Shown here piece after piece: positions 1 to 64,000 of a stretch of DNA of 64,000 nucleotides. The position numbers and the translations under genes were made by a program. Numbering within the stretch: position 1 is the stretch's first letter; every line of letters starts with the position of its first letter. The notes under the pieces were generated by a model. That model was not told the DNA's origin and did no database searches. It saw nothing but the letters and a program-made list of their open reading frames with translations. The stretch comes from Candidatus Latescibacterota bacterium (GTDB taxonomy: Bacteria; Latescibacterota; UBA2968), in NCBI GenBank assembly GCA_965208125.1, contig OZ242320.1, positions 3,104,001 through 3,168,000 of the forward strand. Reading direction: 5' to 3'.

Positions 1-728
1 AGTGCTTCTTCGAATTGTTCTTTCTTTATTTTTAACTCTTTCTCTACCTTTTTGTATTCGGTATTTATGTCGTCCTTCTCTTTCTTACGTTTTTCCAATA
101 ATTTCTGTAGAGAGTTTACTCTATTACGACGTTGTGTAAGCCCTTTTTGTTGTGTGACACCTCCCTCACGAGATGTTTTTTCTTTCCAATATTCGTCAAT
201 TCTATTAGTCATGTTTGGGAATAAACTTAGTTGGAATAAATCCTCAATAGCCAGTTGTGCCCGAGTATAATTTTGCTTGAGTAACTGATCTGCTAACTCG
301 CCATCAAAAACAAAGAAATTGACAAATTGTGGCTGGCAGAACTTTTCTATTTTAGGGAAAGGGTGGAACCCTTCGCTATTTCCTAATGACGATGTTGTCG
401 AATACCTAACGCTACCATCATCGAAGTCAAAATCCATTGTAATAGTGAGTCTGCGTGTATCACAAATCAGGATAACCTGAAATTGTCCACTACTGCACTG
501 ATAATTTCTTTTTTTTAGCGACCGTACCTTATCAGCACTCCACTCTTCTGCATTCCCCGAAAGTGCTGCCCGAAGTAATTCAAGAGTAGTTGTTTTTCCC
601 GTTCCATTAGGCATCTGAATCAATGAAATTGGATAAATGTTCTGTCCATCTTTTAGGAATGATACCTGATGGTCTGGACACCGCAGTCCTTCGGCACTCC
701 ATCCAGCAACTTTGATGACTACAGCCAT
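1..728 (-). CDS. SMC/DndD-like ABC (AAA) ATPase, N-terminal part (runs off window); CxC-clade candidate
   Basis: Not in ORF track. Manual translation from ATG at 728 gives MAVVIKVAGWSAEGLRCPDHQVSF...ISLIQMPNGTGKTTTLELLRAAL (Walker A). Start overlaps the TAA of the upstream small ORF (TAATG). Confidence 0.8.
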   Translation of the reverse strand, partial: MAVVIKVAGWSAEGLRCPDHQVSFLKDGQNIYPISLIQMPNGTGKTTTLELLRAALSGNAEEWSADKVRSLKKRNYQCSSGQFQVILICDTRRLTITMDFDFDDGSVRYSTTSSLGNSEGFHPFPKIEKFCQPQFVNFFVFDGELADQLLKQNYTRAQLAIEDLFQLSLFPNMTNRIDEYWKEKTSREGGVTQQKGLTQRRNRVNSLQKLLEKRKKEKDDINTEYKKVEKELKIKKEQFEEA

Positions 729-925
729 TACTTTTCTCCATCTATTAAGCAGTTTTCATACAGCAAATCGAGACGACGAGACACAGAATCTTTGTCGGTC
801 AAACGTTCGTTGCCGTTTGCAACGGCTTCAAACCAAGCGATTAATTTGTTCGCTAATCCTTCATTTTGACCAAAGTCTGCAACAGCTTCTCTGATAGCTT
901 CTTGTATTTTTGCATCAGTACTCAT
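728..925 (-). CDS. small helical protein resembling CxC ATPase DNA-modification-system associated small protein
   Basis: 65 aa, coupled to both neighbours (ATGA and TAATG overlaps). Pattern KIQEAIREAV..GQ..LA.KLIAWFEAVANGNE..LDLLYE matches my recollection of that family. Confidence 0.65.
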   Translation of the reverse strand: MSTDAKIQEAIREAVADFGQNEGLANKLIAWFEAVANGNERLTDKDSVSRRLDLLYENCLIDGEK

Positions 926-2898
926 AGTGAAACCTCAGATAATTTTTGGAGCCAGGTTTTTCTTTTTTGATCTGAATTGTCGGGATTTTGAGGATCAGGG
1001 GCACGTACGAAGTCAATAATATTAGCGCGTTTCTGAGGATTGGATGGATCAACTCTAAGACACCGTCCCATTCGTTGAATAGTTTCCAGCCGAGTACGGG
1101 CGGAGGAGAACAGGATAACCGTGGTTAAATTCTGGATGTCAATACCTTCAGATAACCGATGACAGGTTATGAGACACTCTAAATTTCCTCGCGCAAAGCG
1201 TGCTAATGTTGCTGCCTCATCCCCGTCATAGTAGGTATGGAAATCGTGGCGATATTGATGCACAGTTTCCAGTACCTCTTCACCATATTCTTTAGTTTCA
1301 ACAAAAATGATACATCGCGTTAGCAAATTGGGACGCTTGTCTATGAATGTTCTAAAGATAGGAAGTTTTGCCTTTGATGTTTTATAAACCCGCGCTAGAG
1401 CTATCCAAAGTTCTTCTCGTGACATAGGACTGTCTGAATGTTTGCTTGCCTCAAAGCGCCGGTGAATCGCTCGCAATTTTTGTCTATTTTCTTCACTCGG
1501 TTGATATGTTAGTGGATAATATGAGAAAGGTGCTAAAATTTCGCGCCGGATAGCATCCGCAATGTCAAATCTAAAAATCACGGGACCAATGTGGGTTTCT
1601 ATGAAGTCTGTTCCTTCCTGATCGTATTCACGTTCAGGAGTCGCGCTAAGCCCTAACCTGAAGCGAATGGAATCCGATAAACCGGATAGGTCTTCACGGT
1701 TCTTGGTACTCCCAAGTGCGTGGACTTCATCGTGAATAAGCATCGTTTGCTCTGCTATTTGCAAAGACCGGAGTGCAGGAGCTAAAGCTTGACGCGAAAT
1801 TAGTAAGATTTTTTGATGAGGCTTTAAATGGTATCGCTCGCGGTCGTGATATTTGTTGTAATGCCGCACAATACTATATGGTCTATCTAATTCTTGGCTG
1901 ACAGGAAGCAATTGTTCATACCATTGATTTAGAAGATCTGTCCCATCTGTTGCTACGATCAGCGATTCGATTTTGTGCTGTTGAACAAGCTCTTTAAAAA
2001 TTCGCAGTGCTGTTCGAGTTTTTCCCGTTCCTGTCGCCATTTCCAATACACCGCGTTCCTCCTTCAAAAAAGTATCAATTGCTTCATCCTGATGACGCCA
2101 GCGATTTGCGCTTCCCTCACGCACAAGGGGGGGCGGTTTGGGAAAATCTTCATCGGGTGCTCTTTCTTTAATATAACGTAAGGCTTTTGGAGACAATTTC
2201 AGGATTCGGAGTCCATGAGCTTGGTTTGACCATGCTTCGGCAAATTGTTCGCATTTAACTTTGACTCTCGTAGAATCCTCAGGCAACCAGTCCCGGAATA
2301 CATCAATTGATTCATGGTTTTTTGTATGTCCCATTATTGTTTCGTTTGCTGAGCCTGTGAAAGCTACAGTCCTACCCCACGGAAATTTAAATATTCCTAT
2401 TTTTTCATGGAAAATACCTGGATCTTCAACATGCGCTGGAAAAGCAAAACGAAGCTCAAGCTTCTTGGATGCTATTAACCAGGTAAGAAGTCTGAGCCTC
2501 AATTTTATATCTTCGGGAGATTGTGCAAAAGAAAGCGCGTCGAGAACGATTTTGTCAGCAGCCTTTTGTAGAAGGGCGTCCCGTTCATCAGGGATGACTG
2601 CTGAGCGAATGGCCTCTTTATCTTGTTCTGAAAGAAGCGGCGAAATAAGCAATTGGATTTTTATGGTGTCCAATTTCGCTATACGGGGAAGCACTTTAGC
2701 CCATGTTACGAGAACGGAACTGGAAAAATATCCTACCGCTCTCTTATAGGAGGAGCAATGCTCTAAACATGGAATAAAAAAATCACGAGCGAGATCAGAA
2801 GTTCCTGAGCGGTAATGTGAATTGAACCCTTCAATAGCTGCTTTACCGGTCTCTACCGTATAAGAATATTTAGCATGTTTCTGTATAGACCCTATCAA
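922..2898 (-). CDS. PLD-nuclease-like domain + SF2 (DExH) helicase; resembles phosphorothioation-system-associated restriction enzyme
   Basis: FHEKIGIF...FTGSANET (PLD HxK motif); MATGTGKT, HDEVH, LSATP, QRMGRCLR helicase motifs. Confidence 0.85.
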   Translation of the reverse strand: MIGSIQKHAKYSYTVETGKAAIEGFNSHYRSGTSDLARDFFIPCLEHCSSYKRAVGYFSSSVLVTWAKVLPRIAKLDTIKIQLLISPLLSEQDKEAIRSAVIPDERDALLQKAADKIVLDALSFAQSPEDIKLRLRLLTWLIASKKLELRFAFPAHVEDPGIFHEKIGIFKFPWGRTVAFTGSANETIMGHTKNHESIDVFRDWLPEDSTRVKVKCEQFAEAWSNQAHGLRILKLSPKALRYIKERAPDEDFPKPPPLVREGSANRWRHQDEAIDTFLKEERGVLEMATGTGKTRTALRIFKELVQQHKIESLIVATDGTDLLNQWYEQLLPVSQELDRPYSIVRHYNKYHDRERYHLKPHQKILLISRQALAPALRSLQIAEQTMLIHDEVHALGSTKNREDLSGLSDSIRFRLGLSATPEREYDQEGTDFIETHIGPVIFRFDIADAIRREILAPFSYYPLTYQPSEENRQKLRAIHRRFEASKHSDSPMSREELWIALARVYKTSKAKLPIFRTFIDKRPNLLTRCIIFVETKEYGEEVLETVHQYRHDFHTYYDGDEAATLARFARGNLECLITCHRLSEGIDIQNLTTVILFSSARTRLETIQRMGRCLRVDPSNPQKRANIIDFVRAPDPQNPDNSDQKRKTWLQKLSEVSL

Positions 2899-2986
2899 TT
2901 GATACCACTCTTCCAGCCAGCATTCTTTAAATTATTTATCCGTTAAGTGAACAAGGCAAAATAATAATATAGAGTCAGGCAAATGT

Positions 2987-3190
2987 CTATTGATTTTTTA
3001 AGAATCGCGATTCCATTGCTGCTTTGCTTATCTCAGCGACATTTCTATCGGGCCAGAGGTTTTGCTGCCATTTCGTATAGTCAAATGGCTCGCGCAAGAT
3101 CAAGCTGATGAATTTTTCAGCTTCAACAATACCCAGAGCATCTACCAGAGCGCGTAGTCCATGTACTCGTATTTCAGTATCGGTTCTCAT
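2987..3190 (-). CDS. small conserved hypothetical protein (antitoxin-like, orphan)
   Basis: 67 aa from MRTDTEIRVHGLRALVDALGIVEAEKFI...FDYTKWQ; resembles small partners of PIN toxins (inference). Confidence 0.55.
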   Translation of the reverse strand: MRTDTEIRVHGLRALVDALGIVEAEKFISLILREPFDYTKWQQNLWPDRNVAEISKAAMESRFLKNQ

Positions 3191-3346
3191 GTCTGATTTC
3201 TCGTTGCCAGACCGCCACGTGTACGCCGTATGTGACGGCTCAAAACCTTCTGGATTGCGGCTAAAACCATGCCGCAATGACGGGTGCAGCCCTATAAGTG
3301 GATAACCTGCACCAAAGGTTATTAGACAAGATTAACTGTGTTTAAA

Positions 3347-4207
3347 TCAATCATCACCCAATAACTTCTGTGCATTTTGATATGTTATTTTGTCGAATGC
3401 CTCTTTTGGTAAGTTCAAGCGCTGTAGATAATCCATCAGGCGCGTGTCGAAATAATCCCTTCCAAATAACAGGCTATCTTGAAAGTCGATCAGGAATTGT
3501 CTGCCAAATGCTTCATCTCTGCTGATTGCCGTGAGTCCCGATCCCGCGGAGAGGTCGGCGTATAGATTGTCGTATTTTTTGAGCATCTCGGGTACTTTGC
3601 CGCCCGGTTCAACGGGACCTGTGGGATAGGCTTCTTTGTCAAATTTGCCGTCGCCGGAAATGTGTGCCCAGAATCCAGGTGCATGGCCGATGAAGTTGGT
3701 TTCGGGACATGCGATAATCGCCCGTTCAAATGCTTCGATGCTGCCGCCATACCACCAGTTTGGTCGCGGGTAATCCCCGCGTCCGTGATCAATGGGGTAG
3801 TCGAGATGGATCGTGATTGGCAGGCCCATTTCACCACAGACGTGGTACAGTCTGAGGGCATCCGGGTCGTCAAATACGACTCTGACCTTTAATTCGCTGG
3901 CAACCCGTATTCCGTGAATTTCTACGGCTGCTTTCAAGCGGTCAATCGCGTCGGGTCGCTTTGGGTGTGGCATATATCCCAGTACAAATCGATCAGGGGC
4001 TGTGCGCCCCACCTGTATCACGTCTTCGAGGGGGATACACACGCCTGTTGGGGGCAATACGTTGTGATAACTGGGGCTGTATTCGTCTTCTGGCGCTTCC
4101 CAGGAAAAGAGCCATAGCTGGTCGATGTTTTGCTCATCCATGTTTTTTAAAATTTTTTCGGCGTTGAATCCGTGCCAGTTTGGGTGGTTGTGCGCGTCGA
4201 TTAACAT
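3347..4207 (-). CDS. amidohydrolase family protein
   Basis: N-terminal IDAHNH metal motif; YADLSAGSG; LLFGRD. Confidence 0.85.
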   Translation of the reverse strand: MLIDAHNHPNWHGFNAEKILKNMDEQNIDQLWLFSWEAPEDEYSPSYHNVLPPTGVCIPLEDVIQVGRTAPDRFVLGYMPHPKRPDAIDRLKAAVEIHGIRVASELKVRVVFDDPDALRLYHVCGEMGLPITIHLDYPIDHGRGDYPRPNWWYGGSIEAFERAIIACPETNFIGHAPGFWAHISGDGKFDKEAYPTGPVEPGGKVPEMLKKYDNLYADLSAGSGLTAISRDEAFGRQFLIDFQDSLLFGRDYFDTRLMDYLQRLNLPKEAFDKITYQNAQKLLGDD

Positions 4208-4219
4208 GTGAAGCTCCTT

Positions 4220-5293
4220 TTAGATCAGATACTCGCCATCCCGGATGATTTGGCGTGCCTTCCCGTCTGCTGAAATCAACAGGAGTGACGCTACTTGAAT
4301 CGGGCTGTCTTTAGCATAGACAATGTCTTCGTGAACAATATGTGCGGGGGATTTGAATTGTTCTGGCCCAATTGTGCCGCCGAGATGTTCGCTGCGTCCG
4401 TAAGCCCAGTGAAAACCCGCTTTTTCATCTTCTAAGACATTGCCCCAAACAACGGCTTTGGGATTACATCCCAGGGCGAGTTCGGCGATGTTGCCGCGCG
4501 TCGGATCTTCGGCGAAATAGGTTTTGAAGCTCGCGGCTTGTGTTGTTTCTCCCGCGACATCTACTATCCGGTTGTTCTCGACCCGAAATACGATGATATC
4601 GCCGTTGTCACTGACGGGTATTTCGCCTTCTGTGCGACTCGGTTCGCCCTTTCTTTCTCCTTCATAGGGGACCTGGAAACTTTCTCCACTCGGCAAGTTG
4701 ATGATGGGAAAGTCCGAGTTTGCCTTTTCTCGGGGCAGTTGTCCGTCGTCTTTGTGGGCTTCGCGGTAGCGCAGGTCAACGGTCCATTTGTGGCCGGTTG
4801 AAAAAATAACCCGTGCGTATTCTGCTTGGGAGAGGGCGTCCATTAATATCTGGCAGCGGCGCGCCACTTCGGTATAATCCGCAGAGAGCGCGGTTTCTTC
4901 CATGCGGCGAGCAACGCCTGGCAATGATGCGGCGCGAAAATCATCGTGTGAACGCGCCCACATAGATAGGGGTGCGGTGGCGGAGAATTGCGTGAGTGCA
5001 AGTGCTGTTGTCGCTCGCGCCAGGCCGTCGCGCAAGGGGATGGGGTCGCCTTTGTCGAGGGGCAAATTGCCATTGTGCGCGCCGGTGGCGGGAAAGGTGA
5101 TAAGGGGCAGGACGTCAAAGCCGATTTGTTCGCCGAGCGATATCCAGGCCGCACGCCATTCAGCGGCCATTTCTCTGCGCTCGCGCCAGGTCTCGCTATC
5201 GCGCAGTTCACCGTGCGGGACATCGGCAATGACGGCTATTGTTTCGTCGGGTTCGGGATGAAATACATCTGTGAATAATTTGTGTAAGTCCAT
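4220..5293 (-). CDS. M29-family (thermophilic metalloprotease / leucyl aminopeptidase-like) protein
   Basis: NLPSGE, NIAELALGCNP, LEDEKAGFHWAYGRS..H.D motifs. Confidence 0.75.
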   Translation of the reverse strand: MDLHKLFTDVFHPEPDETIAVIADVPHGELRDSETWRERREMAAEWRAAWISLGEQIGFDVLPLITFPATGAHNGNLPLDKGDPIPLRDGLARATTALALTQFSATAPLSMWARSHDDFRAASLPGVARRMEETALSADYTEVARRCQILMDALSQAEYARVIFSTGHKWTVDLRYREAHKDDGQLPREKANSDFPIINLPSGESFQVPYEGERKGEPSRTEGEIPVSDNGDIIVFRVENNRIVDVAGETTQAASFKTYFAEDPTRGNIAELALGCNPKAVVWGNVLEDEKAGFHWAYGRSEHLGGTIGPEQFKSPAHIVHEDIVYAKDSPIQVASLLLISADGKARQIIRDGEYLI

Positions 5294-6105
5294 TACAGGT
5301 TGTCCAGTACTGCGCGCAATTGCCGCACGCCTTTTAGCATGAGTTCTGGGGATCCCCAGTGTTCGATGCTCACGTTGCCCGTATAACCGTCTGATAGGAC
5401 CATTTTGAGCAGGTCTTCGTATTTTATATCGCTGTCGCGAATGGGGTCCAGTTCTTTGTCGGGGTTGGGTTTGACGTGCAAGTGGGTGATCCGCCCTTTG
5501 ATCTGTTCGTATCCATCGGGTATGGCTTGTTCACCACATCCGATGCCGTTGTTCACATCCCAGCAGAAGCTAAATCCCGATGTGTCTCCCAGAGCGTCGG
5601 CAACCATTCTCGCTTCCGCGCAACTGCCGGCAATGGTCGCGCCTTCGTTTTCCATTGATAGGGTGACGCCTTCGCGTTCGGCTGTTTTTGCAATGGGTTC
5701 GAGAAATGGCACGATGACATCGAGATAATTCTCAACGCCGGGTCGATTTGCCCGGTCTCCTTTTCGTCGATTGGGATTCCAGAGGGAAAATCCGCGGATG
5801 ACGGTTGTATCAAATGCTTTTGCGAGTTCGATCATGCGGTCAAACATGCGCTGGTGTTCGGATTTTTCTTCGTCGCTGTCGTGCGCGCATTTGCCCACGG
5901 GCGAGCCGACGGACATAACGGTTACATTGTACTTTGCCAGTACGTCCTGGACGCGCTGCAGTTCGTCGTTGTCGATTTCCTGGACGCGCTTGCCCCAGAT
6001 GCCGCCGCGCAGTTCAATTCCCGTTGCGCCCGCTTCTACGCCCAGGCGCACAGATTTATCAAAATCAGCTTTGTCGATTTCATCTGCAAAATAACACAGT
6101 TCCAT
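5293..6105 (-). CDS. sugar phosphate isomerase/epimerase (xylose isomerase-like TIM barrel)
   Basis: IELR, MENE, WDVNN, HLHVK, SIEH motifs. Confidence 0.85.
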   Translation of the reverse strand: MELCYFADEIDKADFDKSVRLGVEAGATGIELRGGIWGKRVQEIDNDELQRVQDVLAKYNVTVMSVGSPVGKCAHDSDEEKSEHQRMFDRMIELAKAFDTTVIRGFSLWNPNRRKGDRANRPGVENYLDVIVPFLEPIAKTAEREGVTLSMENEGATIAGSCAEARMVADALGDTSGFSFCWDVNNGIGCGEQAIPDGYEQIKGRITHLHVKPNPDKELDPIRDSDIKYEDLLKMVLSDGYTGNVSIEHWGSPELMLKGVRQLRAVLDNL

Positions 6106-6181
6106 CCGTTCCTCCTGTTAGTGGTTATACGAATCAACGGAGCGGTGTACAACTGACCGCCTCCCAGGTCAGTTCATCAAT

Positions 6182-6209
6182 GTAGGGGCGGTGCCCCTGT
6201 GCCCGCCCG
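6182..6209 (+). repeat. GTAG-type REP-like palindromic element, copy 1
   Basis: GTAGGGGCGGTGCCCCTGTGCCCGCCCG; GTAG head plus GGGCGG..CCGCCC stem. Confidence 0.65.
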
Positions 6210-6323
6210 TAGGGTGGCTTGGCTACAATAAATATAATATCTCCCTTCACAGTCAAAGAAAAACGCGACCCACGCGAGTTTATTTTTCATTTTTAATTTT
6301 TGGTTTTTAATTATCATGGTCTT

Positions 6324-6644
6324 ATGAATGAACAGACGCGAAAGAAAATTCTGCAATCCACACCGCGCCCAAAGGGGATTCGCAAGGTGGATAGGAAACG
6401 CCTACTGGCACAGTTGGCTCGCACTGAGCCGCCGCCCGATTACGACCGGTATATACGATCCAAGTCATGGCAGATTAAAAGGCAGAAGTTTCTCGCCCAT
6501 TACAATTGCCAGTGCGTTTTGTGCGGGAGCAAAGAGCATTTGCACGTGCATCACTTACACTACAAGACGCTGGGGAATGAGGGTGTGGAGGATGTGATCG
6601 TTTGCTGCAGGCGTTGTCATTTTATAGAACACTTGAAAAAGTGA
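6324..6644 (+). CDS. HNH endonuclease
   Basis: CVLC...LHVHHLHY...CCRRCH..EH zinc/HNH signature, preceded by Y.RS..W..KR. Confidence 0.85.
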   Translation: MNEQTRKKILQSTPRPKGIRKVDRKRLLAQLARTEPPPDYDRYIRSKSWQIKRQKFLAHYNCQCVLCGSKEHLHVHHLHYKTLGNEGVEDVIVCCRRCHFIEHLKK

Positions 6645-6655
6645 TCCAGTATTTT

Positions 6656-6682
6656 GTAGGGGCGGTCCCCCGTGCCCGCCCG
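6656..6682 (+). repeat. GTAG-type REP-like palindromic element, copy 2
   Basis: GTAGGGGCGGTCCCCCGTGCCCGCCCG, near-identical to 6182-6209, same orientation. Confidence 0.65.
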
Positions 6683-6699
6683 CATTTCCGGAGATTTTC

Positions 6700-7980
6700 A
6701 TGCCGAATATTATCATTATTACGACGCACGATACAGGTCGGCATTTTGGGTGTTATGGTGTCGATACGGTGCATACACCTGCGATTGATGCGATTGCCGA
6801 TGAGGGGTTCAAGTTTACCAATTATTTTACGACGAGTCCGGTGTGTAGTCCCAGCCGGGGGGCTATGCTTACAGGGCGCTATCCGCAGAGCAATGGGTTG
6901 ATTGGGTTGACGCATTCGCCGTGGGATTGGTGTTTTAATGAGGGGGAGCGACATCTTTCGCATATTTTGCGCGATGCGGGTTATCATACGGCTCTTTTTG
7001 GGTTGCAGCACGAGGCGTCTAATACTGAGGATTTGGGTTTTGAAGCGACTTTTGCACAGCGCGATGATAATGGTCGCCGCGCAAACGCGCTTGTGGTTGC
7101 CCAGGGTTTGGCGGATTTTCTCAGGACAGACGCGGGTTATAGGACGCCATTCTACGCACAAGTCGGTTTTTTTGAGACGCATCGTCCGCACGATTTTGGC
7201 GATGTGGGGCCTGATGATAGTAAGGGTATTGATGTGCCGCCCTATCTGGTTGACGACGAGACGTCGCGGCGGGAACTGGCTTTGCAACAAGGTGCGATCC
7301 GCCGCGTTGATGAGGCGATTCAGATTATTGCCGATGCGTTGAGAGAAAGTGGATTGGAAGACGATACGCTGCTGGTTTTTACGGTGGATCACGGTATTGA
7401 ATTTCCCAGGGCGAAGTGGTTTTGTTATGACGCGGGTATTGGCGTTGCATTGCTTATGCGCTGGCCCGGTGGGGGGGTTCGGGGTGGACAGAACTGTGAC
7501 CACTTGCTCAGCAATGTCGATTTTTTGCCCACGCTTATGGATCTCATAGACCATCCTATTCCGGATAATGTGGAGGGTTTGAGTTTTGCCAGTGTGTTCA
7601 AAAATCCGGATGCGGAACCCACGCGGGATGCGGCTTTTTCGATCTTTCAGGGTAGCGATAGTCGGAGTGTTCGCACCAATCGCTATAAGTTTATTCGCAA
7701 TTTCAGTCCGCGGCGCCTGATAGATGTGCCAGTTGATATGACTAATCCCCCAAGACCGCGCATCAAACAACCGGTGGCGCAACTCTACGATTTGGAAAAG
7801 GATCCCAACGAATTTGAGGATGTAGCCGATAAACCCGAATACCGGGATGTCTATAATGCGTTGAGCCAGCGCCTGTGGCAATGGATGGAAGATGTGAATG
7901 ATCCGTCGCTTAGAAGCCCGATTCCCACGCCGTATTATTGGGAGGCGATGGCAGAATATAACACGAGAAAGGAAAATTGA
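6700..7980 (+). CDS. sulfatase (Cys-type, FGly)
   Basis: PNIIIITTHD, CSPSRGAMLTGRYP, DHG motifs. Confidence 0.95.
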   Translation: MPNIIIITTHDTGRHFGCYGVDTVHTPAIDAIADEGFKFTNYFTTSPVCSPSRGAMLTGRYPQSNGLIGLTHSPWDWCFNEGERHLSHILRDAGYHTALFGLQHEASNTEDLGFEATFAQRDDNGRRANALVVAQGLADFLRTDAGYRTPFYAQVGFFETHRPHDFGDVGPDDSKGIDVPPYLVDDETSRRELALQQGAIRRVDEAIQIIADALRESGLEDDTLLVFTVDHGIEFPRAKWFCYDAGIGVALLMRWPGGGVRGGQNCDHLLSNVDFLPTLMDLIDHPIPDNVEGLSFASVFKNPDAEPTRDAAFSIFQGSDSRSVRTNRYKFIRNFSPRRLIDVPVDMTNPPRPRIKQPVAQLYDLEKDPNEFEDVADKPEYRDVYNALSQRLWQWMEDVNDPSLRSPIPTPYYWEAMAEYNTRKEN

Positions 7981-9185
7981 TGTCCAGAGGAAAAATTGTA
8001 AATCTCGCGCTTGTCGGCTGTGGCGGTATTGCCGGTGGGCATCTTCGGCGGTATGGAGAGCTTATTGACAGTGGCGAAGACCGTTTTCGCATTGTGGCTA
8101 CGGTTGATAGCGATATCAGTCGCGCACAGGCTTATGCCGATCAGATCAACGACAAGACCGGATGGGAGGTCAATAGTTATCCCTCGGTTGAGGATCTGCT
8201 CAATTCAGAGTCCAATCTCGATGGGGCCGATATATGCAGCCCTCACGGTTTGCATCATGTGCTGGCCTGTGAGTTGCTCGAAGGCGGTGTGAATATTTTG
8301 TGCGAAAAGCCTATTGGTATAACGGTTAAAGCCACGCAAAAAATTATCGATACAGCCAAACGCTGCAATAGGATCGCCGCGAATGCCGAGCAGTGTCGCC
8401 GCAGTGTTGGGCAGCGCACGATTCACTGGGCGTTTAATGGTGGTCCGCTCGGCGAACCCAGGTTGTGGTACGCCATCAGGTCGGGATGGCAGGATCCCGC
8501 GAATTATCCCGACTGGCACTGGCGCGTGGATCGCAAACTGGGCGGTTGCGGGATGGTTATGGATAGCGGTGCGCACTGGGTGGATACGATGCGCTACTGG
8601 TTTGGGGAAGTGGAGAGTGTTTATGCGCGTGTGGAGCAAATGGAACAGCGTCCCCATAAGAAAGGCGAGGATCTGGTCGATGATAGTCGCGAGGATTTTT
8701 GGACCAGTATTTTCAATTTTGAAAGTGGTGTGATCGGCACGTGGTCGTGGACGGTTAGCGCGCCGGGGAAGGGTTTTACCCAACTCAATCTCACCGGGAG
8801 TAAGGGCACGATTGTCGAGAGCGATATTTTTCATCCGGCAGCGTCTCAGGCGCGCGGTGAATGCCATTTTATAGATGGCACGGCGTATGGCGTGTCCCAG
8901 CTTCAAGATATGTTTCTCGATTCACTGAGTCAGGGCGAAAAGAATCGCCTCTTTCCCTATGGGCTGACCGATGGCATGGCGATTGAGTTGTGGGATTTTA
9001 TCGATGCTCTGAGTGTTGGGCGCGATGTGGAAATTGACGCCGAAGAGGGTCTGAAGAGCAAGGCCGTGAGCGAGGCGATTTACGAGTCTGGAAAAAGCGG
9101 AGAGGTCGTCAAGGTGAGCGATGTGATTTCCGGCGAGGTTTGTGCGTATCAGGAGGATATTGATCGCATGTGGGGTTTGGTGTGA
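7977..9185 (+). CDS. Gfo/Idh/MocA family oxidoreductase
   Basis: VGCGGIA, LCEKP, DSGAHWVD. Confidence 0.9.
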   Translation: MMSRGKIVNLALVGCGGIAGGHLRRYGELIDSGEDRFRIVATVDSDISRAQAYADQINDKTGWEVNSYPSVEDLLNSESNLDGADICSPHGLHHVLACELLEGGVNILCEKPIGITVKATQKIIDTAKRCNRIAANAEQCRRSVGQRTIHWAFNGGPLGEPRLWYAIRSGWQDPANYPDWHWRVDRKLGGCGMVMDSGAHWVDTMRYWFGEVESVYARVEQMEQRPHKKGEDLVDDSREDFWTSIFNFESGVIGTWSWTVSAPGKGFTQLNLTGSKGTIVESDIFHPAASQARGECHFIDGTAYGVSQLQDMFLDSLSQGEKNRLFPYGLTDGMAIELWDFIDALSVGRDVEIDAEEGLKSKAVSEAIYESGKSGEVVKVSDVISGEVCAYQEDIDRMWGLV

Positions 9186-9202
9186 GAGGTGGGATGACTA
9201 CT

Positions 9203-9245
9203 AAAAAATAGGCCGCGATCCCTTGAGACCGCGGCCCGATTTTTT
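9203..9245. terminator. bidirectional intrinsic terminator
   Basis: A6-GGCCGCG...CGCGGCC-T-run between convergent genes. Confidence 0.7.
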
Positions 9246-9637
9246 CACGTATTTCCCGGACGACCTATTTCGATGAGGTTGCCATCCGGGTCGTGTACGA
9301 AAACATAGCGCGTGCCGTCGTGTGGACGCACGCCGGGACCGGAGGCAACGCGCACGCGTTCGCGGTCAAGCGAAGTGATGACGCGATCGAAGTCGGCGAC
9401 TTCAAAGGCGATGTGGCGGCGCGAAGGACGGGGGTATTCTTCGGCGAGGATCAGGTGGATTTCGATGTCGCCACAGCGATACCAGGCACCTGCAAAGTCG
9501 TAATCTGGCCGGGGAATGGGTTGCAGCCCCAAAAGCTTTTCGTAAAATGCCGATGCGCGCTCGAGGTTACCTGTAACCAATGTGATGTGGCTGACGCGGG
9601 TGATGCCCATGCCAGCCGATTCCATGCGATTGGTCAC
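9245..9637 (-). CDS. VOC/glyoxalase family protein
   Basis: HITLV, FYEKLLG, HIAF, DPDGNLIE. Confidence 0.9.
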   Translation of the reverse strand: MTNRMESAGMGITRVSHITLVTGNLERASAFYEKLLGLQPIPRPDYDFAGAWYRCGDIEIHLILAEEYPRPSRRHIAFEVADFDRVITSLDRERVRVASGPGVRPHDGTRYVFVHDPDGNLIEIGRPGNT

Positions 9638-9641
9638 CGGA

Positions 9642-10523
9642 TCAATTCTCCAGGAGTAAGGTTCTCATTTTTCGCATACGAGAAGGATGTTTGAGTGCCG
9701 CCAGAGCTTTGTCGCGTATTTGGCGCACGCGCTCTTTGGTCAGGTTGAGGATGTTGCCAATTTGCTCCAGCGTCATTGTTTCACCGCTGTTAATGCCAAA
9801 ATAGAGGCGCAATACGCGGGCATCGCGCGGTGCCAATGTGTTGAGCGCGGTGCGTATTTCCTCTGCCATAGAATTTTCGAGCATGGTCTCTTCAGGGGTT
9901 TCCTGATCGTTGTCTGACAACATTTCCAGCAAGCTGGTATCAGGACCGTCTTCAAGGGGCATGTCGAATGAGACATGCCACCGCGAAGCGCTGAGGAGGT
10001 CTTGCACTTGCTTGGGGTGCAATTCGGCCTGTGCAGCGATTTCTTCGATACGCGGTTCGCGCCCCAGCGATTGTTTGAGTTCTGAGGATATGCGTTCCAA
10101 TTTGCTCAGGTGTTTGATTTTGTTGACGGGCAGTCGCACCATGCGGGCTTTTTCTGCCAATGCAGATAAGATGCCCTGCCGAATCCACCAGACTGCATAC
10201 GTGGTGAATTTGACGCCAACGGTTTCGTCGTAGCGGGTGGCCGCGCGAACAAGACCCATGTTGCCTTCGGCAATGAGGTCTTCCAGGAGCAGGCCGCGTC
10301 CCTGATATTCTTTGGCTATGGTAATGACAAATCGCAAATTGGATTCGATCATTTTATTGAGGCTTTTGCGATCCCCTGCGCGGATGCGCTTGGCCAGATC
10401 AATTTCTTCTTGTGGCGTGAGCAATTCGCTATAGGCGATGTCTTTGAAATAGAGTTCCAGTGCAGAACTACTGCCTCCATTTGCTCTGGTTGAGGTGCTG
10501 GAACTCATGAGTGCGGCAGACAT
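9642..10523 (-). CDS. RNA polymerase sigma70 factor, RpoD/SigA-like lacking region 1.1
   Basis: NLRFVITIAK, DLIAEGNMGL, KFTTYAVWWIRQ, TLEQIG..LTKERVRQI. Confidence 0.92.
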   Translation of the reverse strand: MSAALMSSSTSTRANGGSSSALELYFKDIAYSELLTPQEEIDLAKRIRAGDRKSLNKMIESNLRFVITIAKEYQGRGLLLEDLIAEGNMGLVRAATRYDETVGVKFTTYAVWWIRQGILSALAEKARMVRLPVNKIKHLSKLERISSELKQSLGREPRIEEIAAQAELHPKQVQDLLSASRWHVSFDMPLEDGPDTSLLEMLSDNDQETPEETMLENSMAEEIRTALNTLAPRDARVLRLYFGINSGETMTLEQIGNILNLTKERVRQIRDKALAALKHPSRMRKMRTLLLEN

Positions 10524-11023
10524 GTATTTCCCCCGTGACTGAGAAAACGATTCTCTTAATCAAGTGTCTTGTGTTTCAACTCGTCAAAGGTTCACAATAA
10601 GCACTGCGATACCTTCCGACTCTTGTATGGGAGAGAATCGGTTGTTGCCAGAATATATGGGACATCGATCATGGGGAGACCAATGGCCTGATTATGTGAC
10701 AACCTGGTTTAGGGGAGTGTTACTTTGGGGAGTTGAGTTGATCTGGATGGGGAAACGATCACGGGCCGCAGGGGAGCGGTGTGCTCGACCAAATCATAGT
10801 GTGTGGGGCAAGTATTGAGGGGAAAAATAATACTTGGGCAGACAAGATAGCAGATTCAATTCTGTAATGCAACCCTTTTTCTATGCTCTTCTCCTGATAT
10901 TTTGAGACTCAAGGCCATATTTTTTATTTTTTTAATGAAATACTTATTGGCATATTGAGGGAAAATAATAAATAGAATGTCGTTTGTCAATAAATAACTC
11001 TTGTTTAACAAGTTACAGGCTTG

Positions 11024-11542
11024 CTATTGGCCCTCGGTAGTAGCGGTGCCGTTGAGTCCCCGCTGGGCGAGGTCGCGGTCGAGCAAGAACAAGCCATTGC
11101 CCTCCTGGCCAACCAGCTTGAGCGTGTCGATCAATTCTCTGACAATGGCTTCTTCTTCGACCTGTTCGGCAATAAACCACTGGAGAAAGGTATGGGTGGC
11201 ATGATCGCGTTCGGACAGGGCGAGATCGGCGATGTTGTAGATGCTTTGAGAGACTTTTTGCTCCTGGGCAAGGCTGTCTTCAAATACTTCCAGAGGGCTG
11301 TCCCAACTTTGTTTGGGGGTCTCAATGGCGCTAAAGCGTATATCGGCCTCCCGGTCGTCAAGGAAGTCGTATATTTTCATGCCATGGGTGAGTTCTTCCT
11401 GGGCTTGAACGCGCATCCAATGGGCAAAGCCATTGAGGTTTTGCGAGAGAAAATATGCGGACATTGCCAGATAACTATACGCCGAGTAGTATTCCATATT
11501 GAGTTGCTCATTGAGCGCGGCATTTATGTTTGTGTTGATCAT
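11024..11542 (-). CDS. ftnA: non-heme ferritin (FtnA type)
   Basis: EYYSAYSY, EELTH, QEQKV, WFIAEQVEEE ferroxidase ligands; GGAGG RBS. Confidence 0.92.
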   Translation of the reverse strand: MINTNINAALNEQLNMEYYSAYSYLAMSAYFLSQNLNGFAHWMRVQAQEELTHGMKIYDFLDDREADIRFSAIETPKQSWDSPLEVFEDSLAQEQKVSQSIYNIADLALSERDHATHTFLQWFIAEQVEEEAIVRELIDTLKLVGQEGNGLFLLDRDLAQRGLNGTATTEGQ

Positions 11543-11607
11543 GGTGTCCTCCTGTTGCGAGGGGGAGAAAAAAGCTGTAACAAGGGGGGGATAAGTATAA
11601 AAAAAAT

Positions 11608-11626
11608 ATAGGTTTTGTCAACCTAT
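11608..11626. promoter_or_regulatory. 19-bp palindrome resembling a DtxR/IdeR box, overlapping a -35 (TTGACA) for the left ferritin
   Basis: ATAGGTT-TTGTC-AACCTAT versus DtxR consensus TWAGGTTAGCCTAACCTWA; minus strand has TTGACA-N16-TATACT. Confidence 0.5.
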
Positions 11627-11802
11627 TAAAATAATTGGTTGATTATACGATATTTAGAGTACGACATCTCCAATCGTGTACGGCATTTTTCTATTGATTC
11701 TTTTTGCGAAATTGCGTAAAACTTTAGCAACTTTTAGACGTGGAGCATTTGACTACCCCAGTGTGGCATATGAGCCACCCGACAGGAGGTTTGTTTTTTA
11801 TT

Positions 11803-12282
11803 ATGATTCCCAAAAAGGTCCTCATGGCCTTGAACGAGCAACTCAATTTTGAGTTTCATTCGGCATTTCACTATCTCGCCATGGAGACGTATTTTCACGG
11901 GGTAAATCTACCCGGGTTTGCCCATTATATGCGCGAGCAATACAAGGAAGAACGGCAGCACGCGCTCAAGATCGTGGATTATATCAATGCGCGAAACTGT
12001 CGGGTCCTGCTCAAGCAGATCGCCGAACCACCTTCTGAATGGGCATCACCTCTGGAGGTTTTTGAAGACGCTTACCAGCAAGAGCAGAAATCCAGTGGGA
12101 TGATCAATGACCTGGTCGATCTCTCACTGGATGAGCGCGACCATGCAACGGAGATTTTCTTGAAGTGGTTTATCGAGAAACAGGTAGAAGAGGAAGCCCA
12201 AATCGGGAGTATGGTGCAAAAGTTGAAGCTGGTGGGCGATGATGCTTATGGTCTGTTTTTACTGGATAGAGATATGGGGTGA
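11803..12282 (+). CDS. non-heme ferritin, second paralog
   Basis: EFHSAFHY, EERQH, QEQKS, WFIEKQVEEE; AGGAGG upstream of ATG at 11803. Confidence 0.9.
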   Translation: MIPKKVLMALNEQLNFEFHSAFHYLAMETYFHGVNLPGFAHYMREQYKEERQHALKIVDYINARNCRVLLKQIAEPPSEWASPLEVFEDAYQQEQKSSGMINDLVDLSLDERDHATEIFLKWFIEKQVEEEAQIGSMVQKLKLVGDDAYGLFLLDRDMG

Positions 12283-12301
12283 GAGATAAGGCGATGTACA
12301 C

Positions 12302-12336
12302 AAAAAGTGCCCTCAGTATCTGGGGGCACTTTTTTT
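12302..12336. terminator. bidirectional intrinsic terminator
   Basis: AAAAAGTGCCCTCAG-TAT-CTGGGGGCACTTTTTTT. Confidence 0.8.
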
Positions 12337-13090
12337 ATGTGCGACGACGCTTTCTGGTGCGCCACCATAAGATCAGGCCGGAGATGGACAGGCCGATCAG
12401 GCCCCAGGCGGCGATGTCGTAGAGATAGACAAACCAGTCGGCGAAGAAATAACCGGTGTGAATCTGGTGTATGATCGTGTAGAGGTCGCGTCCGGGTTTT
12501 GCGGATTGGGTGATAGAGGCCCAGGTTTTTCCGCTGTTGGAACTGGTGAGCAGACCGCCTGAGGTCCACAGGTTCAAATTTTGGGTGGAGCCAATGCCAA
12601 TGCGCTGGAGGCGAACGCCTTCGGCAAGGGGCATAAATCCGAGGCCGACTTGTTCCCAGACGATGCCGCCGTCGGTTGAGCGAATGAGGCCCAGGTCTTC
12701 GAGGACGACGTAAATGTGGTCGGGATTGTCGGGTGCATAGGCGATGTCAACGGCGCGTTCTGCAGCGAAGAGCATTGGGACTTCGGTCCAGGTTTTTCCG
12801 CCGTCTTCAGAAGAATAAAGGGCCGAGCGCGTGCCGCGATAGAGATGTTGGGGATCGCGGGGGTCAACGGCAAATGAGAGGGTGCGTTCAGAGGGTGCGC
12901 CGAGGAGGCCGGGGTGATTGAGCAAAAAGCCCGAGACGGCGAGAAGAGATAAAAATATGAGTGCACCGATGCCGATATAGCGATGGAGTTTGCGGGAAAA
13001 GCCGACGCGTTTTGTTTGCGTTTTGGGCTGTTCTTTGTGAAGCGGGATGGTTTTGCTCCGGCGTGTGGAGGCTTCAGGTGTAGCACTCAT
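12335..13090 (-). CDS. PepSY-associated TM helix protein with BNR/Asp-box beta-propeller insert
   Basis: RKLHRYIG..SGFLLNH and IHQIHTG..SGLILW; three S.DGG.TW-type Asp boxes; ATGA overlap with upstream gene. Confidence 0.8.
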   Translation of the reverse strand: MSATPEASTRRSKTIPLHKEQPKTQTKRVGFSRKLHRYIGIGALIFLSLLAVSGFLLNHPGLLGAPSERTLSFAVDPRDPQHLYRGTRSALYSSEDGGKTWTEVPMLFAAERAVDIAYAPDNPDHIYVVLEDLGLIRSTDGGIVWEQVGLGFMPLAEGVRLQRIGIGSTQNLNLWTSGGLLTSSNSGKTWASITQSAKPGRDLYTIIHQIHTGYFFADWFVYLYDIAAWGLIGLSISGLILWWRTRKRRRT

Positions 13091-13683
13091 TGGGATTCTT
13101 TTTCCGAGTAAATGACATTGAGGACGGTGAGAACTCTCTTGACGCCCGCATTTAAGGCGCGTACCGATAAGGTTGCGCCACTGATGCCGATGATGTCGCG
13201 GTTGAGGCGAATGTGATGATCGATGTTTTTGTTCCTGTATTGGGTCAAGAATCGCTGGCGTTTGACCTGGCCGCCTCGCGATTCGCGATAGACCATGATC
13301 CATACACCGCCAACGCTGTGGTCGGGTTTGACTTTGACGATAAAGGTGATGGGTTTGTAGAGGCCAATTTGATTTGTTATGATCGCGTATCCCTGATGTC
13401 GGTCATTTTTTTTTGCCTGAAAAATCGTGAAATCGGGTTCTTCGAGGCGCCACCCCAACCGCCGTTCAATGCGCCGCCGTTCTTGTGGGGTTGGGGTCCA
13501 GACTTCGCTCCAGAGCGTGTCTGCATCTGGGAAGGCTTTTTTTAGAGCTTGTTCTTCTGTGAGGTAAACAGTGATAGCCTCTGGGCCATCGGGACCCTGC
13601 GCGAATCCGAGTCCCGCCAGCAGGCAGACCATGATACAGAGCACGTACTTATTTTTTATCACGGTTTTCTCCAGCCCGCCCAA
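13087..13683 (-). CDS. exported FMN-binding (flavinylated) domain protein
   Basis: signal peptide; YRESRGGQV; DIIGISGATLS [S/T]GA[S/T] flavinylation motif; true start may be a few codons downstream. Confidence 0.8.
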   Translation of the reverse strand: MGGLEKTVIKNKYVLCIMVCLLAGLGFAQGPDGPEAITVYLTEEQALKKAFPDADTLWSEVWTPTPQERRRIERRLGWRLEEPDFTIFQAKKNDRHQGYAIITNQIGLYKPITFIVKVKPDHSVGGVWIMVYRESRGGQVKRQRFLTQYRNKNIDHHIRLNRDIIGISGATLSVRALNAGVKRVLTVLNVIYSEKESQ

Positions 13684-13718
13684 CCTCAGTTAGTCACAAC
13701 TCATCCGATCTCAGCATC

Positions 13719-14837
13719 TCAGAAATACGACGCAATCGAAAAGAAGAGGCGTCCAATGCCGTCGCCTTTGTCGCCATTTGCCGGCGTTTTGTAGGTGGCG
13801 TTGTAGTCCAGCTTGAAAGCCGTGTCTTCAACGGGGCGGAAGTTCAAGCCAAAGGTAATCCCGTATTCCGAGTCGCCGGTTATGGAGGTATCAAAATCGA
13901 CCCAGTCCCAGCGTGCTACGGCTGTGAACACGGATTCTGATAAGAAATGATCGTGCCCAAAATGAAAGTTGGTTTGCGCATAAGCACCGCGCTGATCGCC
14001 ATTAAATCCATCGGCGGTGGCTTGCGCGTATTCGCCCTGAAGTTCAAAGGGTCCCTGTGTAAATAGCGCGTCGGCACCGAAGATGGAGAGGCGATTATTG
14101 TTCGCATCGTCGTATTTGCCCGTGTGGAAAGATGCGCCGAGGTCAATGCCCAGGCGCGGGCTGAAGCCGAACCGTCCGACGAGTGCTTTGTCGTGGTTGT
14201 TGTCCGATTTTTGGCTGCCCCGTCCGCTTCGAATGCGGAGTTTGCCGCCGGAGTTGACTTTTTCGTTGAATCCGTTGACGAGGTAGATTTCATAAGTTGC
14301 TACGGAGAGTTCAGAGGGATAAAAGGTGCCAAAGAAGCCCATTCCCGCTTCTGAGAGGGTGGATGGCATGATCTGACGGTTCACGGTGGGGCGTTCAGTC
14401 AGGTCGTTGAGCGGGCTGTCGTGCAAGAGGTTAAAACGCCCGAGTGGGGAGAGTATGACACCGCCCCGATAGTTGAAGGCTTCTTTAAAGGTGAAGTCCA
14501 TGATGGCGAATTCGAGTTTGATTTCGCCATCGGTGTTGCTGCTACCTTTGACGAGACCACCGTGTTCAAATTCGATTTCGCACGAAACGTGAATTCGGTC
14601 GGTGATTTCCGAAAAGATGAAGGGGATGAAACGGTGCTGGTCAAAGGTGCTGTCTTTTCCTTCTGTCCATTCAAATTCGTGGTCAATATATCCGCCGATA
14701 GCTACATTTCTGCCCATGCGTTTGATATAGGGTTTGTCGTATATGCTGCCGGGCAATTCGGGTCGTTTGTCTTCCTCGGCTATGGTGGGTAGTGCGAGTG
14801 TGAGAGATAAGAACGAAGCGAGCAGTTTGAAGCGCAT
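13719..14837 (-). CDS. outer-membrane porin/beta-barrel
   Basis: signal peptide MRFKLL...; EIEFEH, GRFNLLH, amphipathic strands, C-terminal YF; AGGAGA RBS. Confidence 0.8.
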   Translation of the reverse strand: MRFKLLASFLSLTLALPTIAEEDKRPELPGSIYDKPYIKRMGRNVAIGGYIDHEFEWTEGKDSTFDQHRFIPFIFSEITDRIHVSCEIEFEHGGLVKGSSNTDGEIKLEFAIMDFTFKEAFNYRGGVILSPLGRFNLLHDSPLNDLTERPTVNRQIMPSTLSEAGMGFFGTFYPSELSVATYEIYLVNGFNEKVNSGGKLRIRSGRGSQKSDNNHDKALVGRFGFSPRLGIDLGASFHTGKYDDANNNRLSIFGADALFTQGPFELQGEYAQATADGFNGDQRGAYAQTNFHFGHDHFLSESVFTAVARWDWVDFDTSITGDSEYGITFGLNFRPVEDTAFKLDYNATYKTPANGDKGDGIGRLFFSIASYF

Positions 14838-14877
14838 ACTTTTCTCCTGTGTGAAACACAAGACTATTCAAAGTGGG

Positions 14878-14906
14878 TTGACATGGTGCGTGGAATACCC
14901 TACTTT
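14878..14906 (+). promoter_or_regulatory. sigma70-type promoter embedded in an inverted repeat
   Basis: TTGACA-N17-TACTTT; flanked by TATTCAAAGT(14865)...ACTTTGAATA(14911). Confidence 0.55.
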
Positions 14907-14911
14907 GAATA

Positions 14912-14987
14912 TGAGTTGTGCTTTTGGTGTGACTCAGACCATCTTCCGCCGGGCTGGCAGGCTCTTAAAGCGGGAGGTGGTTTTTTT
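14912..14987 (+). ncRNA. candidate small RNA (two hairpins + U7 terminator), divergent from or antisense to the porin leader
   Basis: TGAGTTGTGC/GTGTGACTCA stem; CCATCTTCCGC/GCGGGAGGTGG stem with inner GGCA tetraloop, then T7. G-U pairs work only on the + strand. Confidence 0.45.
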
Positions 14988-15006
14988 GTTTGGCGGTCTA
15001 TAAAAA

Positions 15007-15024
15007 TGTTTTACTAATAAAACA
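15007..15024. promoter_or_regulatory. 18-bp palindromic operator candidate upstream of the porin operon
   Basis: TGTTTTA-CTAA-TAAAACA, just downstream of a minus-strand TTGACA at 15063-15058. Confidence 0.45.
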
Positions 15025-15202
15025 CTCGCCCAATAAATAAAACAAATGTTGGGTATATGTCAACAAGTTTTTTAATTTTTTTCTTAAATTATGATAAGTC
15101 AGATTAATTTAGCTTTGGCGATCAACTGAAAAGGGTTGAATTTTCAGGGCAAGTACCTATTATAGCGCAGTGTTTTTTCGATCTCAATGCGAGGAGAGTT
15201 AA

Positions 15203-16180
15203 ATGCCTGATAGATTAAAAGTCGCTGTTATTGGCGCGAGTGGCATTGGGCAGCACCACGCGCGATGGCACCATTTGTCGGGGTCTCAGGTGGTGGCATT
15301 TGTGGGTACTTCGGAAGAATCGTGTGCAAAGACTCAGAAGCAATTGCAGGCGTATTTTGGATTTGATGGGCGCGCATATACGGATGTGGCGCAGATGCTG
15401 ACGACTGAACAGCCCGATGTGGTCGATGTATCAAGTCCTTTTTATCTGCATAAAGAGCATGCGATTGTGGCTCTGGAAAGCGGGTGCCATGTGGTGTGTG
15501 AAAAACCCCTGTGTTGGGATGTGGATAGGAGTCTGGACGATATTCTGGCAGATGGACAGGCTGTGGTGCGTGCGGCGGAACAGGTGGGTAGATCGCTGGT
15601 GATGTCTGCACAATATCCCGCGGGGATTTCAATTTATCGCGATTTTTACACGCGTGTGCGGGGGACATGGGATGCGATTGAATCGCTTGAGATGGAGATG
15701 GAGGTGAAGGGGCGCGGGGGACCAAAGGCGCGGGAAGATATCTGGATTGATGTGGCTTCCCATCCGTTGAGTTTGGTTTTGGGATTTTTGCCAGGGGGAG
15801 AAATCGATTGGGCAACGGCTTCGTGTGCGATAGATGAGCGGGAGAATCGCGCGGGTTTTGAGGTGGTTACGCCCGGGGGACGGTGCGATGTGCGGTTTGT
15901 TTTGCGCGATGTCGATGAGGGGGTTCCCGTGCGGCAATTTGGCGTCAATGGCTTTTTGGTGAATTGGGAGGGGTTTGCCGATGATGAGGGTATTTATCGC
16001 GCGCGATTGGTCCATGGAGACGAGGCTGTGGTTTGCGATGATTTTATGCATATTTTAATCGATGAATTTGGCAAGCATGTACGAGGGGAAGGTGGGCGGG
16101 TTGTTGTTTCTGGCGCGGATGCTTTGGTGAATTTGCAGTATCAAATTGCTCTGCTAAAGCAGGCGGATTGGTCTGTATGA
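15203..16180 (+). CDS. Gfo/Idh/MocA family oxidoreductase
   Basis: IGASGIG, VVCEKP; GAGGAG RBS. Confidence 0.85.
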   Translation: MPDRLKVAVIGASGIGQHHARWHHLSGSQVVAFVGTSEESCAKTQKQLQAYFGFDGRAYTDVAQMLTTEQPDVVDVSSPFYLHKEHAIVALESGCHVVCEKPLCWDVDRSLDDILADGQAVVRAAEQVGRSLVMSAQYPAGISIYRDFYTRVRGTWDAIESLEMEMEVKGRGGPKAREDIWIDVASHPLSLVLGFLPGGEIDWATASCAIDERENRAGFEVVTPGGRCDVRFVLRDVDEGVPVRQFGVNGFLVNWEGFADDEGIYRARLVHGDEAVVCDDFMHILIDEFGKHVRGEGGRVVVSGADALVNLQYQIALLKQADWSV

Positions 16181-16926
16181 GTGCGCGAGCAGACATTGGG
16201 GTGGTGATTACCACGCATAATTACGGGCATTATCTCGCCGCGTGTTTGGAATCGGTTTTGTCACAGACGCTTTTGCCCCGTCAGGTGCTGGTGGTTGATG
16301 ATGCGAGTGAAGACAATGCGGCAGATGTTGTCGCATCATTTTCCGGTGTGGCGTATTGCCGCGTGGATTTTCGCAATGGCAACCGCGCCCGGAATTTTGG
16401 TTTTTTGAAGGTTTCGACTTCTTATGTCGCGTTTTTTGATGCTGATAATGTGATGATGCCGAGCTTTTTAGAGGTGCTTTACGGTGCGTTGCAAGAGGTT
16501 CCCCAAGCGGCTTATGCTTATGGCGACCGCATTGTGTTTTCCGATGGCGATTTACAGCAGGGCGAACGCGAGGTGTCTGGTACGTTTGATGTGCGGCGAT
16601 TGCGCGCCGGAAATTATATCGATCTCGCCGCGTTGATTCGAGCTGATAGTTTTCCCGGATTCGATCCGGCTGTGCGCCGATATCAGGATTGGGATTTGTG
16701 GCTGAATATCGCGCTCAAACAGGGGGGGATTGGGCATTATGTGCCCGAGACATTATATTATTATCGGGTGCATGCTCACAGTGTAAGCCAGCGCGAAGAC
16801 CGGGATCGGGCTATGTGGCGTATCCGCAGAAAATATCGTCTCGGATGGGGCGCGCTACCCCTGCTGCGCCATTCTTTCAGGCTCTATCAATTCGCGCGGA
16901 AGACGAAGTCGTTTTGGACGGGGTGA
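16177..16926 (+). CDS. glycosyltransferase family 2
   Basis: VVITTHN, VVDDAS, FFDAD, YQDWDLWL. Confidence 0.9.
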   Translation: MSARADIGVVITTHNYGHYLAACLESVLSQTLLPRQVLVVDDASEDNAADVVASFSGVAYCRVDFRNGNRARNFGFLKVSTSYVAFFDADNVMMPSFLEVLYGALQEVPQAAYAYGDRIVFSDGDLQQGEREVSGTFDVRRLRAGNYIDLAALIRADSFPGFDPAVRRYQDWDLWLNIALKQGGIGHYVPETLYYYRVHAHSVSQREDRDRAMWRIRRKYRLGWGALPLLRHSFRLYQFARKTKSFWTG

Positions 16927-17039
16927 GCGGTTGGGGTGACCTTTGACCGATGTCATCTTGACATGATGCGGTGCAGGCGTTACTTTTTCCGAGTGTGTTC
17001 ATATACTTAATAAGGGCATTAAGAAAAGTGGAGATTGCC

Positions 17040-19838
17040 ATGTCATTCGATATTGCTGCAATTGCCAATGCCGATTATATCGACGCGATGTATGAGAAAT
17101 ACAAACAAGACCCAGATCTGGTGGATGAAAGATGGCATATATTTTTTGCGGGGTTTGATTTGGGGATACAGCGCGATGGTGCCGACTTGACTCCAGATAC
17201 GTCAGATGAAAGCCAGGCGGAGGAAAATGTCCTGGCGTTTCTCGATGCTTATGACACGTTGGAGGAATATACCCGCATGGATGCGAATAGGCAGCAGGGC
17301 GCTCTGGCCCTGGTCAATGCGTATCGCACATGGGGGCACCTGGTCGCCGATATCGCGCCGATGAGTTATACGCGCCCACCGTATCCGCTGTTGGAGTTGT
17401 CGGAATACGGCTTTGCGGAAGAGGACCTGGATCAAATTGTCGGCGATGGCGGGTTCCTCGGTCCCACGGACGGGACGTTGCGCGACCTCGTTGCAAAGCT
17501 CAGGCAAACATATTGCGGTTCTGTGGCGGTAGAATACACGGATATTCCGTATAAGAGCCAGCACGAGTGGCTGGAGCAGCACATGGAGCCGATCTTAAAT
17601 TCGCCGAAATTCAGCGCGGAACAATGCCGGGATCTGCTTAGACAATTGATTGAGGCACAGGAATTTGAACAATTTTTGCATGTTAAATATATCGGGAAAA
17701 AGCGATTTTCTATTGAAGGCGGCGAAGCACTTATCCCGATGTTGCACGCGCTTATCGAAACGGGAGCTGCGTTAAATGTCGAAGAAATGGTGATGGGGAT
17801 GGCGCATCGCGGCAGGCTCAATGTGCTCACGCATATTATGCAAAAGCCCTATCCGGAGATATTCAGTGAGTTTGAGGGCGTTGAGATAGGTCGATCCGAG
17901 GGGTCGGGCGATGTAAAATACCACATGGGGTTCGCCCATGAGTATGTCACGCGCGATGGTCATACGGTGCATTTGGGTTTGACGCCCAATCCGAGTCACC
18001 TCGAGTTGGTCAATCCCGTGATTGAGGGCATTGTTTGTACGAAGCAAGAGACAAAAGGCGATGTTCAACACGAGCATATCGTACCGCTGATCATTCACGG
18101 CGATGCCGCTTTTGCCGGGCAGGGTATTGTGCCTGAGACGATTTGCTTGTCCCATCTGGATGGCTATGATAATGGGGGTACGATTCACATTGTTGTGAAT
18201 AACCAGATCGGTTTTACAGCACTGCCCCGGGAATCCCGTTTTACAGCGTATCCAACAGATGTGGCAAAGATTGTTAAGATGCCCATTTTTCACGTCAATG
18301 CCGATGATCCCGAAGCTGTGGTACACGCGGCGCGCATGGCTATGGCTTATCGCCAGGCGGTGAAGAACGATGTGATTATCGATCTGTGGTGTTATCGCCG
18401 ATACGGTCACAATGAATCCGACGATCCCGTTTTCACTCAGCCCCTGCAATCTGCTGAGATCGCCGAGCATCCAACGGTTGTCGATTTGTATGCGAGGCGT
18501 TTAATTGAGCAAAATATCGCAACAGAGGATGATGTCGATGCAATGAAGCAGGCTGTGCGTGAGAAGCTCGAGGCGGCATTCGTAGATGCCAAAAATCAAA
18601 AGACAAAACCGCGTGAGCCAGCATTTGGAGGCGCGTGGAAGGGATTTGGGAAGGCAGGTGCAGATCGCACGGCAAAGACTGCGGTGCGTAGAGAAAAATT
18701 GATTGATATTGCCGAAAAGGCGACGACTGTACCCGAGGGTTTTAACGCCTATCGCAAATTGATGCGCCAACTCGATTACCGCATGCAAATGGTCCACGGT
18801 AAGGTGGGAATGGACTGGGGCTGCGCGGAGATGCTCGCGTTTGGCAGTTTGTTGGTCAATGGATTTCCGGTGCGATTGGCAGGGCAAGATTCTCAGCGGG
18901 GTACATTTAGTCATCGACAAGCGGTGTGGCACGACGTCAAAAATGGCGCGATTTATTCACCGCTGAACCATCTATCGGATGGTCAGGGTGGTTTCAGGGT
19001 CTATAATACGATGCTGTCGGAGTTGGCGGTGCTGGGCTTTGAGTTTGGCGTGAGTTATGCCAATCCCAATAAATTGACGATCTGGGAAGCCCAGTTTGGC
19101 GATTTTGCCAATGGCGCGCAGATGATTATCGATCAGTTTATTTCCAGTTCAGAGGCCAAATGGCACAAGATGAGCGGGCTGGTGATGCTGTTGCCGCACG
19201 GGTTTGAAGGCCAGGGACCAGAGCATTCGAGTGCGCGGTTAGAGCGATTTCAGGCGCTGTGTGCCGAAGACAATATGCAGGTGGGCTGCCCCACGCTGCC
19301 CGCGCAGTATTTTCATTTGCTGCGCCGCCAGATGCTGCGCGCATTTCGCAAGCCCCTCGTTTTGATGATGCCAAAGAGTTTGTTGCGACTCAAAGAATCG
19401 ACCTCAACGCTCGAGGATTTGTCCGAGGGGGCGTTTTACCCTGTTTTAGACGATCCCGCACAGCCCGATCCCGGCGGTGTGAAGCGCGTTGTTTTTTGTA
19501 CGGGTAAGGTCTTTTTTGACTTAAAAGAGGGACGAGATAAAAAGGGCGAAGAGCGGCTTGCTCTGGTGCGGATTGAGGAACACTATCCCTTTCCGTGGGA
19601 TGAAGTGGGTGCTATACTCGAGACGTACGGCGATGCGGATATTTTTTGGGGACAAGAAGAGCCGCAAAATATGGGTAGTTGGGATTTTATGGAGCCAAAA
19701 CTTCGCAGGTTACTCGATAACAAAAAGCCGGTGCGCTATCTGGGACGAAAGCCCACGGCTGCAACGGCTACGGGTATTCAGTCGGTGCATTTGACCGAAC
19801 AGCAAGAGATCGTGGAGACGGCTCTGGATTTTTCTTAG
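17040..19838 (+). CDS. sucA: 2-oxoglutarate dehydrogenase E1
   Basis: GMAHRGRLN, GDVKYH, HGDAAFAGQG, WEAQFGDFAN, GPEHSSAR. Confidence 0.97.
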   Translation: MSFDIAAIANADYIDAMYEKYKQDPDLVDERWHIFFAGFDLGIQRDGADLTPDTSDESQAEENVLAFLDAYDTLEEYTRMDANRQQGALALVNAYRTWGHLVADIAPMSYTRPPYPLLELSEYGFAEEDLDQIVGDGGFLGPTDGTLRDLVAKLRQTYCGSVAVEYTDIPYKSQHEWLEQHMEPILNSPKFSAEQCRDLLRQLIEAQEFEQFLHVKYIGKKRFSIEGGEALIPMLHALIETGAALNVEEMVMGMAHRGRLNVLTHIMQKPYPEIFSEFEGVEIGRSEGSGDVKYHMGFAHEYVTRDGHTVHLGLTPNPSHLELVNPVIEGIVCTKQETKGDVQHEHIVPLIIHGDAAFAGQGIVPETICLSHLDGYDNGGTIHIVVNNQIGFTALPRESRFTAYPTDVAKIVKMPIFHVNADDPEAVVHAARMAMAYRQAVKNDVIIDLWCYRRYGHNESDDPVFTQPLQSAEIAEHPTVVDLYARRLIEQNIATEDDVDAMKQAVREKLEAAFVDAKNQKTKPREPAFGGAWKGFGKAGADRTAKTAVRREKLIDIAEKATTVPEGFNAYRKLMRQLDYRMQMVHGKVGMDWGCAEMLAFGSLLVNGFPVRLAGQDSQRGTFSHRQAVWHDVKNGAIYSPLNHLSDGQGGFRVYNTMLSELAVLGFEFGVSYANPNKLTIWEAQFGDFANGAQMIIDQFISSSEAKWHKMSGLVMLLPHGFEGQGPEHSSARLERFQALCAEDNMQVGCPTLPAQYFHLLRRQMLRAFRKPLVLMMPKSLLRLKESTSTLEDLSEGAFYPVLDDPAQPDPGGVKRVVFCTGKVFFDLKEGRDKKGEERLALVRIEEHYPFPWDEVGAILETYGDADIFWGQEEPQNMGSWDFMEPKLRRLLDNKKPVRYLGRKPTAATATGIQSVHLTEQQEIVETALDFS

Positions 19839-19850
19839 GGAGGCGCGTAC

Positions 19851-21050
19851 ATGCCTGTTGATGTAGTTTTGCCCGAATTGGGAGAGTCAGTGACCGATGC
19901 CATTCTGGTCGAGTGGTTGAAATCGGATGGCGAGGCCGTGACGGTGGATGAACCCCTTGCAGTTATTGAAACGGATAAAGCCGATGTCGAATTGCCCGCG
20001 CCTTCGGCGGGTGTGTTGCATACACTGAAGGCCGATGGCGATACGATTGAGGTCGGCGAGACCATTGCTACAATCGATGAGGATGGCAAAGCCGTTTTAA
20101 AGGCCGAAGTATCGGAGAAGGTCGATGCGCCTGTAGAGCCTGTAGAGACAGATGGTTTGAGTCCGGCGGTGCGCCGATTAGTGACAGAGCACGACCTCGA
20201 TCCCGCGGCGATTACGGGTACGGGAAAAGACGGGCGATTGACCAAAGGAGATGTGCTGGCGTATCTCGATTCTGAAGTGTCTGAAGGACCGGATCCGCCG
20301 GTTTCTGAACCCGAAGTTCCTGCACCATCTCCTGCGCCCGCTACTTCGAGCGATGGCGAGCGGCGCGAACCCATGAGCCAAATTCGCACGCGCATTGCCG
20401 AGCGTCTGGTTTCTGCACAGCAGACAGCGGCGATGTTGACGACGTTTAATGAAGTCGATATGAGCGGTATTTTTGATTTGCGCGCGAAATACAAAGAGAT
20501 GTTTGCGGATGTGCACGGCATATCTCTGGGTTTGATGTCCTTTTTTGTGCGTGCCTGTGTTATTGCTTTGCAGGAATATCCCGATGTAAATGCCAGTATC
20601 GATGGTTCTGATATTGTCTATCGCGATTATGTCAATATGGGCATTGCAGTGGGTACTGATCGCGGTCTTGTCGTGCCGGTTTTGAAGTCGGCTGAGCGCA
20701 TGTCTTTTGCTACTATTGAGTCTGAAATTAAGCGCGTGGCTCTCTCTGCACGAGAAGGCAAGCTGGGGTTGGATGAGCTGAGCGGGGGCACGTTTACAAT
20801 TACCAATGGCGGGGTGTTTGGGTCGCTGTTGTCAACGCCTATTCTCAATCCGCCTCAGACGGGTATTTTGGGCATGCACGCGATTCAGAATCGGCCCATC
20901 GCCGTGGGGGATGAGGTGGTTGTTCGCCCGATGATGTATCTGGCATTGACTTATGATCACCGCCTGATTGACGGTCAGACTTCGGTCACTTTTCTCGTTC
21001 GCGTAAAAGATCTGCTCGAAGATCCCGCACGTATGATGCTGGAAGTGTGA
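19851..21050 (+). CDS. sucB: dihydrolipoamide succinyltransferase E2
   Basis: lipoyl ETDKA, E3-binding [18 protein letters not shown]. Confidence 0.97.
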
Positions 21051-21062
21051 AAGGAGCATTTC

Positions 21063-22448
21063 GTGGCAGATAATACATTCGATCTCATTGTTATTGGTGC
21101 TGGACCGGGAGGGTATGTGGCGGCGATTCGCGCGGCGCAATTGGGCATGCGCGTGGCGTGTGTTGAGAAACAGGCATTGGGGGGTACATGTCTGAATGTG
21201 GGCTGTATTCCGAGTAAAGCCCTTTTGGAGTCGAGTGAGTTGTTTCATCAGGCGGAGTCTTCGTTGGGTCTTCACGGTGTGAAGACCGGTGGTGTGGAAC
21301 TGGATTTGAAGGGTATGATGAAGCGCAAGTCCAGTATTGTGCGGAGGATGACGGGCGGTATCCGCGGTCTGTTTCGGAAGAATAAGGTGACGCATATTTC
21401 GGGGCTGGGGCGGTTGGCTGGCGATGGAAAAGTCGATGTCGGAGGGGATGTTTATTCGGCTGAGCGCATTTTGATTGCTACGGGCAGTTCTGCTATTGAG
21501 TTGCCCAATTTGCCTTTTGACGGCGAGTATGTGATCAGTTCGACCGAGGCGTTGGCACTGGATGAGGTGCCCGGGAAGATGATTGTTATTGGCGCTGGTG
21601 CGATCGGTCTCGAGTTAGGGTCGGTGTGGCATCGCCTGGGTGCGGAGGTGCATGTGGTGGAATTTCTCGATGGGGTGACGCCGACGATGGACCGCGAATT
21701 GTCCCGCGGTTTGCAGAAGGTGCTGGAGAAGCAGGGGCTGAAGTTTTCGTTTGAAACGCGCGCGGAGTCGGCAGAGGTTCGCGATGGTAAGGTGATTGTA
21801 ACTCTCGCACAGGGCGATGAGACGACTTCTGAGACGTGTGACCGATTGCTGGTCGCTGTTGGGCGAAGACCAAATACCGATGGGCTGGGTGGCGAAGATG
21901 TGGGCTTGGAGATGGATGACCAGGGACGCATTCTGGTCAATGAGGTGTTTGAGACAAATTTGCCGGGTGTCTATGCGATTGGCGATGTGATTCCCGGTCC
22001 GATGCTGGCGCACAAGGCAGAGGAAGAGGGCGTGGCTGCGGTGGAATGTATGGCGGGAAGGGCGGGGCATGTGAATTATGGCGCGATTCCCAATGTGGTG
22101 TACACGCATCCAGAATTGGCATCGGTGGGGCTGACAGAGGAGCAAGTTGTAGCGGATGGCATTCCCTACAAGGTGGGTAAGTTTCCAATAGCTGCCAATG
22201 GTCGCGCGCATACGCTACAGGCAGTGGATGGAGAGGTGAAGATTATTGCCCACGAAGAGACAGATCGCGTTATGGGGATTCACATTTTGGCCGCACGCGC
22301 GTCCGATATGCTCGCCGAAGGGGTTCTGGCGATGGAGTTTTCCGCGAGTGCAGAGGATATTGCGCGAACGATGCACGCGCATCCCACGCTTCCAGAGGCG
22401 CTGAAGGAGGCCGCGTTGAATGTGGAAGACGAGGCGATTCATATTTGA
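21063..22448 (+). CDS. lpdA: dihydrolipoyl dehydrogenase
   Basis: GAGPGG, GGTCLNVGCIPSK, HAHPTLPE. Confidence 0.97.
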   Translation: MADNTFDLIVIGAGPGGYVAAIRAAQLGMRVACVEKQALGGTCLNVGCIPSKALLESSELFHQAESSLGLHGVKTGGVELDLKGMMKRKSSIVRRMTGGIRGLFRKNKVTHISGLGRLAGDGKVDVGGDVYSAERILIATGSSAIELPNLPFDGEYVISSTEALALDEVPGKMIVIGAGAIGLELGSVWHRLGAEVHVVEFLDGVTPTMDRELSRGLQKVLEKQGLKFSFETRAESAEVRDGKVIVTLAQGDETTSETCDRLLVAVGRRPNTDGLGGEDVGLEMDDQGRILVNEVFETNLPGVYAIGDVIPGPMLAHKAEEEGVAAVECMAGRAGHVNYGAIPNVVYTHPELASVGLTEEQVVADGIPYKVGKFPIAANGRAHTLQAVDGEVKIIAHEETDRVMGIHILAARASDMLAEGVLAMEFSASAEDIARTMHAHPTLPEALKEAALNVEDEAIHI

Positions 22449-22454
22449 AAAAAA

Positions 22455-24248
22455 ATGACCATTTTGGAATTACATCATATTGCAATGGCTTACGGTGCTC
22501 AGGATGTGCTGGTTGATGTGTCTTTTAAGATCAATAAAGGCGAAAAGGTTGGTTTGATTGGTGACAATGGCTGCGGAAAGACCACCATTTTAAAACTGAT
22601 TGCAGGTATTGAAAGACCCATTTCTGGCACTGTGAGTAAGGTAAAAGGCATATCTACGGGATATCTCGCGCAGCACCTGAAATTTCAGGCGGGAAGGCGT
22701 GTTGAAGAAGAAATCGCCTCGGTATTTGAAGCAGTCAATCGGATGCAGCGCAAAATGCGCAAACTGGAAGCTCAGATGGCAAATGGTGCGTCTGATCAGA
22801 TCAACGCTGTGATGGAACAGTATGGGCGCTTACAGGAGGCTTTTGAGCGGGCAGATGGCTATGCTTGTCAGGCAAAAATTGATGCGGTCATAGATGGACT
22901 GGGTATAGGAGCTTGGCGGGACCAATCTACCGATGTACTGAGTGGCGGTGAAAAGAATCTGGTGGGATTGGCAAAAATTCTGCTGGGCGAGCCCGATCTG
23001 CTGTTGCTGGACGAACCGGGCAATCACCTCGATTTTGAAGGGTTGGCCTGGTTAGAGACATTTTTGCAAAATTTGGACCGAACGGTGATTCTGGTATCAC
23101 ACGATCGCTATATGCTGGACCGGGTTGTGAATCGGGTCGTGGAAGTTGAAGCTGGAAAAGCCAGCACATATATGGGCAATTATTCGGCCTACCGCACAGA
23201 AAAATTGCGTCAATTGCTCCTGCAGAAAGCGGCATACGACAACCAGCAGAAGAAAATTCAACGACTGGAGGAAATGATCAAGCGTTTTGAATTGTGGGGT
23301 GGGGAAAAAAATATACGACGTGCGAGAAACAAGGAAAAAATGCTGGACCGCATAGATCGGATCCATCGGCCAGTCATGGATCGCCAGCGCATTGATCCTG
23401 CATTTGGCGCAATTCAGGGTAGTGGAAAAATTGCTTTGGAGTTGCGAAAGTACGGGCGCAAAGCAGGTCAACGCACGCTGTTTCGAGATGTTGATTTGCT
23501 GGTGCAATCGGGCGAGCGCGTCGGATTGGTTGGGGGTAATGGGACGGGCAAATCCATGCTCTTTAAGGATATTGTTGCCGAGGCTGCCTGGGAACACCCC
23601 ACAATGCGAATTGGTCCACGCATAAAATTGGGATATTACGCACAAGAACACGAGACCTTAAATGACAACCGAACGATTCTCGAAGAGATCTGTTTGTCGG
23701 GTGAGTTGAACCGCGATCAGGGAGGTGGAGTGTTGTCCAGGTTTTTATTTGGATGGCGTGATCTGGACAAAAAAGTCGGCAATTTAAGCGGTGGGGAAAA
23801 AAGCCGCGTTCAGTTGGCCTGTTTGATGGTGTCTGGGGCCAATATGTTGCTATTGGACGAGCCAACCAATCATCTGGATATCGCATCCCGCGAGCAAGTG
23901 GAAGATGCCCTTGAAGACTTTGACGGTACACTTATAGTGATTTCACACGATCGCTATTTCCTCGATAAAATCGCCGAGCGCGTGATTGAAGTGCGCGATC
24001 TGAATTTGGAATCCCATGTGGGCAATTTCTCAGATTTTTGGACAAAACGGAGATCAAATAAGACGCCAGATGGAGAGATCTATTCTGAGGTTGAAAAACA
24101 AATTGAGGCGTTGGAAGATGAAAAATTGCGATTGGAACGGGGGATGGCATCGGCTTTTAAAAAAAGAGATTTCAAGCGGGGAGACCGCCTCAGCCGTAGA
24201 TTGCGTCTGGTGGAACAGCAGATTGAAAACCTTTATGAGGCTTTGTAA
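22455..24248 (+). CDS. ABC-F family ATP-binding protein
   Basis: two ABC domains (GDNGCGKT, GGNGTGKS, LSGGE x2, LLLDEP..HLD, SHDRY), no TM segments. Confidence 0.92.
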   Translation: MTILELHHIAMAYGAQDVLVDVSFKINKGEKVGLIGDNGCGKTTILKLIAGIERPISGTVSKVKGISTGYLAQHLKFQAGRRVEEEIASVFEAVNRMQRKMRKLEAQMANGASDQINAVMEQYGRLQEAFERADGYACQAKIDAVIDGLGIGAWRDQSTDVLSGGEKNLVGLAKILLGEPDLLLLDEPGNHLDFEGLAWLETFLQNLDRTVILVSHDRYMLDRVVNRVVEVEAGKASTYMGNYSAYRTEKLRQLLLQKAAYDNQQKKIQRLEEMIKRFELWGGEKNIRRARNKEKMLDRIDRIHRPVMDRQRIDPAFGAIQGSGKIALELRKYGRKAGQRTLFRDVDLLVQSGERVGLVGGNGTGKSMLFKDIVAEAAWEHPTMRIGPRIKLGYYAQEHETLNDNRTILEEICLSGELNRDQGGGVLSRFLFGWRDLDKKVGNLSGGEKSRVQLACLMVSGANMLLLDEPTNHLDIASREQVEDALEDFDGTLIVISHDRYFLDKIAERVIEVRDLNLESHVGNFSDFWTKRRSNKTPDGEIYSEVEKQIEALEDEKLRLERGMASAFKKRDFKRGDRLSRRLRLVEQQIENLYEAL

Positions 24249-24270
24249 GTTATATTGTCAGCGTTATAAG

Positions 24271-24303
24271 AAAACACCGCAGCAAATCTGCTGCGGTGTT
24301 TTT
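24271..24303. terminator. bidirectional intrinsic terminator
   Basis: AAAACACCGCAGCA-AATC-TGCTGCGGTGTTTTT. Confidence 0.85.
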
Positions 24304-24326
24304 GTTTTAAGACTGTCCTGCTCCGT

Positions 24327-24632
24327 TTATTCCAGATCTTTGAGGGGTATTGATAGGGCGTCTCGCAGTATTTTGCCGGGTTTGAATCCGACTTTGCGAC
24401 GTGCAGGCACATAGACTTCTTCGCCAGTTCGGGGATTGCGCGCGCGAGGACGGGCATTGGTGCGTTTGACTTCCCAGCTTCCAAAGCCTCGAATTTCGAT
24501 CCGTTCACCTTCAATAATAGCTTCTGCAAGAGTTTCAAAGAGTACATCTACGGCTTGTTTCGCCATTGTGTTTTTGCAGTCGATTTCATCTGCAAGTATT
24601 TTTGCCAGATCTGCCTTGGTGATGGTTTGCAC
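24327..24632 (-). CDS. HU/IHF family DNA-binding protein
   Basis: TKADL, IEIRGFGSW, ARNPRTGE..V, FKPGK. Confidence 0.93.
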   Translation of the reverse strand: MQTITKADLAKILADEIDCKNTMAKQAVDVLFETLAEAIIEGERIEIRGFGSWEVKRTNARPRARNPRTGEEVYVPARRKVGFKPGKILRDALSIPLKDLE

Positions 24633-24721
24633 TCGCTACCCTCCGCAAAAAGTGCCAAACGCATTGAACAAAATAAAGCGTTTCAGGCGATTATCCAGAA
24701 AACAATGAAGCGACTATTCAC

Positions 24722-24753
24722 AAAAAAACGGCGACCTCGCTGGATGGTCACCG
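24722..24753 (-). terminator. terminator after tRNA
   Basis: minus strand CGGTGACC...GGTCGCCG-T7. Confidence 0.7.
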
Positions 24754-24763
24754 CGATGATTTA

Positions 24764-24840
24764 TGGTGGGCGCACAGGGACTCGAACCCCGGACCAACGG
24801 ATTATGAGTCCGTCGCTCTAACCAACTGAGCTATGCGCCC
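24764..24840 (-). tRNA. tRNA with CAT anticodon, most likely tRNA-Ile2 (elongator Met not excluded)
   Basis: GGGCGCATAGCTCAGTTGGTTAGAGCGACGGACTCATAATCCGTTGGTCCGGGGTTCGAGTCCCTGTGCGCCCACCA; G1-C72 (not fMet), C4-G69, encoded CCA. Confidence 0.9.
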
Positions 24841-24918
24841 CAAATTTAGTTTGGCTAATCCAATGCGAAAAACAAAGATAAGGAACATAGATAAGTTGTC
24901 AACTGAAAACTGGATACC

Positions 24919-26700
24919 TCATGAAAGTTCTTTGGGTTCAACCATCGCTTTTCGCCGGGCTGTAAGGTGGCGGTGTTTTTCCAGCGTGGCGCGCAGGTCG
25001 TCGGAAGAAAGCGGTTGGCGCAATTGCTTTTCGATCAGTTCGATTTCGCGTTCGAGACTTTTGAGATGGAACTTGTGAATATAATCTTGAATGGGGATAT
25101 CGATGTTGGGATTCTCAATGCCGATTTCCAGAGATAGGTCGGTTAATATGCGGCTTAAGCGATTATCGTTGCACTGATTGATGAGGTGTGCGATCTCGAT
25201 AGATTGGTTCTGCTGTCGGTTGTGGGCAATCAGGGTAGCGATTTGCCGGTATGCACTATTTGTAAAGTTGTCGGGAGATATTTGTTTGAATACACTATCG
25301 GCGGTTTCGGGATGTTGCATCAGGTAGGTGAGCAGTTCGCGTTCGGAACGGGGCCGCGTATCATAAGTTTCGGGTTCTGGTTGTCCATTTTGTGGTCTTG
25401 TAGAGCTGCGTTGCGTTTGGGCAATGCCAATGAGGATTTCTTCATCTATTCCGATTTTTTCGGCGATGTCTTTGATGAGAAATTGTTTGAGCGCGTTGTC
25501 TGTGATGCGCCCAACGAGTTCGGCCAATGCGTGTGCTGTCCGGGTTTTGCCATCTACGGTGGAGAGGTCGTTTTGTTGAGCAAGTTGTTCTATGAGGAAG
25601 TCGATGGCGGGTGCGGCGTTTTCGGTGAGGCGCAGAAGGCCATTGGGTCCCTGGGCGCGCACATAGCTGTCGGGGTCGTGGTCTTCGGGCAGGGTGACAA
25701 CGCGCACTTCGAGGCCCACTTCAAAGAGCGATCCGATTCCCCGCATTGCCGCGGTTGCCCCGGCGGTGTCGCCGTCGAAGATGAGTATGGTTTTGGGCGC
25801 GTAACGCCTGAGCAGGCGCGCGTGGTCGGGAGTGAGTGCTGTGCCCGAGGATGCGACCGCGTTTTCAATGCCGTATTGCGATAGGGCAATGAGGTCCATA
25901 TACCCTTCTACAACGAGTGCTGTTCCCGCGTCGCGAATGGCATCTCTATTGCGCCACAAGCCGTACAGGGTGGCGCTTTTGTTGTACACAGGGGTTTCCG
26001 GAGAGTTGATGTATTTGGCCTGTTCGTTGGGGTCAAGGGCGCGCGCGCCAAAAGCGACGGGGCGTCCTGTGGCGGCGTGAATGGGGAAGGTGATGCGGTT
26101 GCGAAAGCGGTCGTAAAAACCGCCTCCTGTTTGCCTTGGTGTGACCAGTCCGGCGCGTTCGAGTATTTGCGGAGAGAATCCCCGGCGGGTGGCGACTTGC
26201 AAGAAGCCATCCCACTGGTCGGGCGCATAACCGAGGGAAAAGGCATCGATCACATCGCGGTTTATGCCGCGGTTCTCGAGGTAGGCCATTGCATCGGCGG
26301 CTTTCTCGTCTTGCGTGAGCAGGTGGTGAAAATATTTGACCGCGAGTTCATTGGCGCGGTAGAGTTGATCAAAGACTTCCTGCTGGTCCGAGTCTGCGGG
26401 TTTTGAATCGGGCAAGGCTATGCCCGCGCGATCGGCGAGTTGGCGAACGGCTTCGATAAAGCTGATGTTTTCTATGTCGCGCAGAAATGTAAAGCTGTTG
26501 CCGCCCGCACCGCAGGCGAAACACTTGTAGATCTGTTTTTCTTGCGAGACGTTTAAGGAGGGTGTGGAGTCGTCGTGGAAGGGACACAGGCCGACAAAGC
26601 TTTTGCCCCGGCGGGTCAGTGCAACGTGGTCGCCAACAACATCGACGATGTCAATGGACAGGCGCACTTGGTCGATGACAGTTTCTGGAATGCGCGGCAT
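24919..26700 (-). CDS. dnaG: DNA primase
   Basis: CPFHDD..PS..CFAC zinc finger, KYINSPET, VEGYMD, FDGD TOPRIM, DPD; start at MPRIPE. Confidence 0.97.
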   Translation of the reverse strand: MPRIPETVIDQVRLSIDIVDVVGDHVALTRRGKSFVGLCPFHDDSTPSLNVSQEKQIYKCFACGAGGNSFTFLRDIENISFIEAVRQLADRAGIALPDSKPADSDQQEVFDQLYRANELAVKYFHHLLTQDEKAADAMAYLENRGINRDVIDAFSLGYAPDQWDGFLQVATRRGFSPQILERAGLVTPRQTGGGFYDRFRNRITFPIHAATGRPVAFGARALDPNEQAKYINSPETPVYNKSATLYGLWRNRDAIRDAGTALVVEGYMDLIALSQYGIENAVASSGTALTPDHARLLRRYAPKTILIFDGDTAGATAAMRGIGSLFEVGLEVRVVTLPEDHDPDSYVRAQGPNGLLRLTENAAPAIDFLIEQLAQQNDLSTVDGKTRTAHALAELVGRITDNALKQFLIKDIAEKIGIDEEILIGIAQTQRSSTRPQNGQPEPETYDTRPRSERELLTYLMQHPETADSVFKQISPDNFTNSAYRQIATLIAHNRQQNQSIEIAHLINQCNDNRLSRILTDLSLEIGIENPNIDIPIQDYIHKFHLKSLEREIELIEKQLRQPLSSDDLRATLEKHRHLTARRKAMVEPKELS

Positions 26701-26758
26701 GTTAAGGAACTCCCCGGGGAGAGGGGATGGAGGCTGTAACAGGTGTTGCAAGCTAATT

Positions 26759-28708
26759 TTATGCTGGCTCAACCCAATCGCCGCCAGCGCGTATCAGGTC
26801 AATCAGTTCGTCAACCGCACCTTCTGTGGGGATATTGCGTTTGACGATGTCTTTGCCCTTGTAGAGCGTGATTTTGCCAGGTCCACTGCCTACATAACCG
26901 TAATCGGCGTCGGCCATTTCACCGGGACCGTTGACAATGCAGCCCATAATGCCAATTTTGACGCCTTTGAGGTGGTTGGTGTGGCTGCGAATCAGGGCGG
27001 TGGTTTCCTGCAGGTCGAACAGGGTGCGCCCACAGGAGGGGCAGGATATGTATTCGGTTTTGGAGATGCGGGTGCGCGTGGCTTGCAAGATGCCGAAGGC
27101 CGTGCGGGTGAGGGTGTGGTCGTCTATTTGATTGGATGCATCAAGCCACAGGCCATCGCCGAGGCCATCGACGAGCAGTCCGCCGCAGTCTGTGGCGGCG
27201 TAGAGCATGAAGGCGTCATTGGCTGAGTACATTGTTTCGCTATATGTTCGGCGGATGACTACGGGTATGTCGCAATGCCAATCTGCAAGCAGGCAGAATG
27301 CGCGGCGCAGTTCGGGCATGGCGTGGGTGTTGTGGGTTTTCAGGATGAGTACTGCACGGGGATCGTCCTTGAGCGCATGGATAAGCGGTGCGTCGAGTTC
27401 GGCGAGTTCGGCACAGATAAAGGTGATGCGGTTGGCTGTGTGATTGGATTGCAAGTATGCAGCCGAAGAAAAAAGCGGGTATGCGGTGGAAGCGGGGGAC
27501 CAGGCCCGGGCATTTTGAATGACGCCAAGTGTGCCCGGTAGTTCAAAATCGAGGGAGCGATTGCCGATATTTATAAAATCAACGGCCATGTCGGCAATGT
27601 GCCATTTGTCGAGCGCTGCGTCGTACGTATAGCCAAAGGGGTGCAGGGATTCGGGGGTGATGGCGTCCTGTGGCGTGACAATGACGATTGGGACACTCGG
27701 TTTGCCGATTTTTTCGACCTGTCGCGTTGTGCGGCGGGTGTAAGAAAATGGGTCGATATGAGATGTTTGAATGTCCGGTATTGGCGCGTGATCGCTGCGG
27801 TTGCAATAGCGGGCGACCAGTGTTTGCGCCACGGGGATTTCGGCTTCGGGTTCTTCGGTGAGGGAGACGCGAATGGTATCGCCCAAACCATCTTCGAGCA
27901 GCGCGCCTATACCCACGGCCGATTTGATGCGCCCGTCTTCGCCATCGCCAGCTTCCGTGACACCCAGATGGAGCGGGTAGTTCATGCCTTCGGCTATCAT
28001 TTTGTTTACGAGGAGGCGGTAGGCTTGAACCATGATTTGCGGATTGCTGGCTTTCATGGAAAATACGATGTCGTGATAGTCGAGATCACTGCATATCCGC
28101 GCAAATTCGAGTGCGGATTCGACCATGCCGAGTGGGGTGTCGCCAAACCTGCTCATAATGCGGTCTGAGAGCGACCCGTGGTTGGTGCCAATTCGCATGG
28201 CTGTGCCGTATTCTTTGCAGATTTTGACCAGTGGTGCGAATCTGTCGCGGATGCGGTGCAGTTCTTCGGCGTATTGGGCATCGGTGTATTCGATGATCTG
28301 GAATTTTTTTTTGTCGGCGTAATTGCCGGGGTTCACGCGCACTTTTTCCACAATTCGAGCGGCGATTTCCGCAGCATTGGGGGTGTAGTGAATATCGGCT
28401 ATCAGTGGGGTGTGGTAGCCCGCGGCTCTGAGTTTTTTTTGGATATTTTCGAGATTGCGGGCTTCGTTCTGGCTGGGTGCTGTTATGCGCACGTATTCAC
28501 ATCCGGCGCGGATCATGCGGATGGACTGGGCGACCGTGCCATCGGTGTCCATGGTATCGGTTGTGGTCATTGATTGCACGCGGATGGGATTGTCGCCGCC
28601 GAGTGGCATACCTCCGATATCGACTTCGCGGGTTTTGAAGCGGGTGTATTCCGTGAGCGAATTGCAGTATTTGCCCTGGGAAACGAGCAGGTCACTGGTT
28701 ATGGACAT
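26759..28708 (-). CDS. ispG: HMBPP synthase, long three-domain form
   Basis: VQSMT, RVNPGN, RIGTNHGS, HLGVTEAG, SCPSCGR, MGCIVNGPGE. Confidence 0.96.
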   Translation of the reverse strand: MSITSDLLVSQGKYCNSLTEYTRFKTREVDIGGMPLGGDNPIRVQSMTTTDTMDTDGTVAQSIRMIRAGCEYVRITAPSQNEARNLENIQKKLRAAGYHTPLIADIHYTPNAAEIAARIVEKVRVNPGNYADKKKFQIIEYTDAQYAEELHRIRDRFAPLVKICKEYGTAMRIGTNHGSLSDRIMSRFGDTPLGMVESALEFARICSDLDYHDIVFSMKASNPQIMVQAYRLLVNKMIAEGMNYPLHLGVTEAGDGEDGRIKSAVGIGALLEDGLGDTIRVSLTEEPEAEIPVAQTLVARYCNRSDHAPIPDIQTSHIDPFSYTRRTTRQVEKIGKPSVPIVIVTPQDAITPESLHPFGYTYDAALDKWHIADMAVDFINIGNRSLDFELPGTLGVIQNARAWSPASTAYPLFSSAAYLQSNHTANRITFICAELAELDAPLIHALKDDPRAVLILKTHNTHAMPELRRAFCLLADWHCDIPVVIRRTYSETMYSANDAFMLYAATDCGGLLVDGLGDGLWLDASNQIDDHTLTRTAFGILQATRTRISKTEYISCPSCGRTLFDLQETTALIRSHTNHLKGVKIGIMGCIVNGPGEMADADYGYVGSGPGKITLYKGKDIVKRNIPTEGAVDELIDLIRAGGDWVEPA

Positions 28709-28729
28709 TGGTCGTCTCTGTGGTTGTTA

Positions 28730-28758
28730 GTAGGGACGGGTTTTAAACCCGTCCCTAC
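28730..28758. repeat. perfect GTAG REP-like palindrome
   Basis: GTAGGGACGGGTTT-T-AAACCCGTCCCTAC; supplies the cvpA stop codon. Confidence 0.75.
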
Positions 28759-29363
28759 TTGGATTCCTCAAGCATTTCGTTGATTTTTTTTCGCGCTTTA
28801 CCGGCTTCTTCGTTGAACTTTTCAATCAGAGGAGGCGTTTTTTCGATCTGAATGCCCAGTGCTTCGAGCAGGGTTTTTACGTTGGGAAACATGGCCTGTA
28901 CACCATCCGCAATCACCCGAGCGGATTTTTGAAGCGGTGCGCCTAAGGCGGAGTTGTCGATGAATTCGGGCACGCGGCTATGGATGGGCTTTGCATGTAA
29001 AAATATGGCGATCAGACCTAAAATCAATGCGCCTTGAACCAGCCCCAGAGCAATGCCACCAAATGCGTCAATCGCGCCGAGGGGAGAGGTCCTCAGCATT
29101 CCGTGAAGGGCGCGCCCGAGAAAATAGCAGGCGGCCAGGACGGCCGCAAATACCACAAAGAATCCGATTAGCGCGGTGCCCGTGCCGAGGTCTTCTGTTG
29201 TATCGAACAAAGCGCGCGCTGTCGTTTCGCCATAAGTGAGGGCAAAACCATAAGCCAATATCACGCTGAGTAGCATGATGAGGCTTTGTACCAGCCCAAT
29301 TTGCCATCCTTTTCGAGCGAACCAGAAGAGGCCGAGGGCAAAAATGAGATCGACGATGTTCAT
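28755..29363 (-). CDS. cvpA: CvpA family membrane protein
   Basis: MNIVDL..G..G hydrophobic N-terminus, D.FGG..LG motif. Confidence 0.8.
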   Translation of the reverse strand: MNIVDLIFALGLFWFARKGWQIGLVQSLIMLLSVILAYGFALTYGETTARALFDTTEDLGTGTALIGFFVVFAAVLAACYFLGRALHGMLRTSPLGAIDAFGGIALGLVQGALILGLIAIFLHAKPIHSRVPEFIDNSALGAPLQKSARVIADGVQAMFPNVKTLLEALGIQIEKTPPLIEKFNEEAGKARKKINEMLEESK

Positions 29364-29387
29364 TTGAAGTGCAAAATGGGAATGGAT

Positions 29388-29424
29388 AAAAAAAAGCGAT
29401 AGCCACCCTGAGTGATTATCGCTT
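29388..29424 (-). terminator. terminator after rpsU
   Basis: minus strand GCGATAATCAC...GTGGCTATCGC-T8. Confidence 0.7.
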
Positions 29425-29446
29425 AATTCGAATAATTGCGAAAGAC

Positions 29447-29644
29447 TTAGCGGGTGTATTGCTGGTCCAATTTGATCCGCTTGCGTCTTGCTGCAGCAAT
29501 TTTGCGTTTCCGACGTTCACTCGGTTTTTCAAAGTGCTGATTTTTCTTCATGTCGGAAATAACACCGGCTTTTTCGCAGGCCTTTTTGAACCGTTTGAGT
29601 GCTCTTTCGAACGGCTCATCGTCACGTACGAGAACACCAGGCAT
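29447..29644 (-). CDS. rpsU: 30S ribosomal protein S21
   Basis: MPGVLVRDDEPFERALKRFKK..EKPSERRKRK. Confidence 0.95.
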   Translation of the reverse strand: MPGVLVRDDEPFERALKRFKKACEKAGVISDMKKNQHFEKPSERRKRKIAAARRKRIKLDQQYTR

Positions 29645-29930
29645 GCCGGGACTCACCCCTTTCTTTATGAAAATGTGATGAATAACTAAGACGAATTTCA
29701 ATATAACATATAAAATGTCCCGCACTTTTGCAACCCGTTTTTCCCACATCGATTCATTTACTATGGCGCGTGTTATACGCCTTAAATTGGTTCGCCATAA
29801 AAAACGTCTTTGTTCATTTCAAGGCGTTTTTTATTTTTAATACGGAAATTGTGAGACTTTGGTTTTGAATGGGAACTCAAAAAAGTGTCGGGCGTTTTGG
29901 ATGGGGAAGGACCACCAGACGGAGGAGCGA

Positions 29931-31238
29931 ATGCAATCAAGAAATGAAAATGAGATCGACGACAAGCTTAAGAACTTACACGTACGCCTGTCCAGCCAGA
30001 GTTTTTTAACGGCTTATTTTTTTCTTTTAGCGGTCATTATTGTCATCGCATTCCTCATTTATACACAGCTCTATGTGGTGCAACCCATGCGGCAAGAAGC
30101 CAGGCGTATGGGAGAGTTCTACGCTTTTATGCACAGTGTGGTTACGTTGGAGAAAATTGAGTTCAAGGGATTTTACAAGAATGTCATTTTTCACACTGTC
30201 CAAAACCCCAATTTTCCGGTTGTAATCACAGACGCACAGGGTATTCCTCGATACTGGAAAGCGATTGACATTCCCCCCTTTGGTGACCGTACCCCCGAAA
30301 CCCTGGGCAAAGTGATGGACAAAGCTTACGCGCTCGATATGGAAAAAGATCCGTTGCCGTTTGAATGGCCCGGAACAGAATGGGGTCCAGATGGCAATCC
30401 CGTCAATCAGGAACCGGAAACCTGGCATTTGCACTGGGGGGCGTCCGCGCTGGAGAAGCGTTTGAACTGGTTGCCCTGGGTCGCTTTTGGGGTGACAATT
30501 TTATTTACTGGCGGTGGATATCTCGGATTTCGGTATATTAAGAATAGAGAACAGCGGTCTATCTGGGTGGGGATGGCTCGGGAAACAGCCCATCAGTTGG
30601 GTACGCCGCTGTCTTCACTGTACGGTTGGTTGGCGCTGTTGAAGGACGAGTTGGATGCAGAGGGTGATAAAGAGAGTAGTCAGAGGCTGAGAAGTATCCT
30701 GGAAGAAATGGATCGGGATACGAGCCGATTGGATAAGATCGCTTCTCGTTTTAGTCTGATTGGTTCCACGCCCGAATTGCGATTGGATCGGGTGCGCGAT
30801 GTGGTGGCTGAAACAGCGGGTTATCTGCGCGCACGCTTGCCGGATAATGTGCAAATTGTAGAGGAACTGGACGATGTGCCGGTTGTTCCGATCAATCGGG
30901 AGCTTTTGGGATGGGCGTTTGAAAATCTCTTCAGAAATGCCGCCGATGCAATGGAAGGGAGAGGGGGCCGCATTGATGTGTCGTCGCGCGTGGAGGAACA
31001 CCGGGTGGTTATTGAGGTACGCGATACGGGAAAAGGCATGCCTTCGCATATGTTTAAGCAGGTTTTTTTGCCGGGTACCAGTACCAAGAAACGCGGTTGG
31101 GGACTCGGTCTGGCATTTGTGAAACGCATTGTGGAAGACTATCACAGTGGAAAAGTATATATCAAAGAAAGTGTGCCAGATCAGGGCACGACATTTGTCG
31201 TCTTGCTGCCTTTGTCTCCGGCAGATATAGATGACTAA
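29931..31238 (+). CDS. membrane sensor histidine kinase
   Basis: two TM helices; ETAHQLGTP H-box; NLFRNA, DTGKG, GWGLGL; GGAGG RBS. Confidence 0.92.
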   Translation: MQSRNENEIDDKLKNLHVRLSSQSFLTAYFFLLAVIIVIAFLIYTQLYVVQPMRQEARRMGEFYAFMHSVVTLEKIEFKGFYKNVIFHTVQNPNFPVVITDAQGIPRYWKAIDIPPFGDRTPETLGKVMDKAYALDMEKDPLPFEWPGTEWGPDGNPVNQEPETWHLHWGASALEKRLNWLPWVAFGVTILFTGGGYLGFRYIKNREQRSIWVGMARETAHQLGTPLSSLYGWLALLKDELDAEGDKESSQRLRSILEEMDRDTSRLDKIASRFSLIGSTPELRLDRVRDVVAETAGYLRARLPDNVQIVEELDDVPVVPINRELLGWAFENLFRNAADAMEGRGGRIDVSSRVEEHRVVIEVRDTGKGMPSHMFKQVFLPGTSTKKRGWGLGLAFVKRIVEDYHSGKVYIKESVPDQGTTFVVLLPLSPADIDD

Positions 31239-31311
31239 AGGTGAGACGAGAGAGGGGTGGAGTGGTCGTTTTACCTCTTGCGTCTTACTTCTTACCGCTA
31301 ATTGAAAAGAG

Positions 31312-32886
31312 GTGCCTGTGAATCAAACGCAAGAAGCCAAGCAGATTTTGTGGGCGGATGACGAGATCGATTTGTTGCGACCCCATCAAATTTTTCTCAA
31401 AGATCGGGGATATGATATAACTCCTGTGACCAATGGCGATGATGCTATTGCCATGATTCAGAAGCGCGGATTTGATGCGGTATTGCTCGATGAGATGATG
31501 GCTGGACGAGATGGGTTGTCAACTCTGGCGGCGATTAAGGATATCAATCCGCATATTCCGGTTATTATGATTACGAAAAACGAAGAAGAACGGTTGATGG
31601 AACAGGCTATTGGACAGCGGATTGACGACTATTTGACCAAGCCCGTGAATCCGAGTCAGATTTTGCTGGCGTGCAAAAAATTGCTCGATACACGTCAAAT
31701 TCAAAAGGACCGCATGGGTCTGGACTATGCGGCTGCATCCAACAGGTTGCGCGAATCTCTCATATTGGCGGAGTCATGGCGAGATTGGATCGATCTTCAC
31801 GTGCGCCTGTCTGAGTGGGATTTGGAATTGGACCGCTTTTACGATCCGGGCTTGCGCACCATGCACGACGATTTGCGCCGCGCCTGCAATTTGGGGTTTG
31901 GCAAGTTTGTAGAGGACAATTACAGCCAGTGGGTGCAAGATGAAGAGGATTCACCCACGCTTTCTGTGGATATTGTATCCGAATTTGTCGCGCCCTGCGT
32001 GCAAGATGGGCAACAGGTGTTTTTTGTAGTGGTCGATTGTATGCGATTGGATCACTGGCTTGCCATTTTGCCGTTGTTGTCCGATATTTTCGATATTGAG
32101 CAACACTACCATTACTCTATTTTGCCCACTGCGACGCCGTATTCTCGCAATGCCATTTTTAGCGGCCTTTTTCCCATTGACCTCGCGGTTTTGTATCCAG
32201 ATGAGTGGCAGGTGGCGCGTGACGACGACATGAGTCGCAACCGACACGAACACCAATTGCTCGATCAACAACTCGCAGAAATTGATCCGAAATTGGATTT
32301 GGATACGCGCTACATCAAAATATTGGATATTGCAGAGGGCAACCGGCTGGCGAAGAAGGTGCATTCGTACCGGTCTTTTCCGCTTATGGCAGTTGTGGTC
32401 AATTTTCTGGATATGCTCACGCATGGTCGTTCCGAATCCGAATTGTTGCAAGAAATGGCGCCCAATGAGCCTGCTTATCGGTCTTTGACGCGGTCCTGGT
32501 TCTCGCATTCTTCTCTTTTTGAGATGTTGCGCAAGCTGTCCGAGACCGACTCGACAGTGGTGCTGACGACAGATCACGGCTGTATGCTGAGTGCGCGGGC
32601 TTCTCTGGCTTATGGCAATCGGGATACTTCGACGGGGATTCGTTTCAAATACGGCAAGAATTTGCGATGCGATAACCGCCATGCGATGCATATTCGGGAT
32701 CCCGAGGCTTTTGGTTTGCCGAGTGTGGGGCAAGGGACCAATTACATTATTTGCAGGGAAGATTACTTTTTTGTATATCCCACCAATTTCAATGAGTATC
32801 AGGCCAAATACGCGAATAGTTTTCAACACGGGGGGATTTCTCTCGAAGAGTGTATTTTGCCGGTTGCCATTATGCGCGGGAAATGA
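31312..32886 (+). CDS. porX: PorX-family response regulator (REC + PglZ/alkaline phosphatase domain)
   Basis: ILWADDE, LLDEMM, LTKPVNP; VDCMRLD, LPTATPYSRNAIF, TTDHG, FQHGGISLEE. Confidence 0.88.
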   Translation: MPVNQTQEAKQILWADDEIDLLRPHQIFLKDRGYDITPVTNGDDAIAMIQKRGFDAVLLDEMMAGRDGLSTLAAIKDINPHIPVIMITKNEEERLMEQAIGQRIDDYLTKPVNPSQILLACKKLLDTRQIQKDRMGLDYAAASNRLRESLILAESWRDWIDLHVRLSEWDLELDRFYDPGLRTMHDDLRRACNLGFGKFVEDNYSQWVQDEEDSPTLSVDIVSEFVAPCVQDGQQVFFVVVDCMRLDHWLAILPLLSDIFDIEQHYHYSILPTATPYSRNAIFSGLFPIDLAVLYPDEWQVARDDDMSRNRHEHQLLDQQLAEIDPKLDLDTRYIKILDIAEGNRLAKKVHSYRSFPLMAVVVNFLDMLTHGRSESELLQEMAPNEPAYRSLTRSWFSHSSLFEMLRKLSETDSTVVLTTDHGCMLSARASLAYGNRDTSTGIRFKYGKNLRCDNRHAMHIRDPEAFGLPSVGQGTNYIICREDYFFVYPTNFNEYQAKYANSFQHGGISLEECILPVAIMRGK

Positions 32887-32895
32887 TTGGGCATT

Positions 32896-33369
32896 ATGTC
32901 GGATAGAACGATTACACAGGTGTCTTCGTCACCAGATCAAACACATGGGTTTGGACGCGATCTCGCGGCTCGGCTCGAGCCGGGCGATTGCGTTGCTCTT
33001 ACAGGAGATTTGGGTAGTGGTAAAACCTGTTTTGTACAGGGTGTTTGCGCGGGCTTGAATGTGACCGATTATGTGACGAGTCCAACTTTTGTAATCGTCA
33101 ATGAATACGCAGGGGTTTCGCCCGATGGAAAGCCGATGCCGGTGTACCATTTTGATCTTTATCGGTTGGGCAGTCCCGATGAACTCTATGAGATTGGGTG
33201 TGATGATTTGTTTTACGGCGAGGGTGTGTGTTTGATTGAGTGGGCAGATTTGGGGGGCGATCTGATTCCCGACCATGCAATTGATGTGCATTTTGCCCAT
33301 GCGGGAGAGATGATTCGGAATCTGACGATCTCGAGCAGGACGAGGTTGTACACCGCTTCAGAGGGGTGA
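32896..33369 (+). CDS. tsaE: tRNA t6A biosynthesis ATPase
   Basis: GDLGSGKT, VTSPTF, HFDLYRL, IEW. Confidence 0.95.
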   Translation: MSDRTITQVSSSPDQTHGFGRDLAARLEPGDCVALTGDLGSGKTCFVQGVCAGLNVTDYVTSPTFVIVNEYAGVSPDGKPMPVYHFDLYRLGSPDELYEIGCDDLFYGEGVCLIEWADLGGDLIPDHAIDVHFAHAGEMIRNLTISSRTRLYTASEG

Positions 33370-33370
33370 C

Positions 33371-34171
33371 GTGTTAAAAAAAAGATATAATTGCAGATCT
33401 ATTTGGGTTCGATCAGGACGAGGTTGTACACTACTTGCCATGTGTGTTTACATTATGGCAGTTGCACCGGTTTGGGCACAGCAAGACTTACAGCCGCGGC
33501 AATTGGTTGAAGCCCCCACGGCGGGTTTGTTGCCCGGTCGCAGTTTGGGGTTGGATCTTCGGTTTTATGGCAGCGATGGCATTTTGGGCGGTGTATCGGT
33601 CGGCCTGTTCAGCCGGGGTATGGTTGGGGTGTCTTTTGGCGGTAGTGATCTTTTGGGCAATGAGGAGATAAAATTAAACCCGCGGATTGAGTTTTCAGGC
33701 CGCGTGCGGGTGATTGAAGAGGGATATACAATCCCGGCTCTGGCAGTGGGTTATACATCGCAGGGATACGGGATGTACGATGATGAGTTGAAGCGCTATA
33801 CCCGCAAGTCCAAGGGTGTTTATGTCGTTGCCAGCAAAAATTTCAAGTTGCCTTTGGGGCATACGGGTTTCCACGTTGGCGCGAACCGAAGTTTTGAAGA
33901 CGGCGATGGGGATAAGGATTTTACGGGTTATGTCGGGGTAGATACAGGGCTTGGAAAATATGTGGTGGTGCTGGCGGAATACGATTTTGGATTGAATGAT
34001 AATTCGGACAATAGCCTGGGTTCTGGAAAGGGATTTTTAAATGCCGGTATCAGATGGACGCTGTCTGAGACATTTGCTCTGGAATTTGATTTGAAGAATA
34101 TTTTTCGCAATGGTATGCAAAATCCACATCCCGATCGGGAGCTTCGCATTGCGTATTTTGGAAAGTTTTGA
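33371..34171 (+). CDS. outer-membrane beta-barrel (YjbH-like)
   Basis: signal peptide, PTAGLL, Gly/aromatic-rich strands, C-terminal Phe; start uncertain. Confidence 0.6.
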   Translation: MLKKRYNCRSIWVRSGRGCTLLAMCVYIMAVAPVWAQQDLQPRQLVEAPTAGLLPGRSLGLDLRFYGSDGILGGVSVGLFSRGMVGVSFGGSDLLGNEEIKLNPRIEFSGRVRVIEEGYTIPALAVGYTSQGYGMYDDELKRYTRKSKGVYVVASKNFKLPLGHTGFHVGANRSFEDGDGDKDFTGYVGVDTGLGKYVVVLAEYDFGLNDNSDNSLGSGKGFLNAGIRWTLSETFALEFDLKNIFRNGMQNPHPDRELRIAYFGKF

Positions 34172-34189
34172 TTTTTTCAAGGAGTAGGT

Positions 34190-35188
34190 ATGAAGCGCCT
34201 GATCGTTGTCTTAATCGCCTTTTTGTTTTTGCTTCCACTTCAAGCTGAGGAAGAAATGTCTCGTCGGCCCGTTGCTACTTATTCTATTGTCGCCCGCGAT
34301 TCGACCACGGGACAACTCGGTGTGGCCGTGCAGTCGCACTGGTTCTCTGTTGGTCCCATTGTGCCCTGGGTTGAACCCGGCGTGGGGGCTGTGGCTACGC
34401 AATCTCTGGTCGATCCGGCTTATGGACCGCTCGGTCTGGATCTGATGCGGATGGGGCGGACTGCTCCCGAGGCGCTCAAAGCACTCGTTTCAACGGATGA
34501 GGGTGCCGAAGTACGCCAGGTTGCAATGGTTGACGCCAATGGCAATGTTGCCGCTCATACGGGCGAGCGCGCTATTTATGCCGCCGGGCATCAAACCGGT
34601 GCGCAGTATTCCGTGCAGGCCAATCTTATGGAGAAACCCACGGTTTGGGCGGCTATGAGCAGAGCCTATGAATCTTCCAGGGGCGACCTTGCCGAGCGTA
34701 TGCTCGCAGCCCTTGAAGCGGCAGAAGCCGAAGGCGGCGATATTCGCGGCAGGCAATCGGCGGCTATTCTCATTGTGGGTCCCGAAAATACAAACAGGCC
34801 CTGGGCAGATCGCTTGTTTGATCTCCGCGTTGAAGACCACCCCAATCCCGTTGTTGAGTTGCGCCGGCTCGTCACCTTGCAACGCGCCTATCTCAAGCTC
34901 AATGAGGGCGATGAATGGCTTGGTAAGGGCGATATCGAAAAGGCACTTGCCGCCTATCGCACGGCTACTGAGATCGTGCCCGATAAAGCCACCAATGGCG
35001 AGGCAGCCTTTTGGGTTGGCGTTACTCTCGCCGAGGAGGGCAAGCCCGATCAGGCGATTCCTTTTCTCGCCCGGGCATACAAACAGGATAAACGCTGGGC
35101 TGAACTTCTTCCCCGCCTTCCCGCTTCCGAACTCCTGCCCGACGACCCCGATCTCATCAACCGTCTGGTGCAGGGTATGAAAGAGTGA
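34190..35188 (+). CDS. DUF1028 (Ntn-hydrolase-like) exported protein with TPR
   Basis: TYSIVARD..GQLGVAVQS, GGDIRGRQSAA, DLRVEDH. Confidence 0.88.
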   Translation: MKRLIVVLIAFLFLLPLQAEEEMSRRPVATYSIVARDSTTGQLGVAVQSHWFSVGPIVPWVEPGVGAVATQSLVDPAYGPLGLDLMRMGRTAPEALKALVSTDEGAEVRQVAMVDANGNVAAHTGERAIYAAGHQTGAQYSVQANLMEKPTVWAAMSRAYESSRGDLAERMLAALEAAEAEGGDIRGRQSAAILIVGPENTNRPWADRLFDLRVEDHPNPVVELRRLVTLQRAYLKLNEGDEWLGKGDIEKALAAYRTATEIVPDKATNGEAAFWVGVTLAEEGKPDQAIPFLARAYKQDKRWAELLPRLPASELLPDDPDLINRLVQGMKE

Positions 35189-35191
35189 ATT

Positions 35192-35650
35192 TTACCATCC
35201 CTCTCTCATCCACTCAAACATTTTGTAGTGGTTGCCATCCATTCCCATTGCGTTATAAGTTTTTTGCGCCCGTTCATTTTCCCGCTCGACGTAGAGCCTG
35301 AGTCCGCGCAGGTCGGCAGATTGTTCGACTCTGGTTTTTAAGTTTTCATACATCATCCGAAAAATACCACGCCGCCGTGCGCTGGGGATCACATAGACCG
35401 AATGGATCCACAATACTGTTCCGTTGCGCCAGTCACTCCATTCGGGGACGGTGAGCAAGCAGCCTGCAACTTCGCCGTCTAACTCGGCAATCCAATACGC
35501 CCCTTTGTGCGGGTCGTCAAAGACGGCCTGTACGCCTTTTTCAACGGTTGGCCGATCCAGTGAAAGATTTTCTGCTTCTTTTGCCATTCGGATCTGAAAA
35601 TCTACGATATTGGGCGCATCCTCTCGTCGCCCCCGACGAATCTCGATCAT
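35192..35650 (-). CDS. GNAT N-acetyltransferase
   Basis: EWSDWRNG..WIHSVYV..RRRGIF, N..AQKTY..MG. Confidence 0.9.
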   Translation of the reverse strand: MIEIRRGRREDAPNIVDFQIRMAKEAENLSLDRPTVEKGVQAVFDDPHKGAYWIAELDGEVAGCLLTVPEWSDWRNGTVLWIHSVYVIPSARRRGIFRMMYENLKTRVEQSADLRGLRLYVERENERAQKTYNAMGMDGNHYKMFEWMREGW

Positions 35651-36384
35651 AATCCCTTCTTCCATTTGCGATATAGCTCGAATGTTTCTTCATCTGGCGG
35701 ATAGTATTTGCCCGGGGAGAGATTTTCCGTGTCCAGGCGTCTTCTGATCCATTCTTCGAGGTCGTCGTATTCTATCGCTTTTTGAGCTATTTCTGGCGCG
35801 ACTTTGCGCGGGATGACGACTACGCCGTCGTCGTCGGCTACGATGTAGTCTCCCGGTCTGACGAGGACGCCATCGACCTGTACCCAGTCATTGGTCGAAT
35901 ATGGCGTTCCAACGCGGGTGCCGAGGTTTGATGTTTTGCCATATCCCCACAACATGATGCCGTAGTCTTTGACGGTGTGCATGTCGCGGATGCCGCCATC
36001 GCAGATCAGTCCATCTACTTCCCGCTGTTTTAAGCGGAGAAATTTGATGTCTCCGCCAATGGACATCAACTTGGTGCGCATGGATTCCATGACGATGACG
36101 TCGCCCGGACCAGCGAGTTCAAAAGCGGCGTATTCAGGGGATTCTTCGCCGCCCGGTTTTTCTTCGTCGGCATCGGGGCGCGAGGGTACAAAGCGCACGG
36201 TGACTGCTCTGGCGACCAATCGCTTCCCGGGATTCATGGTTTGCAGATTGGGCATGTAGGTGTATCGCGCGTCGTAGCCATTGCGCGCGAGTACATCGAC
36301 TACAGCGGTTGTGTTTACGCGCTTGAGTGCTTCTCGCGTTGCTTTGTCCAATACGTGATCGGGGGTGGGTTGTACAATTGCCAT
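35647..36384 (-). CDS. RraA/HMG-aldolase family protein
   Basis: A.TVRF.P, GGDI, DGGIRD, VRPGDYIVADDDGVVVIP. Confidence 0.85.
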   Translation of the reverse strand: MAIVQPTPDHVLDKATREALKRVNTTAVVDVLARNGYDARYTYMPNLQTMNPGKRLVARAVTVRFVPSRPDADEEKPGGEESPEYAAFELAGPGDVIVMESMRTKLMSIGGDIKFLRLKQREVDGLICDGGIRDMHTVKDYGIMLWGYGKTSNLGTRVGTPYSTNDWVQVDGVLVRPGDYIVADDDGVVVIPRKVAPEIAQKAIEYDDLEEWIRRRLDTENLSPGKYYPPDEETFELYRKWKKGL

Positions 36385-36398
36385 ATATGCTCCTGTTT

Positions 36399-37379
36399 TT
36401 ATTTACTCTCGTTTTCGATTGCCTGGATCAATGCGATGATGTACCCAAATTGGAATGCCCATGCCTGGGTTACGCGGCTGGAGACGCCTTCGGGGGCTGT
36501 GTCGTCGGGATGGCGGGGGGCGTGGTCGGGCATGAGCATGTAGGGATAGCCTGCCTGGTGTAGAGCTTTTACGATTTCGTACATGTTGACGTCGCCTTCA
36601 TCTGGCCAGGTTTCGCAAAAGTCGTGCAGGCCTCCGCGTATGTTTCTGAAGTGTACGTTGAAGATTTTTTTTCTTTCTGCGAAATATTTGACGATGGGCG
36701 GAAGTTCTTCGGCCGGGTTTTCCAGTCCTTCGGCGGCCACGCCGCAGCAGAAATTGAATCCGTGATAGGGGCTGTCAACCAGTTCGCTGAATCGCTTCAG
36801 GCCTTCAAATACGGGATAATTCCACTTTTCTATGCCGTTTAACACAGGTGCCGGTGGGTCGTTGAGGTGACACGCCATCTGTATTTTGTATTCTTCTGCT
36901 ACGGGCATTATGCGTTCGAGAAAGTACGCCGCCCGTTCAAAGGCTTCTTCTCGGCTTACGCGACCTATTTCGGTGAGGGTGTCGTTGTCGTATTCAGAGA
37001 GGACAAAGGAGCTGTACGTTGTCCCGCCGCGGCCCGGCCTGCGCCCGGTGCGCTGTACAAGGCCGCCCGAGGGTGCGCGCAAGACGCAGAAGTTGTAGTT
37101 CAGACCGCGCAGTCCGGCTTTGTGCGCGTTTTCGATGTATTGACAGAACAGGTCGATGTCTCTGTCGCGCTGCGGGTCTTTTGCCATGGGGATGCTGTCC
37201 ATTGGGGGAACGTGAATCATTTCGAGTTCGACCCCATAAGCGGCTGCTTCTTCTCTGTGCCGCGCGAGGGTGTCGGCATCCATGCCATCGACTGTGGCGT
37301 CAAAATGGGTGACGCCATGGCGCGATAGAAATTCCATTTCTATTTTTGATGTGCCGAAGTATTGTGTGCCTACGTACAT
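36399..37379 (-). CDS. mannonate dehydratase (UxuA) family protein
   Basis: MACHLNDPP, FNVHFRN, PDEGDV, MPDH. Confidence 0.8.
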   Translation of the reverse strand: MYVGTQYFGTSKIEMEFLSRHGVTHFDATVDGMDADTLARHREEAAAYGVELEMIHVPPMDSIPMAKDPQRDRDIDLFCQYIENAHKAGLRGLNYNFCVLRAPSGGLVQRTGRRPGRGGTTYSSFVLSEYDNDTLTEIGRVSREEAFERAAYFLERIMPVAEEYKIQMACHLNDPPAPVLNGIEKWNYPVFEGLKRFSELVDSPYHGFNFCCGVAAEGLENPAEELPPIVKYFAERKKIFNVHFRNIRGGLHDFCETWPDEGDVNMYEIVKALHQAGYPYMLMPDHAPRHPDDTAPEGVSSRVTQAWAFQFGYIIALIQAIENESK

Positions 37380-37392
37380 GACAGGTGTCCTT

Positions 37393-38508
37393 TCAAAGAA
37401 TTTGGGATAGAGCTTCGTCGAGTTTTTGAACGGTGCGGTCGATGTTTTGGAGTTTGTCCAGGCCGAATAGGCCCAGGCGAAAGGTCTGAAAGTCTTCTGG
37501 TTCGTCGCATTGCAAGGGTACGCCAGCGGCGATTTGAAGGCCCGCGTCCATGAATTTTTTGCCCGTTTGTATGTCGGGGTCTTCTGTGTAGCTGACTACT
37601 ACTCCCGGTGCCTGGAAACCTTCTGCTGCCACGCTTTTTATGTCTTTGCTGTTCAGGAGTGCCCGCACTTTGTCGCCGAGTTCTCGCTGTTGCGCGCAAA
37701 TTTTATCAAAGCCGTAATTTTCGGTTTCTTTCATTGCGTTGCGAAAGACTGTGAGGGCGTCCGTGGGCAGGGTTGCGTGATATGCATGGCCGCCACCTTC
37801 ATAAGCTTCCATAATTTGGAGCCATTTGTGCAGGTCGCAGGCAAAACTGGTGCTGGTTGTGGATTCAATTTGTTCCAGTGCAGGAGAACTGAGCATGACC
37901 AGGCCGCAACACGCAGCGGCACTCCAGCCTTTTTGCGGGGCGCTGATCAGGATATCGACACCGCAGGCTTTCATATCGACCCAGATTGTTCCCGAGGCGA
38001 TGCAGTCCAATACCAAGAGGCCGCCAACAGCGTGTATGGCATCTGATACGGAACGGATGTAGTCGTCGGGGAGTATGATCCCGGATGCGGTTTCGACGTG
38101 TGGCGCGAAGACAAAGTCCGGTTTTTCCGACGCGATTGTCTCTGTGACCTCTTCAATAGGTGGCGGTGCAAAAGGGGCGTGTTTGTCTTCGCCTGTGCGC
38201 CGCGCTTTGAGGACAATGGATTGGGATGGTATATCGCCCATTTCGAAAATTTGGGTCCAGCGATAGCTAAACCATCCATTGCGAATGATCAGGCATTTTT
38301 TGTCTGTGGCAAATTGTCGCGCTACGGCTTCCATGCCAAATGTGCCACTGCCGGGTACGACGATGACCGCGCTGGCGCGATACACTTTTTTGAGTGTGGT
38401 GGAGATATCTCGCATGACGCTCTGGAAGGATTGCGACATGTGGTTGAGTGCGCGGTCTGTATAGACGACGGAGTATTCCAGGAGTTTATCGGGGAGTAAA
38501 TCTGACAT
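37393..38508 (-). CDS. class V aminotransferase (serine-pyruvate/alanine-glyoxylate-like)
   Basis: GSGTFGME, HVETASG, LDCIAS, SAPQKG (PLP Lys). Confidence 0.9.
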   Translation of the reverse strand: MSDLLPDKLLEYSVVYTDRALNHMSQSFQSVMRDISTTLKKVYRASAVIVVPGSGTFGMEAVARQFATDKKCLIIRNGWFSYRWTQIFEMGDIPSQSIVLKARRTGEDKHAPFAPPPIEEVTETIASEKPDFVFAPHVETASGIILPDDYIRSVSDAIHAVGGLLVLDCIASGTIWVDMKACGVDILISAPQKGWSAAACCGLVMLSSPALEQIESTTSTSFACDLHKWLQIMEAYEGGGHAYHATLPTDALTVFRNAMKETENYGFDKICAQQRELGDKVRALLNSKDIKSVAAEGFQAPGVVVSYTEDPDIQTGKKFMDAGLQIAAGVPLQCDEPEDFQTFRLGLFGLDKLQNIDRTVQKLDEALSQIL

Positions 38509-38539
38509 TATTGGCCTCTCGGTGGATAGATGGTTTGAT

Positions 38540-39508
38540 CTATGGTTCCACTTCTGCTATGGCTATGCCGCTTTCTCCTGCGACGGCATATAATAAATAG
38601 ATGTGGCCATTTTCTTCAAAGATTGTCGGGTCGCGCAACTGGTTGACGTGTCCATAAGCCACGCTTCGGATAGAGGGTTCCAGAGGTGCGTCCGCGCCTT
38701 CCCATGGATGTTCTGGACGCAAGATTTCTACGCTTTCTGTTTCACACCAGTTTTGCCAGTCAACCGATATGTCAATGGTGCTCAGCAATATGCTTTCGGG
38801 TACGTCCCCTACCTGTGTCCAGAATATATACAGGGTATTTTCGCGCTTTAACAGAGCTGCGTGGCGCATGTTTTTGTTGAATAGCAATGGGCCTTCTTCA
38901 AAGTGCGAGAGTCCGTTGGCTGACCGATAAAATTGGCCCGGCATTGCCATGCCATAGACATAACCCGCGTGTCGAAAGATTCTGAGATAGCTTTTGGCGA
39001 AGGTTTCTGGGCGCGCTGTGAAGTTGATTCCATCGGGGGATGTGGCGACGCGGCTGATTTGATGTGCGAGTTTTTCGAGGCCGTGATAGTACATGACAAT
39101 GGTTTGATCGGCGTGGTTGACGTGTACATCTGGCGATGCGATATGCGGTGTGGTGGCTTCTGTCATCAGGTCGTGGGATAATTTTTGAGGGCCTTTTTCC
39201 GCGTGCCAGCGTGCTTTGATTTGTGTTATGTCTTTTTTTGATGCTGTGAGTGTCTGTGTGGGAAAGTGCGATTCGGCGAGTTGCAGGGTCCCCCGTGGAT
39301 GTATTTTCCAGGGTCCGCGCAGGTTATCTGCGTATGCGAGGCGGATGTAGCTTCCTTTGTGGTCGGCAAAGTACAGGTAATACGATCCGAGTGGTTCGGG
39401 TACCCAGTCGGGTACCCGGATTAGCGAGGGTCCCTGGATGTTGTGTCCGATACTCGGGTGCAAATCCGGGGTGATGATGGGGGCATTGAGTAGCCGCGTG
39501 ACGCGCAT
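38540..39508 (-). CDS. five-bladed beta-propeller glycoside hydrolase-like protein
   Basis: NIQGPS..YYLYFADH, HIASPD, QLRDP..YAVAGESGI. Confidence 0.6.
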   Translation of the reverse strand: MRVTRLLNAPIITPDLHPSIGHNIQGPSLIRVPDWVPEPLGSYYLYFADHKGSYIRLAYADNLRGPWKIHPRGTLQLAESHFPTQTLTASKKDITQIKARWHAEKGPQKLSHDLMTEATTPHIASPDVHVNHADQTIVMYYHGLEKLAHQISRVATSPDGINFTARPETFAKSYLRIFRHAGYVYGMAMPGQFYRSANGLSHFEEGPLLFNKNMRHAALLKRENTLYIFWTQVGDVPESILLSTIDISVDWQNWCETESVEILRPEHPWEGADAPLEPSIRSVAYGHVNQLRDPTIFEENGHIYLLYAVAGESGIAIAEVEP

Positions 39509-39519
39509 GTTATTTTCCT

Positions 39520-40527
39520 TTATACCAGTCCTGGTGTGAAGAGTACCATATCGTCTTCAAAATTTCTCAATGGCGCAATGCCGAGTTTTTTGAGTGCGTT
39601 GTGATAGATTTTGACCCCTTCTTCCGGGCTGATAAGGCCATCTGCGATGTCGCGCAGGACTTCGACAAATGCTCTGGGATTTTCGGCGCCTTTGATGCGG
39701 CGGCCAAAGAGGGCGACGCGCGCGCCGTGTTTTTTGGCTTCGGATATGAGTTTGAATGAATCGTAAGTGGTGCTCGTTGGTCCGCCGAGGATGCCGACGA
39801 CGACTGTGGAATCGTAGTTGACGAGGGCTTCCATGGCTTCTGGGCCATTGTAGGCTATTTTCAAAAATTCGGGACGCGATGCCCGGGGTATGCCGGCGAG
39901 CATCCGGGCGATCTGGTCATTTACGTATTTGGGGATGTCTTCTGCGCTCAGCCCGCAGTCTGCTACATTGGGGTTAAAGACTTCGAGGAAGTATCGAAAT
40001 CCTTTGCGTGTGGCTTCTGTTCTGAATGTTTTAAACTGCATCAGTGAGAGCCAGTCTGTATCCAGGTTGTTGTTGAATGTGATGGAGTACAGGCCGAGGT
40101 CGATATCTGGTTTTTGGTCGGGTTGGGGCAATAGCGTGCCGTATTGCGCTTCTTCAATTGTGGGTGAGGCAAAGGGGCGAGATGGGAGGGAGGTGTATTC
40201 TGCGCCTGTTGCATCCCACAGGTCGGTTGTGTCATTGGCGCGCACGGCAGGTGTTACGGGCGATGTGTCAAAGAGCCGTTTCTCATGTGCCAGGACATCC
40301 ATAGTGGAGACAGAGGTCAGTAAAACGTCGATTTTTGCTTGTTCAGTGATATCCACAAGGTCATCGTAATAGGCTTGTATAGTTGGTGTGGCATCTGTGA
40401 GTGTTGCAAGCCCTTTTGACATGTCGGGATCAGCGGCATACGCGATGATAAAGGCATCGCTGTTGGGATTGTTGCGTATGTCGGCGAGTTTTGTGTCTAA
40501 TGATTTTTTCATCTGTGTCCTTTTCAT
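39520..40527 (-). CDS. conserved hypothetical protein, aldolase-like TIM barrel
   Basis: FLEVFNP, FLKIAY, VGILGG, ALFGRRI pattern reminiscent of class I aldolases (inference). Confidence 0.55.
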   Translation of the reverse strand: MKRTQMKKSLDTKLADIRNNPNSDAFIIAYAADPDMSKGLATLTDATPTIQAYYDDLVDITEQAKIDVLLTSVSTMDVLAHEKRLFDTSPVTPAVRANDTTDLWDATGAEYTSLPSRPFASPTIEEAQYGTLLPQPDQKPDIDLGLYSITFNNNLDTDWLSLMQFKTFRTEATRKGFRYFLEVFNPNVADCGLSAEDIPKYVNDQIARMLAGIPRASRPEFLKIAYNGPEAMEALVNYDSTVVVGILGGPTSTTYDSFKLISEAKKHGARVALFGRRIKGAENPRAFVEVLRDIADGLISPEEGVKIYHNALKKLGIAPLRNFEDDMVLFTPGLV

Positions 40528-41174
40528 GTTTTGTGAATTAAGATCACATCGGCTCCGATGAATTCTATTTCTGTTTTATAGGTGTTTCCCAACCATTCAA
40601 ATGTCGTTTTTGAAAAAAAACAGATGTGTGTTGGGTCCCTTTTGTAATGCCAGTTTTTAAATGCGGATTTGTCGATTACGAGTTTGGTCATGATGCCGAG
40701 TATGCCGCCCTGTTTTACAAGACGATAAAGTTTTTGCAATTCACGTTGGGGATTTCTCAGGTGTTCTACGACTTCTGTTGCGGTTACAAAGTCGTATTCG
40801 CGCTGTAAGACTTCGGGGTTATGGGCGTAAAATTTGTCGTATATATCGACGGTATATCCGCACGCTTGAAGCATGAGGGATAATGTCGGTCCGGGACCGC
40901 ATCCAAAATCCAGGCCGTGCGCGCGTTTGGGAAGGCGCACTTTCAGGGGGTTGCAAATTCGCGATAAAAATGCCCTGTATTTTGGGTCTGCGGGGTCGTT
41001 TTTGTGCAGGTCGTAGCGTTGTTTTTCCTCTTGTTCCGATAGGTGAAACGTTTTGGGCACAAAGACGAGGGAGCAATCCATACAAATCAGATATTCTCTG
41101 AATGCGTCGCGGAGATAGTGGGCTGTGTTCTGGCTTTTGCAAAGCGGGCAGATGTCCGCTGGAGAGTTGTGCAT
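40524..41174 (-). CDS. class I SAM-dependent methyltransferase with N-terminal zinc ribbon
   Basis: CPLC..CMDC, LDFGCGPG, TEVVEH. Confidence 0.88.
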   Translation of the reverse strand: MHNSPADICPLCKSQNTAHYLRDAFREYLICMDCSLVFVPKTFHLSEQEEKQRYDLHKNDPADPKYRAFLSRICNPLKVRLPKRAHGLDFGCGPGPTLSLMLQACGYTVDIYDKFYAHNPEVLQREYDFVTATEVVEHLRNPQRELQKLYRLVKQGGILGIMTKLVIDKSAFKNWHYKRDPTHICFFSKTTFEWLGNTYKTEIEFIGADVILIHKT

Positions 41175-41293
41175 GGTGTAGATTAAATGATGTGGCGTCT
41201 CAAAATCCCGTTGTATTATTCGTGCAATCAGAATATCTTTGGCTCCGACCCTGAACAAGTTAACAATTTATCGTTTTTTTACCAATATACAAA

Positions 41294-42934
41294 ATGGAGA
41301 AATTCATGACTGGTTACGATGCTATGGCGCGTGTGCTCAAGGCAGAAGGTGTTGAGTTTCTGGTGGCGTTTCCCCATCAGACACTGATCGAAGCGTCGGC
41401 GAAGGTGGGGATTACCCCTATTATTTGTCGTCAGGAGCGCGCGGGTGTCAATATGGCCGATGGTTTTAGTCGCGTGTCCAATGGTAAGAAGTTTGGCATT
41501 TTTACGATGCAGCAAGGTCCTGGTGCAGAAAATGCGTTTGGAGGTGTGGCGCAGGCGTATGCAGATTCGGTGCCCGTGTTGCATTTGCCCGGCGGAGAGG
41601 CGCTGTCGCGTCAGGGCATTCATCCCACGTTTGAAGCGGTGCGGAACTACCGTCATGTTACGAAGTGGGCGGCTCAAATATACGCGGTGGAGGATATTCC
41701 GGTTATGATGCGTCGCGCGGTTGTGCAGTTGAAGAGCGGGCGTTTGGGTCCTGTGTTGTTGGAGATGCACAGGGAGGCTATGGCTGCCGAATATCCCGGT
41801 GAGGAGGTTGCTTATACGCCGGTTCAGGTGCGCCGTTCCGCCGCTGCGTCTGAAGATGTGCGCGATATGATTACAGATCTTCTCGGAGCTTCTCGTCCGG
41901 TTATTATAGCGGGGCAGGGGGTGTTGTATGCCGAGGCGACGGAGGAGTTGATCGAGTTTGCCGAGTTGGCCAGTGTTCCGGTGATGACAACGCTTGCGGG
42001 CAAGAGTGCTTTTCCAGAGACGCATCCGCTGTCGCTGGGTACTGGTGGGCATACATATACGTTGATGGTCAAGCGGTTTTTGGCGTCGATGGATTTTGGA
42101 CTGGGTATTGGTACGAGTTTTACGCGCAATACATTTACCACGCCGATGCCAGAGGGGGTTCCTCTGGGGCAGGTGACGAATTGCGCCGAGGATATGGGCA
42201 AGGATTTCGAGGTTGCTGTGGGTGCGCTGGGGGATGCGAAGCTGGTGTTGCGGCAGATGATTGAGGAGGTTAAGCGACAGGTTGGGGAGAATGGGCGTGA
42301 GAATGATGCTGAGGACCGGGTTGCCGCTGTGACCCGGGAGTTTGCGGCCCTTTGGGAGCCACATTTTACGTCGGATGAGGTTCCGATCAGTCCTTATCGT
42401 GTGATTCGTGAGTTGGAAAATGCGGTTGATGTGGGCAATACGATTATTACCCACGATTCGGGTTATCCGCGGGATCAACTCGTTCCGACGTGGAAACCCG
42501 TGACGCCGCGCGGGTACCTGGGCTGGGGCAAGTCAACGCAGCTCGGATATGGCCTGGGCTTGGCAGTGGGCGCGAAGTTGGCCGCGCCGGAGAAACAGGT
42601 GATCAATTTGATGGGCGATGCCGCATTTGGGATGGCGGGGCTGGATCTGGAGACGGCTGTTCGGGCAGAGATTCCGATTTTTACGGTTGTGCTCAATAAT
42701 GGGGTGATGACGAAGTACGATTCGCATATGCCGTATGCTTCAGATCGCTTTGGGAGCAATGAGTTGAGCGGGAATTACACGCAGGTGAGCGCGGGGTTGG
42801 GCGCACAGGCAGAGCGCGTGGATACGCCCGCTGAACTCGCCCCCGCGATCCACCGCGCACTCGCCGCGAATAGAGAGGGCAAAACCGCTGTGCTGGAGGT
42901 TATGACCAAGGCAGAGCCGAATGTTCCGACGTGA
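41294..42934 (+). CDS. thiamine pyrophosphate-dependent enzyme (acetolactate synthase-like)
   Basis: RQE, QGPGAEN, MGDAAFG...LNN. Confidence 0.9.
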   Translation: MEKFMTGYDAMARVLKAEGVEFLVAFPHQTLIEASAKVGITPIICRQERAGVNMADGFSRVSNGKKFGIFTMQQGPGAENAFGGVAQAYADSVPVLHLPGGEALSRQGIHPTFEAVRNYRHVTKWAAQIYAVEDIPVMMRRAVVQLKSGRLGPVLLEMHREAMAAEYPGEEVAYTPVQVRRSAAASEDVRDMITDLLGASRPVIIAGQGVLYAEATEELIEFAELASVPVMTTLAGKSAFPETHPLSLGTGGHTYTLMVKRFLASMDFGLGIGTSFTRNTFTTPMPEGVPLGQVTNCAEDMGKDFEVAVGALGDAKLVLRQMIEEVKRQVGENGRENDAEDRVAAVTREFAALWEPHFTSDEVPISPYRVIRELENAVDVGNTIITHDSGYPRDQLVPTWKPVTPRGYLGWGKSTQLGYGLGLAVGAKLAAPEKQVINLMGDAAFGMAGLDLETAVRAEIPIFTVVLNNGVMTKYDSHMPYASDRFGSNELSGNYTQVSAGLGAQAERVDTPAELAPAIHRALAANREGKTAVLEVMTKAEPNVPT

Positions 42935-42990
42935 TGTAATGTGAGCAGGTAGTATTTCAAATTTTATAAGATAATAATAGGTGGTTCGGC

Positions 42991-43617
42991 ATGGACAGTG
43001 TTTTCATTTATTGGGATAACTCCAATATCTTCCATGAGGCACAACGGTTGGCACAGGAACGACGCGAAGGCCCCAATGCCCGTTATCGCGTGCGTATCAA
43101 CGTTGACAATATACTGCGCCTGGCGCATGCCGACCGTCCTTTGAAGAAGGCACTTGCCGCTGGCTCTGTGCCGCCGGAGATGCGCCAGTTGTGGAATCGG
43201 ATGGAGAGCAAGGGGGTGGAAGTTCATCTATTTGATCGCGGCGACTCTGCGCGTGGCGAACAGGAAATGCCCGATCGGGTATTGCAGTTGCGGATGCTGG
43301 AAGATGCGCTGGATTACAACGGCAATCCGGGTATTGTGGTGTTGTTGACGGGCGATGGGGCAGGTTATCTGGAAGGCGCGGGTTTTCACAGTACATTGGA
43401 GCGCATGCACAAGCGCGGCTGGCGGGTGGAGATCCTTTCCTGGAAGCATTCCTGCAACCAGCGGATGCGAAGGTGGGCGCAGAAAAACGGCGTATTTGTC
43501 GCGCTAGACGACTTTTATGAGGCCATTACCTTCATGGAGCCGTCCAGGCCAGGGGCTGAGCTTGCGATCCCACGCGATTCTGCGGAATTGGATTTGTCGA
43601 AAAGGCCGATGGCTTGA
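42991..43617 (+). CDS. NYN domain (PIN-like) nuclease
   Basis: IYWDNSNIF, EQEMPD, LLTGDG, VEILSW. Confidence 0.82.
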   Translation: MDSVFIYWDNSNIFHEAQRLAQERREGPNARYRVRINVDNILRLAHADRPLKKALAAGSVPPEMRQLWNRMESKGVEVHLFDRGDSARGEQEMPDRVLQLRMLEDALDYNGNPGIVVLLTGDGAGYLEGAGFHSTLERMHKRGWRVEILSWKHSCNQRMRRWAQKNGVFVALDDFYEAITFMEPSRPGAELAIPRDSAELDLSKRPMA

Positions 43618-43640
43618 TTGGGAAATCTATTCACTCTTCA

Positions 43641-44525
43641 CTATGGAACGAACTCTTGGCCGATCTTCCACACTCCTTTCTCACGGAAAGCGGGAATAGT
43701 CTGGCGGCGGGCGGCGTTGGTGACAGCGGGTGCCGAAAGTCCATTCTGTCTGATATAATCCGATAGCTTGATGATTGCCTCTCCCTTCAAATAGCTCAGG
43801 CGCTTGTGTAGCGACTCTGTGAGAGCCAGTGATAGAATTCCCTCCATCGTCCTGGTCGTTCTGTTATCTTCGTAGTCTCTGAATGCCCGATAGTACGTTT
43901 CTTTCTCCGAGTTGCGGATGATAAGGCGCGGCAGACCGAGTTGCAGGAGTTGAAAGTTGATAATGACCCGCCCTATGCGGCCATTGCCGTCGCAAAAGGG
44001 ATGGATGGTCTCGAAATCCAGATGAAATCGGGCAATTTTATCCAGAAAGTAGGTGTCGAGGTCACTGGAATACTCAACGAGGATATTATCTATCATTCGT
44101 TCCACATGCTCGGGTGCCGGCGCTATATGAGTGCCTACCCGCACGTATTCTCCCTGCTGGCGAAAGCGACCTGCAATATCATCGTTAATGCCGCCAATAA
44201 GCATCTGATGTAAGAGTAGCATCAGGTCTTTGTTCAGTTCGCTATCTTTCGCTCTGTTGCGCTTATATTCTGTGACACGAGCCAGATTTTTCGCTTCAAA
44301 GACTTCCCGCACAGATACATTCCGAGATAACATCTGCTCCAACAGGATTTTCTCTGTCTCATTGAGGGTGAGGGTGGAATTTTCAATGGCGTTCGAGTTG
44401 TACACGCTCTCGGGTACCTCTACTTCGTCAATCATCGACAGTAGCGATTCTTTACCCTGACGCAAGGTATCGTACTCTCGTTTCAGAGTCTGGATGCGGT
44501 TTTTTGTCGGTTGTGTGCTTGCCAT
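43641..44525 (-). CDS. Fic family AMPylase (class II) with putative C-terminal HTH
   Basis: SNAIEN inhibitory motif; HPFCDGNGRIGR; C-terminal LSDY...AARRQTIPAFREKGVWKI. Confidence 0.92.
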   Translation of the reverse strand: MASTQPTKNRIQTLKREYDTLRQGKESLLSMIDEVEVPESVYNSNAIENSTLTLNETEKILLEQMLSRNVSVREVFEAKNLARVTEYKRNRAKDSELNKDLMLLLHQMLIGGINDDIAGRFRQQGEYVRVGTHIAPAPEHVERMIDNILVEYSSDLDTYFLDKIARFHLDFETIHPFCDGNGRIGRVIINFQLLQLGLPRLIIRNSEKETYYRAFRDYEDNRTTRTMEGILSLALTESLHKRLSYLKGEAIIKLSDYIRQNGLSAPAVTNAARRQTIPAFREKGVWKIGQEFVP

Positions 44526-44541
44526 ATTATTAGAATACCTT

Positions 44542-44706
44542 ATTCACGATAAATTGTCAAATATTAGTGAATAGAGAGGTGAAAATGGATGTCATTCATG
44601 ATAAATTTCCAAATTTCAGTGAATAGACGGGCAAAAATGGGTTCTATTCATGGTAAATTGTCAAATATTAGTGAATAGAGAGGTGAAAATGGGTGTCATT
44701 CATGGT
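44542..44706. repeat. 52-bp tandem repeat, about 3.2 copies, each internally palindromic
   Basis: units start at 44542, 44594, 44646, 44698; ATTCAY...GTGAAT arms; units 1 and 3 nearly identical. Confidence 0.9.
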
Positions 44707-44760
44707 TTTTTCAGGTCAAGTAGCGAAAATTTCGTATCTGCAAGCGTTTCAACATCGCTT

Positions 44761-45540
44761 TCACTCCTCGCTTGGCGCGCCAGCCACTTGTAATGAAGTG
44801 CCGAGTATTTGATTGTGTTTTATATCGGGATATTCCTGCCATTGTCTTCCATCCAGCGTATTGCCGCCAGCCTTGGGCGTGCGCTCACCCCATTGTTTGA
44901 AGAAGAAAGCGACATTTTGCGACTGACATTGATCGCGCAATTCACGTAGCCACTCTACTTTGACCGGACGCGCCCCTGGTCCGCTCTCGCCTCCTGCGAT
45001 TACCCAATGAATATCTGTAAGATCCACTGTACCAAGCGCGTAGAGTAACGGCTCGAATGAAACAAAGCGCGTTGAGGCATTGGTCTGTTTCAAGTGCCGC
45101 AGGCGCGTCATGGCTGCGGCATCTTCGATAGAGACACCGAGCCAGATATGTGGCGGAGCGGACAGGCTCCCATAGCGTTGATAGACAAAATCGCGCATCA
45201 GCGAACTGCGCTTGGTCAGCACTTGATAGATGTGCCAATCCGCCTGTTCCATCGTATCAAATACACGATGGATGTACTGAGTTGGTATGTCCTTATGGAA
45301 CAGATCGCTCATCGAATTAACAAAGATGAGTTGCGGACGTCGCCAGTGCCTGGGTTGCTCAAGGCGTTCGGGACGAAGTGTGAGGTCAAAACCCGTTTCA
45401 AAAGGGTTTCCCTTAACGCCGCGGAAACGCTCCGATAATCGCTCGGCATAGCAATGGTCGCAACCCGCACTTACTTTTGTGCAGCCAGTGACCGGATTCC
45501 ATGTGCCGTTGGTCCACTCAATAGTGCTTTTGCGCGACAT
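44761..45540 (-). CDS. DUF5131 / phage Gp37Gp68 family (radical SAM-like)
   Basis: IEWT..TWNPVTGCTKVSAGCDHCYAE, FVNSMSDLFH, LTKR, GGESG, FFFKQWG; AGGAGA RBS. Confidence 0.93.
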   Translation of the reverse strand: MSRKSTIEWTNGTWNPVTGCTKVSAGCDHCYAERLSERFRGVKGNPFETGFDLTLRPERLEQPRHWRRPQLIFVNSMSDLFHKDIPTQYIHRVFDTMEQADWHIYQVLTKRSSLMRDFVYQRYGSLSAPPHIWLGVSIEDAAAMTRLRHLKQTNASTRFVSFEPLLYALGTVDLTDIHWVIAGGESGPGARPVKVEWLRELRDQCQSQNVAFFFKQWGERTPKAGGNTLDGRQWQEYPDIKHNQILGTSLQVAGAPSEE

Positions 45541-45596
45541 ACAATTCTCCTGTGTGCCACTTGAAATAGACAAAAACTACTGCACATAAGTATAGT

Positions 45597-45617
45597 TTGA
45601 TCTTGCACAAAGATCAA
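45597..45617. promoter_or_regulatory. palindromic operator candidate between divergent DUF5131 and MTase operon
   Basis: TTGATCTT-GCACA-AAGATCAA. Confidence 0.45.
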
Positions 45618-45845
45618 GTATGGAGTATTTTCTTTTAGAAGGGAATGAGTTATATTCGGCTTATGATCCTCAGCATTCCGTCACAATTGTCTCAATCGTT
45701 CCTGCTTACACGAGACTTGTAGGCAAGGATTTGGTCTATCTCTTTCTTAGGGGTAGCGGTCTCCTATCCGTTTGATTTTGCCAGTACTGCACCATATCAT
45801 TAGTCCGTGCGAGCGATAGGGGTGAATTATCCATAGGCTGAAAAA

Positions 45846-46232
45846 ATGAGTGCTCTTGATAAGTTCCACAATAAGGCTATGGAAGTGGCGTTTTTCGCTG
45901 ATCAAGAACGGCGACGAGGGAATGAGAAACAGGCGGCAGAGTTGTTTGAGCAAGCACTGGACCTGGAGCTTAAGGCCCTTGATGAGATAACCGAGCCTGT
46001 TGAGCCGAGGTATTCAGTACTGCATCGCAGTGCTGGTTGGCTGGCTTTGGACTGCAATAAACCACGCCTGGCAGAGCAATTGGCCTGCAAAGCTCTCACA
46101 GGCGACCCTCATCCAAAAATCGCTCAGGAACTGCGTGACCTGCTGGCGGAAATCTACGCACGGATGCGCGATAAACCCAAGGGTGCCGCAAAGTCGAAGC
46201 CGTTTGGTTATACTGGCATCTTTGTTAGGTAG
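45846..46232 (+). CDS. small alpha-helical (TPR-like) hypothetical protein
   Basis: H.KAME.A..A; A..LE..A; EP..SVLHRSA..LAL; A.ELRDLL. Confidence 0.7.
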   Translation: MSALDKFHNKAMEVAFFADQERRRGNEKQAAELFEQALDLELKALDEITEPVEPRYSVLHRSAGWLALDCNKPRLAEQLACKALTGDPHPKIAQELRDLLAEIYARMRDKPKGAAKSKPFGYTGIFVR

Positions 46233-46300
46233 GATTAATATGCCGAAACCCGGCACCCAAAAGTCTAAAACGGTTAGGCAAGCAATATGGAAATCACAGC

Positions 46301-47563
46301 ATGAATAAGGGTCTAAAATTTCTGGATCTTTTCGCAGGTGCTGGAGGGCTGTCTGAGGGATTTATACAAGCGGGATTTGAGCCTGTCGCACACATTGAAT
46401 CAGATAAAGCGGCATGTTTCACTCTACGCACACGGATGGCATACCATTGGTTGAAGGATCGTGACCGGATAGAACTGTATGCAGATTATCTGAATGGAAC
46501 ACTGAGCCGTCCAGATTTCTATGAACAAGTTCCCGAACAGATTATCGAATCAGTCATCGATGCCGAGATAGGTGACAAAAAACTGCCGGATATTTTTCGG
46601 CGGGTTGACGCTCTACTGGATAATTGTAGGCTTGATTTGATTGTCGGTGGGCCTCCTTGCCAAGCCTATTCCCTAATAGGTCGTTCTCGTGACTTGAATA
46701 GTATGAAGGGAGATAAGCGTAACTATCTGTATAACTATTACGCCGAATTTTTGAAGAGGTACAAACCATTATACTTTGTCTTCGAAAATGTCACCGGTCT
46801 TCTATCTGCAAGAAATGAGGATGGCAGCCGCTATTTTGACGCCATGCTAAGCCTTTTTCGTGAATGTGACTATAAAACCGATTTTCTGAATCTGTCAGCG
46901 GAGAATTATGGTGTCCTACAGAGACGAAAAAGAATAATTCTTGTCGGAAGAAGAGGTAAAGAGACTGATTTTTATCTAGAGCCAGACGAGTGGAATCCTG
47001 ATACCTGTGTCAGAGAAATATTCTGCGACCTTCCTACCATTGCCGCAGGTGAAGGTGTCCCGGGGCCATGTAATGTCAGACCATATTATGGAACATATCA
47101 GTATGAGGCAGGCATAAGAAATGACGATCTTCCGGTCACTTGGCACCAAGCGAGACCTAATACGGAACAAGACCTCGAAATTTACCGGATCGCTGTTGAT
47201 CAATGGAATAAAAAAAAGACTCGTCTGAATTACAATATGCTTCCGGATCGCCTGAAAACACATAGACATCGAAACTCGTTTCTGGATAGGTTCAAAGTCG
47301 TCGCTGGGGATCTGCCATTTTCTCATACTGTAGTTGCCCATATCGCCAAGGACGGTCACTATTATATTCATCCGGACATTAATCAGAATCGATCAATCAC
47401 ACCCAGAGAGGCTGCGCGATTGCAGACATTCCCAGATGATTATTATTTTGAGAGCGTCAGAGATGTTCCCGGACGCACGCCTGCTTTCAGTCAGATCGGC
47501 AATGCAGTGCCTGTGCTTCTGGCACGGAAAATAGCTGATAAATTGCAGGAGGTCTGGTTATGA
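46301..47563 (+). CDS. DNA cytosine-5 methyltransferase
   Basis: LDLFAGAGG (I), GGPPCQ (IV), FENV (VI), QRRKR (VIII), REAARLQTFP (IX), QIGNAVP (X). Confidence 0.96.
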   Translation: MNKGLKFLDLFAGAGGLSEGFIQAGFEPVAHIESDKAACFTLRTRMAYHWLKDRDRIELYADYLNGTLSRPDFYEQVPEQIIESVIDAEIGDKKLPDIFRRVDALLDNCRLDLIVGGPPCQAYSLIGRSRDLNSMKGDKRNYLYNYYAEFLKRYKPLYFVFENVTGLLSARNEDGSRYFDAMLSLFRECDYKTDFLNLSAENYGVLQRRKRIILVGRRGKETDFYLEPDEWNPDTCVREIFCDLPTIAAGEGVPGPCNVRPYYGTYQYEAGIRNDDLPVTWHQARPNTEQDLEIYRIAVDQWNKKKTRLNYNMLPDRLKTHRHRNSFLDRFKVVAGDLPFSHTVVAHIAKDGHYYIHPDINQNRSITPREAARLQTFPDDYYFESVRDVPGRTPAFSQIGNAVPVLLARKIADKLQEVWL

Positions 47564-49713
47564 GCACAAGCGGAACATACAGAATAAGACCGGCTGGTCG
47601 GCATATCCTGACCATTGGCCGTGATCTGATTCAGGATGTCTATGCGGCGGTCGTAGAACTGGTGAAGAACGCTTATGACGCCGATTCTCCTGATGTAAAT
47701 ATCAAATTTATGGCCAACCCTGACCACAGCGGATATTCCATCATTATCTCAGACCATGGTCACGGGATGTCTAGGGATACTGTCATTAACAAGTGGATGG
47801 TGCCGTCAACCCGAGACAAACTTGATCGGCGCACGAGTCCTTCCGGAAGGGTTATGCAGGGACGTAAAGGGGTAGGGCGCTACGCCGCATCCATCCTCGG
47901 TACAGACTTGTTTCTCGAAACAGTGACTGCTGAAGGCGAAAAAACAACGGTCTATGTCGAGTGGGGGAACTTCGAGGATGCCGAATATCTGGATGATGTG
48001 GAGATCCTCATTGAAACTACTGAGGTATCCGAATCGCCGGGTACACAACTGACTATGGCTGGGGATATTGAGCTTCTTGCTGACTGGGACAAGAAACAGT
48101 TCGAAAAACTTCGTTTTGAGCTGAAAAAACTGAAATCGCCTGTAAGTGCTACTCTTAGCGATGATGACTTTTGTATAATTCTGAAGGTTGAAGGCTTTCC
48201 TGATGTAGAGGATATTAGTGAAACTATCGAGTCATTTCCGATCTTCGATCTCTTTGACTATAAGATAGCTGGCAAAATTGGTGCTGACGGCAATGGCACC
48301 CTGACTTATTCATCACAGAAGGCTCGTAACACCGCCGACGAGAATATTCCTTTCGATACTGGCGGGCCTACCGGATGCGGTGAGCTTGATATTGATGTAC
48401 GAGTGTATGACCGAGACAAAGATGCTATTGATTCTTTGATAGGCCGCGGTCTCAAGGATGAATCCGGCAACTATGTCGGAAAACTTCAAGCAAGGCAACT
48501 TCTTAACGCCTCCAACGGCATAGGTGTTTATCGGAACGGATTTCGTATCCGGCCGATGGGCGATCCAGACTTTGATTGGTTGAAACTGAACGAGCAGCGC
48601 GTCCAAAACCCATCACTCAGAATCGGCAGCAACCAAGCAATCGGATACGTGCAAATTCAGTCAGATGAGCAATCCGGTCTGATTGAAAAAAGTGCGCGCG
48701 ATGGACTCAGAGAAAATTCGGCCTTTGGTCATCTCAAAGAAATCACTACAAAGGTCATCGCTGAACTCGAAACGCGACGGTTCGATTACAGAATGAAGGC
48801 AGGTCTGAGCAGGCCTGTTATCAAAGTCGAACGTGAGTTAGAACGCCTTTTTTTGTTTGATGAACTAAAACGGGATGTCTTGGAAAGACTTACCAAATCC
48901 GGAGTTGACCAAAGCATCTCTGATAAAATTATTGATATCATCAGTCGGGAAGAGGAAGAAAAAAATAAAATTGCCGCTGAAATCCGCCAAGCTGTTGCTA
49001 TTTATCAGGGACAGGCCACCTTGGGGAAAATCATTAACGTGATCCTTCATGAAGGCAGACGGCCACTCAATTATTTCCGAAACCAGATACCAAACCTCCG
49101 ATACTGGTACAAATCATTTCGGAAAACTGAGAATTTAAAAAATCTTGAGAAATCTCTGTCAATTGTTGAGGGCATAGGCATGAATGCAGAGTTTTTCGTC
49201 AATCTCTTCAACAAACTTGATCCTCTGGCAGCGGGGAAGCGCTCTAAAAAAGAGCCGCTTGCGCTGAAGAAAGAGATAGAAAACGTGCTTGCTGTCTTTG
49301 AACAAGAAATGAAGTCTCAGAAGGTAATCGCTGAAGTTACAGGATCCGACGACTTTAGATTTTCCTCTTGGCGTCAAGATATCAGTGCGATTTTCACAAA
49401 TCTTGTGGACAACAGTCTGTACTGGATGAACGAAAAGAATACGCCCAAGCGAAAAATCATTATTGAACTCGCAACGAACAAGAATTCTCTTCTTCAGATT
49501 GATTATCATGACACCGGGCCAGGTATTGAACCTGACCACATTGCAAGTGAAGTGATTTTTGAACCTGAGTTTACCACCAAACCATCTGGTACGGGTCTGG
49601 GGCTGGCAATTGCAGGTGAGGCTGCCGCACGTAACGATCTTGAATTGAAAGCTTTTGAGTCTCAAGAAGGAGCTTGGTTCAGGTTACAACCTAAAACGGA
49701 GGATGAGGAATGA
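47560..49713 (+). CDS. MORC-type GHKL ATPase fused to a C-terminal histidine kinase
   Basis: ELVKNAYDA, DHGHGM, GRKGVGR; S5-like VYRNGFRI..DWL; H-box ILHEGRRPL, NLVDNS, DTGPG, FTTK.GTGLGL; no TM. Confidence 0.88.
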   Translation: MSTSGTYRIRPAGRHILTIGRDLIQDVYAAVVELVKNAYDADSPDVNIKFMANPDHSGYSIIISDHGHGMSRDTVINKWMVPSTRDKLDRRTSPSGRVMQGRKGVGRYAASILGTDLFLETVTAEGEKTTVYVEWGNFEDAEYLDDVEILIETTEVSESPGTQLTMAGDIELLADWDKKQFEKLRFELKKLKSPVSATLSDDDFCIILKVEGFPDVEDISETIESFPIFDLFDYKIAGKIGADGNGTLTYSSQKARNTADENIPFDTGGPTGCGELDIDVRVYDRDKDAIDSLIGRGLKDESGNYVGKLQARQLLNASNGIGVYRNGFRIRPMGDPDFDWLKLNEQRVQNPSLRIGSNQAIGYVQIQSDEQSGLIEKSARDGLRENSAFGHLKEITTKVIAELETRRFDYRMKAGLSRPVIKVERELERLFLFDELKRDVLERLTKSGVDQSISDKIIDIISREEEEKNKIAAEIRQAVAIYQGQATLGKIINVILHEGRRPLNYFRNQIPNLRYWYKSFRKTENLKNLEKSLSIVEGIGMNAEFFVNLFNKLDPLAAGKRSKKEPLALKKEIENVLAVFEQEMKSQKVIAEVTGSDDFRFSSWRQDISAIFTNLVDNSLYWMNEKNTPKRKIIIELATNKNSLLQIDYHDTGPGIEPDHIASEVIFEPEFTTKPSGTGLGLAIAGEAAARNDLELKAFESQEGAWFRLQPKTEDEE

Positions 49714-50771
49714 GTGTGTTGCGACTGCTTATAGTTGAGGATGATGAACAGGATCTATCTACCTGTAGAGATACTGTCGAAAGATACGAAAATGAAAAGC
49801 AGCGCAAAGTCGAACTCGTCGAATGCAAGGATGTCAGTGCGGCTTTCGAGTGCCTTGACAATTCCTTCGACGGTGCGATTATTGACCTGAAGCTCGGGGA
49901 TCAGGGTGATGAAGGCAATCAGGTTATACGTAAAATCGAAGATTCACAGTTCCGGATTCCAGTCTTTATTTTATCTGGAACCCCTGTCAACACGGATTTT
50001 GCACATATAAAAGTTTTCAAAAAAGGGGACATTGGAGCAGGATACGATGATTTGTTGGACAGATTTTGGAATATCTATAACACAGGACTGACCCGCATCA
50101 TGGGCGGCAGGGGCATCATCGAACAAACATTGAGCCAAGTATTTTTGGGAAATCTCCTCCCACAGATAGATAAATGGATACATTATGGTGAGGACGATTC
50201 TTCCAGAACTGAAAAGGCTCTTCTTCGGCACACGCTGAATCATCTGCTCCAGCTTCTTGAAGATGACGCAGACAGTTGTTTTCCCGAAGAAGTCTATCTG
50301 CATCCTCCGCTTAATGACGACATCCGGACTGGTAGCCTTGTTAAAGAAAAGGAAAGTGGGAAGTGGTTTGCTGTCATGAGTCCAGCCTGCGACCTTGTCG
50401 TGAGGGAAGATGGCAGCCGTAATACTGACAGGATTCTTATTGTCGAAGTTGATCTTGGAACGACGTTATTTCCATGGTTTAATGATACAGATCTGAGTAA
50501 CACCAAAAAGGGAGAGTTGAAACGAGCGTTCGGGAATAACAAATCAGCCTATCATCACTGGCTTCCTAAGACGGATTTCTTTGAAGGAGGTTTCCTCAAT
50601 TTCAGAAAACTCTTCACGTTGGAAATTGAGCAATTCCAAGAAAAATTCCACACCCCTCCTGAAATACAAATCTCGCTATCTTTTGTGAAGGATATTGTGG
50701 CGCGTTTTTCATCATACTACGCTCGTCAGGGGCAGCCAGATATCGATTTTGACAGATTTATCAACTCTTGA
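49710..50771 (+). CDS. receiver-domain protein with unknown C-terminal effector
   Basis: LLIVEDD, IIDLKL, ILSG, FKK intact REC; C-terminal TGSL..VMSPACDL...FSSYYARQGQPD. Confidence 0.85.
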   Translation: MSVLRLLIVEDDEQDLSTCRDTVERYENEKQRKVELVECKDVSAAFECLDNSFDGAIIDLKLGDQGDEGNQVIRKIEDSQFRIPVFILSGTPVNTDFAHIKVFKKGDIGAGYDDLLDRFWNIYNTGLTRIMGGRGIIEQTLSQVFLGNLLPQIDKWIHYGEDDSSRTEKALLRHTLNHLLQLLEDDADSCFPEEVYLHPPLNDDIRTGSLVKEKESGKWFAVMSPACDLVVREDGSRNTDRILIVEVDLGTTLFPWFNDTDLSNTKKGELKRAFGNNKSAYHHWLPKTDFFEGGFLNFRKLFTLEIEQFQEKFHTPPEIQISLSFVKDIVARFSSYYARQGQPDIDFDRFINS

Positions 50772-50933
50772 AATAGGCGTATAGGAAGTTGCAGGATTGA
50801 AGTTCGCTACATTTCGATGGATTCACGTTTTTTAACTCATCTCATCCACCCATTCTACCGCATACTGTATTTTCTTTTTAAATCGCTCAATCAACTCACG
50901 AAAGGCCAATCGGTCTTAATTTGCCTACGCTAC

Positions 50934-51051
50934 TTATTGCCAATCCTCCCCAGCGACCTGTTTAAGCACGGCTCGGACGAATTGAGCAGACCTGCATAGC
51001 TCAGGCAAGGGTAATGATCGGCGAGGCATTGAGTATCCACCCCTCACTCAC
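50934..51051 (-). pseudogene. internally deleted DUF3368 (PIN-like) gene remnant
   Basis: GTG-start MSEGWILNASPIITLA* overlapping the UPF0175 stop, then FVRAVLKQVAGEDWQ*; these resemble the N- and C-termini of DUF3368. Confidence 0.6.
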
Positions 51052-51295
51052 TGTTTACTTCCTCTGCTATTTCGTCCACACTATATTGGAATGTTGAAAC
51101 CTCAAACCGGCCCAGTGCCTCAATGAACTCACTGCGGGATAGTCCCGCAATCTCAGCCGCCCGACTTTGAGAAACCTCTCCCATCTCGTACCATTTCACA
51201 GCGGCAGCCAGACGCAATTCCCGGGTGAAATGATTGGGATCTTTCAGTACCGACGAAAGCACATCTTCTGGTAGTTCAAAAGTGACTGTTACCAT
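51044..51295 (-). CDS. UPF0175 family protein (putative antitoxin)
   Basis: ELRLAAAVKWYE.GEVSQSRAAEIAGLSR.EF. Confidence 0.88.
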   Translation of the reverse strand: MVTVTFELPEDVLSSVLKDPNHFTRELRLAAAVKWYEMGEVSQSRAAEIAGLSRSEFIEALGRFEVSTFQYSVDEIAEEVNSE

Positions 51296-51372
51296 GTGAT
51301 TCTCTCCTGATAGACCAATCTATGTTGCGTGTAATCGCCCTACTACAGTCGTATGGTTTCTTAAATATGGAT

Positions 51373-52572
51373 TTAAGACTGCTTTTCTGAAGATTTATCA
51401 GGCGCGAACAAATAAAACAATTGTTCCAAAATCAGGATTCCAATAACCGCATTTTTGCTATTATATTCCGATGGGTCTGAAACTCCGTGTGCTATACTAT
51501 GGCGAGATAACTTTGCCCTTGTCTCAGAAGATTTGAAATTTCTAAAATAAAATTCTTTCAGGTATTCCGAAAACTGATATGGCAAAAGAATACTCAGAGG
51601 TTTTTCTATGTCATCTTGCACCGCAATTTTTCTAAGGTCCTCACCACGAGGATCTCTTGCCCTTTTTTGTAATCCATGTGATCGGATTATACCTTCTATT
51701 TTTGGATATAGTGTTTGTATGCACCCCCTCCAGTCTCCTTCTTTGAATTTCTCAACGCCATACGCTAAATCTTCCCGATGTTCGAGAAAAGAAGATTTGT
51801 TTTTCCACCCATCCAGCATTTTATCACAGCGACCTTGAACGTCTGAGACAACTATATCAACAAATCCATCCTCATCTGGACCAAACTTTGGGTCTTTTGT
51901 CCACTCAATTAACGTATTCAGATTTTCTTCGGACAGTCCAATAAATGGAAACCATCCTTTTTTGTGCAGCGCGGCATGGATTTCTGCCGAAACTCTATGC
52001 CTTTCCTCAAATACAGTATATTCTAATAGACTGCCTAATTGCACTTTGATCTTATATTCACGCTTATGATGAGGAGGCCATAAAGGGGTATGATCAAAAA
52101 AAATTGCTTTTCTCCATCTGTGCGAAAAGACAAATATGATACCAGCATCATTGGGTATATCTATCATATCAGCATCATTGATATCTATGACATTAGCATC
52201 ATTGGGTGTATCCACGACAAGTTCCAACGATTCTATGCCTGCTATATCGCTCTTTCTTATAAGATCTCCTTTTTTCATTGATCCTCTGAGTTTGGCTGAC
52301 GGGATAAATTTTAGCTCGTCTATATAAGCCTGAACCCGGCCATCCGGGTGCGAAACAAAAAGCATGTGATTGGTCTGAGAGGGGTCAACTGAAGAATCGG
52401 AAGGCAGTTTGGATAAAAACTCATCAACAAGACCAGCCAATATCTCAAACTTGTCCCACTCTGAAGAAGTTGCAAAATCCATCACATAAAACGCAGGTTT
52501 TTCTCCTTGCCGTACATTTTCGGCTAGATAGCCTCGAGCTGGATCTTTCAGCGTGAACTCAAATTTAGCCAT
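51373..52572 (-). CDS. hypothetical protein with C-terminal HEPN-like domain
   Basis: CIQTLYPKIEGIIR ... SRHSIAHG (Rx4H); AT-rich. Confidence 0.65.
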   Translation of the reverse strand: MAKFEFTLKDPARGYLAENVRQGEKPAFYVMDFATSSEWDKFEILAGLVDEFLSKLPSDSSVDPSQTNHMLFVSHPDGRVQAYIDELKFIPSAKLRGSMKKGDLIRKSDIAGIESLELVVDTPNDANVIDINDADMIDIPNDAGIIFVFSHRWRKAIFFDHTPLWPPHHKREYKIKVQLGSLLEYTVFEERHRVSAEIHAALHKKGWFPFIGLSEENLNTLIEWTKDPKFGPDEDGFVDIVVSDVQGRCDKMLDGWKNKSSFLEHREDLAYGVEKFKEGDWRGCIQTLYPKIEGIIRSHGLQKRARDPRGEDLRKIAVQDDIEKPLSILLPYQFSEYLKEFYFRNFKSSETRAKLSRHSIAHGVSDPSEYNSKNAVIGILILEQLFYLFAPDKSSEKQS

Positions 52573-52661
52573 TGTGTCTTTTTTTTTGTTTGTGTAAATG
52601 CGCTCCAAACGGTTTGGCTTTCAGCAATTCTTCCAGTTTATTGGCAAGCCAATTTTTGGCC

Positions 52662-55166
52662 TCACTCTCCCCACACCCTTCCCACCGCATCCCGTATCTT
52701 TTTCTCGAATCGCGCAATTAAACCCCGGTTCGCATCCACCAGTGCCTGTTCGGCTTCGATCTCGGTGACGATGGCTTGTTGAATATCGAGGGATGGGAGC
52801 GGGAATCTAATTTGTTTTATAGCATTGCCATTGAACTGTGGTTGTCCTCCACCAGTCACCAGAGTTTTTGCCTGATCCCAATAAGTATCACTTTGGGTAA
52901 ATGCCCAATAGTAACCTGGATGAACGCGCTCTAATGGAAAGCGGAGTCGAATCAGATAAGAAGCGAAGACCGCCAAATATTCCTCCTCGAATATCATTGT
53001 CTTGCCATAGGTCGCTCCGGTTCGAGCGACGAGGATATCCCCCTTTTCAAGTATTGATTTTTGCGCCTCACTTGTCAAAGTAATGAACTTAGGCTCCTCT
53101 GAACGAAGCGTTCCATCTTCAGAGATGTCTGTAATGCGAACAAATCTGGCATCTCCTTGGTCATCTGCCTTTTCGGTAAAGCCATATTCTGGTTTCGTGA
53201 GTTCTGAAATTGTCACCATCGGCCACTCGGGATCAATCGCAATGTGCGGTTGATAGTTCTCCACCACCGCTCTCGCCCCGTCAATCACTCGCTGATAGCC
53301 CTCTATTTCCGAGACGATTTCCCGCTGCACTTCGAGCGGCGGTAAGGGGATTTGGATACGCTGGATGTCGCTCTTGTTTATTGATGAGAATGCTGATCCT
53401 GTGCTTCCGGTTATTTCTGATTCCAAGCTATGGAGAACATAGAAGATATAGGTCGTGAGTAGCCGACTCCTGATTGGTCTAATGGCGGCGAGTCCCCGTC
53501 CGATACAGATACGCTGTGTTGTTAGGTTGACAGGTCCAACAGGAGCACGCACGGACATGAGAATATCGCCTTTCTCAGCAAATCTTCGCGGGTCCGTCGT
53601 CCATTTTGTGGGTTTCCCGATAAACATTTGTCCAAACTCAGTTTTGCCTTGATAGAACGGCGTCCCTACCCCAGTATCATTGTAGGACTTTCCGGGCGGT
53701 GATTGTCCAGAAATGACTTCCGCCACTTCACCCAATGGTACGATGGGAAATTGCGATAGACGAACTTCACCTCTCCGATACCGCTCTCCGCTCAAGTTAT
53801 ACTCTTCGCTCTCTGCGACTTTTGATTTTTCAACGACGAGTCCGTGTGTGATGGATTTATCGGTTGTGTATTGCGCGTGTGGTTCTGCGACATTTAGTGT
53901 GAGTTGGGGGTCATCTGCTGTTTCGCCTGCTCGCAGTCGTGCGAGATATTCGCAAAGTTCCTCTGCTACTTGCGGCAGGTCGTTCTTGTCAATCTCCCGC
54001 CGTTGTGCGCCCAAATCAAAGCCGTCGTTTTCTACCTTGAGGAAAGCGATGTGGTCGGTCTTTTTCGCCAGTACTTTGTCCAGTATGAGAATGGAAGTCT
54101 TGACGCCTGAGTATGGATTGAACACGCCAGCGGGGAGTGAGACGACGGCGACGAGATATTCTTCCACCAGCATTTTGCGGAGTTGCTTGTGCGCGTTCTG
54201 GCTCTGGAAGATGATGCCTTCGGGTACGATGATACCGGCGCGTCCTGAAGGCGTTAGATGTTCGGCCATGTAATCGACGAATAGCACTTCGCTGCGTCTG
54301 GACTGTACGGAGAATCGGTTGTGCGGACGGATGCCCCCTTTCGGCGACATGAATGGTGGGTTGGCGAGGATTACATCGGCGTATTCGTTCCAATATTCCT
54401 CACTGGTCAGGGTGTCGTATTCAGAGATATGCGGATCGGCAAAACCGTGCAGGTACATATTTACCAGTGATAGGCGTACCATATCGGGTGATATGTCGTA
54501 GCCCTTAAAATTATCCGCCAGTCTCCCCCGTTCATCCGGTGTAAGCGTAATTAGGCCCTGCTCATTGGTGTTGGCTTTGAGTATGTGCTTGTAGGATGAG
54601 ATTAAAAATCCGGCGGTGCCGCAGGCTGGGTCGAGTACGCTTTCGTCTTTTTTGGGGTCGATGATAGTGACGATGAAGTCGATAATATGGCGCGGTGTGC
54701 GGAATTGTCCGGCATCTCCCTGCGAACCGAGTACAGAGAGCAAATATTCGAAGGCGTCGCCGAGTCGCTCGGAGTGGTCGTACTCAAACTCGTCAATGAT
54801 TTTGAGAAAGGCGCGCAGGGTTTCGGGGTCGCGGTAGGGCAAGAAAGCATTCTTAAAGATGTCTCGAAAGAGAAGTGGAATACCGGGGTTTTCTGGCATT
54901 CTGGTAATGGCATCGGCGTAGAGGTTGAGCATTTCGTGTCCACCCAGGCCAGAGCGCATCAGTTTTGCCCAACCGAAACGGGCGAACTCTCCGGCGAAGA
55001 ATTGGCGTTCTCCCCCGAGTTCTTCGCTTTCGGCGTCCAGGTCGTCCATGAATTTGTAGATCAGCGCAATGGTAATTTGCTCAACCTGACTCTTGGGATC
55101 GGGTACTTTGCCCACCAGAATATCGCGGGCGGTGTCAATACGGCGTTTGGTGTCTGTATCGAGCAT
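52662..55166 (-). CDS. type I RM methyltransferase-specificity (HsdM-HsdS) fusion
   Basis: GQFRTP, DPACGTAGF, ANPPF; two TRDs (LGEVAEVISGQSP...IPLPPLEVQREIV; YGFT...FPLPSLDIQQAIV). Confidence 0.92.
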   Translation of the reverse strand: MLDTDTKRRIDTARDILVGKVPDPKSQVEQITIALIYKFMDDLDAESEELGGERQFFAGEFARFGWAKLMRSGLGGHEMLNLYADAITRMPENPGIPLLFRDIFKNAFLPYRDPETLRAFLKIIDEFEYDHSERLGDAFEYLLSVLGSQGDAGQFRTPRHIIDFIVTIIDPKKDESVLDPACGTAGFLISSYKHILKANTNEQGLITLTPDERGRLADNFKGYDISPDMVRLSLVNMYLHGFADPHISEYDTLTSEEYWNEYADVILANPPFMSPKGGIRPHNRFSVQSRRSEVLFVDYMAEHLTPSGRAGIIVPEGIIFQSQNAHKQLRKMLVEEYLVAVVSLPAGVFNPYSGVKTSILILDKVLAKKTDHIAFLKVENDGFDLGAQRREIDKNDLPQVAEELCEYLARLRAGETADDPQLTLNVAEPHAQYTTDKSITHGLVVEKSKVAESEEYNLSGERYRRGEVRLSQFPIVPLGEVAEVISGQSPPGKSYNDTGVGTPFYQGKTEFGQMFIGKPTKWTTDPRRFAEKGDILMSVRAPVGPVNLTTQRICIGRGLAAIRPIRSRLLTTYIFYVLHSLESEITGSTGSAFSSINKSDIQRIQIPLPPLEVQREIVSEIEGYQRVIDGARAVVENYQPHIAIDPEWPMVTISELTKPEYGFTEKADDQGDARFVRITDISEDGTLRSEEPKFITLTSEAQKSILEKGDILVARTGATYGKTMIFEEEYLAVFASYLIRLRFPLERVHPGYYWAFTQSDTYWDQAKTLVTGGGQPQFNGNAIKQIRFPLPSLDIQQAIVTEIEAEQALVDANRGLIARFEKKIRDAVGRVWGE

Positions 55167-55190
55167 GGGACTTCCTTTAAGTCATTATCT

Positions 55191-55775
55191 ATCCACGAAG
55201 GACACTAAGGACACGAAGGGTTATGAAGGGTACAAAGAGTCATCAAGGGTTTTTCTTCGTGCATCTTCGTGTTCTTAGTGGATCATTTTACAAACCGTTT
55301 CCATTCCAGTTTACCATGGCTGCCAAAGTTGATAAGAACACCCACTTTGAAGCCGGTTGCTTTCAGATAGTTGAGAATTTGAGCTTGTTCATTTCCAGAG
55401 AGACGATTAAGTGCTTTGAGTTCAACAATAATCAGGTCAAAACAGATCAGGTCGGCAACGTATTTTTTATTGAGTATCTGGCCTTTGTACCGAACCTGAA
55501 TTGGTTTCTGAGCATCAAATGGTATTCCTCTTGTACTCAATTCGATTTCCATTGCCTCTTGATAGATAGCTTCCAGAAACCCGGGGCCAAGTTCGCGATG
55601 CACTTCAATAGCAGCGCCTACCACAGCGTACACTTCTTCCTTCAAAATCAACTCTGACATATTTCACACGCTCCTTCTCTCCTCCCCCTAAATTGGCTTC
55701 TTGCTCTCTTTCTTCTTCACATCCCCCTTCATGCATCTGGGTGTCCTTTGTGCCCCTTAGTGTCCCTTCGTGGAT
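55191..55775. mobile_element. GxxExxY gene cassette bounded by imperfect inverted repeats of CACGAAG-type units
   Basis: left ATCCACGAAGGACACTAAGGACACGAAG; reverse complement of right ATCCACGAAGGGACACTAAGGGGCACAAAG; third arm 55255-55283. Confidence 0.55.
55283..55660 (-). CDS. GxxExxY protein (PD-(D/E)XK nuclease fold)
   Basis: LGPGFLEAIYQEA, ADL..IIVELKA, QILNYLK, GVLINFG. Confidence 0.95.
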   Translation of the reverse strand: MSELILKEEVYAVVGAAIEVHRELGPGFLEAIYQEAMEIELSTRGIPFDAQKPIQVRYKGQILNKKYVADLICFDLIIVELKALNRLSGNEQAQILNYLKATGFKVGVLINFGSHGKLEWKRFVK

Positions 55776-55784
55776 CATCCCAGT

Positions 55785-58301
55785 TCAAGCAACAAACTGA
55801 TTCAATGACACATAATCTTTGACATACTCAGGAATGAGTGTGCGATACTTCTCTGGCACAGCACGGAAGTCGCGGATAGAGAAGACCGGGTTGGTGGCGA
55901 GTTCTGTGTATGCGCGGTTTTCGATGATGAGACGGATCTGATCGCTGGTGAGGTAAGCTTTGAAATAGGTCTTGAGGGCGGGAATGGAATGGGCGTCTTC
56001 CGGTTTGTTGTCGGCGACAAATTTGTTGAATTCCTCTTCTAATAACTCGTCCTTAGACTTGAAATGTGGGATGAGGTCAAAGACTTTTTCCAATATCTCG
56101 CGCAGGGTCAGACGACGATCTACGGCTGCTGCTTGGCGGAGCTTGTTGAGGGTATAGTATTCCTCGGGCTTATCAAAGACTTCGCGGTTCACATAGTCGA
56201 TTACGCGATCCCACTGTCCGGCTTCAACGGCTTTTACTATGGTTTGATCTTCGCGCACTGTGTCTGCGAATTTGTCGAAGAACATGCGGTCAATTTTCAT
56301 GCCGTCGTAGCCTATGTCTTCTTCGGAAATTTTAGAGAGTAGGTCTTCGCCCGGATACTCGTACACGCCAATAGGTAGGGTTGGGTCAGGGTCTCCTTCA
56401 CTTTTTTTAGTGTGCCTGTACGCAGGTAATTCCAGGATTTCGTCGTAGTTGAATTCGGTTTCGAAGTATTCACAGTTGCCGAAGAAGTCAAAGAGTTTGA
56501 AGGCGGTTTTCTCAGGGTGCGCGATGCGGTCCTTGTGGCTGTCGTCTAAGAGCAGGTCGCGGAAATCGTGCTTTCGCGTGCCGCGGCCTTTGATCTGGAT
56601 GAAGTCTGTGGGTGAGAAGATGGGGCGAAATAAGCCGAGGTTGAGGATATCTGGACAGTCGTAGCCAGTGGTCATCATGCCGACGGTGACGCATACGCGG
56701 GCTTTGCTGGTGCGGTATTGAGGTAGGAAGTTGGCGGTGCCGAGCAGGTTATTATTGGCAAAGTTGATGGTGAATTGTTGTGCGTCCGGTATGAGTGATG
56801 TGACCTGTACGGCGAAGTCGGACTGGTACTTGCCGGGAAACATCCGATGGGCCATTTCGTTGAGTATGTTGGTTAAGTGGGCGGCGTGGTTCTGGCTGAC
56901 GGCGAAGATGATGGACTTGCCAATTTCACCGCTGACGGGATCGCGCAGGGCGTTTTCGAGAAAGGTTTTGCAGAAAAGCACGTTGGTGGCGTTGGAAAAA
57001 AATCGTTTCTCGAACTCGCGCTGTTTGTAGGTTTCCTCGTGGTCTTCGCCCTCGGTATCGGTGAACGAGACGACGAAGCCTTGCTCAGAGAGGAGTTGTG
57101 TTGTGACATCGGTGCGAGCGTCAACAACGGTTGGGTTGATTAAGACGTTATCTTTTACCCCATCGAGTAGGGAATAGCGAAAGGTGGGTTGTCCGCTCTC
57201 GCATCCAAAGGTGCGGTAAGTGTCGAGTAGCAGACGCCGTTCAATCTCGCGCGGGTCGCGTATTGCTGGGTCAGATGTTTTGACGCCGCGCAGATAGTCG
57301 CGGGGTGTTGCGGTCAGGCCGAGTTTGTATCCGACGAAATAGTCGAATACGGCACGGGCATTGCCCGAGATGGAGCGATGTGCCTCGTCGGAGATGACGA
57401 AATCGAAATCCGTGGGTGAGAAGATTTTCTGGTACTTGTTGTCGAATTGGAAGGATTGGACCGTGCTGACCACAATCTCGGCTCGTCGCCAGTCATCGCG
57501 GTTCTCTTTGTAAATGACTGTCTCAAAATCGGCTGAGAGCAATTCGGTGAAGACCTTTTTGGCCTGGTCTTCCAATTCGAGGCGATCTACCAGGAAGAGC
57601 ACGCGGTTGGCATTGCCAGAACGCAGGAATAGCTTGATGATGGCGGCAGCGGTGAGTGTCTTGCCCGTGCCAGTAGCCATTTCAAATAGGAAGCGGTCTT
57701 TGCCGTCCTTCACGGCGCGTTGCAGGGCGTGGACGGCTTGTAATTGATATGAGCGGAGGAAGCGCAGTTTGTTGGCGTTAATGAAGGCGGAGCGTTCGGC
57801 TTCGTTTTTCCATGCGGCTTCTGACACATAGTTGGGGCGTTGGGTGAGGACGATGTAGTCGTCGCTGACACGTTCATCTATCAGACGTTGCGGATTGGGC
57901 GCTGTCTTCTGGTAGCCTGTGACTGAATCCGGCGTTGGGAATGCAGTGATGATGTAGGGGTTGCCCCGGTCGAGGTCCCAGAAGTAGTGGAGATTTCCGT
58001 TGGAGAGGATAACGAAGCGGCAGTTCTGTGAGCGAGCGTACTTTCGCGCCTGTTCCTTTCCCGCCAGTGGCTGTTTCTCTTCTGCCTTGGCTTCCAGTAC
58101 GATGAGCGGAAATCCCCTGTCGTCCAGCAAGAGAAAGTCGATATATCCTTTGCGGGCTTTCTCGAAGTTGTCGCCGAGGGTGTTAATCTCAACACCCGCT
58201 TCGAGACGAATATTGGCGGGTTTGTCTCCTTCGTCAAAAAATCGCCATCCCGCTGATTCGAGTAGTTTATTGATTTTTAACCGTGCAGTAGCTTCGTTCA
58301 T
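55785..58301 (-). CDS. hsdR: type I restriction subunit (EcoAI/EcoEI-like)
   Basis: IDFLL..VLEAK..QAR.Y; MATGTGKT, DEAH, LTATP, QIKGRGTR; start at MNEATAR. Confidence 0.93.
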   Translation of the reverse strand: MNEATARLKINKLLESAGWRFFDEGDKPANIRLEAGVEINTLGDNFEKARKGYIDFLLLDDRGFPLIVLEAKAEEKQPLAGKEQARKYARSQNCRFVILSNGNLHYFWDLDRGNPYIITAFPTPDSVTGYQKTAPNPQRLIDERVSDDYIVLTQRPNYVSEAAWKNEAERSAFINANKLRFLRSYQLQAVHALQRAVKDGKDRFLFEMATGTGKTLTAAAIIKLFLRSGNANRVLFLVDRLELEDQAKKVFTELLSADFETVIYKENRDDWRRAEIVVSTVQSFQFDNKYQKIFSPTDFDFVISDEAHRSISGNARAVFDYFVGYKLGLTATPRDYLRGVKTSDPAIRDPREIERRLLLDTYRTFGCESGQPTFRYSLLDGVKDNVLINPTVVDARTDVTTQLLSEQGFVVSFTDTEGEDHEETYKQREFEKRFFSNATNVLFCKTFLENALRDPVSGEIGKSIIFAVSQNHAAHLTNILNEMAHRMFPGKYQSDFAVQVTSLIPDAQQFTINFANNNLLGTANFLPQYRTSKARVCVTVGMMTTGYDCPDILNLGLFRPIFSPTDFIQIKGRGTRKHDFRDLLLDDSHKDRIAHPEKTAFKLFDFFGNCEYFETEFNYDEILELPAYRHTKKSEGDPDPTLPIGVYEYPGEDLLSKISEEDIGYDGMKIDRMFFDKFADTVREDQTIVKAVEAGQWDRVIDYVNREVFDKPEEYYTLNKLRQAAAVDRRLTLREILEKVFDLIPHFKSKDELLEEEFNKFVADNKPEDAHSIPALKTYFKAYLTSDQIRLIIENRAYTELATNPVFSIRDFRAVPEKYRTLIPEYVKDYVSLNQFVA

Positions 58302-58317
58302 GCTGTTCTCTTGTTCA

Positions 58318-59193
58318 TTATCTATCACCCGATAACTCTGCGTAATCAATTTCCAGTGGCTGGGTGATTCGCTTAGCAATTTCCAGGAGGTCGGGTCGGT
58401 TGAGTGGAAAATCTTTCTCCATCTTTCCATCGGGATATACGGTTACTGTGTCTATCCTTTTGATGAATCCCTTTTTGGCTATCGCTCGATTGACCTGGAG
58501 GCCGTCTTTTGAAATTGCCATGCGAGTCTGTAAAATGCGTCCTTCGCCGATAATGCGAAAAAGAAAGCCCAGGATGCCGGATGTTGGGCGGCCTGTAAGC
58601 CCGTTGATCTCATCATAGATAACCCAATTTCCAAAATCCAGCAGTCGATAGGTCATCACCCGCCGATTGGTTACTTTGAGATGCGGCGTCGAGAGCGTAT
58701 CCATGTACGAATACCGATCTGGCCTCCCCGGCTGGTCCTCCCACCAAATTCGCACATTTACTGCCAGTTCGGGCGTTGGGGCTTCCACTATCTCGCGGAT
58801 GACCCGATCTACCCGATAATCTACTTCCATATTCTGTTTGTGTTGATAGGATAACTGCGCGTACTGGGGCATCGCGTCTTCCGCGCGTGCAGTTACTTCC
58901 ATAAATGCCTGAAACCAGTTTTCGTACCCGATAAATAGCGGCAGTCCCTGCGGATTGCGCGCTCTTGCCTTCTGTGCGAGATAAAGGATCATCTCCCCCT
59001 GAAAACGCGCACCATTGGTGGTCGCTGTCGGGTCGTAATTGTCACATTGCCGCATCGCCTCTACGATCTCTGCCCGACTGACCACCTGATACCCCGGACG
59101 CACGTCGTCTGCACATGCTGGCCGGTCCGAAAAAAAGAAAAAACAGAGGAGGGTTGCGATTCTCAACCCTCCAATGTAGTGAAAGCTCGTCAT
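58318..59193 (-). CDS. secreted hypothetical protein, paralog A
   Basis: 291 aa, hydrophobic N-terminus, colinear with 59210-60085. Confidence 0.75.
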   Translation of the reverse strand: MTSFHYIGGLRIATLLCFFFFSDRPACADDVRPGYQVVSRAEIVEAMRQCDNYDPTATTNGARFQGEMILYLAQKARARNPQGLPLFIGYENWFQAFMEVTARAEDAMPQYAQLSYQHKQNMEVDYRVDRVIREIVEAPTPELAVNVRIWWEDQPGRPDRYSYMDTLSTPHLKVTNRRVMTYRLLDFGNWVIYDEINGLTGRPTSGILGFLFRIIGEGRILQTRMAISKDGLQVNRAIAKKGFIKRIDTVTVYPDGKMEKDFPLNRPDLLEIAKRITQPLEIDYAELSGDR

Positions 59194-59209
59194 ATTATCT
59201 CTTAATCCA

Positions 59210-60085
59210 TCATCTATCGCCCGATAACTCCGCATACTCAATTTCCAGTGGCTGCATGATTTGTTTTTTCAGTTCTATGAGATCGGACCGGTCGGGTGGG
59301 ACATCTATCTCCATCTTTCCATCGGGATATATGGTCACTGTGACTATCCTTTCCAGGAATCCCTTTCTGGCTGTTACTCGAGAGATCTGGAGGCCGTCTT
59401 TTGAAATTGCCATGCGGGACTGTAAAACGCGCGCCTCGCCAATAATGTGAAAAAGAAAGCCCAGTATGCCGGATGTTGGACGGCCTGTAAACCCTTCCAT
59501 CTCGTCAAAAGCAACCCAATTTCTAAAGTCCAGCAATCGACAGGACATCACCCGCTGATTGGTTACTCTGAGATGTGGGGTCGAAAGCGTATCCATGTAC
59601 GAATACCGATCTGGCTTGCCGGGCTGGTCCTTCCACCAGATTCGTACAGTCACTGCCAGGTCTGGCGTTGGGGCTTCCACTATCTCGCGGATGACCCGAT
59701 CTATTCGATATTCTACTTCTATATTCTGTTTGTATTGATAGAGTAGTTGCGCGTACTGGGGCATCGCGTCTGCCGGGCGTGCAGTTACTTCCATAAATGC
59801 CCGAAACCAGTTTTCGTACCCGATAAATAGCGGCAGTCCCTGCGGATCGCGCTCCTGTGCCTTTCGCGCGAGATAAGATACCACATCTGCCTGGAAACGC
59901 GCACCATTGGTCGTCGCTGTCGGGTCGTAATTGTCACATTGCCGCATCGCCTCTACGATCTCTGCCCGACTGACCACCTGATACCCCGGACGCACGCCGT
60001 CTGCACATTCTGGCCGATCCAGTGTAAAGAAAAAACAAAGGAGGGTTGCGATTCTCAACCCTCCAATGTAGTGAAAGCCCGTCAT
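59210..60085 (-). CDS. secreted hypothetical protein, paralog B
   Basis: 291 aa; tandem direct duplication with 892-bp offset. Confidence 0.75.
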   Translation of the reverse strand: MTGFHYIGGLRIATLLCFFFTLDRPECADGVRPGYQVVSRAEIVEAMRQCDNYDPTATTNGARFQADVVSYLARKAQERDPQGLPLFIGYENWFRAFMEVTARPADAMPQYAQLLYQYKQNIEVEYRIDRVIREIVEAPTPDLAVTVRIWWKDQPGKPDRYSYMDTLSTPHLRVTNQRVMSCRLLDFRNWVAFDEMEGFTGRPTSGILGFLFHIIGEARVLQSRMAISKDGLQISRVTARKGFLERIVTVTIYPDGKMEIDVPPDRSDLIELKKQIMQPLEIEYAELSGDR

Positions 60086-60114
60086 GTTATCCCTAATTCG
60101 TTACGCCACGCGAT

Positions 60115-60969
60115 CTAATTTTTCAACACAATGAGAATGCGCTGACCAACGAGCAAGGGGTCGGAAAAGGAGATGGTGAGGGTTTGGGCTTCTTTATCCT
60201 CGCCGAGTGCGTATTCTTTGTCTTTGCCCAGTTTGCCATGGTCGTCACACACGGCGGCGAGTTCGCCCTGTACGGTAATGGTTTCTCCAATGGCAACTTT
60301 TTTAACGTCGGTGTTGTCAACATCGGGGAAATTTATAATTTTGTAGTTTTTACGAATCCTTCGCCATGTATGGAGATATCCCTGTTCTTTCAGGTTATCT
60401 TCAGTGCCGATATAGACGAGGACTGAACTGATAATTTCTTTGGCATCCTGAAGGTCTTCCTTAGTAACCTCAAGATTTTCCTGGGTGACCTGAAGGTCCT
60501 GTTGGGTAGCCTGAAGATCTTCGCGCAATTTTTGGCTTTCCTTATGAGCTTTTTCGAGGGCTTCTGTTACGCGTTGAAGGCGATTGGTTTGTTCGAATAG
60601 GCTGTTGCGAAGGCTGTCGCGGGAGGCTGTGACCTGTTCGAGGTCACCTCGCAGAGTGGTGGTGAGACGCCGGTATTCTTTCATTTCATTGGTAAGGCGA
60701 TGGAGGGTGGTTAGCAAAACTTTATTTGACGTGCTGGTACTATCCATTTGCGCACGCACAGAATCGATGCGGACATTTAATCCTTCGACCACCGTATTTA
60801 GAGAGTCTATCAGTGCATCATCGCGTTTGGCTTCTTCCTCCATTTGCATGACGTAGGGACTTTCTTGAATAATCTCCTCTTCGCTGGGCAAAAACGCGAT
60901 GTACAAAAGAAGGGCTACTGCGATGGCTGCAATGCCAATTACCAGGATGATTTGCTTGTTGTTATTCAC
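60115..60969 (-). CDS. membrane-anchored coiled-coil protein
   Basis: N-terminal TM helix, heptads EDLQATQ/QDLQVTQ/ENLEVTK/EDLQDAK; AGGAGG RBS. Confidence 0.75.
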   Translation of the reverse strand: MNNNKQIILVIGIAAIAVALLLYIAFLPSEEEIIQESPYVMQMEEEAKRDDALIDSLNTVVEGLNVRIDSVRAQMDSTSTSNKVLLTTLHRLTNEMKEYRRLTTTLRGDLEQVTASRDSLRNSLFEQTNRLQRVTEALEKAHKESQKLREDLQATQQDLQVTQENLEVTKEDLQDAKEIISSVLVYIGTEDNLKEQGYLHTWRRIRKNYKIINFPDVDNTDVKKVAIGETITVQGELAAVCDDHGKLGKDKEYALGEDKEAQTLTISFSDPLLVGQRILIVLKN

Positions 60970-61098
60970 GGGGTACCTCCTGAAAAAAAGACGGTTGCAA
61001 AAAATGGGGGTTGTGGGTATTAGCGGGTAAGAGATTTTCTATGGCGTTGTACCCGCTCTGGATTATTTTTCGTGGTGAAGCTGTGTGGTCCTCCCTTG

Positions 61099-62526
61099 TT
61101 ATGGTGTTATTATGGTTTCGCGGTCGGGAAACCCGCCGCCCAATGCGAGGTGGAGATCAATGCGCGTCTGGAGTCGTTGCTGGCGCACAACGAGCAATTG
61201 GCTTTCGGTTAGGTAAGCCGTGTTGCGTGTTTGAAGCACGGTCAACAGGTCTATAAGCCCTCTGTAATATCTATCTTCTGCCAATCGCCGTGCTTCCCGC
61301 GCCTGTTCAGCGGCGGTTTCCAGCGCGGCCTGGCGTTTTGCCAGATGCGCTTCTGCTGAGAGTGCATTTTCAACTTCGCTATATGCTTGCAAAACGGTTT
61401 GGGCAAATAGTGCAGCGGCTTCGGTTTCTCTGGCACTGGCCATGTCGATATTGCCCTGTATGCGCCCGCCCTGGAAGAGGGGTTGTGTAAGATTGCCGAT
61501 CAGGCTCCACACGCTGAAGTCTCCATTGAGCAGGCTGCCTAATGCGTCGCTGCTGGTTCCGCTTGAAGCAGTCAGGCTGATGCGCGGATAACGCAGGCGT
61601 TTGGCGGCTTTGTGATTGGCCTGAGACGCGGCAAATTGGCGTTCAATTGCAATGAGGTCGGGACGTCGGGAAATGAGATCTGCCGGGAGACCTGCGGGCA
61701 CTGGATGTGGTACTTGAGGGAGGTCTCCGGCAATGGCGAATGTGCCTGAGGGATAGCGACCGATGAGTACTTCGAGTTGGCGAATGGTCATTTCATAGCG
61801 TTGTTCGCGCTGGTGCAGGCGGTCTTGCGATAACGCGAGTTCGGATTTGCTCTGGCGCATGTCGAGTGAGGGCCGCACTCCCCGTTCGTAGCGCATGCGT
61901 ACCTGTTCGTGGTTGGTGAGGCTGTTTTCGTACGTCGCCTGTGCGAGTTCGAGTTGGCGCCTGGCTTCGATGGTGGCAAACCACGCTTTAGCGGTTTGTG
62001 CAGCCAGTGACATGCGTGCGCCTCGATACGTGGCCTGTGTTGCCTGATAGGTGGCTTGTGCAGCCGCAGCACTTGCGCCAAGCTGCCCCCAGAGGTCGAT
62101 TTCCCACGCGGCATTGATAGAAACGCCATAGGTGGTGCTGGTGTTTGAGAGCACCTCGCCAGGCGCCTGACCGGGGAGGGGAAATCCGATGAAGTTTTGT
62201 TTGCGTCTCAATCCCAATGATCCCGCGCTGATTTGCGGGTATAGGGGGGCGCCGGCCATTTTGGCCTGTGCGCGTGCGGCTTTGAGGCGCGCTGCAGCAG
62301 CGTGCAGGTTGTGGTTGTATGCGAGTGCCTGCGCGATTAAGCTGTCGAGACGGCTGTCGTTAAATGTCACCCACCAGAGGGTATCGGCAGGTGTTGTTGC
62401 GACAATTTCTGTCTGATAAGTTTGAGGTGGCTGAATCTGGGATTGTTGAACGCGAGGCGCGGACGCACATGAGGTTATAAGTGCAAGGCAGAGTGCAAAG
62501 TAATGCCATGTCGCGTGGGTACTCAT
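61099..62526 (-). CDS. NodT/TolC-family efflux outer-membrane lipoprotein
   Basis: lipobox LITSC, WWVTFND, WEIDLWG, RRPDL, LHLALGGG. Confidence 0.93.
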   Translation of the reverse strand: MSTHATWHYFALCLALITSCASAPRVQQSQIQPPQTYQTEIVATTPADTLWWVTFNDSRLDSLIAQALAYNHNLHAAAARLKAARAQAKMAGAPLYPQISAGSLGLRRKQNFIGFPLPGQAPGEVLSNTSTTYGVSINAAWEIDLWGQLGASAAAAQATYQATQATYRGARMSLAAQTAKAWFATIEARRQLELAQATYENSLTNHEQVRMRYERGVRPSLDMRQSKSELALSQDRLHQREQRYEMTIRQLEVLIGRYPSGTFAIAGDLPQVPHPVPAGLPADLISRRPDLIAIERQFAASQANHKAAKRLRYPRISLTASSGTSSDALGSLLNGDFSVWSLIGNLTQPLFQGGRIQGNIDMASARETEAAALFAQTVLQAYSEVENALSAEAHLAKRQAALETAAEQAREARRLAEDRYYRGLIDLLTVLQTRNTAYLTESQLLVVRQQRLQTRIDLHLALGGGFPDRETIITP

Positions 62527-62622
62527 TCTCGATCTCCTGAAAGAAGCTGAATGCTGACCGCGCTTATCATAAAGAAACTTTTGTTTTTGTCAATATATAT
62601 CGCAATCGGAGAGGATTAGATT

Positions 62623-63570
62623 ATGGCGATGCATTGTTTTGAGGGCATGCTTGAGAGCACATCGGTTAATATAGGGTTGACACTGGGATCGGGACAGGTG
62701 TTTCGGTGGGGACGAGATGTCGATGGATGGTGGAAGGGTATTGCTTATGGCGTGGTTGTACATCTGAGGCAAATGGGAGACCAGATCCAATATCGCGCAT
62801 CGTCTGAGCAGGTGGCTACATACTGTGGCGAGATGGCGATTGATGATTTTTTGAGGTGGTATTTAAGACTGAATCACATGCCCCGGATCAGGGTGCCGCG
62901 CGAGGATACCTATTTGCGAAGGGCGCGGGATTTGTTGAAGGGGCTACAATTTGTCCGCCAGGATCCATTCGAGTGTATTATTTCTTATGTTCTCTCGGTT
63001 CAAGCACATATGTCGTTGACTAAAAAGAGAATCGGGTTTATTGCGCGAACTCTGGGGGAGAGACGAGTTTTTGAAGGCGAGACGTACTGGACATTCCCAG
63101 ATTCAGATGCACTGTCTGAGTTGGATGGCGGGTTTTACAGGCGCCACCGTTTTGGCTGGCGTTCGGAGCGGGTGGCTGAAACAGCGCGTTTTATCGCCGA
63201 GTCGATACGCGATGGGGCAGACCTGGATACCTGGCGGGGTGTTTCTGATGATTTGCACGCACTGCCCGGCAGTGGGGTTGGTATTAAGGTTGCGCGGTGT
63301 ATCGATCTGTTCGCGCTGGATCGGCTCTATGCTGTTCCCGTTGATACCTGGGTGCGAAAATTTGCCCGAGAATGGTATGGTGTAACGGGTTCAGATGCGA
63401 AGATATGCCAGTGGGGCGAGGCGCGATGGGGCAAGTGGGCGGGCTATTGCAATGAGTATTTGTTCGCGTATTATCGCGAGTTGTATGGGCCAACGCTGTA
63501 CGATCGGGTGCTTTCTTTTGATGCTTCTGATGAAGCGTCAGCGGTGATGCCGTTTGAGGATACGGGATGA
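62623..63570 (+). CDS. 8-oxoguanine DNA glycosylase (OGG1-like HhH-GPD)
   Basis: TLGSGQVFRW, RQDPFECIISY, GVGIKVA.C, VPVDTWV. Confidence 0.88.
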   Translation: MAMHCFEGMLESTSVNIGLTLGSGQVFRWGRDVDGWWKGIAYGVVVHLRQMGDQIQYRASSEQVATYCGEMAIDDFLRWYLRLNHMPRIRVPREDTYLRRARDLLKGLQFVRQDPFECIISYVLSVQAHMSLTKKRIGFIARTLGERRVFEGETYWTFPDSDALSELDGGFYRRHRFGWRSERVAETARFIAESIRDGADLDTWRGVSDDLHALPGSGVGIKVARCIDLFALDRLYAVPVDTWVRKFAREWYGVTGSDAKICQWGEARWGKWAGYCNEYLFAYYRELYGPTLYDRVLSFDASDEASAVMPFEDTG

Positions 63571-63576
63571 TTGTTT

Positions 63577-64000
63577 TTACTCTCTCGCGTATTTGGGGTT
63601 GCCAAAACCGTCGTTGACGATGTGGGAACGCGCGGGGATTTCGGATTTGTCGGGAATGATGAGGTCCAGTTCGGTGCTGTTTTCAACGATTGTGCCGTCG
63701 CCCACGCGCACGTGATCTCCAAGGATGATTTTTCCCGGGTCTCGGGAACCAGAGCGCACAGTGCCGAGTACGACTGACGATGCGATTTGACAGCCTGTGC
63801 CCGTTTCGACATAGCCGTAGATGTCTGTGCCGCTGCCGATCGTGGAGCGGTTGCCAATGACGACGGGTCCGAGCAAGGTGGCATCTGTGCCTATTCTTAC
63901 AAAATTGCCAATGGTGGGGTGTCGTTGTCGCGCTCTTCCCGTCAATCCGCCGAGTGTGCAGGGATAGATGATGCACCCATAGCCTATGACACCCGTTTGA
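63577..64000 (-). CDS. serine acetyltransferase-like hexapeptide protein (5' end beyond window)
   Basis: frame open to window edge: GCIIYPCTLGG..RHPTIGNFVRIG..LLGPVVIG. Confidence 0.7.
   Translation of the reverse strand, partial: QTGVIGYGCIIYPCTLGGLTGRARQRHPTIGNFVRIGTDATLLGPVVIGNRSTIGSGTDIYGYVETGTGCQIASSVVLGTVRSGSRDPGKIILGDHVRVGDGTIVENSTELDLIIPDKSEIPARSHIVNDGFGNPKYARE

Follow-up and report, generated by a model that had tools for sequence, protein, structure and literature searches.

Within the 64,000-nt window that was analyzed, three overlapping genes occupy positions 46301–50771 of the forward strand (+). From ORF calls, these encode a C5 cytosine DNA methyltransferase of 420 aa (46301–47563), a soluble histidine kinase of 717 aa (47560–49713), and a response-regulator-like receiver protein of 353 aa (49710–50771). 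The original prediction of a trio joined by ATGA overlaps was confirmed with respect to both the ORFs and the two 4-nt overlaps (methylase/kinase, 47560–47563; kinase/receiver, 49710–49713), each of which is preceded by a GGAGG-like Shine-Dalgarno sequence. The trio is surrounded by a low-GC defense island with Fic, DUF5131, and, 2 kb away, a Type I restriction-modification (R-M) system. No Vsr, XRE, or HNH gene is present in the window. An ORF of 128 aa upstream of the methylase (45846–46232, +) had been called TPR-like; its NCBIfam match amounts to only 17 bits, which is below the cut-off, and there was no match in Pfam, PADLOC, or PHROG. Since it was found again in only two of 80 related loci (L003 and L004), this ORF is placed outside the conserved module.

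The methylase matches Pfam PF00145 (E = 7.5e-56) and NCBIfam TIGR00675 (6.9e-47), and is matched over its full length by the PADLOC model DrmMII (PDLC02649, 9e-162). It is an intact Dcm-type enzyme, as had been claimed, with motif I FAGAGG (46331–46348), PPCQ (46652–46663), ENV (46784–46792), QRRKR (46919–46933), and GNAVP (47498–47512) all present on the + strand. The target-recognition region is well conserved (0.62–0.82 compared to a mean of 0.76).

From its amino terminus, the kinase is composed of an HATPase_c_3 (paraMORC-type) GHKL ATPase (aa 19–142, 47614–47985), a conserved middle region (aa ~150–470, within 47560–49713), a DHp region bearing the H-box pair H497-E498 (H497 codon, 49048–49050), and a catalytic HATPase_c domain (aa 607–712, 49378–49695), all on the + strand. 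Both ATPase regions were identified by Pfam (PF13589, aa 29–140, 3.6e-18; PF02518, aa 607–712, 1.6e-17) and aa 473–710 are matched by solved kinases. H497-E498, N614/N618, D651xG653xG655, F667, and G677xG679xG681 are invariant among 28 aligned homologs, and each of the 18 key residues that were checked, in the H-box and at both ATP sites, is the same in 69 of 69 sequences. The DHp region reads H-E-G and the H+4 residue is R501 rather than threonine or asparagine. No transmembrane segment was identified in the kinase; since no 19-residue window exceeds 1.17 on the Kyte-Doolittle scale, the protein is considered to be soluble.

The kinase had been described as a MORC ATPase fused to a kinase. 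The GHKL ATPase, the complete H/N/G1/F/G2 transmitter, and the solubility were borne out. An S5-like domain, the defining feature of MORC and paraMORC proteins, had also been predicted in the kinase. The family profile matched HtpG at 3e-5 and MORC2/3 only at 0.05–0.09. Judged by sequence, the label HATPase_c_3 / paraMORC-type GHKL appears to fit the amino terminus better. This region is also matched by the NCBIfam BbrUII/HgiDII restriction-enzyme model (NF050001, aa 19–142 only, 3.1e-14) and by the PADLOC REase_II models, both of which support an R-M-linked reading. As in BbrUII/HgiDII and the paraMORCs described by Iyer, Abhiman and Aravind in 2008 (PMC2292703), the ATP motifs of the N-terminal HATPase_c_3-type GHKL domain are intact; however, relatives present a nuclease, TIR, or other domain at the carboxy terminus, where the window kinase has its DHp and catalytic module. 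No hypervariable segment was found in the kinase (the lowest 20-residue window was 0.53 compared to a mean of 0.75), which agrees with a ligand that is itself conserved, such as DNA. The N-terminal ATPase could conceivably sense DNA or the state of the methylase.

The receiver protein begins with a receiver (REC) domain (aa 1–125, 49710–50084), followed in the structure models by two long helices (aa 136–184, 50115–50261) that join it to an output domain (aa ~190–340, 50277–50729), all on the + strand. The match to PF00072 was only 21 bits, below the cut-off; the family profile matched solved receiver domains at 7e-7, and a Foldseek search of the full model also identified receiver domains with a best E of 2.5e-6. 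The DD/D/S/K residues that had been predicted to be intact, and to be fused to an uncharacterized domain, are present as E10-D11-D12, the phospho-acceptor D59 (codon 49884–49886), S89, and K104/K105. D11, D54, and D59 are invariant even among plasmid homologs of 23–36% identity. W156 and R173, located in the helical linker, are invariant as well. The output domain contributes the invariant motif P225-x-C227-D228 (C227-D228 codons, 50388–50393) and the C-terminal motif SxYYxRQGxP, in which S334, Y336, R339, G341, and P343 do not vary (R339–P343, 50724–50738). The acidic pocket, D59, PxCD, and RQGxP were kept in 68 of 68 receivers. Among 673 cluster representatives, the output domain always follows a receiver of ~125 aa; most of the 150 that were listed are 330–395 aa long with the output domain starting from residue ~117–143.

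An AlphaFold model of receiver residues 126–353, calculated from an alignment of 99 rows, had high confidence scores (pLDDT = 96.2, pTM = 0.87). When searched against the PDB with Foldseek, 32 of the 32 listed matches were toxin-antitoxin endoribonuclease toxins, 25 of them named MazF, with a TM on the target of 0.62–0.70 for the MazF chains and 0.47 for CptN. In the viral library, PemK-like phage proteins held rank 1 and 10 of the 50 listed rows. None of the matches in either library attained E ≤ 1e-3, the best values being 1.0e-3 in the PDB and 2.2e-3 in the viral library. While the fold is held in common with MazF/Kid/PemK and ToxN/CptN, significant sequence or profile similarity is absent. 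A comparison by hhalign against a MazF alignment gave a probability of 2–3% for a 10-residue match over one strand (window receiver 217–226 with E. coli MazF 28–37), the position aligned to the MazF catalytic arginine is not conserved in the receiver family, and no match to the output domain, PemK included, was found in Pfam, NCBIfam, or PDB sequences. Thus, the original prediction of a PemK/MazF-like domain holds for the modeled fold but not for the profile or the catalytic arginine, and the resemblance to MazF/Kid/ToxN-type toxins is statistically marginal and at the fold level only. Unlike the MazF-type toxins, this domain occurs as a fusion with a receiver and a helical hairpin, no antitoxin gene accompanies it, and the PxCD and SxYYxRQGxP motifs are its own.

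The MazF fold is shared by CcdB, which poisons gyrase. A phosphorelay from the kinase to the receiver may end in a chemistry other than that of an RNase, either as a MazF/CcdB-fold domain that poisons a protein or as a novel Cys/Asp/Arg enzyme that acts on DNA or a nucleotide. The unconserved arginine position agrees with this, as do the invariant residues C227, D228, S334, Y336, R339, G341, P343, R173, and W156, which differ from those of MazF. However, all of the listed PDB matches are RNase toxins with no CcdB chain among the 32, and no known nuclease, hydrolase, or nucleotide-modifying family matches the output domain in NCBIfam, Pfam, or PDB sequences, making such an outcome improbable.

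Conservation was evaluated in 80 related loci, of which 72, 68, or 76 entered the individual counts. Where the flanks leave room, kinase and receiver are neighbors in 69 of 72 loci; in 52 of 68, the kinase is immediately preceded by a full-length methylase of the same family, and Vsr is directly downstream in 37 of 76; the expectation that the trio would be conserved across genomes was upheld. From record titles, the module extends over at least a dozen phylum-level groups, and receiver proteins from genomes labeled Poribacteria and Latescibacterota are 93–97% identical. Plasmid-borne homologs also exist, with a tblastn search of the window receiver identifying plasmid genes in Enterobacter (48% identity, 8e-89) and Hymenobacter (24% identity, 1e-19). 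The trio is supported as a conserved, mobile unit. A nuclease (HNH_2) is found in only 6 of the 80 loci, so one was not simply lost in the window; the claim of a system with no separate endonuclease is in keeping with its relatives, most of which have no nuclease.

The Vsr genes argue that the methylase truly makes 5-methylcytosine in vivo. They also bring to mind a housekeeping role in which a MutL-like GHKL ATPase and Vsr participate in very-short-patch repair while the relay reports on or tunes that repair. In E. coli, MutL stimulates Vsr. Further, according to PMC2292703, paraMORCs are akin to MutL and occur in linkage with cytosine methylases and Vsr, in some cases also with HNH. This role is nonetheless very doubtful: the window lacks Vsr, as do roughly half of the loci, Vsr goes with C5 methylases generally, the locus sits in a defense island, and repair needs neither a toxin-like output domain nor a kinase.

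The trio was considered as an unrecorded kind of locus and this was rejected, since its synteny and both signaling proteins appear in a 2021 paper by Bellieny-Rabelo, Pretorius and Moleleki (PMC8011034). The order presented there is a C5 methylase, a kinase with HATPase_c_3 and HATPase_c, and an RR-like protein, often followed by Vsr; Table S2 shows it in Geobacter sp. OR-1, Chlorobium phaeobacteroides, Desulfovibrio gigas, and Hymenobacter. The HK-like and RR-like proteins are named HEF_HK (PF19191) and Response_reg_2 (PF19192), a 'two-component-like' pair, with kinase 'group 1' accounting for 174 of 222. The gene order, group 1 kinase architecture, and solubility are the same in the window trio, as are the conserved Asp/Asp/Thr/Lys and His-Glu residues, and the listed genera include Enterobacter and Hymenobacter, where the window receiver has its plasmid homologs. 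In contrast to HEF_HK, the DHp motif here is H-E-G and not H-E-F. In the Pfam copy searched, PF19191 and PF19192 matched neither the window proteins nor the Enterobacter and Hymenobacter plasmid homologs. The trio can be regarded as a member of this family, to which modeling adds that the receiver's C-terminal end appears MazF-like by fold. The sections of the 2021 paper considered here are a computational description with no experiment and no analysis of the C-terminal ~230 residues of the receiver.

The gene order and coupling, the intact catalytic motifs of the three proteins, their conservation as a unit, and the fold predicted for the output domain form the sequence-level basis of a reading that we tentatively favor, in which an R-M-linked phosphorelay activates a toxin-like effector, the whole being a mobile two-component module of the PMC8011034 family. 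The C5 methylase would mark host DNA constitutively. In the kinase, the N-terminal paraMORC-type GHKL ATPase, homologous to the amino terminus of the BbrUII/HgiDII restriction enzymes, would take the place of a nuclease domain and sense the state of the DNA. Foreign or unmodified DNA, or a linked modification system that fails, would trigger autophosphorylation of the kinase at His497 and transfer of the phosphate to the receiver protein at Asp59. Phosphorylation would release or assemble the C-terminal MazF/Kid-like domain as the effector, which would most likely cut RNA rather than DNA, halting growth by abortive infection or post-segregational killing. The domain would presumably be toxic and the trio would presumably have an anti-phage role, and the setting in an island of Fic, DUF5131, and Type I R-M genes supports a defense relay of this kind. 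An RNase effector linked to R-M has a likeness in PrrC of EcoprrI, an abortive-infection effector that acts as a second line; this anticodon nuclease is held by a Type I R-M system. PrrC has no known homology to the window trio; it is an ABC-ATPase-HEPN protein that is regulated through contacts with protein and by a phage peptide, with no known phosphorelay.

Experimental precedent for a His-Asp relay that gates a defense effector, as the original prediction had proposed, is found in Detocs (DtcA-DtcB-DtcC; bioRxiv 10.1101/2023.01.24.525353), where a kinase to receiver-effector relay, like that proposed for the window trio, directly serves abortive infection. Its effector domain is toxic alone and stands where a DNA-binding output is usual. 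As described there, Detocs differs in sensing by TPR repeats rather than a GHKL ATPase in the kinase, in having a buffer receiver (DtcB) that the trio is without, and in using a PNP ATP nucleosidase, or rarely other domains, as the effector with no methylase. PADLOC returned no match linking the window trio to Detocs and holds no model for the kinase-receiver pair.

The C5 methylase is absent from the fetched flanks in 8 of 68 loci (L036, L041, L044, L045, L048, L056, L066, and L070) and only remnants of it are found in another 3–4 (among them L039, L049, and L077). In the 11 loci with the methylase absent or decayed, all kinases and 10 of 11 receivers keep every key residue, the receiver of L070 being outside the alignment. 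The kinase-receiver pair therefore seems to be tolerated alone, unlike a classical restriction enzyme. The idea that the methylase shields self from the effector is weakened, and the eight loci with an intact pair and no C5 methylase nearby oppose a strict R-M logic. They also bear on selfish addiction, whereby loss of the element would dilute methylation, the kinase would detect chromosomal sites newly left without methylation, and the segregant would be killed or arrested by the receiver effector. Extreme mobility, as seen in the near-identical receivers of differently labeled phyla and in the plasmid homologs, would suit an addiction module, as would a translationally coupled methylase that is first in the operon and has a well-conserved target-recognition region. 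The 11 intact pairs should however be lethal unless another methylase covers the sites, and addiction is considered unlikely.

A further system, Ambrosia (AbrR-AbrA-AbrB-AbrC-AbrD) from P. aeruginosa, has experimentally demonstrated anti-phage defense (bioRxiv 10.1101/2025.09.30.679545). Compared by description only, it resembles the window trio in uniting a methylase with a 'sensor histidine kinase/HSP90-like ATPase' and a receiver in one cluster, and its receiver aspartate, D60 there and D59 here, is required since D60A abolishes defense. Together with Detocs, it supports a defense relay with a kinase and receiver. In contrast to the window, an XRE regulator and a type IV HNH nuclease are among the products of the five Ambrosia genes. 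The Ambrosia methylase is an N6-adenine enzyme rather than C5, and its receiver reportedly has a winged helix-turn-helix instead of a MazF-like output. Infection induces its expression, methylation gave phages no protection, and its authors favor a transcriptional role for the receiver; the last two points weigh against the effector reading of the window trio.

By analogy, the window kinase may sense infection or DNA state so that the phosphorylated receiver controls the expression or activity of the methylase or neighboring R-M genes through an output that binds nucleic acid or protein and is not a toxin. This regulatory role is possible but less likely than the effector relay. It has been anticipated in the Discussion of PMC8011034, which speculates on 'signaling cascades controlling R-M systems', and it would explain a pair that is tolerated without its methylase. 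Moreover, methylase-less pairs adjoin other R-M systems, with Type I genes flanking three of them (L044, L048, and L070) and an N6_N4 methylase downstream of three others (L036, L041, and L045), accompanied in L036 by a ResIII helicase; the Type I system close to the window trio presents a similar arrangement. On the other hand, 52 of 68 loci offer no obvious target beyond the co-transcribed methylase, no HTH or other DNA-binding family was detected in the receiver protein, and the leading structural matches are toxins and not winged-helix proteins. The invariant Cys-Asp and Arg-Gln-Gly-x-Pro residues suggest catalysis or a site of tight interaction more than a DNA-reading surface.

ORF calling placed four same-direction ORFs in the window where the original prediction had put them: a 128-aa upstream ORF (45846–46232), a 420-aa C5 methylase (46301–47563), a 717-aa kinase (47560–49713) and a 353-aa receiver protein (49710–50771), all on the forward strand. 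The last three are linked by ATGA start/stop overlaps at 47560–47563 and 49710–49713, so that the methylase and kinase genes share 4 nt, and each overlap is preceded shortly 5′ by a GGAGG-type ribosome-binding site. The methylase, kinase and receiver genes form a co-translated cassette whose catalytic motifs are all intact. The 128-aa ORF, which had been described as TPR-like, gave no significant family match in Pfam or NCBIfam and recurs in only two of 80 related loci from other genomes; it lies outside the unit.

The methylase is an intact Dcm-type enzyme, as had been proposed, with a match to PF00145 at 7.5e-56 and motifs I, IV (PPCQ), VI (ENV), VIII and X all present. It also matches one PADLOC DrmMII model from end to end (9e-162). 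Membership in DISARM class 2 was rejected since the match is limited to the methylase, and DrmA, DrmB, DrmC and DrmE had no match among the nine neighboring proteins scanned with PADLOC. Nuclease families are absent from all three proteins in Pfam, PADLOC and NCBIfam, in agreement with the view that the cassette has no recognizable endonuclease. A Type II restriction-modification system was also set aside, as no cognate endonuclease is found beside the methylase and the matches of the kinase to restriction enzyme models reflect the shared GHKL domain only.

The kinase has a GHKL module toward either end, HATPase_c_3 on the N-terminal side (aa 29–140, PF13589, 3.6e-18) and HATPase_c on the C-terminal side (aa 607–712, 1.6e-17), separated by a DHp-like segment; solved histidine kinases align from approximately residue 473 to 710. 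Among 28 aligned homologues, the H497-E498 pair, two N-box asparagines, the G1, F and G2 boxes and the N-terminal ATP motifs are invariant. Residues E33, N37, D65, G67, G69, G101, G104 and G106 of the N-terminal GHKL module are invariant as well, and the 18 key residues that were checked are common to 69 of 69 kinases. With no hydrophobic segment in the protein, the description of a soluble GHKL ATPase joined to a complete kinase module was accurate. As in MORC and paraMORC proteins, the N-terminal module is an HATPase_c_3-type GHKL domain with intact ATP motifs. The NCBIfam model of the BbrUII/HgiDII restriction enzymes matches the kinase over aa 19–142 only (3.1e-14), and a family profile searched against solved structures identified HtpG at 3e-5, with MORC2/3 and MutL at only 0.05–0.3. 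On account of these matches, paraMORC-type GHKL is the defensible label. Look-ups in the ESM Atlas with kinase residues 150–470 and with the output domain of the receiver protein returned only unnamed clusters or scores of 0.81 or below.

Two features of these proteins bear on what the kinase may recognize and how it may signal. The kinase contains no hypervariable stretch and the target-recognition region of the methylase is alignable and fairly conserved (0.62–0.82); these features make it plausible that the kinase has a conserved ligand, for example DNA with a single methylation specificity. The DHp segment also lacks a Thr or Asn four residues past the histidine, a position that a 2026 preprint ties to phosphatase activity. 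We infer from this that the phosphatase activity of the kinase would be weak or absent, which would fit a one-way trigger.

A divergent receiver domain opens the 353-aa protein. Its Pfam score falls below threshold; a 99-sequence family profile matches solved receivers at 7e-7, and the full-length model superposes on receiver domains in Foldseek. The acidic pocket, D59, S89 and K104/K105, all of which had been called intact, are in place. Both partners have the residues of a classical two-component system: the kinase carries the H-box histidine together with its N, G1, F and G2 boxes, and the receiver has a phospho-Asp, an acidic pocket, a Thr/Ser and a Lys. An alignment of 68 receivers, which includes those from methylase-less loci except L070 (one of the related loci, whose receiver is absent from the alignment), retains D54, D59, W156, R173, G208, P225, C227, D228, F298, S334, R339, Q340, G341 and P343 in every member. 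At residue 89 (49974–49976) the window alone has a serine, while the other 67 have a threonine.

The model of the whole receiver protein was only of fair accuracy (pLDDT = 82), and its placement of the invariant PxCD loop was poor. Since Foldseek results for the full-length model were dominated by the receiver domain and were uninformative on the output domain, the C-terminal part was modeled separately. A search with aa 126–353 against 1.84 billion cluster representatives identified 673 relatives, each the representative of a cluster at 50% identity. Most of the 150 relatives listed are 330–395 aa in length with the domain starting near residue 120–140, and this uniformity indicates that the receiver and output architecture is essentially fixed. 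The sole long relative listed, P0282 (571 aa), has methylase residues 1–327 fused in frame to the receiver from residue 103 onward. Lost in the corresponding deletion are the C-terminus of the methylase, all of the kinase and the greater part of the receiver domain.

Built from a 99-row alignment, the model of aa 126–353 reached a pLDDT of 96.2 and a pTM of 0.87. It presents two long helices followed by a small β-barrel with a C-terminal helix. The model was searched against the PDB with Foldseek, and all 32 of the matches listed were endoribonuclease toxins of toxin-antitoxin systems: 25 carry the name MazF, CptN (a type III toxin) accounts for one, and the remainder are MazF-type entries named toxin, endoribonuclease or mRNA interferase. 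MazF-type chains had TM-scores of 0.62–0.70 on the target, and CptN scored 0.47. A PemK/MazF toxin also ranked first in the viral library, where ten of the 50 rows listed were PemK/MazF-like or annotated as endoribonuclease. None of the fold matches passed E ≤ 1e-3, the best in the PDB being marginal at 1.0e-3. The output domain is modeled as a MazF/Kid/CcdB-type fold, an assignment at the level of fold only and with marginal E-values. It is not a DNA-binding domain and looks toxin-like. When two copies of aa 126–353 were modeled as a homodimer, the median score was 0.39 against a mark of 0.42.

The resemblance does not extend to sequence. The output domain has no match to the Pfam PemK family (PF02452) and no named family in PADLOC, PHROGs or NCBIfam. 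An hhalign comparison with 111 MazF sequences gave a probability of 2–3%, using a narrow MazF alignment (Neff 2.6, all members at least 52% identical to E. coli MazF) that limits the power of this comparison. The sole stretch aligned was ten residues over one strand, pairing receiver 217–226 with MazF 28–37. In this stretch, K218 falls at the position of the catalytic arginine of MazF, and K218 is variable among homologues. No small upstream ORF that could encode a cognate antitoxin is present; the receiver gene overlaps the kinase gene. Membership in the MazF/PemK family was rejected by sequence and profile, and also by the catalytic Arg (and Thr) of MazF and the cognate antitoxin gene. Thus, the suggestion of a PemK/MazF-like C-terminal domain held at the level of fold, where the model is confident, but found no backing in the catalytic arginine or in the profile comparison with MazF, which was not significant.

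The invariant residues of the family differ in place from the MazF alignment and persist down to 23% identity. The first group, P225-x-C227-D228, lies directly past the strand that aligned with MazF. The second, S334-x-Y336-x-x-R339-Q-G341-x-P343, is at the end of the last helix, while W156 and R173 reside in the helical hairpin (aa 136–184). A reading of PxCD...NFRK as a PD-(D/E)xK nuclease motif was discarded, as N297, R299 and K300 vary in distant homologues and the structural matches do not have a nuclease fold.

Searches identified 1524 homologues of the receiver and 2706 of the kinase. Gene order was compared in 80 of 151 confirmed relatives, taken from one scan of representative genomes, with record titles that include Poribacteria, Latescibacterota, Chloroflexota, Thermodesulfobacteriota, Gamma- and Betaproteobacteria, Chlorobiota, Bacteroidota, Spirochaetota and Nitrospirota, among others. 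A receiver ORF was called in 79 of these 80 loci. The kinase is directly upstream of the receiver in 69 of the 72 loci with at least 2.3 kb of upstream sequence (the exceptions are L030, L071 and L072). Where at least 1.4 kb precedes the kinase (68 loci), a methylase of the same family adjoins it in 55, being full length in 52. With one exception, the methylase and kinase genes overlap by 1–13 nt. The expectation that the trio would be conserved across genomes was therefore upheld. Of 76 loci with enough downstream sequence, 37 have a Vsr gene immediately after the receiver in the same orientation, and Vsr is present somewhere in 44 of 80; this frequency speaks for activity of the methylase in vivo. 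HNH_2 genes are present in only six of 80 loci. The refuting condition, that homologous operons would invariably include a nuclease gene of their own which the window had lost, is thus not borne out, and the trio without a nuclease is the predominant form. Neither Vsr nor HNH_2 is found in the window. In two of the six loci the HNH_2 gene has a truncated methylase remnant on one side and the kinase on the other (L039:5050–5829 and L047:5071–5802); the others are L002, L034, L035 and L072. These HNH_2-bearing relatives may form a bridge to the HNH-containing clusters of the Ambrosia type.

Sixteen of the 68 loci depart from the arrangement with an adjacent full-length methylase of the same family. 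A different C5 methylase is found in L024 and L062, a C5 methylase on the opposite strand in L026 and L038, methylase fragments only in L039, L049 and L077, and an N-terminal methylase piece followed by the HNH_2 gene in L047. No C5 methylase was found in the flanks of eight of the 68 loci (L036, L041, L044, L045, L048, L056, L066 and L070), and six of these eight adjoin a methylase of another type, Type I hsdM or N6_N4. Counting both missing and decayed methylases, 11 of 68 loci retain an intact kinase-receiver pair. These 11 pairs speak against the original logic in its simple form, in which the methylase would shield the cell's own DNA and the effector would stand in for the nuclease. Their persistence, also beside Type I and Type III systems, bears on the choice between a restriction-like system and an alarm that is accessory to restriction-modification systems. 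It is also one of two main grounds against that simple form and for a regulatory reading in which the receiver exerts transcriptional control, the other being the Ambrosia system of Pseudomonas. There, a methylase, HATPase-kinase and receiver cluster provides defense and requires the receiver aspartate, yet methylation did not protect phages and the authors favor transcriptional control (10.1101/2025.09.30.679545). On these two grounds the regulatory reading is kept as an unlikely one. Ambrosia comprises an XRE protein, an N6 methylase, the HATPase-kinase, a receiver-wHTH protein and a type IV HNH protein, whereas the window has no XRE or HNH gene, a C5 methylase and an output domain that is not a winged helix by Foldseek; the two were set apart by gene description.

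Two further arrangements were seen among the related loci. An N6_N4 methylase and a ResIII helicase, resembling a Type III restriction-modification pair, lie downstream of the module in L031, L033, L036, L049, L051, L067, L069 and L079, which are mostly Poribacteria. A 500-aa TIR-domain protein is encoded directly upstream of the kinase in L048 and L070.

The family is large, very mobile and sited in defense islands. Homologues of the window receiver were found on plasmids of Enterobacter (48% identity, 8e-89), Bacillus (35%), Fusobacterium (31%), Hymenobacter (24%) and Acaryochloris (23%). Four of these five plasmid regions were inspected; the kinase lies alongside in all four, and a cytosine methylase is annotated nearby in three, the Enterobacter region being without one. 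A tblastn search of a phage collection, a megablast search of plasmids with the whole locus and a "distant" mode search of E. coli complete genomes with kinase-receiver DNA from an Enterobacterales MAG gave no match.

As a kind, the module has been known since 2021, when Bellieny-Rabelo, Pretorius and Moleleki described an RR-like family (Response_reg_2) and an HK-like family (HEF_HK) (PMC8011034). In their study the commonest kinase architecture was HATPase_c_3 + HEF_HK + HATPase_c (174 of 222 sequences), linkage of the kinase and receiver genes was seen in 91.6% of 644 regions, the usual upstream gene was a C5 methylase, Vsr was often directly downstream, and HNH_2 was the commonest nearby nuclease. 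The window agrees with their pair in that a gene for a soluble protein of HATPase_c_3 + DHp(His-Glu) + HATPase_c architecture stands next to one for a divergent receiver whose output domain belongs to no known family, and it has the C5 methylase immediately upstream and restriction-modification genes nearby; Vsr is missing. The rows of their Table S2 for Geobacter sp. OR-1, Chlorobium phaeobacteroides, Desulfovibrio gigas and Hymenobacter daecheongensis have the exact gene order of the window and its related loci. PF19191 (HEF_HK) and PF19192 (Response_reg_2) gave no match to the window proteins even at E ≤ 10, in a Pfam copy whose inclusion of these models is unconfirmed; a 2026 preprint cites PF19191 as a current Pfam entry. 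Likewise, 18 distant representatives and the Enterobacter and Hymenobacter plasmid homologues were unmatched. Since proteins with the synteny of the 2021 paper also miss, these results were not taken as a sign of a separate family. That paper proposes a signaling cascade that somehow controls restriction-modification systems; it reports no experiment and does not treat the C-terminal ~230 residues of the receiver. The literature search found no receiver-MazF-like fusion and no experiment on the family of the module. Kinases and receivers are unmentioned in a December 2025 modularity preprint, and a WASA Vibrio cholerae paper that matched the term paraMORC proved unrelated. What is new here is the toxin-like fold of the output domain with its invariant motifs, the prevalence of the trio without a nuclease and the occurrence of pairs that lack the methylase.

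The toxin-like output domain provides the first concrete, testable mechanism for the family. The GHKL half of the kinase is predicted to act as the sensor, since its relatives in the BbrUII/HgiDII enzymes and the paraMORCs act on DNA in restriction-modification operons (PMC2292703), and phosphate is predicted to pass from His497 to Asp59. With these steps in mind, the cassette could be an alarm linked to restriction-modification with a MazF-fold effector as its output, a possibility that we favor tentatively. A fuller version, which is rather doubtful as a whole, would have a paraMORC-type ATPase read methylation-based self and non-self and signal through a His-Asp phosphorelay to a MazF-fold effector with an undescribed catalytic constellation (PxCD + SxYYxRQGxP). 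Such a "restriction system without a restriction enzyme" would halt translation and leave the invader uncut, as a three-gene cassette present in at least a dozen phyla. If true, the cassette would show how a GHKL DNA ATPase can be redirected from powering a nuclease to powering a kinase, and it would be a second kind of phosphorelay immune trigger after Detocs, in which a relay from kinase to receiver-effector can act as an abortive-infection system (10.1101/2023.01.24.525353). Detocs consists of a TPR-kinase (DtcA), a receiver-only protein (DtcB) and a receiver-PNP protein (DtcC). In comparison, the window has no receiver-only gene, no TPR in the kinase, no PNP domain and no Detocs match in PADLOC, the library version of which may predate Detocs.

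The trio resides within a stretch of low GC content (43641–58430, 0.43–0.47 versus approximately 0.52 around it). Defense-type genes in the same stretch include a Fic gene (PADLOC PDC-S04/SoFic-like), a DUF5131 gene (PDC-M41B/M30B) and a Type I restriction-modification system that adjoins the trio, composed of a fused HsdM-HsdS of 834 aa and an HsdR of 881 aa. At the end of the hsdR-hsdMS operon, a 411-aa protein is encoded on the reverse strand (51373–52608). It has no match in Pfam, NCBIfam, PADLOC or PHROGs or to PDB sequences, is kept at the same position in L004 (759 bits), and may serve the Type I system in an accessory or abortive-infection role. An 83-aa UPF0175 (antitoxin-like) ORF on the reverse strand (51044–51295) stands alone, with no partner toxin ORF of at least 80 aa in 50771–51044. 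Just outside the island, an NYN-domain (RNase-like) protein is encoded on the forward strand (42991–43617) and adjoins a thiamine-pyrophosphate enzyme gene.
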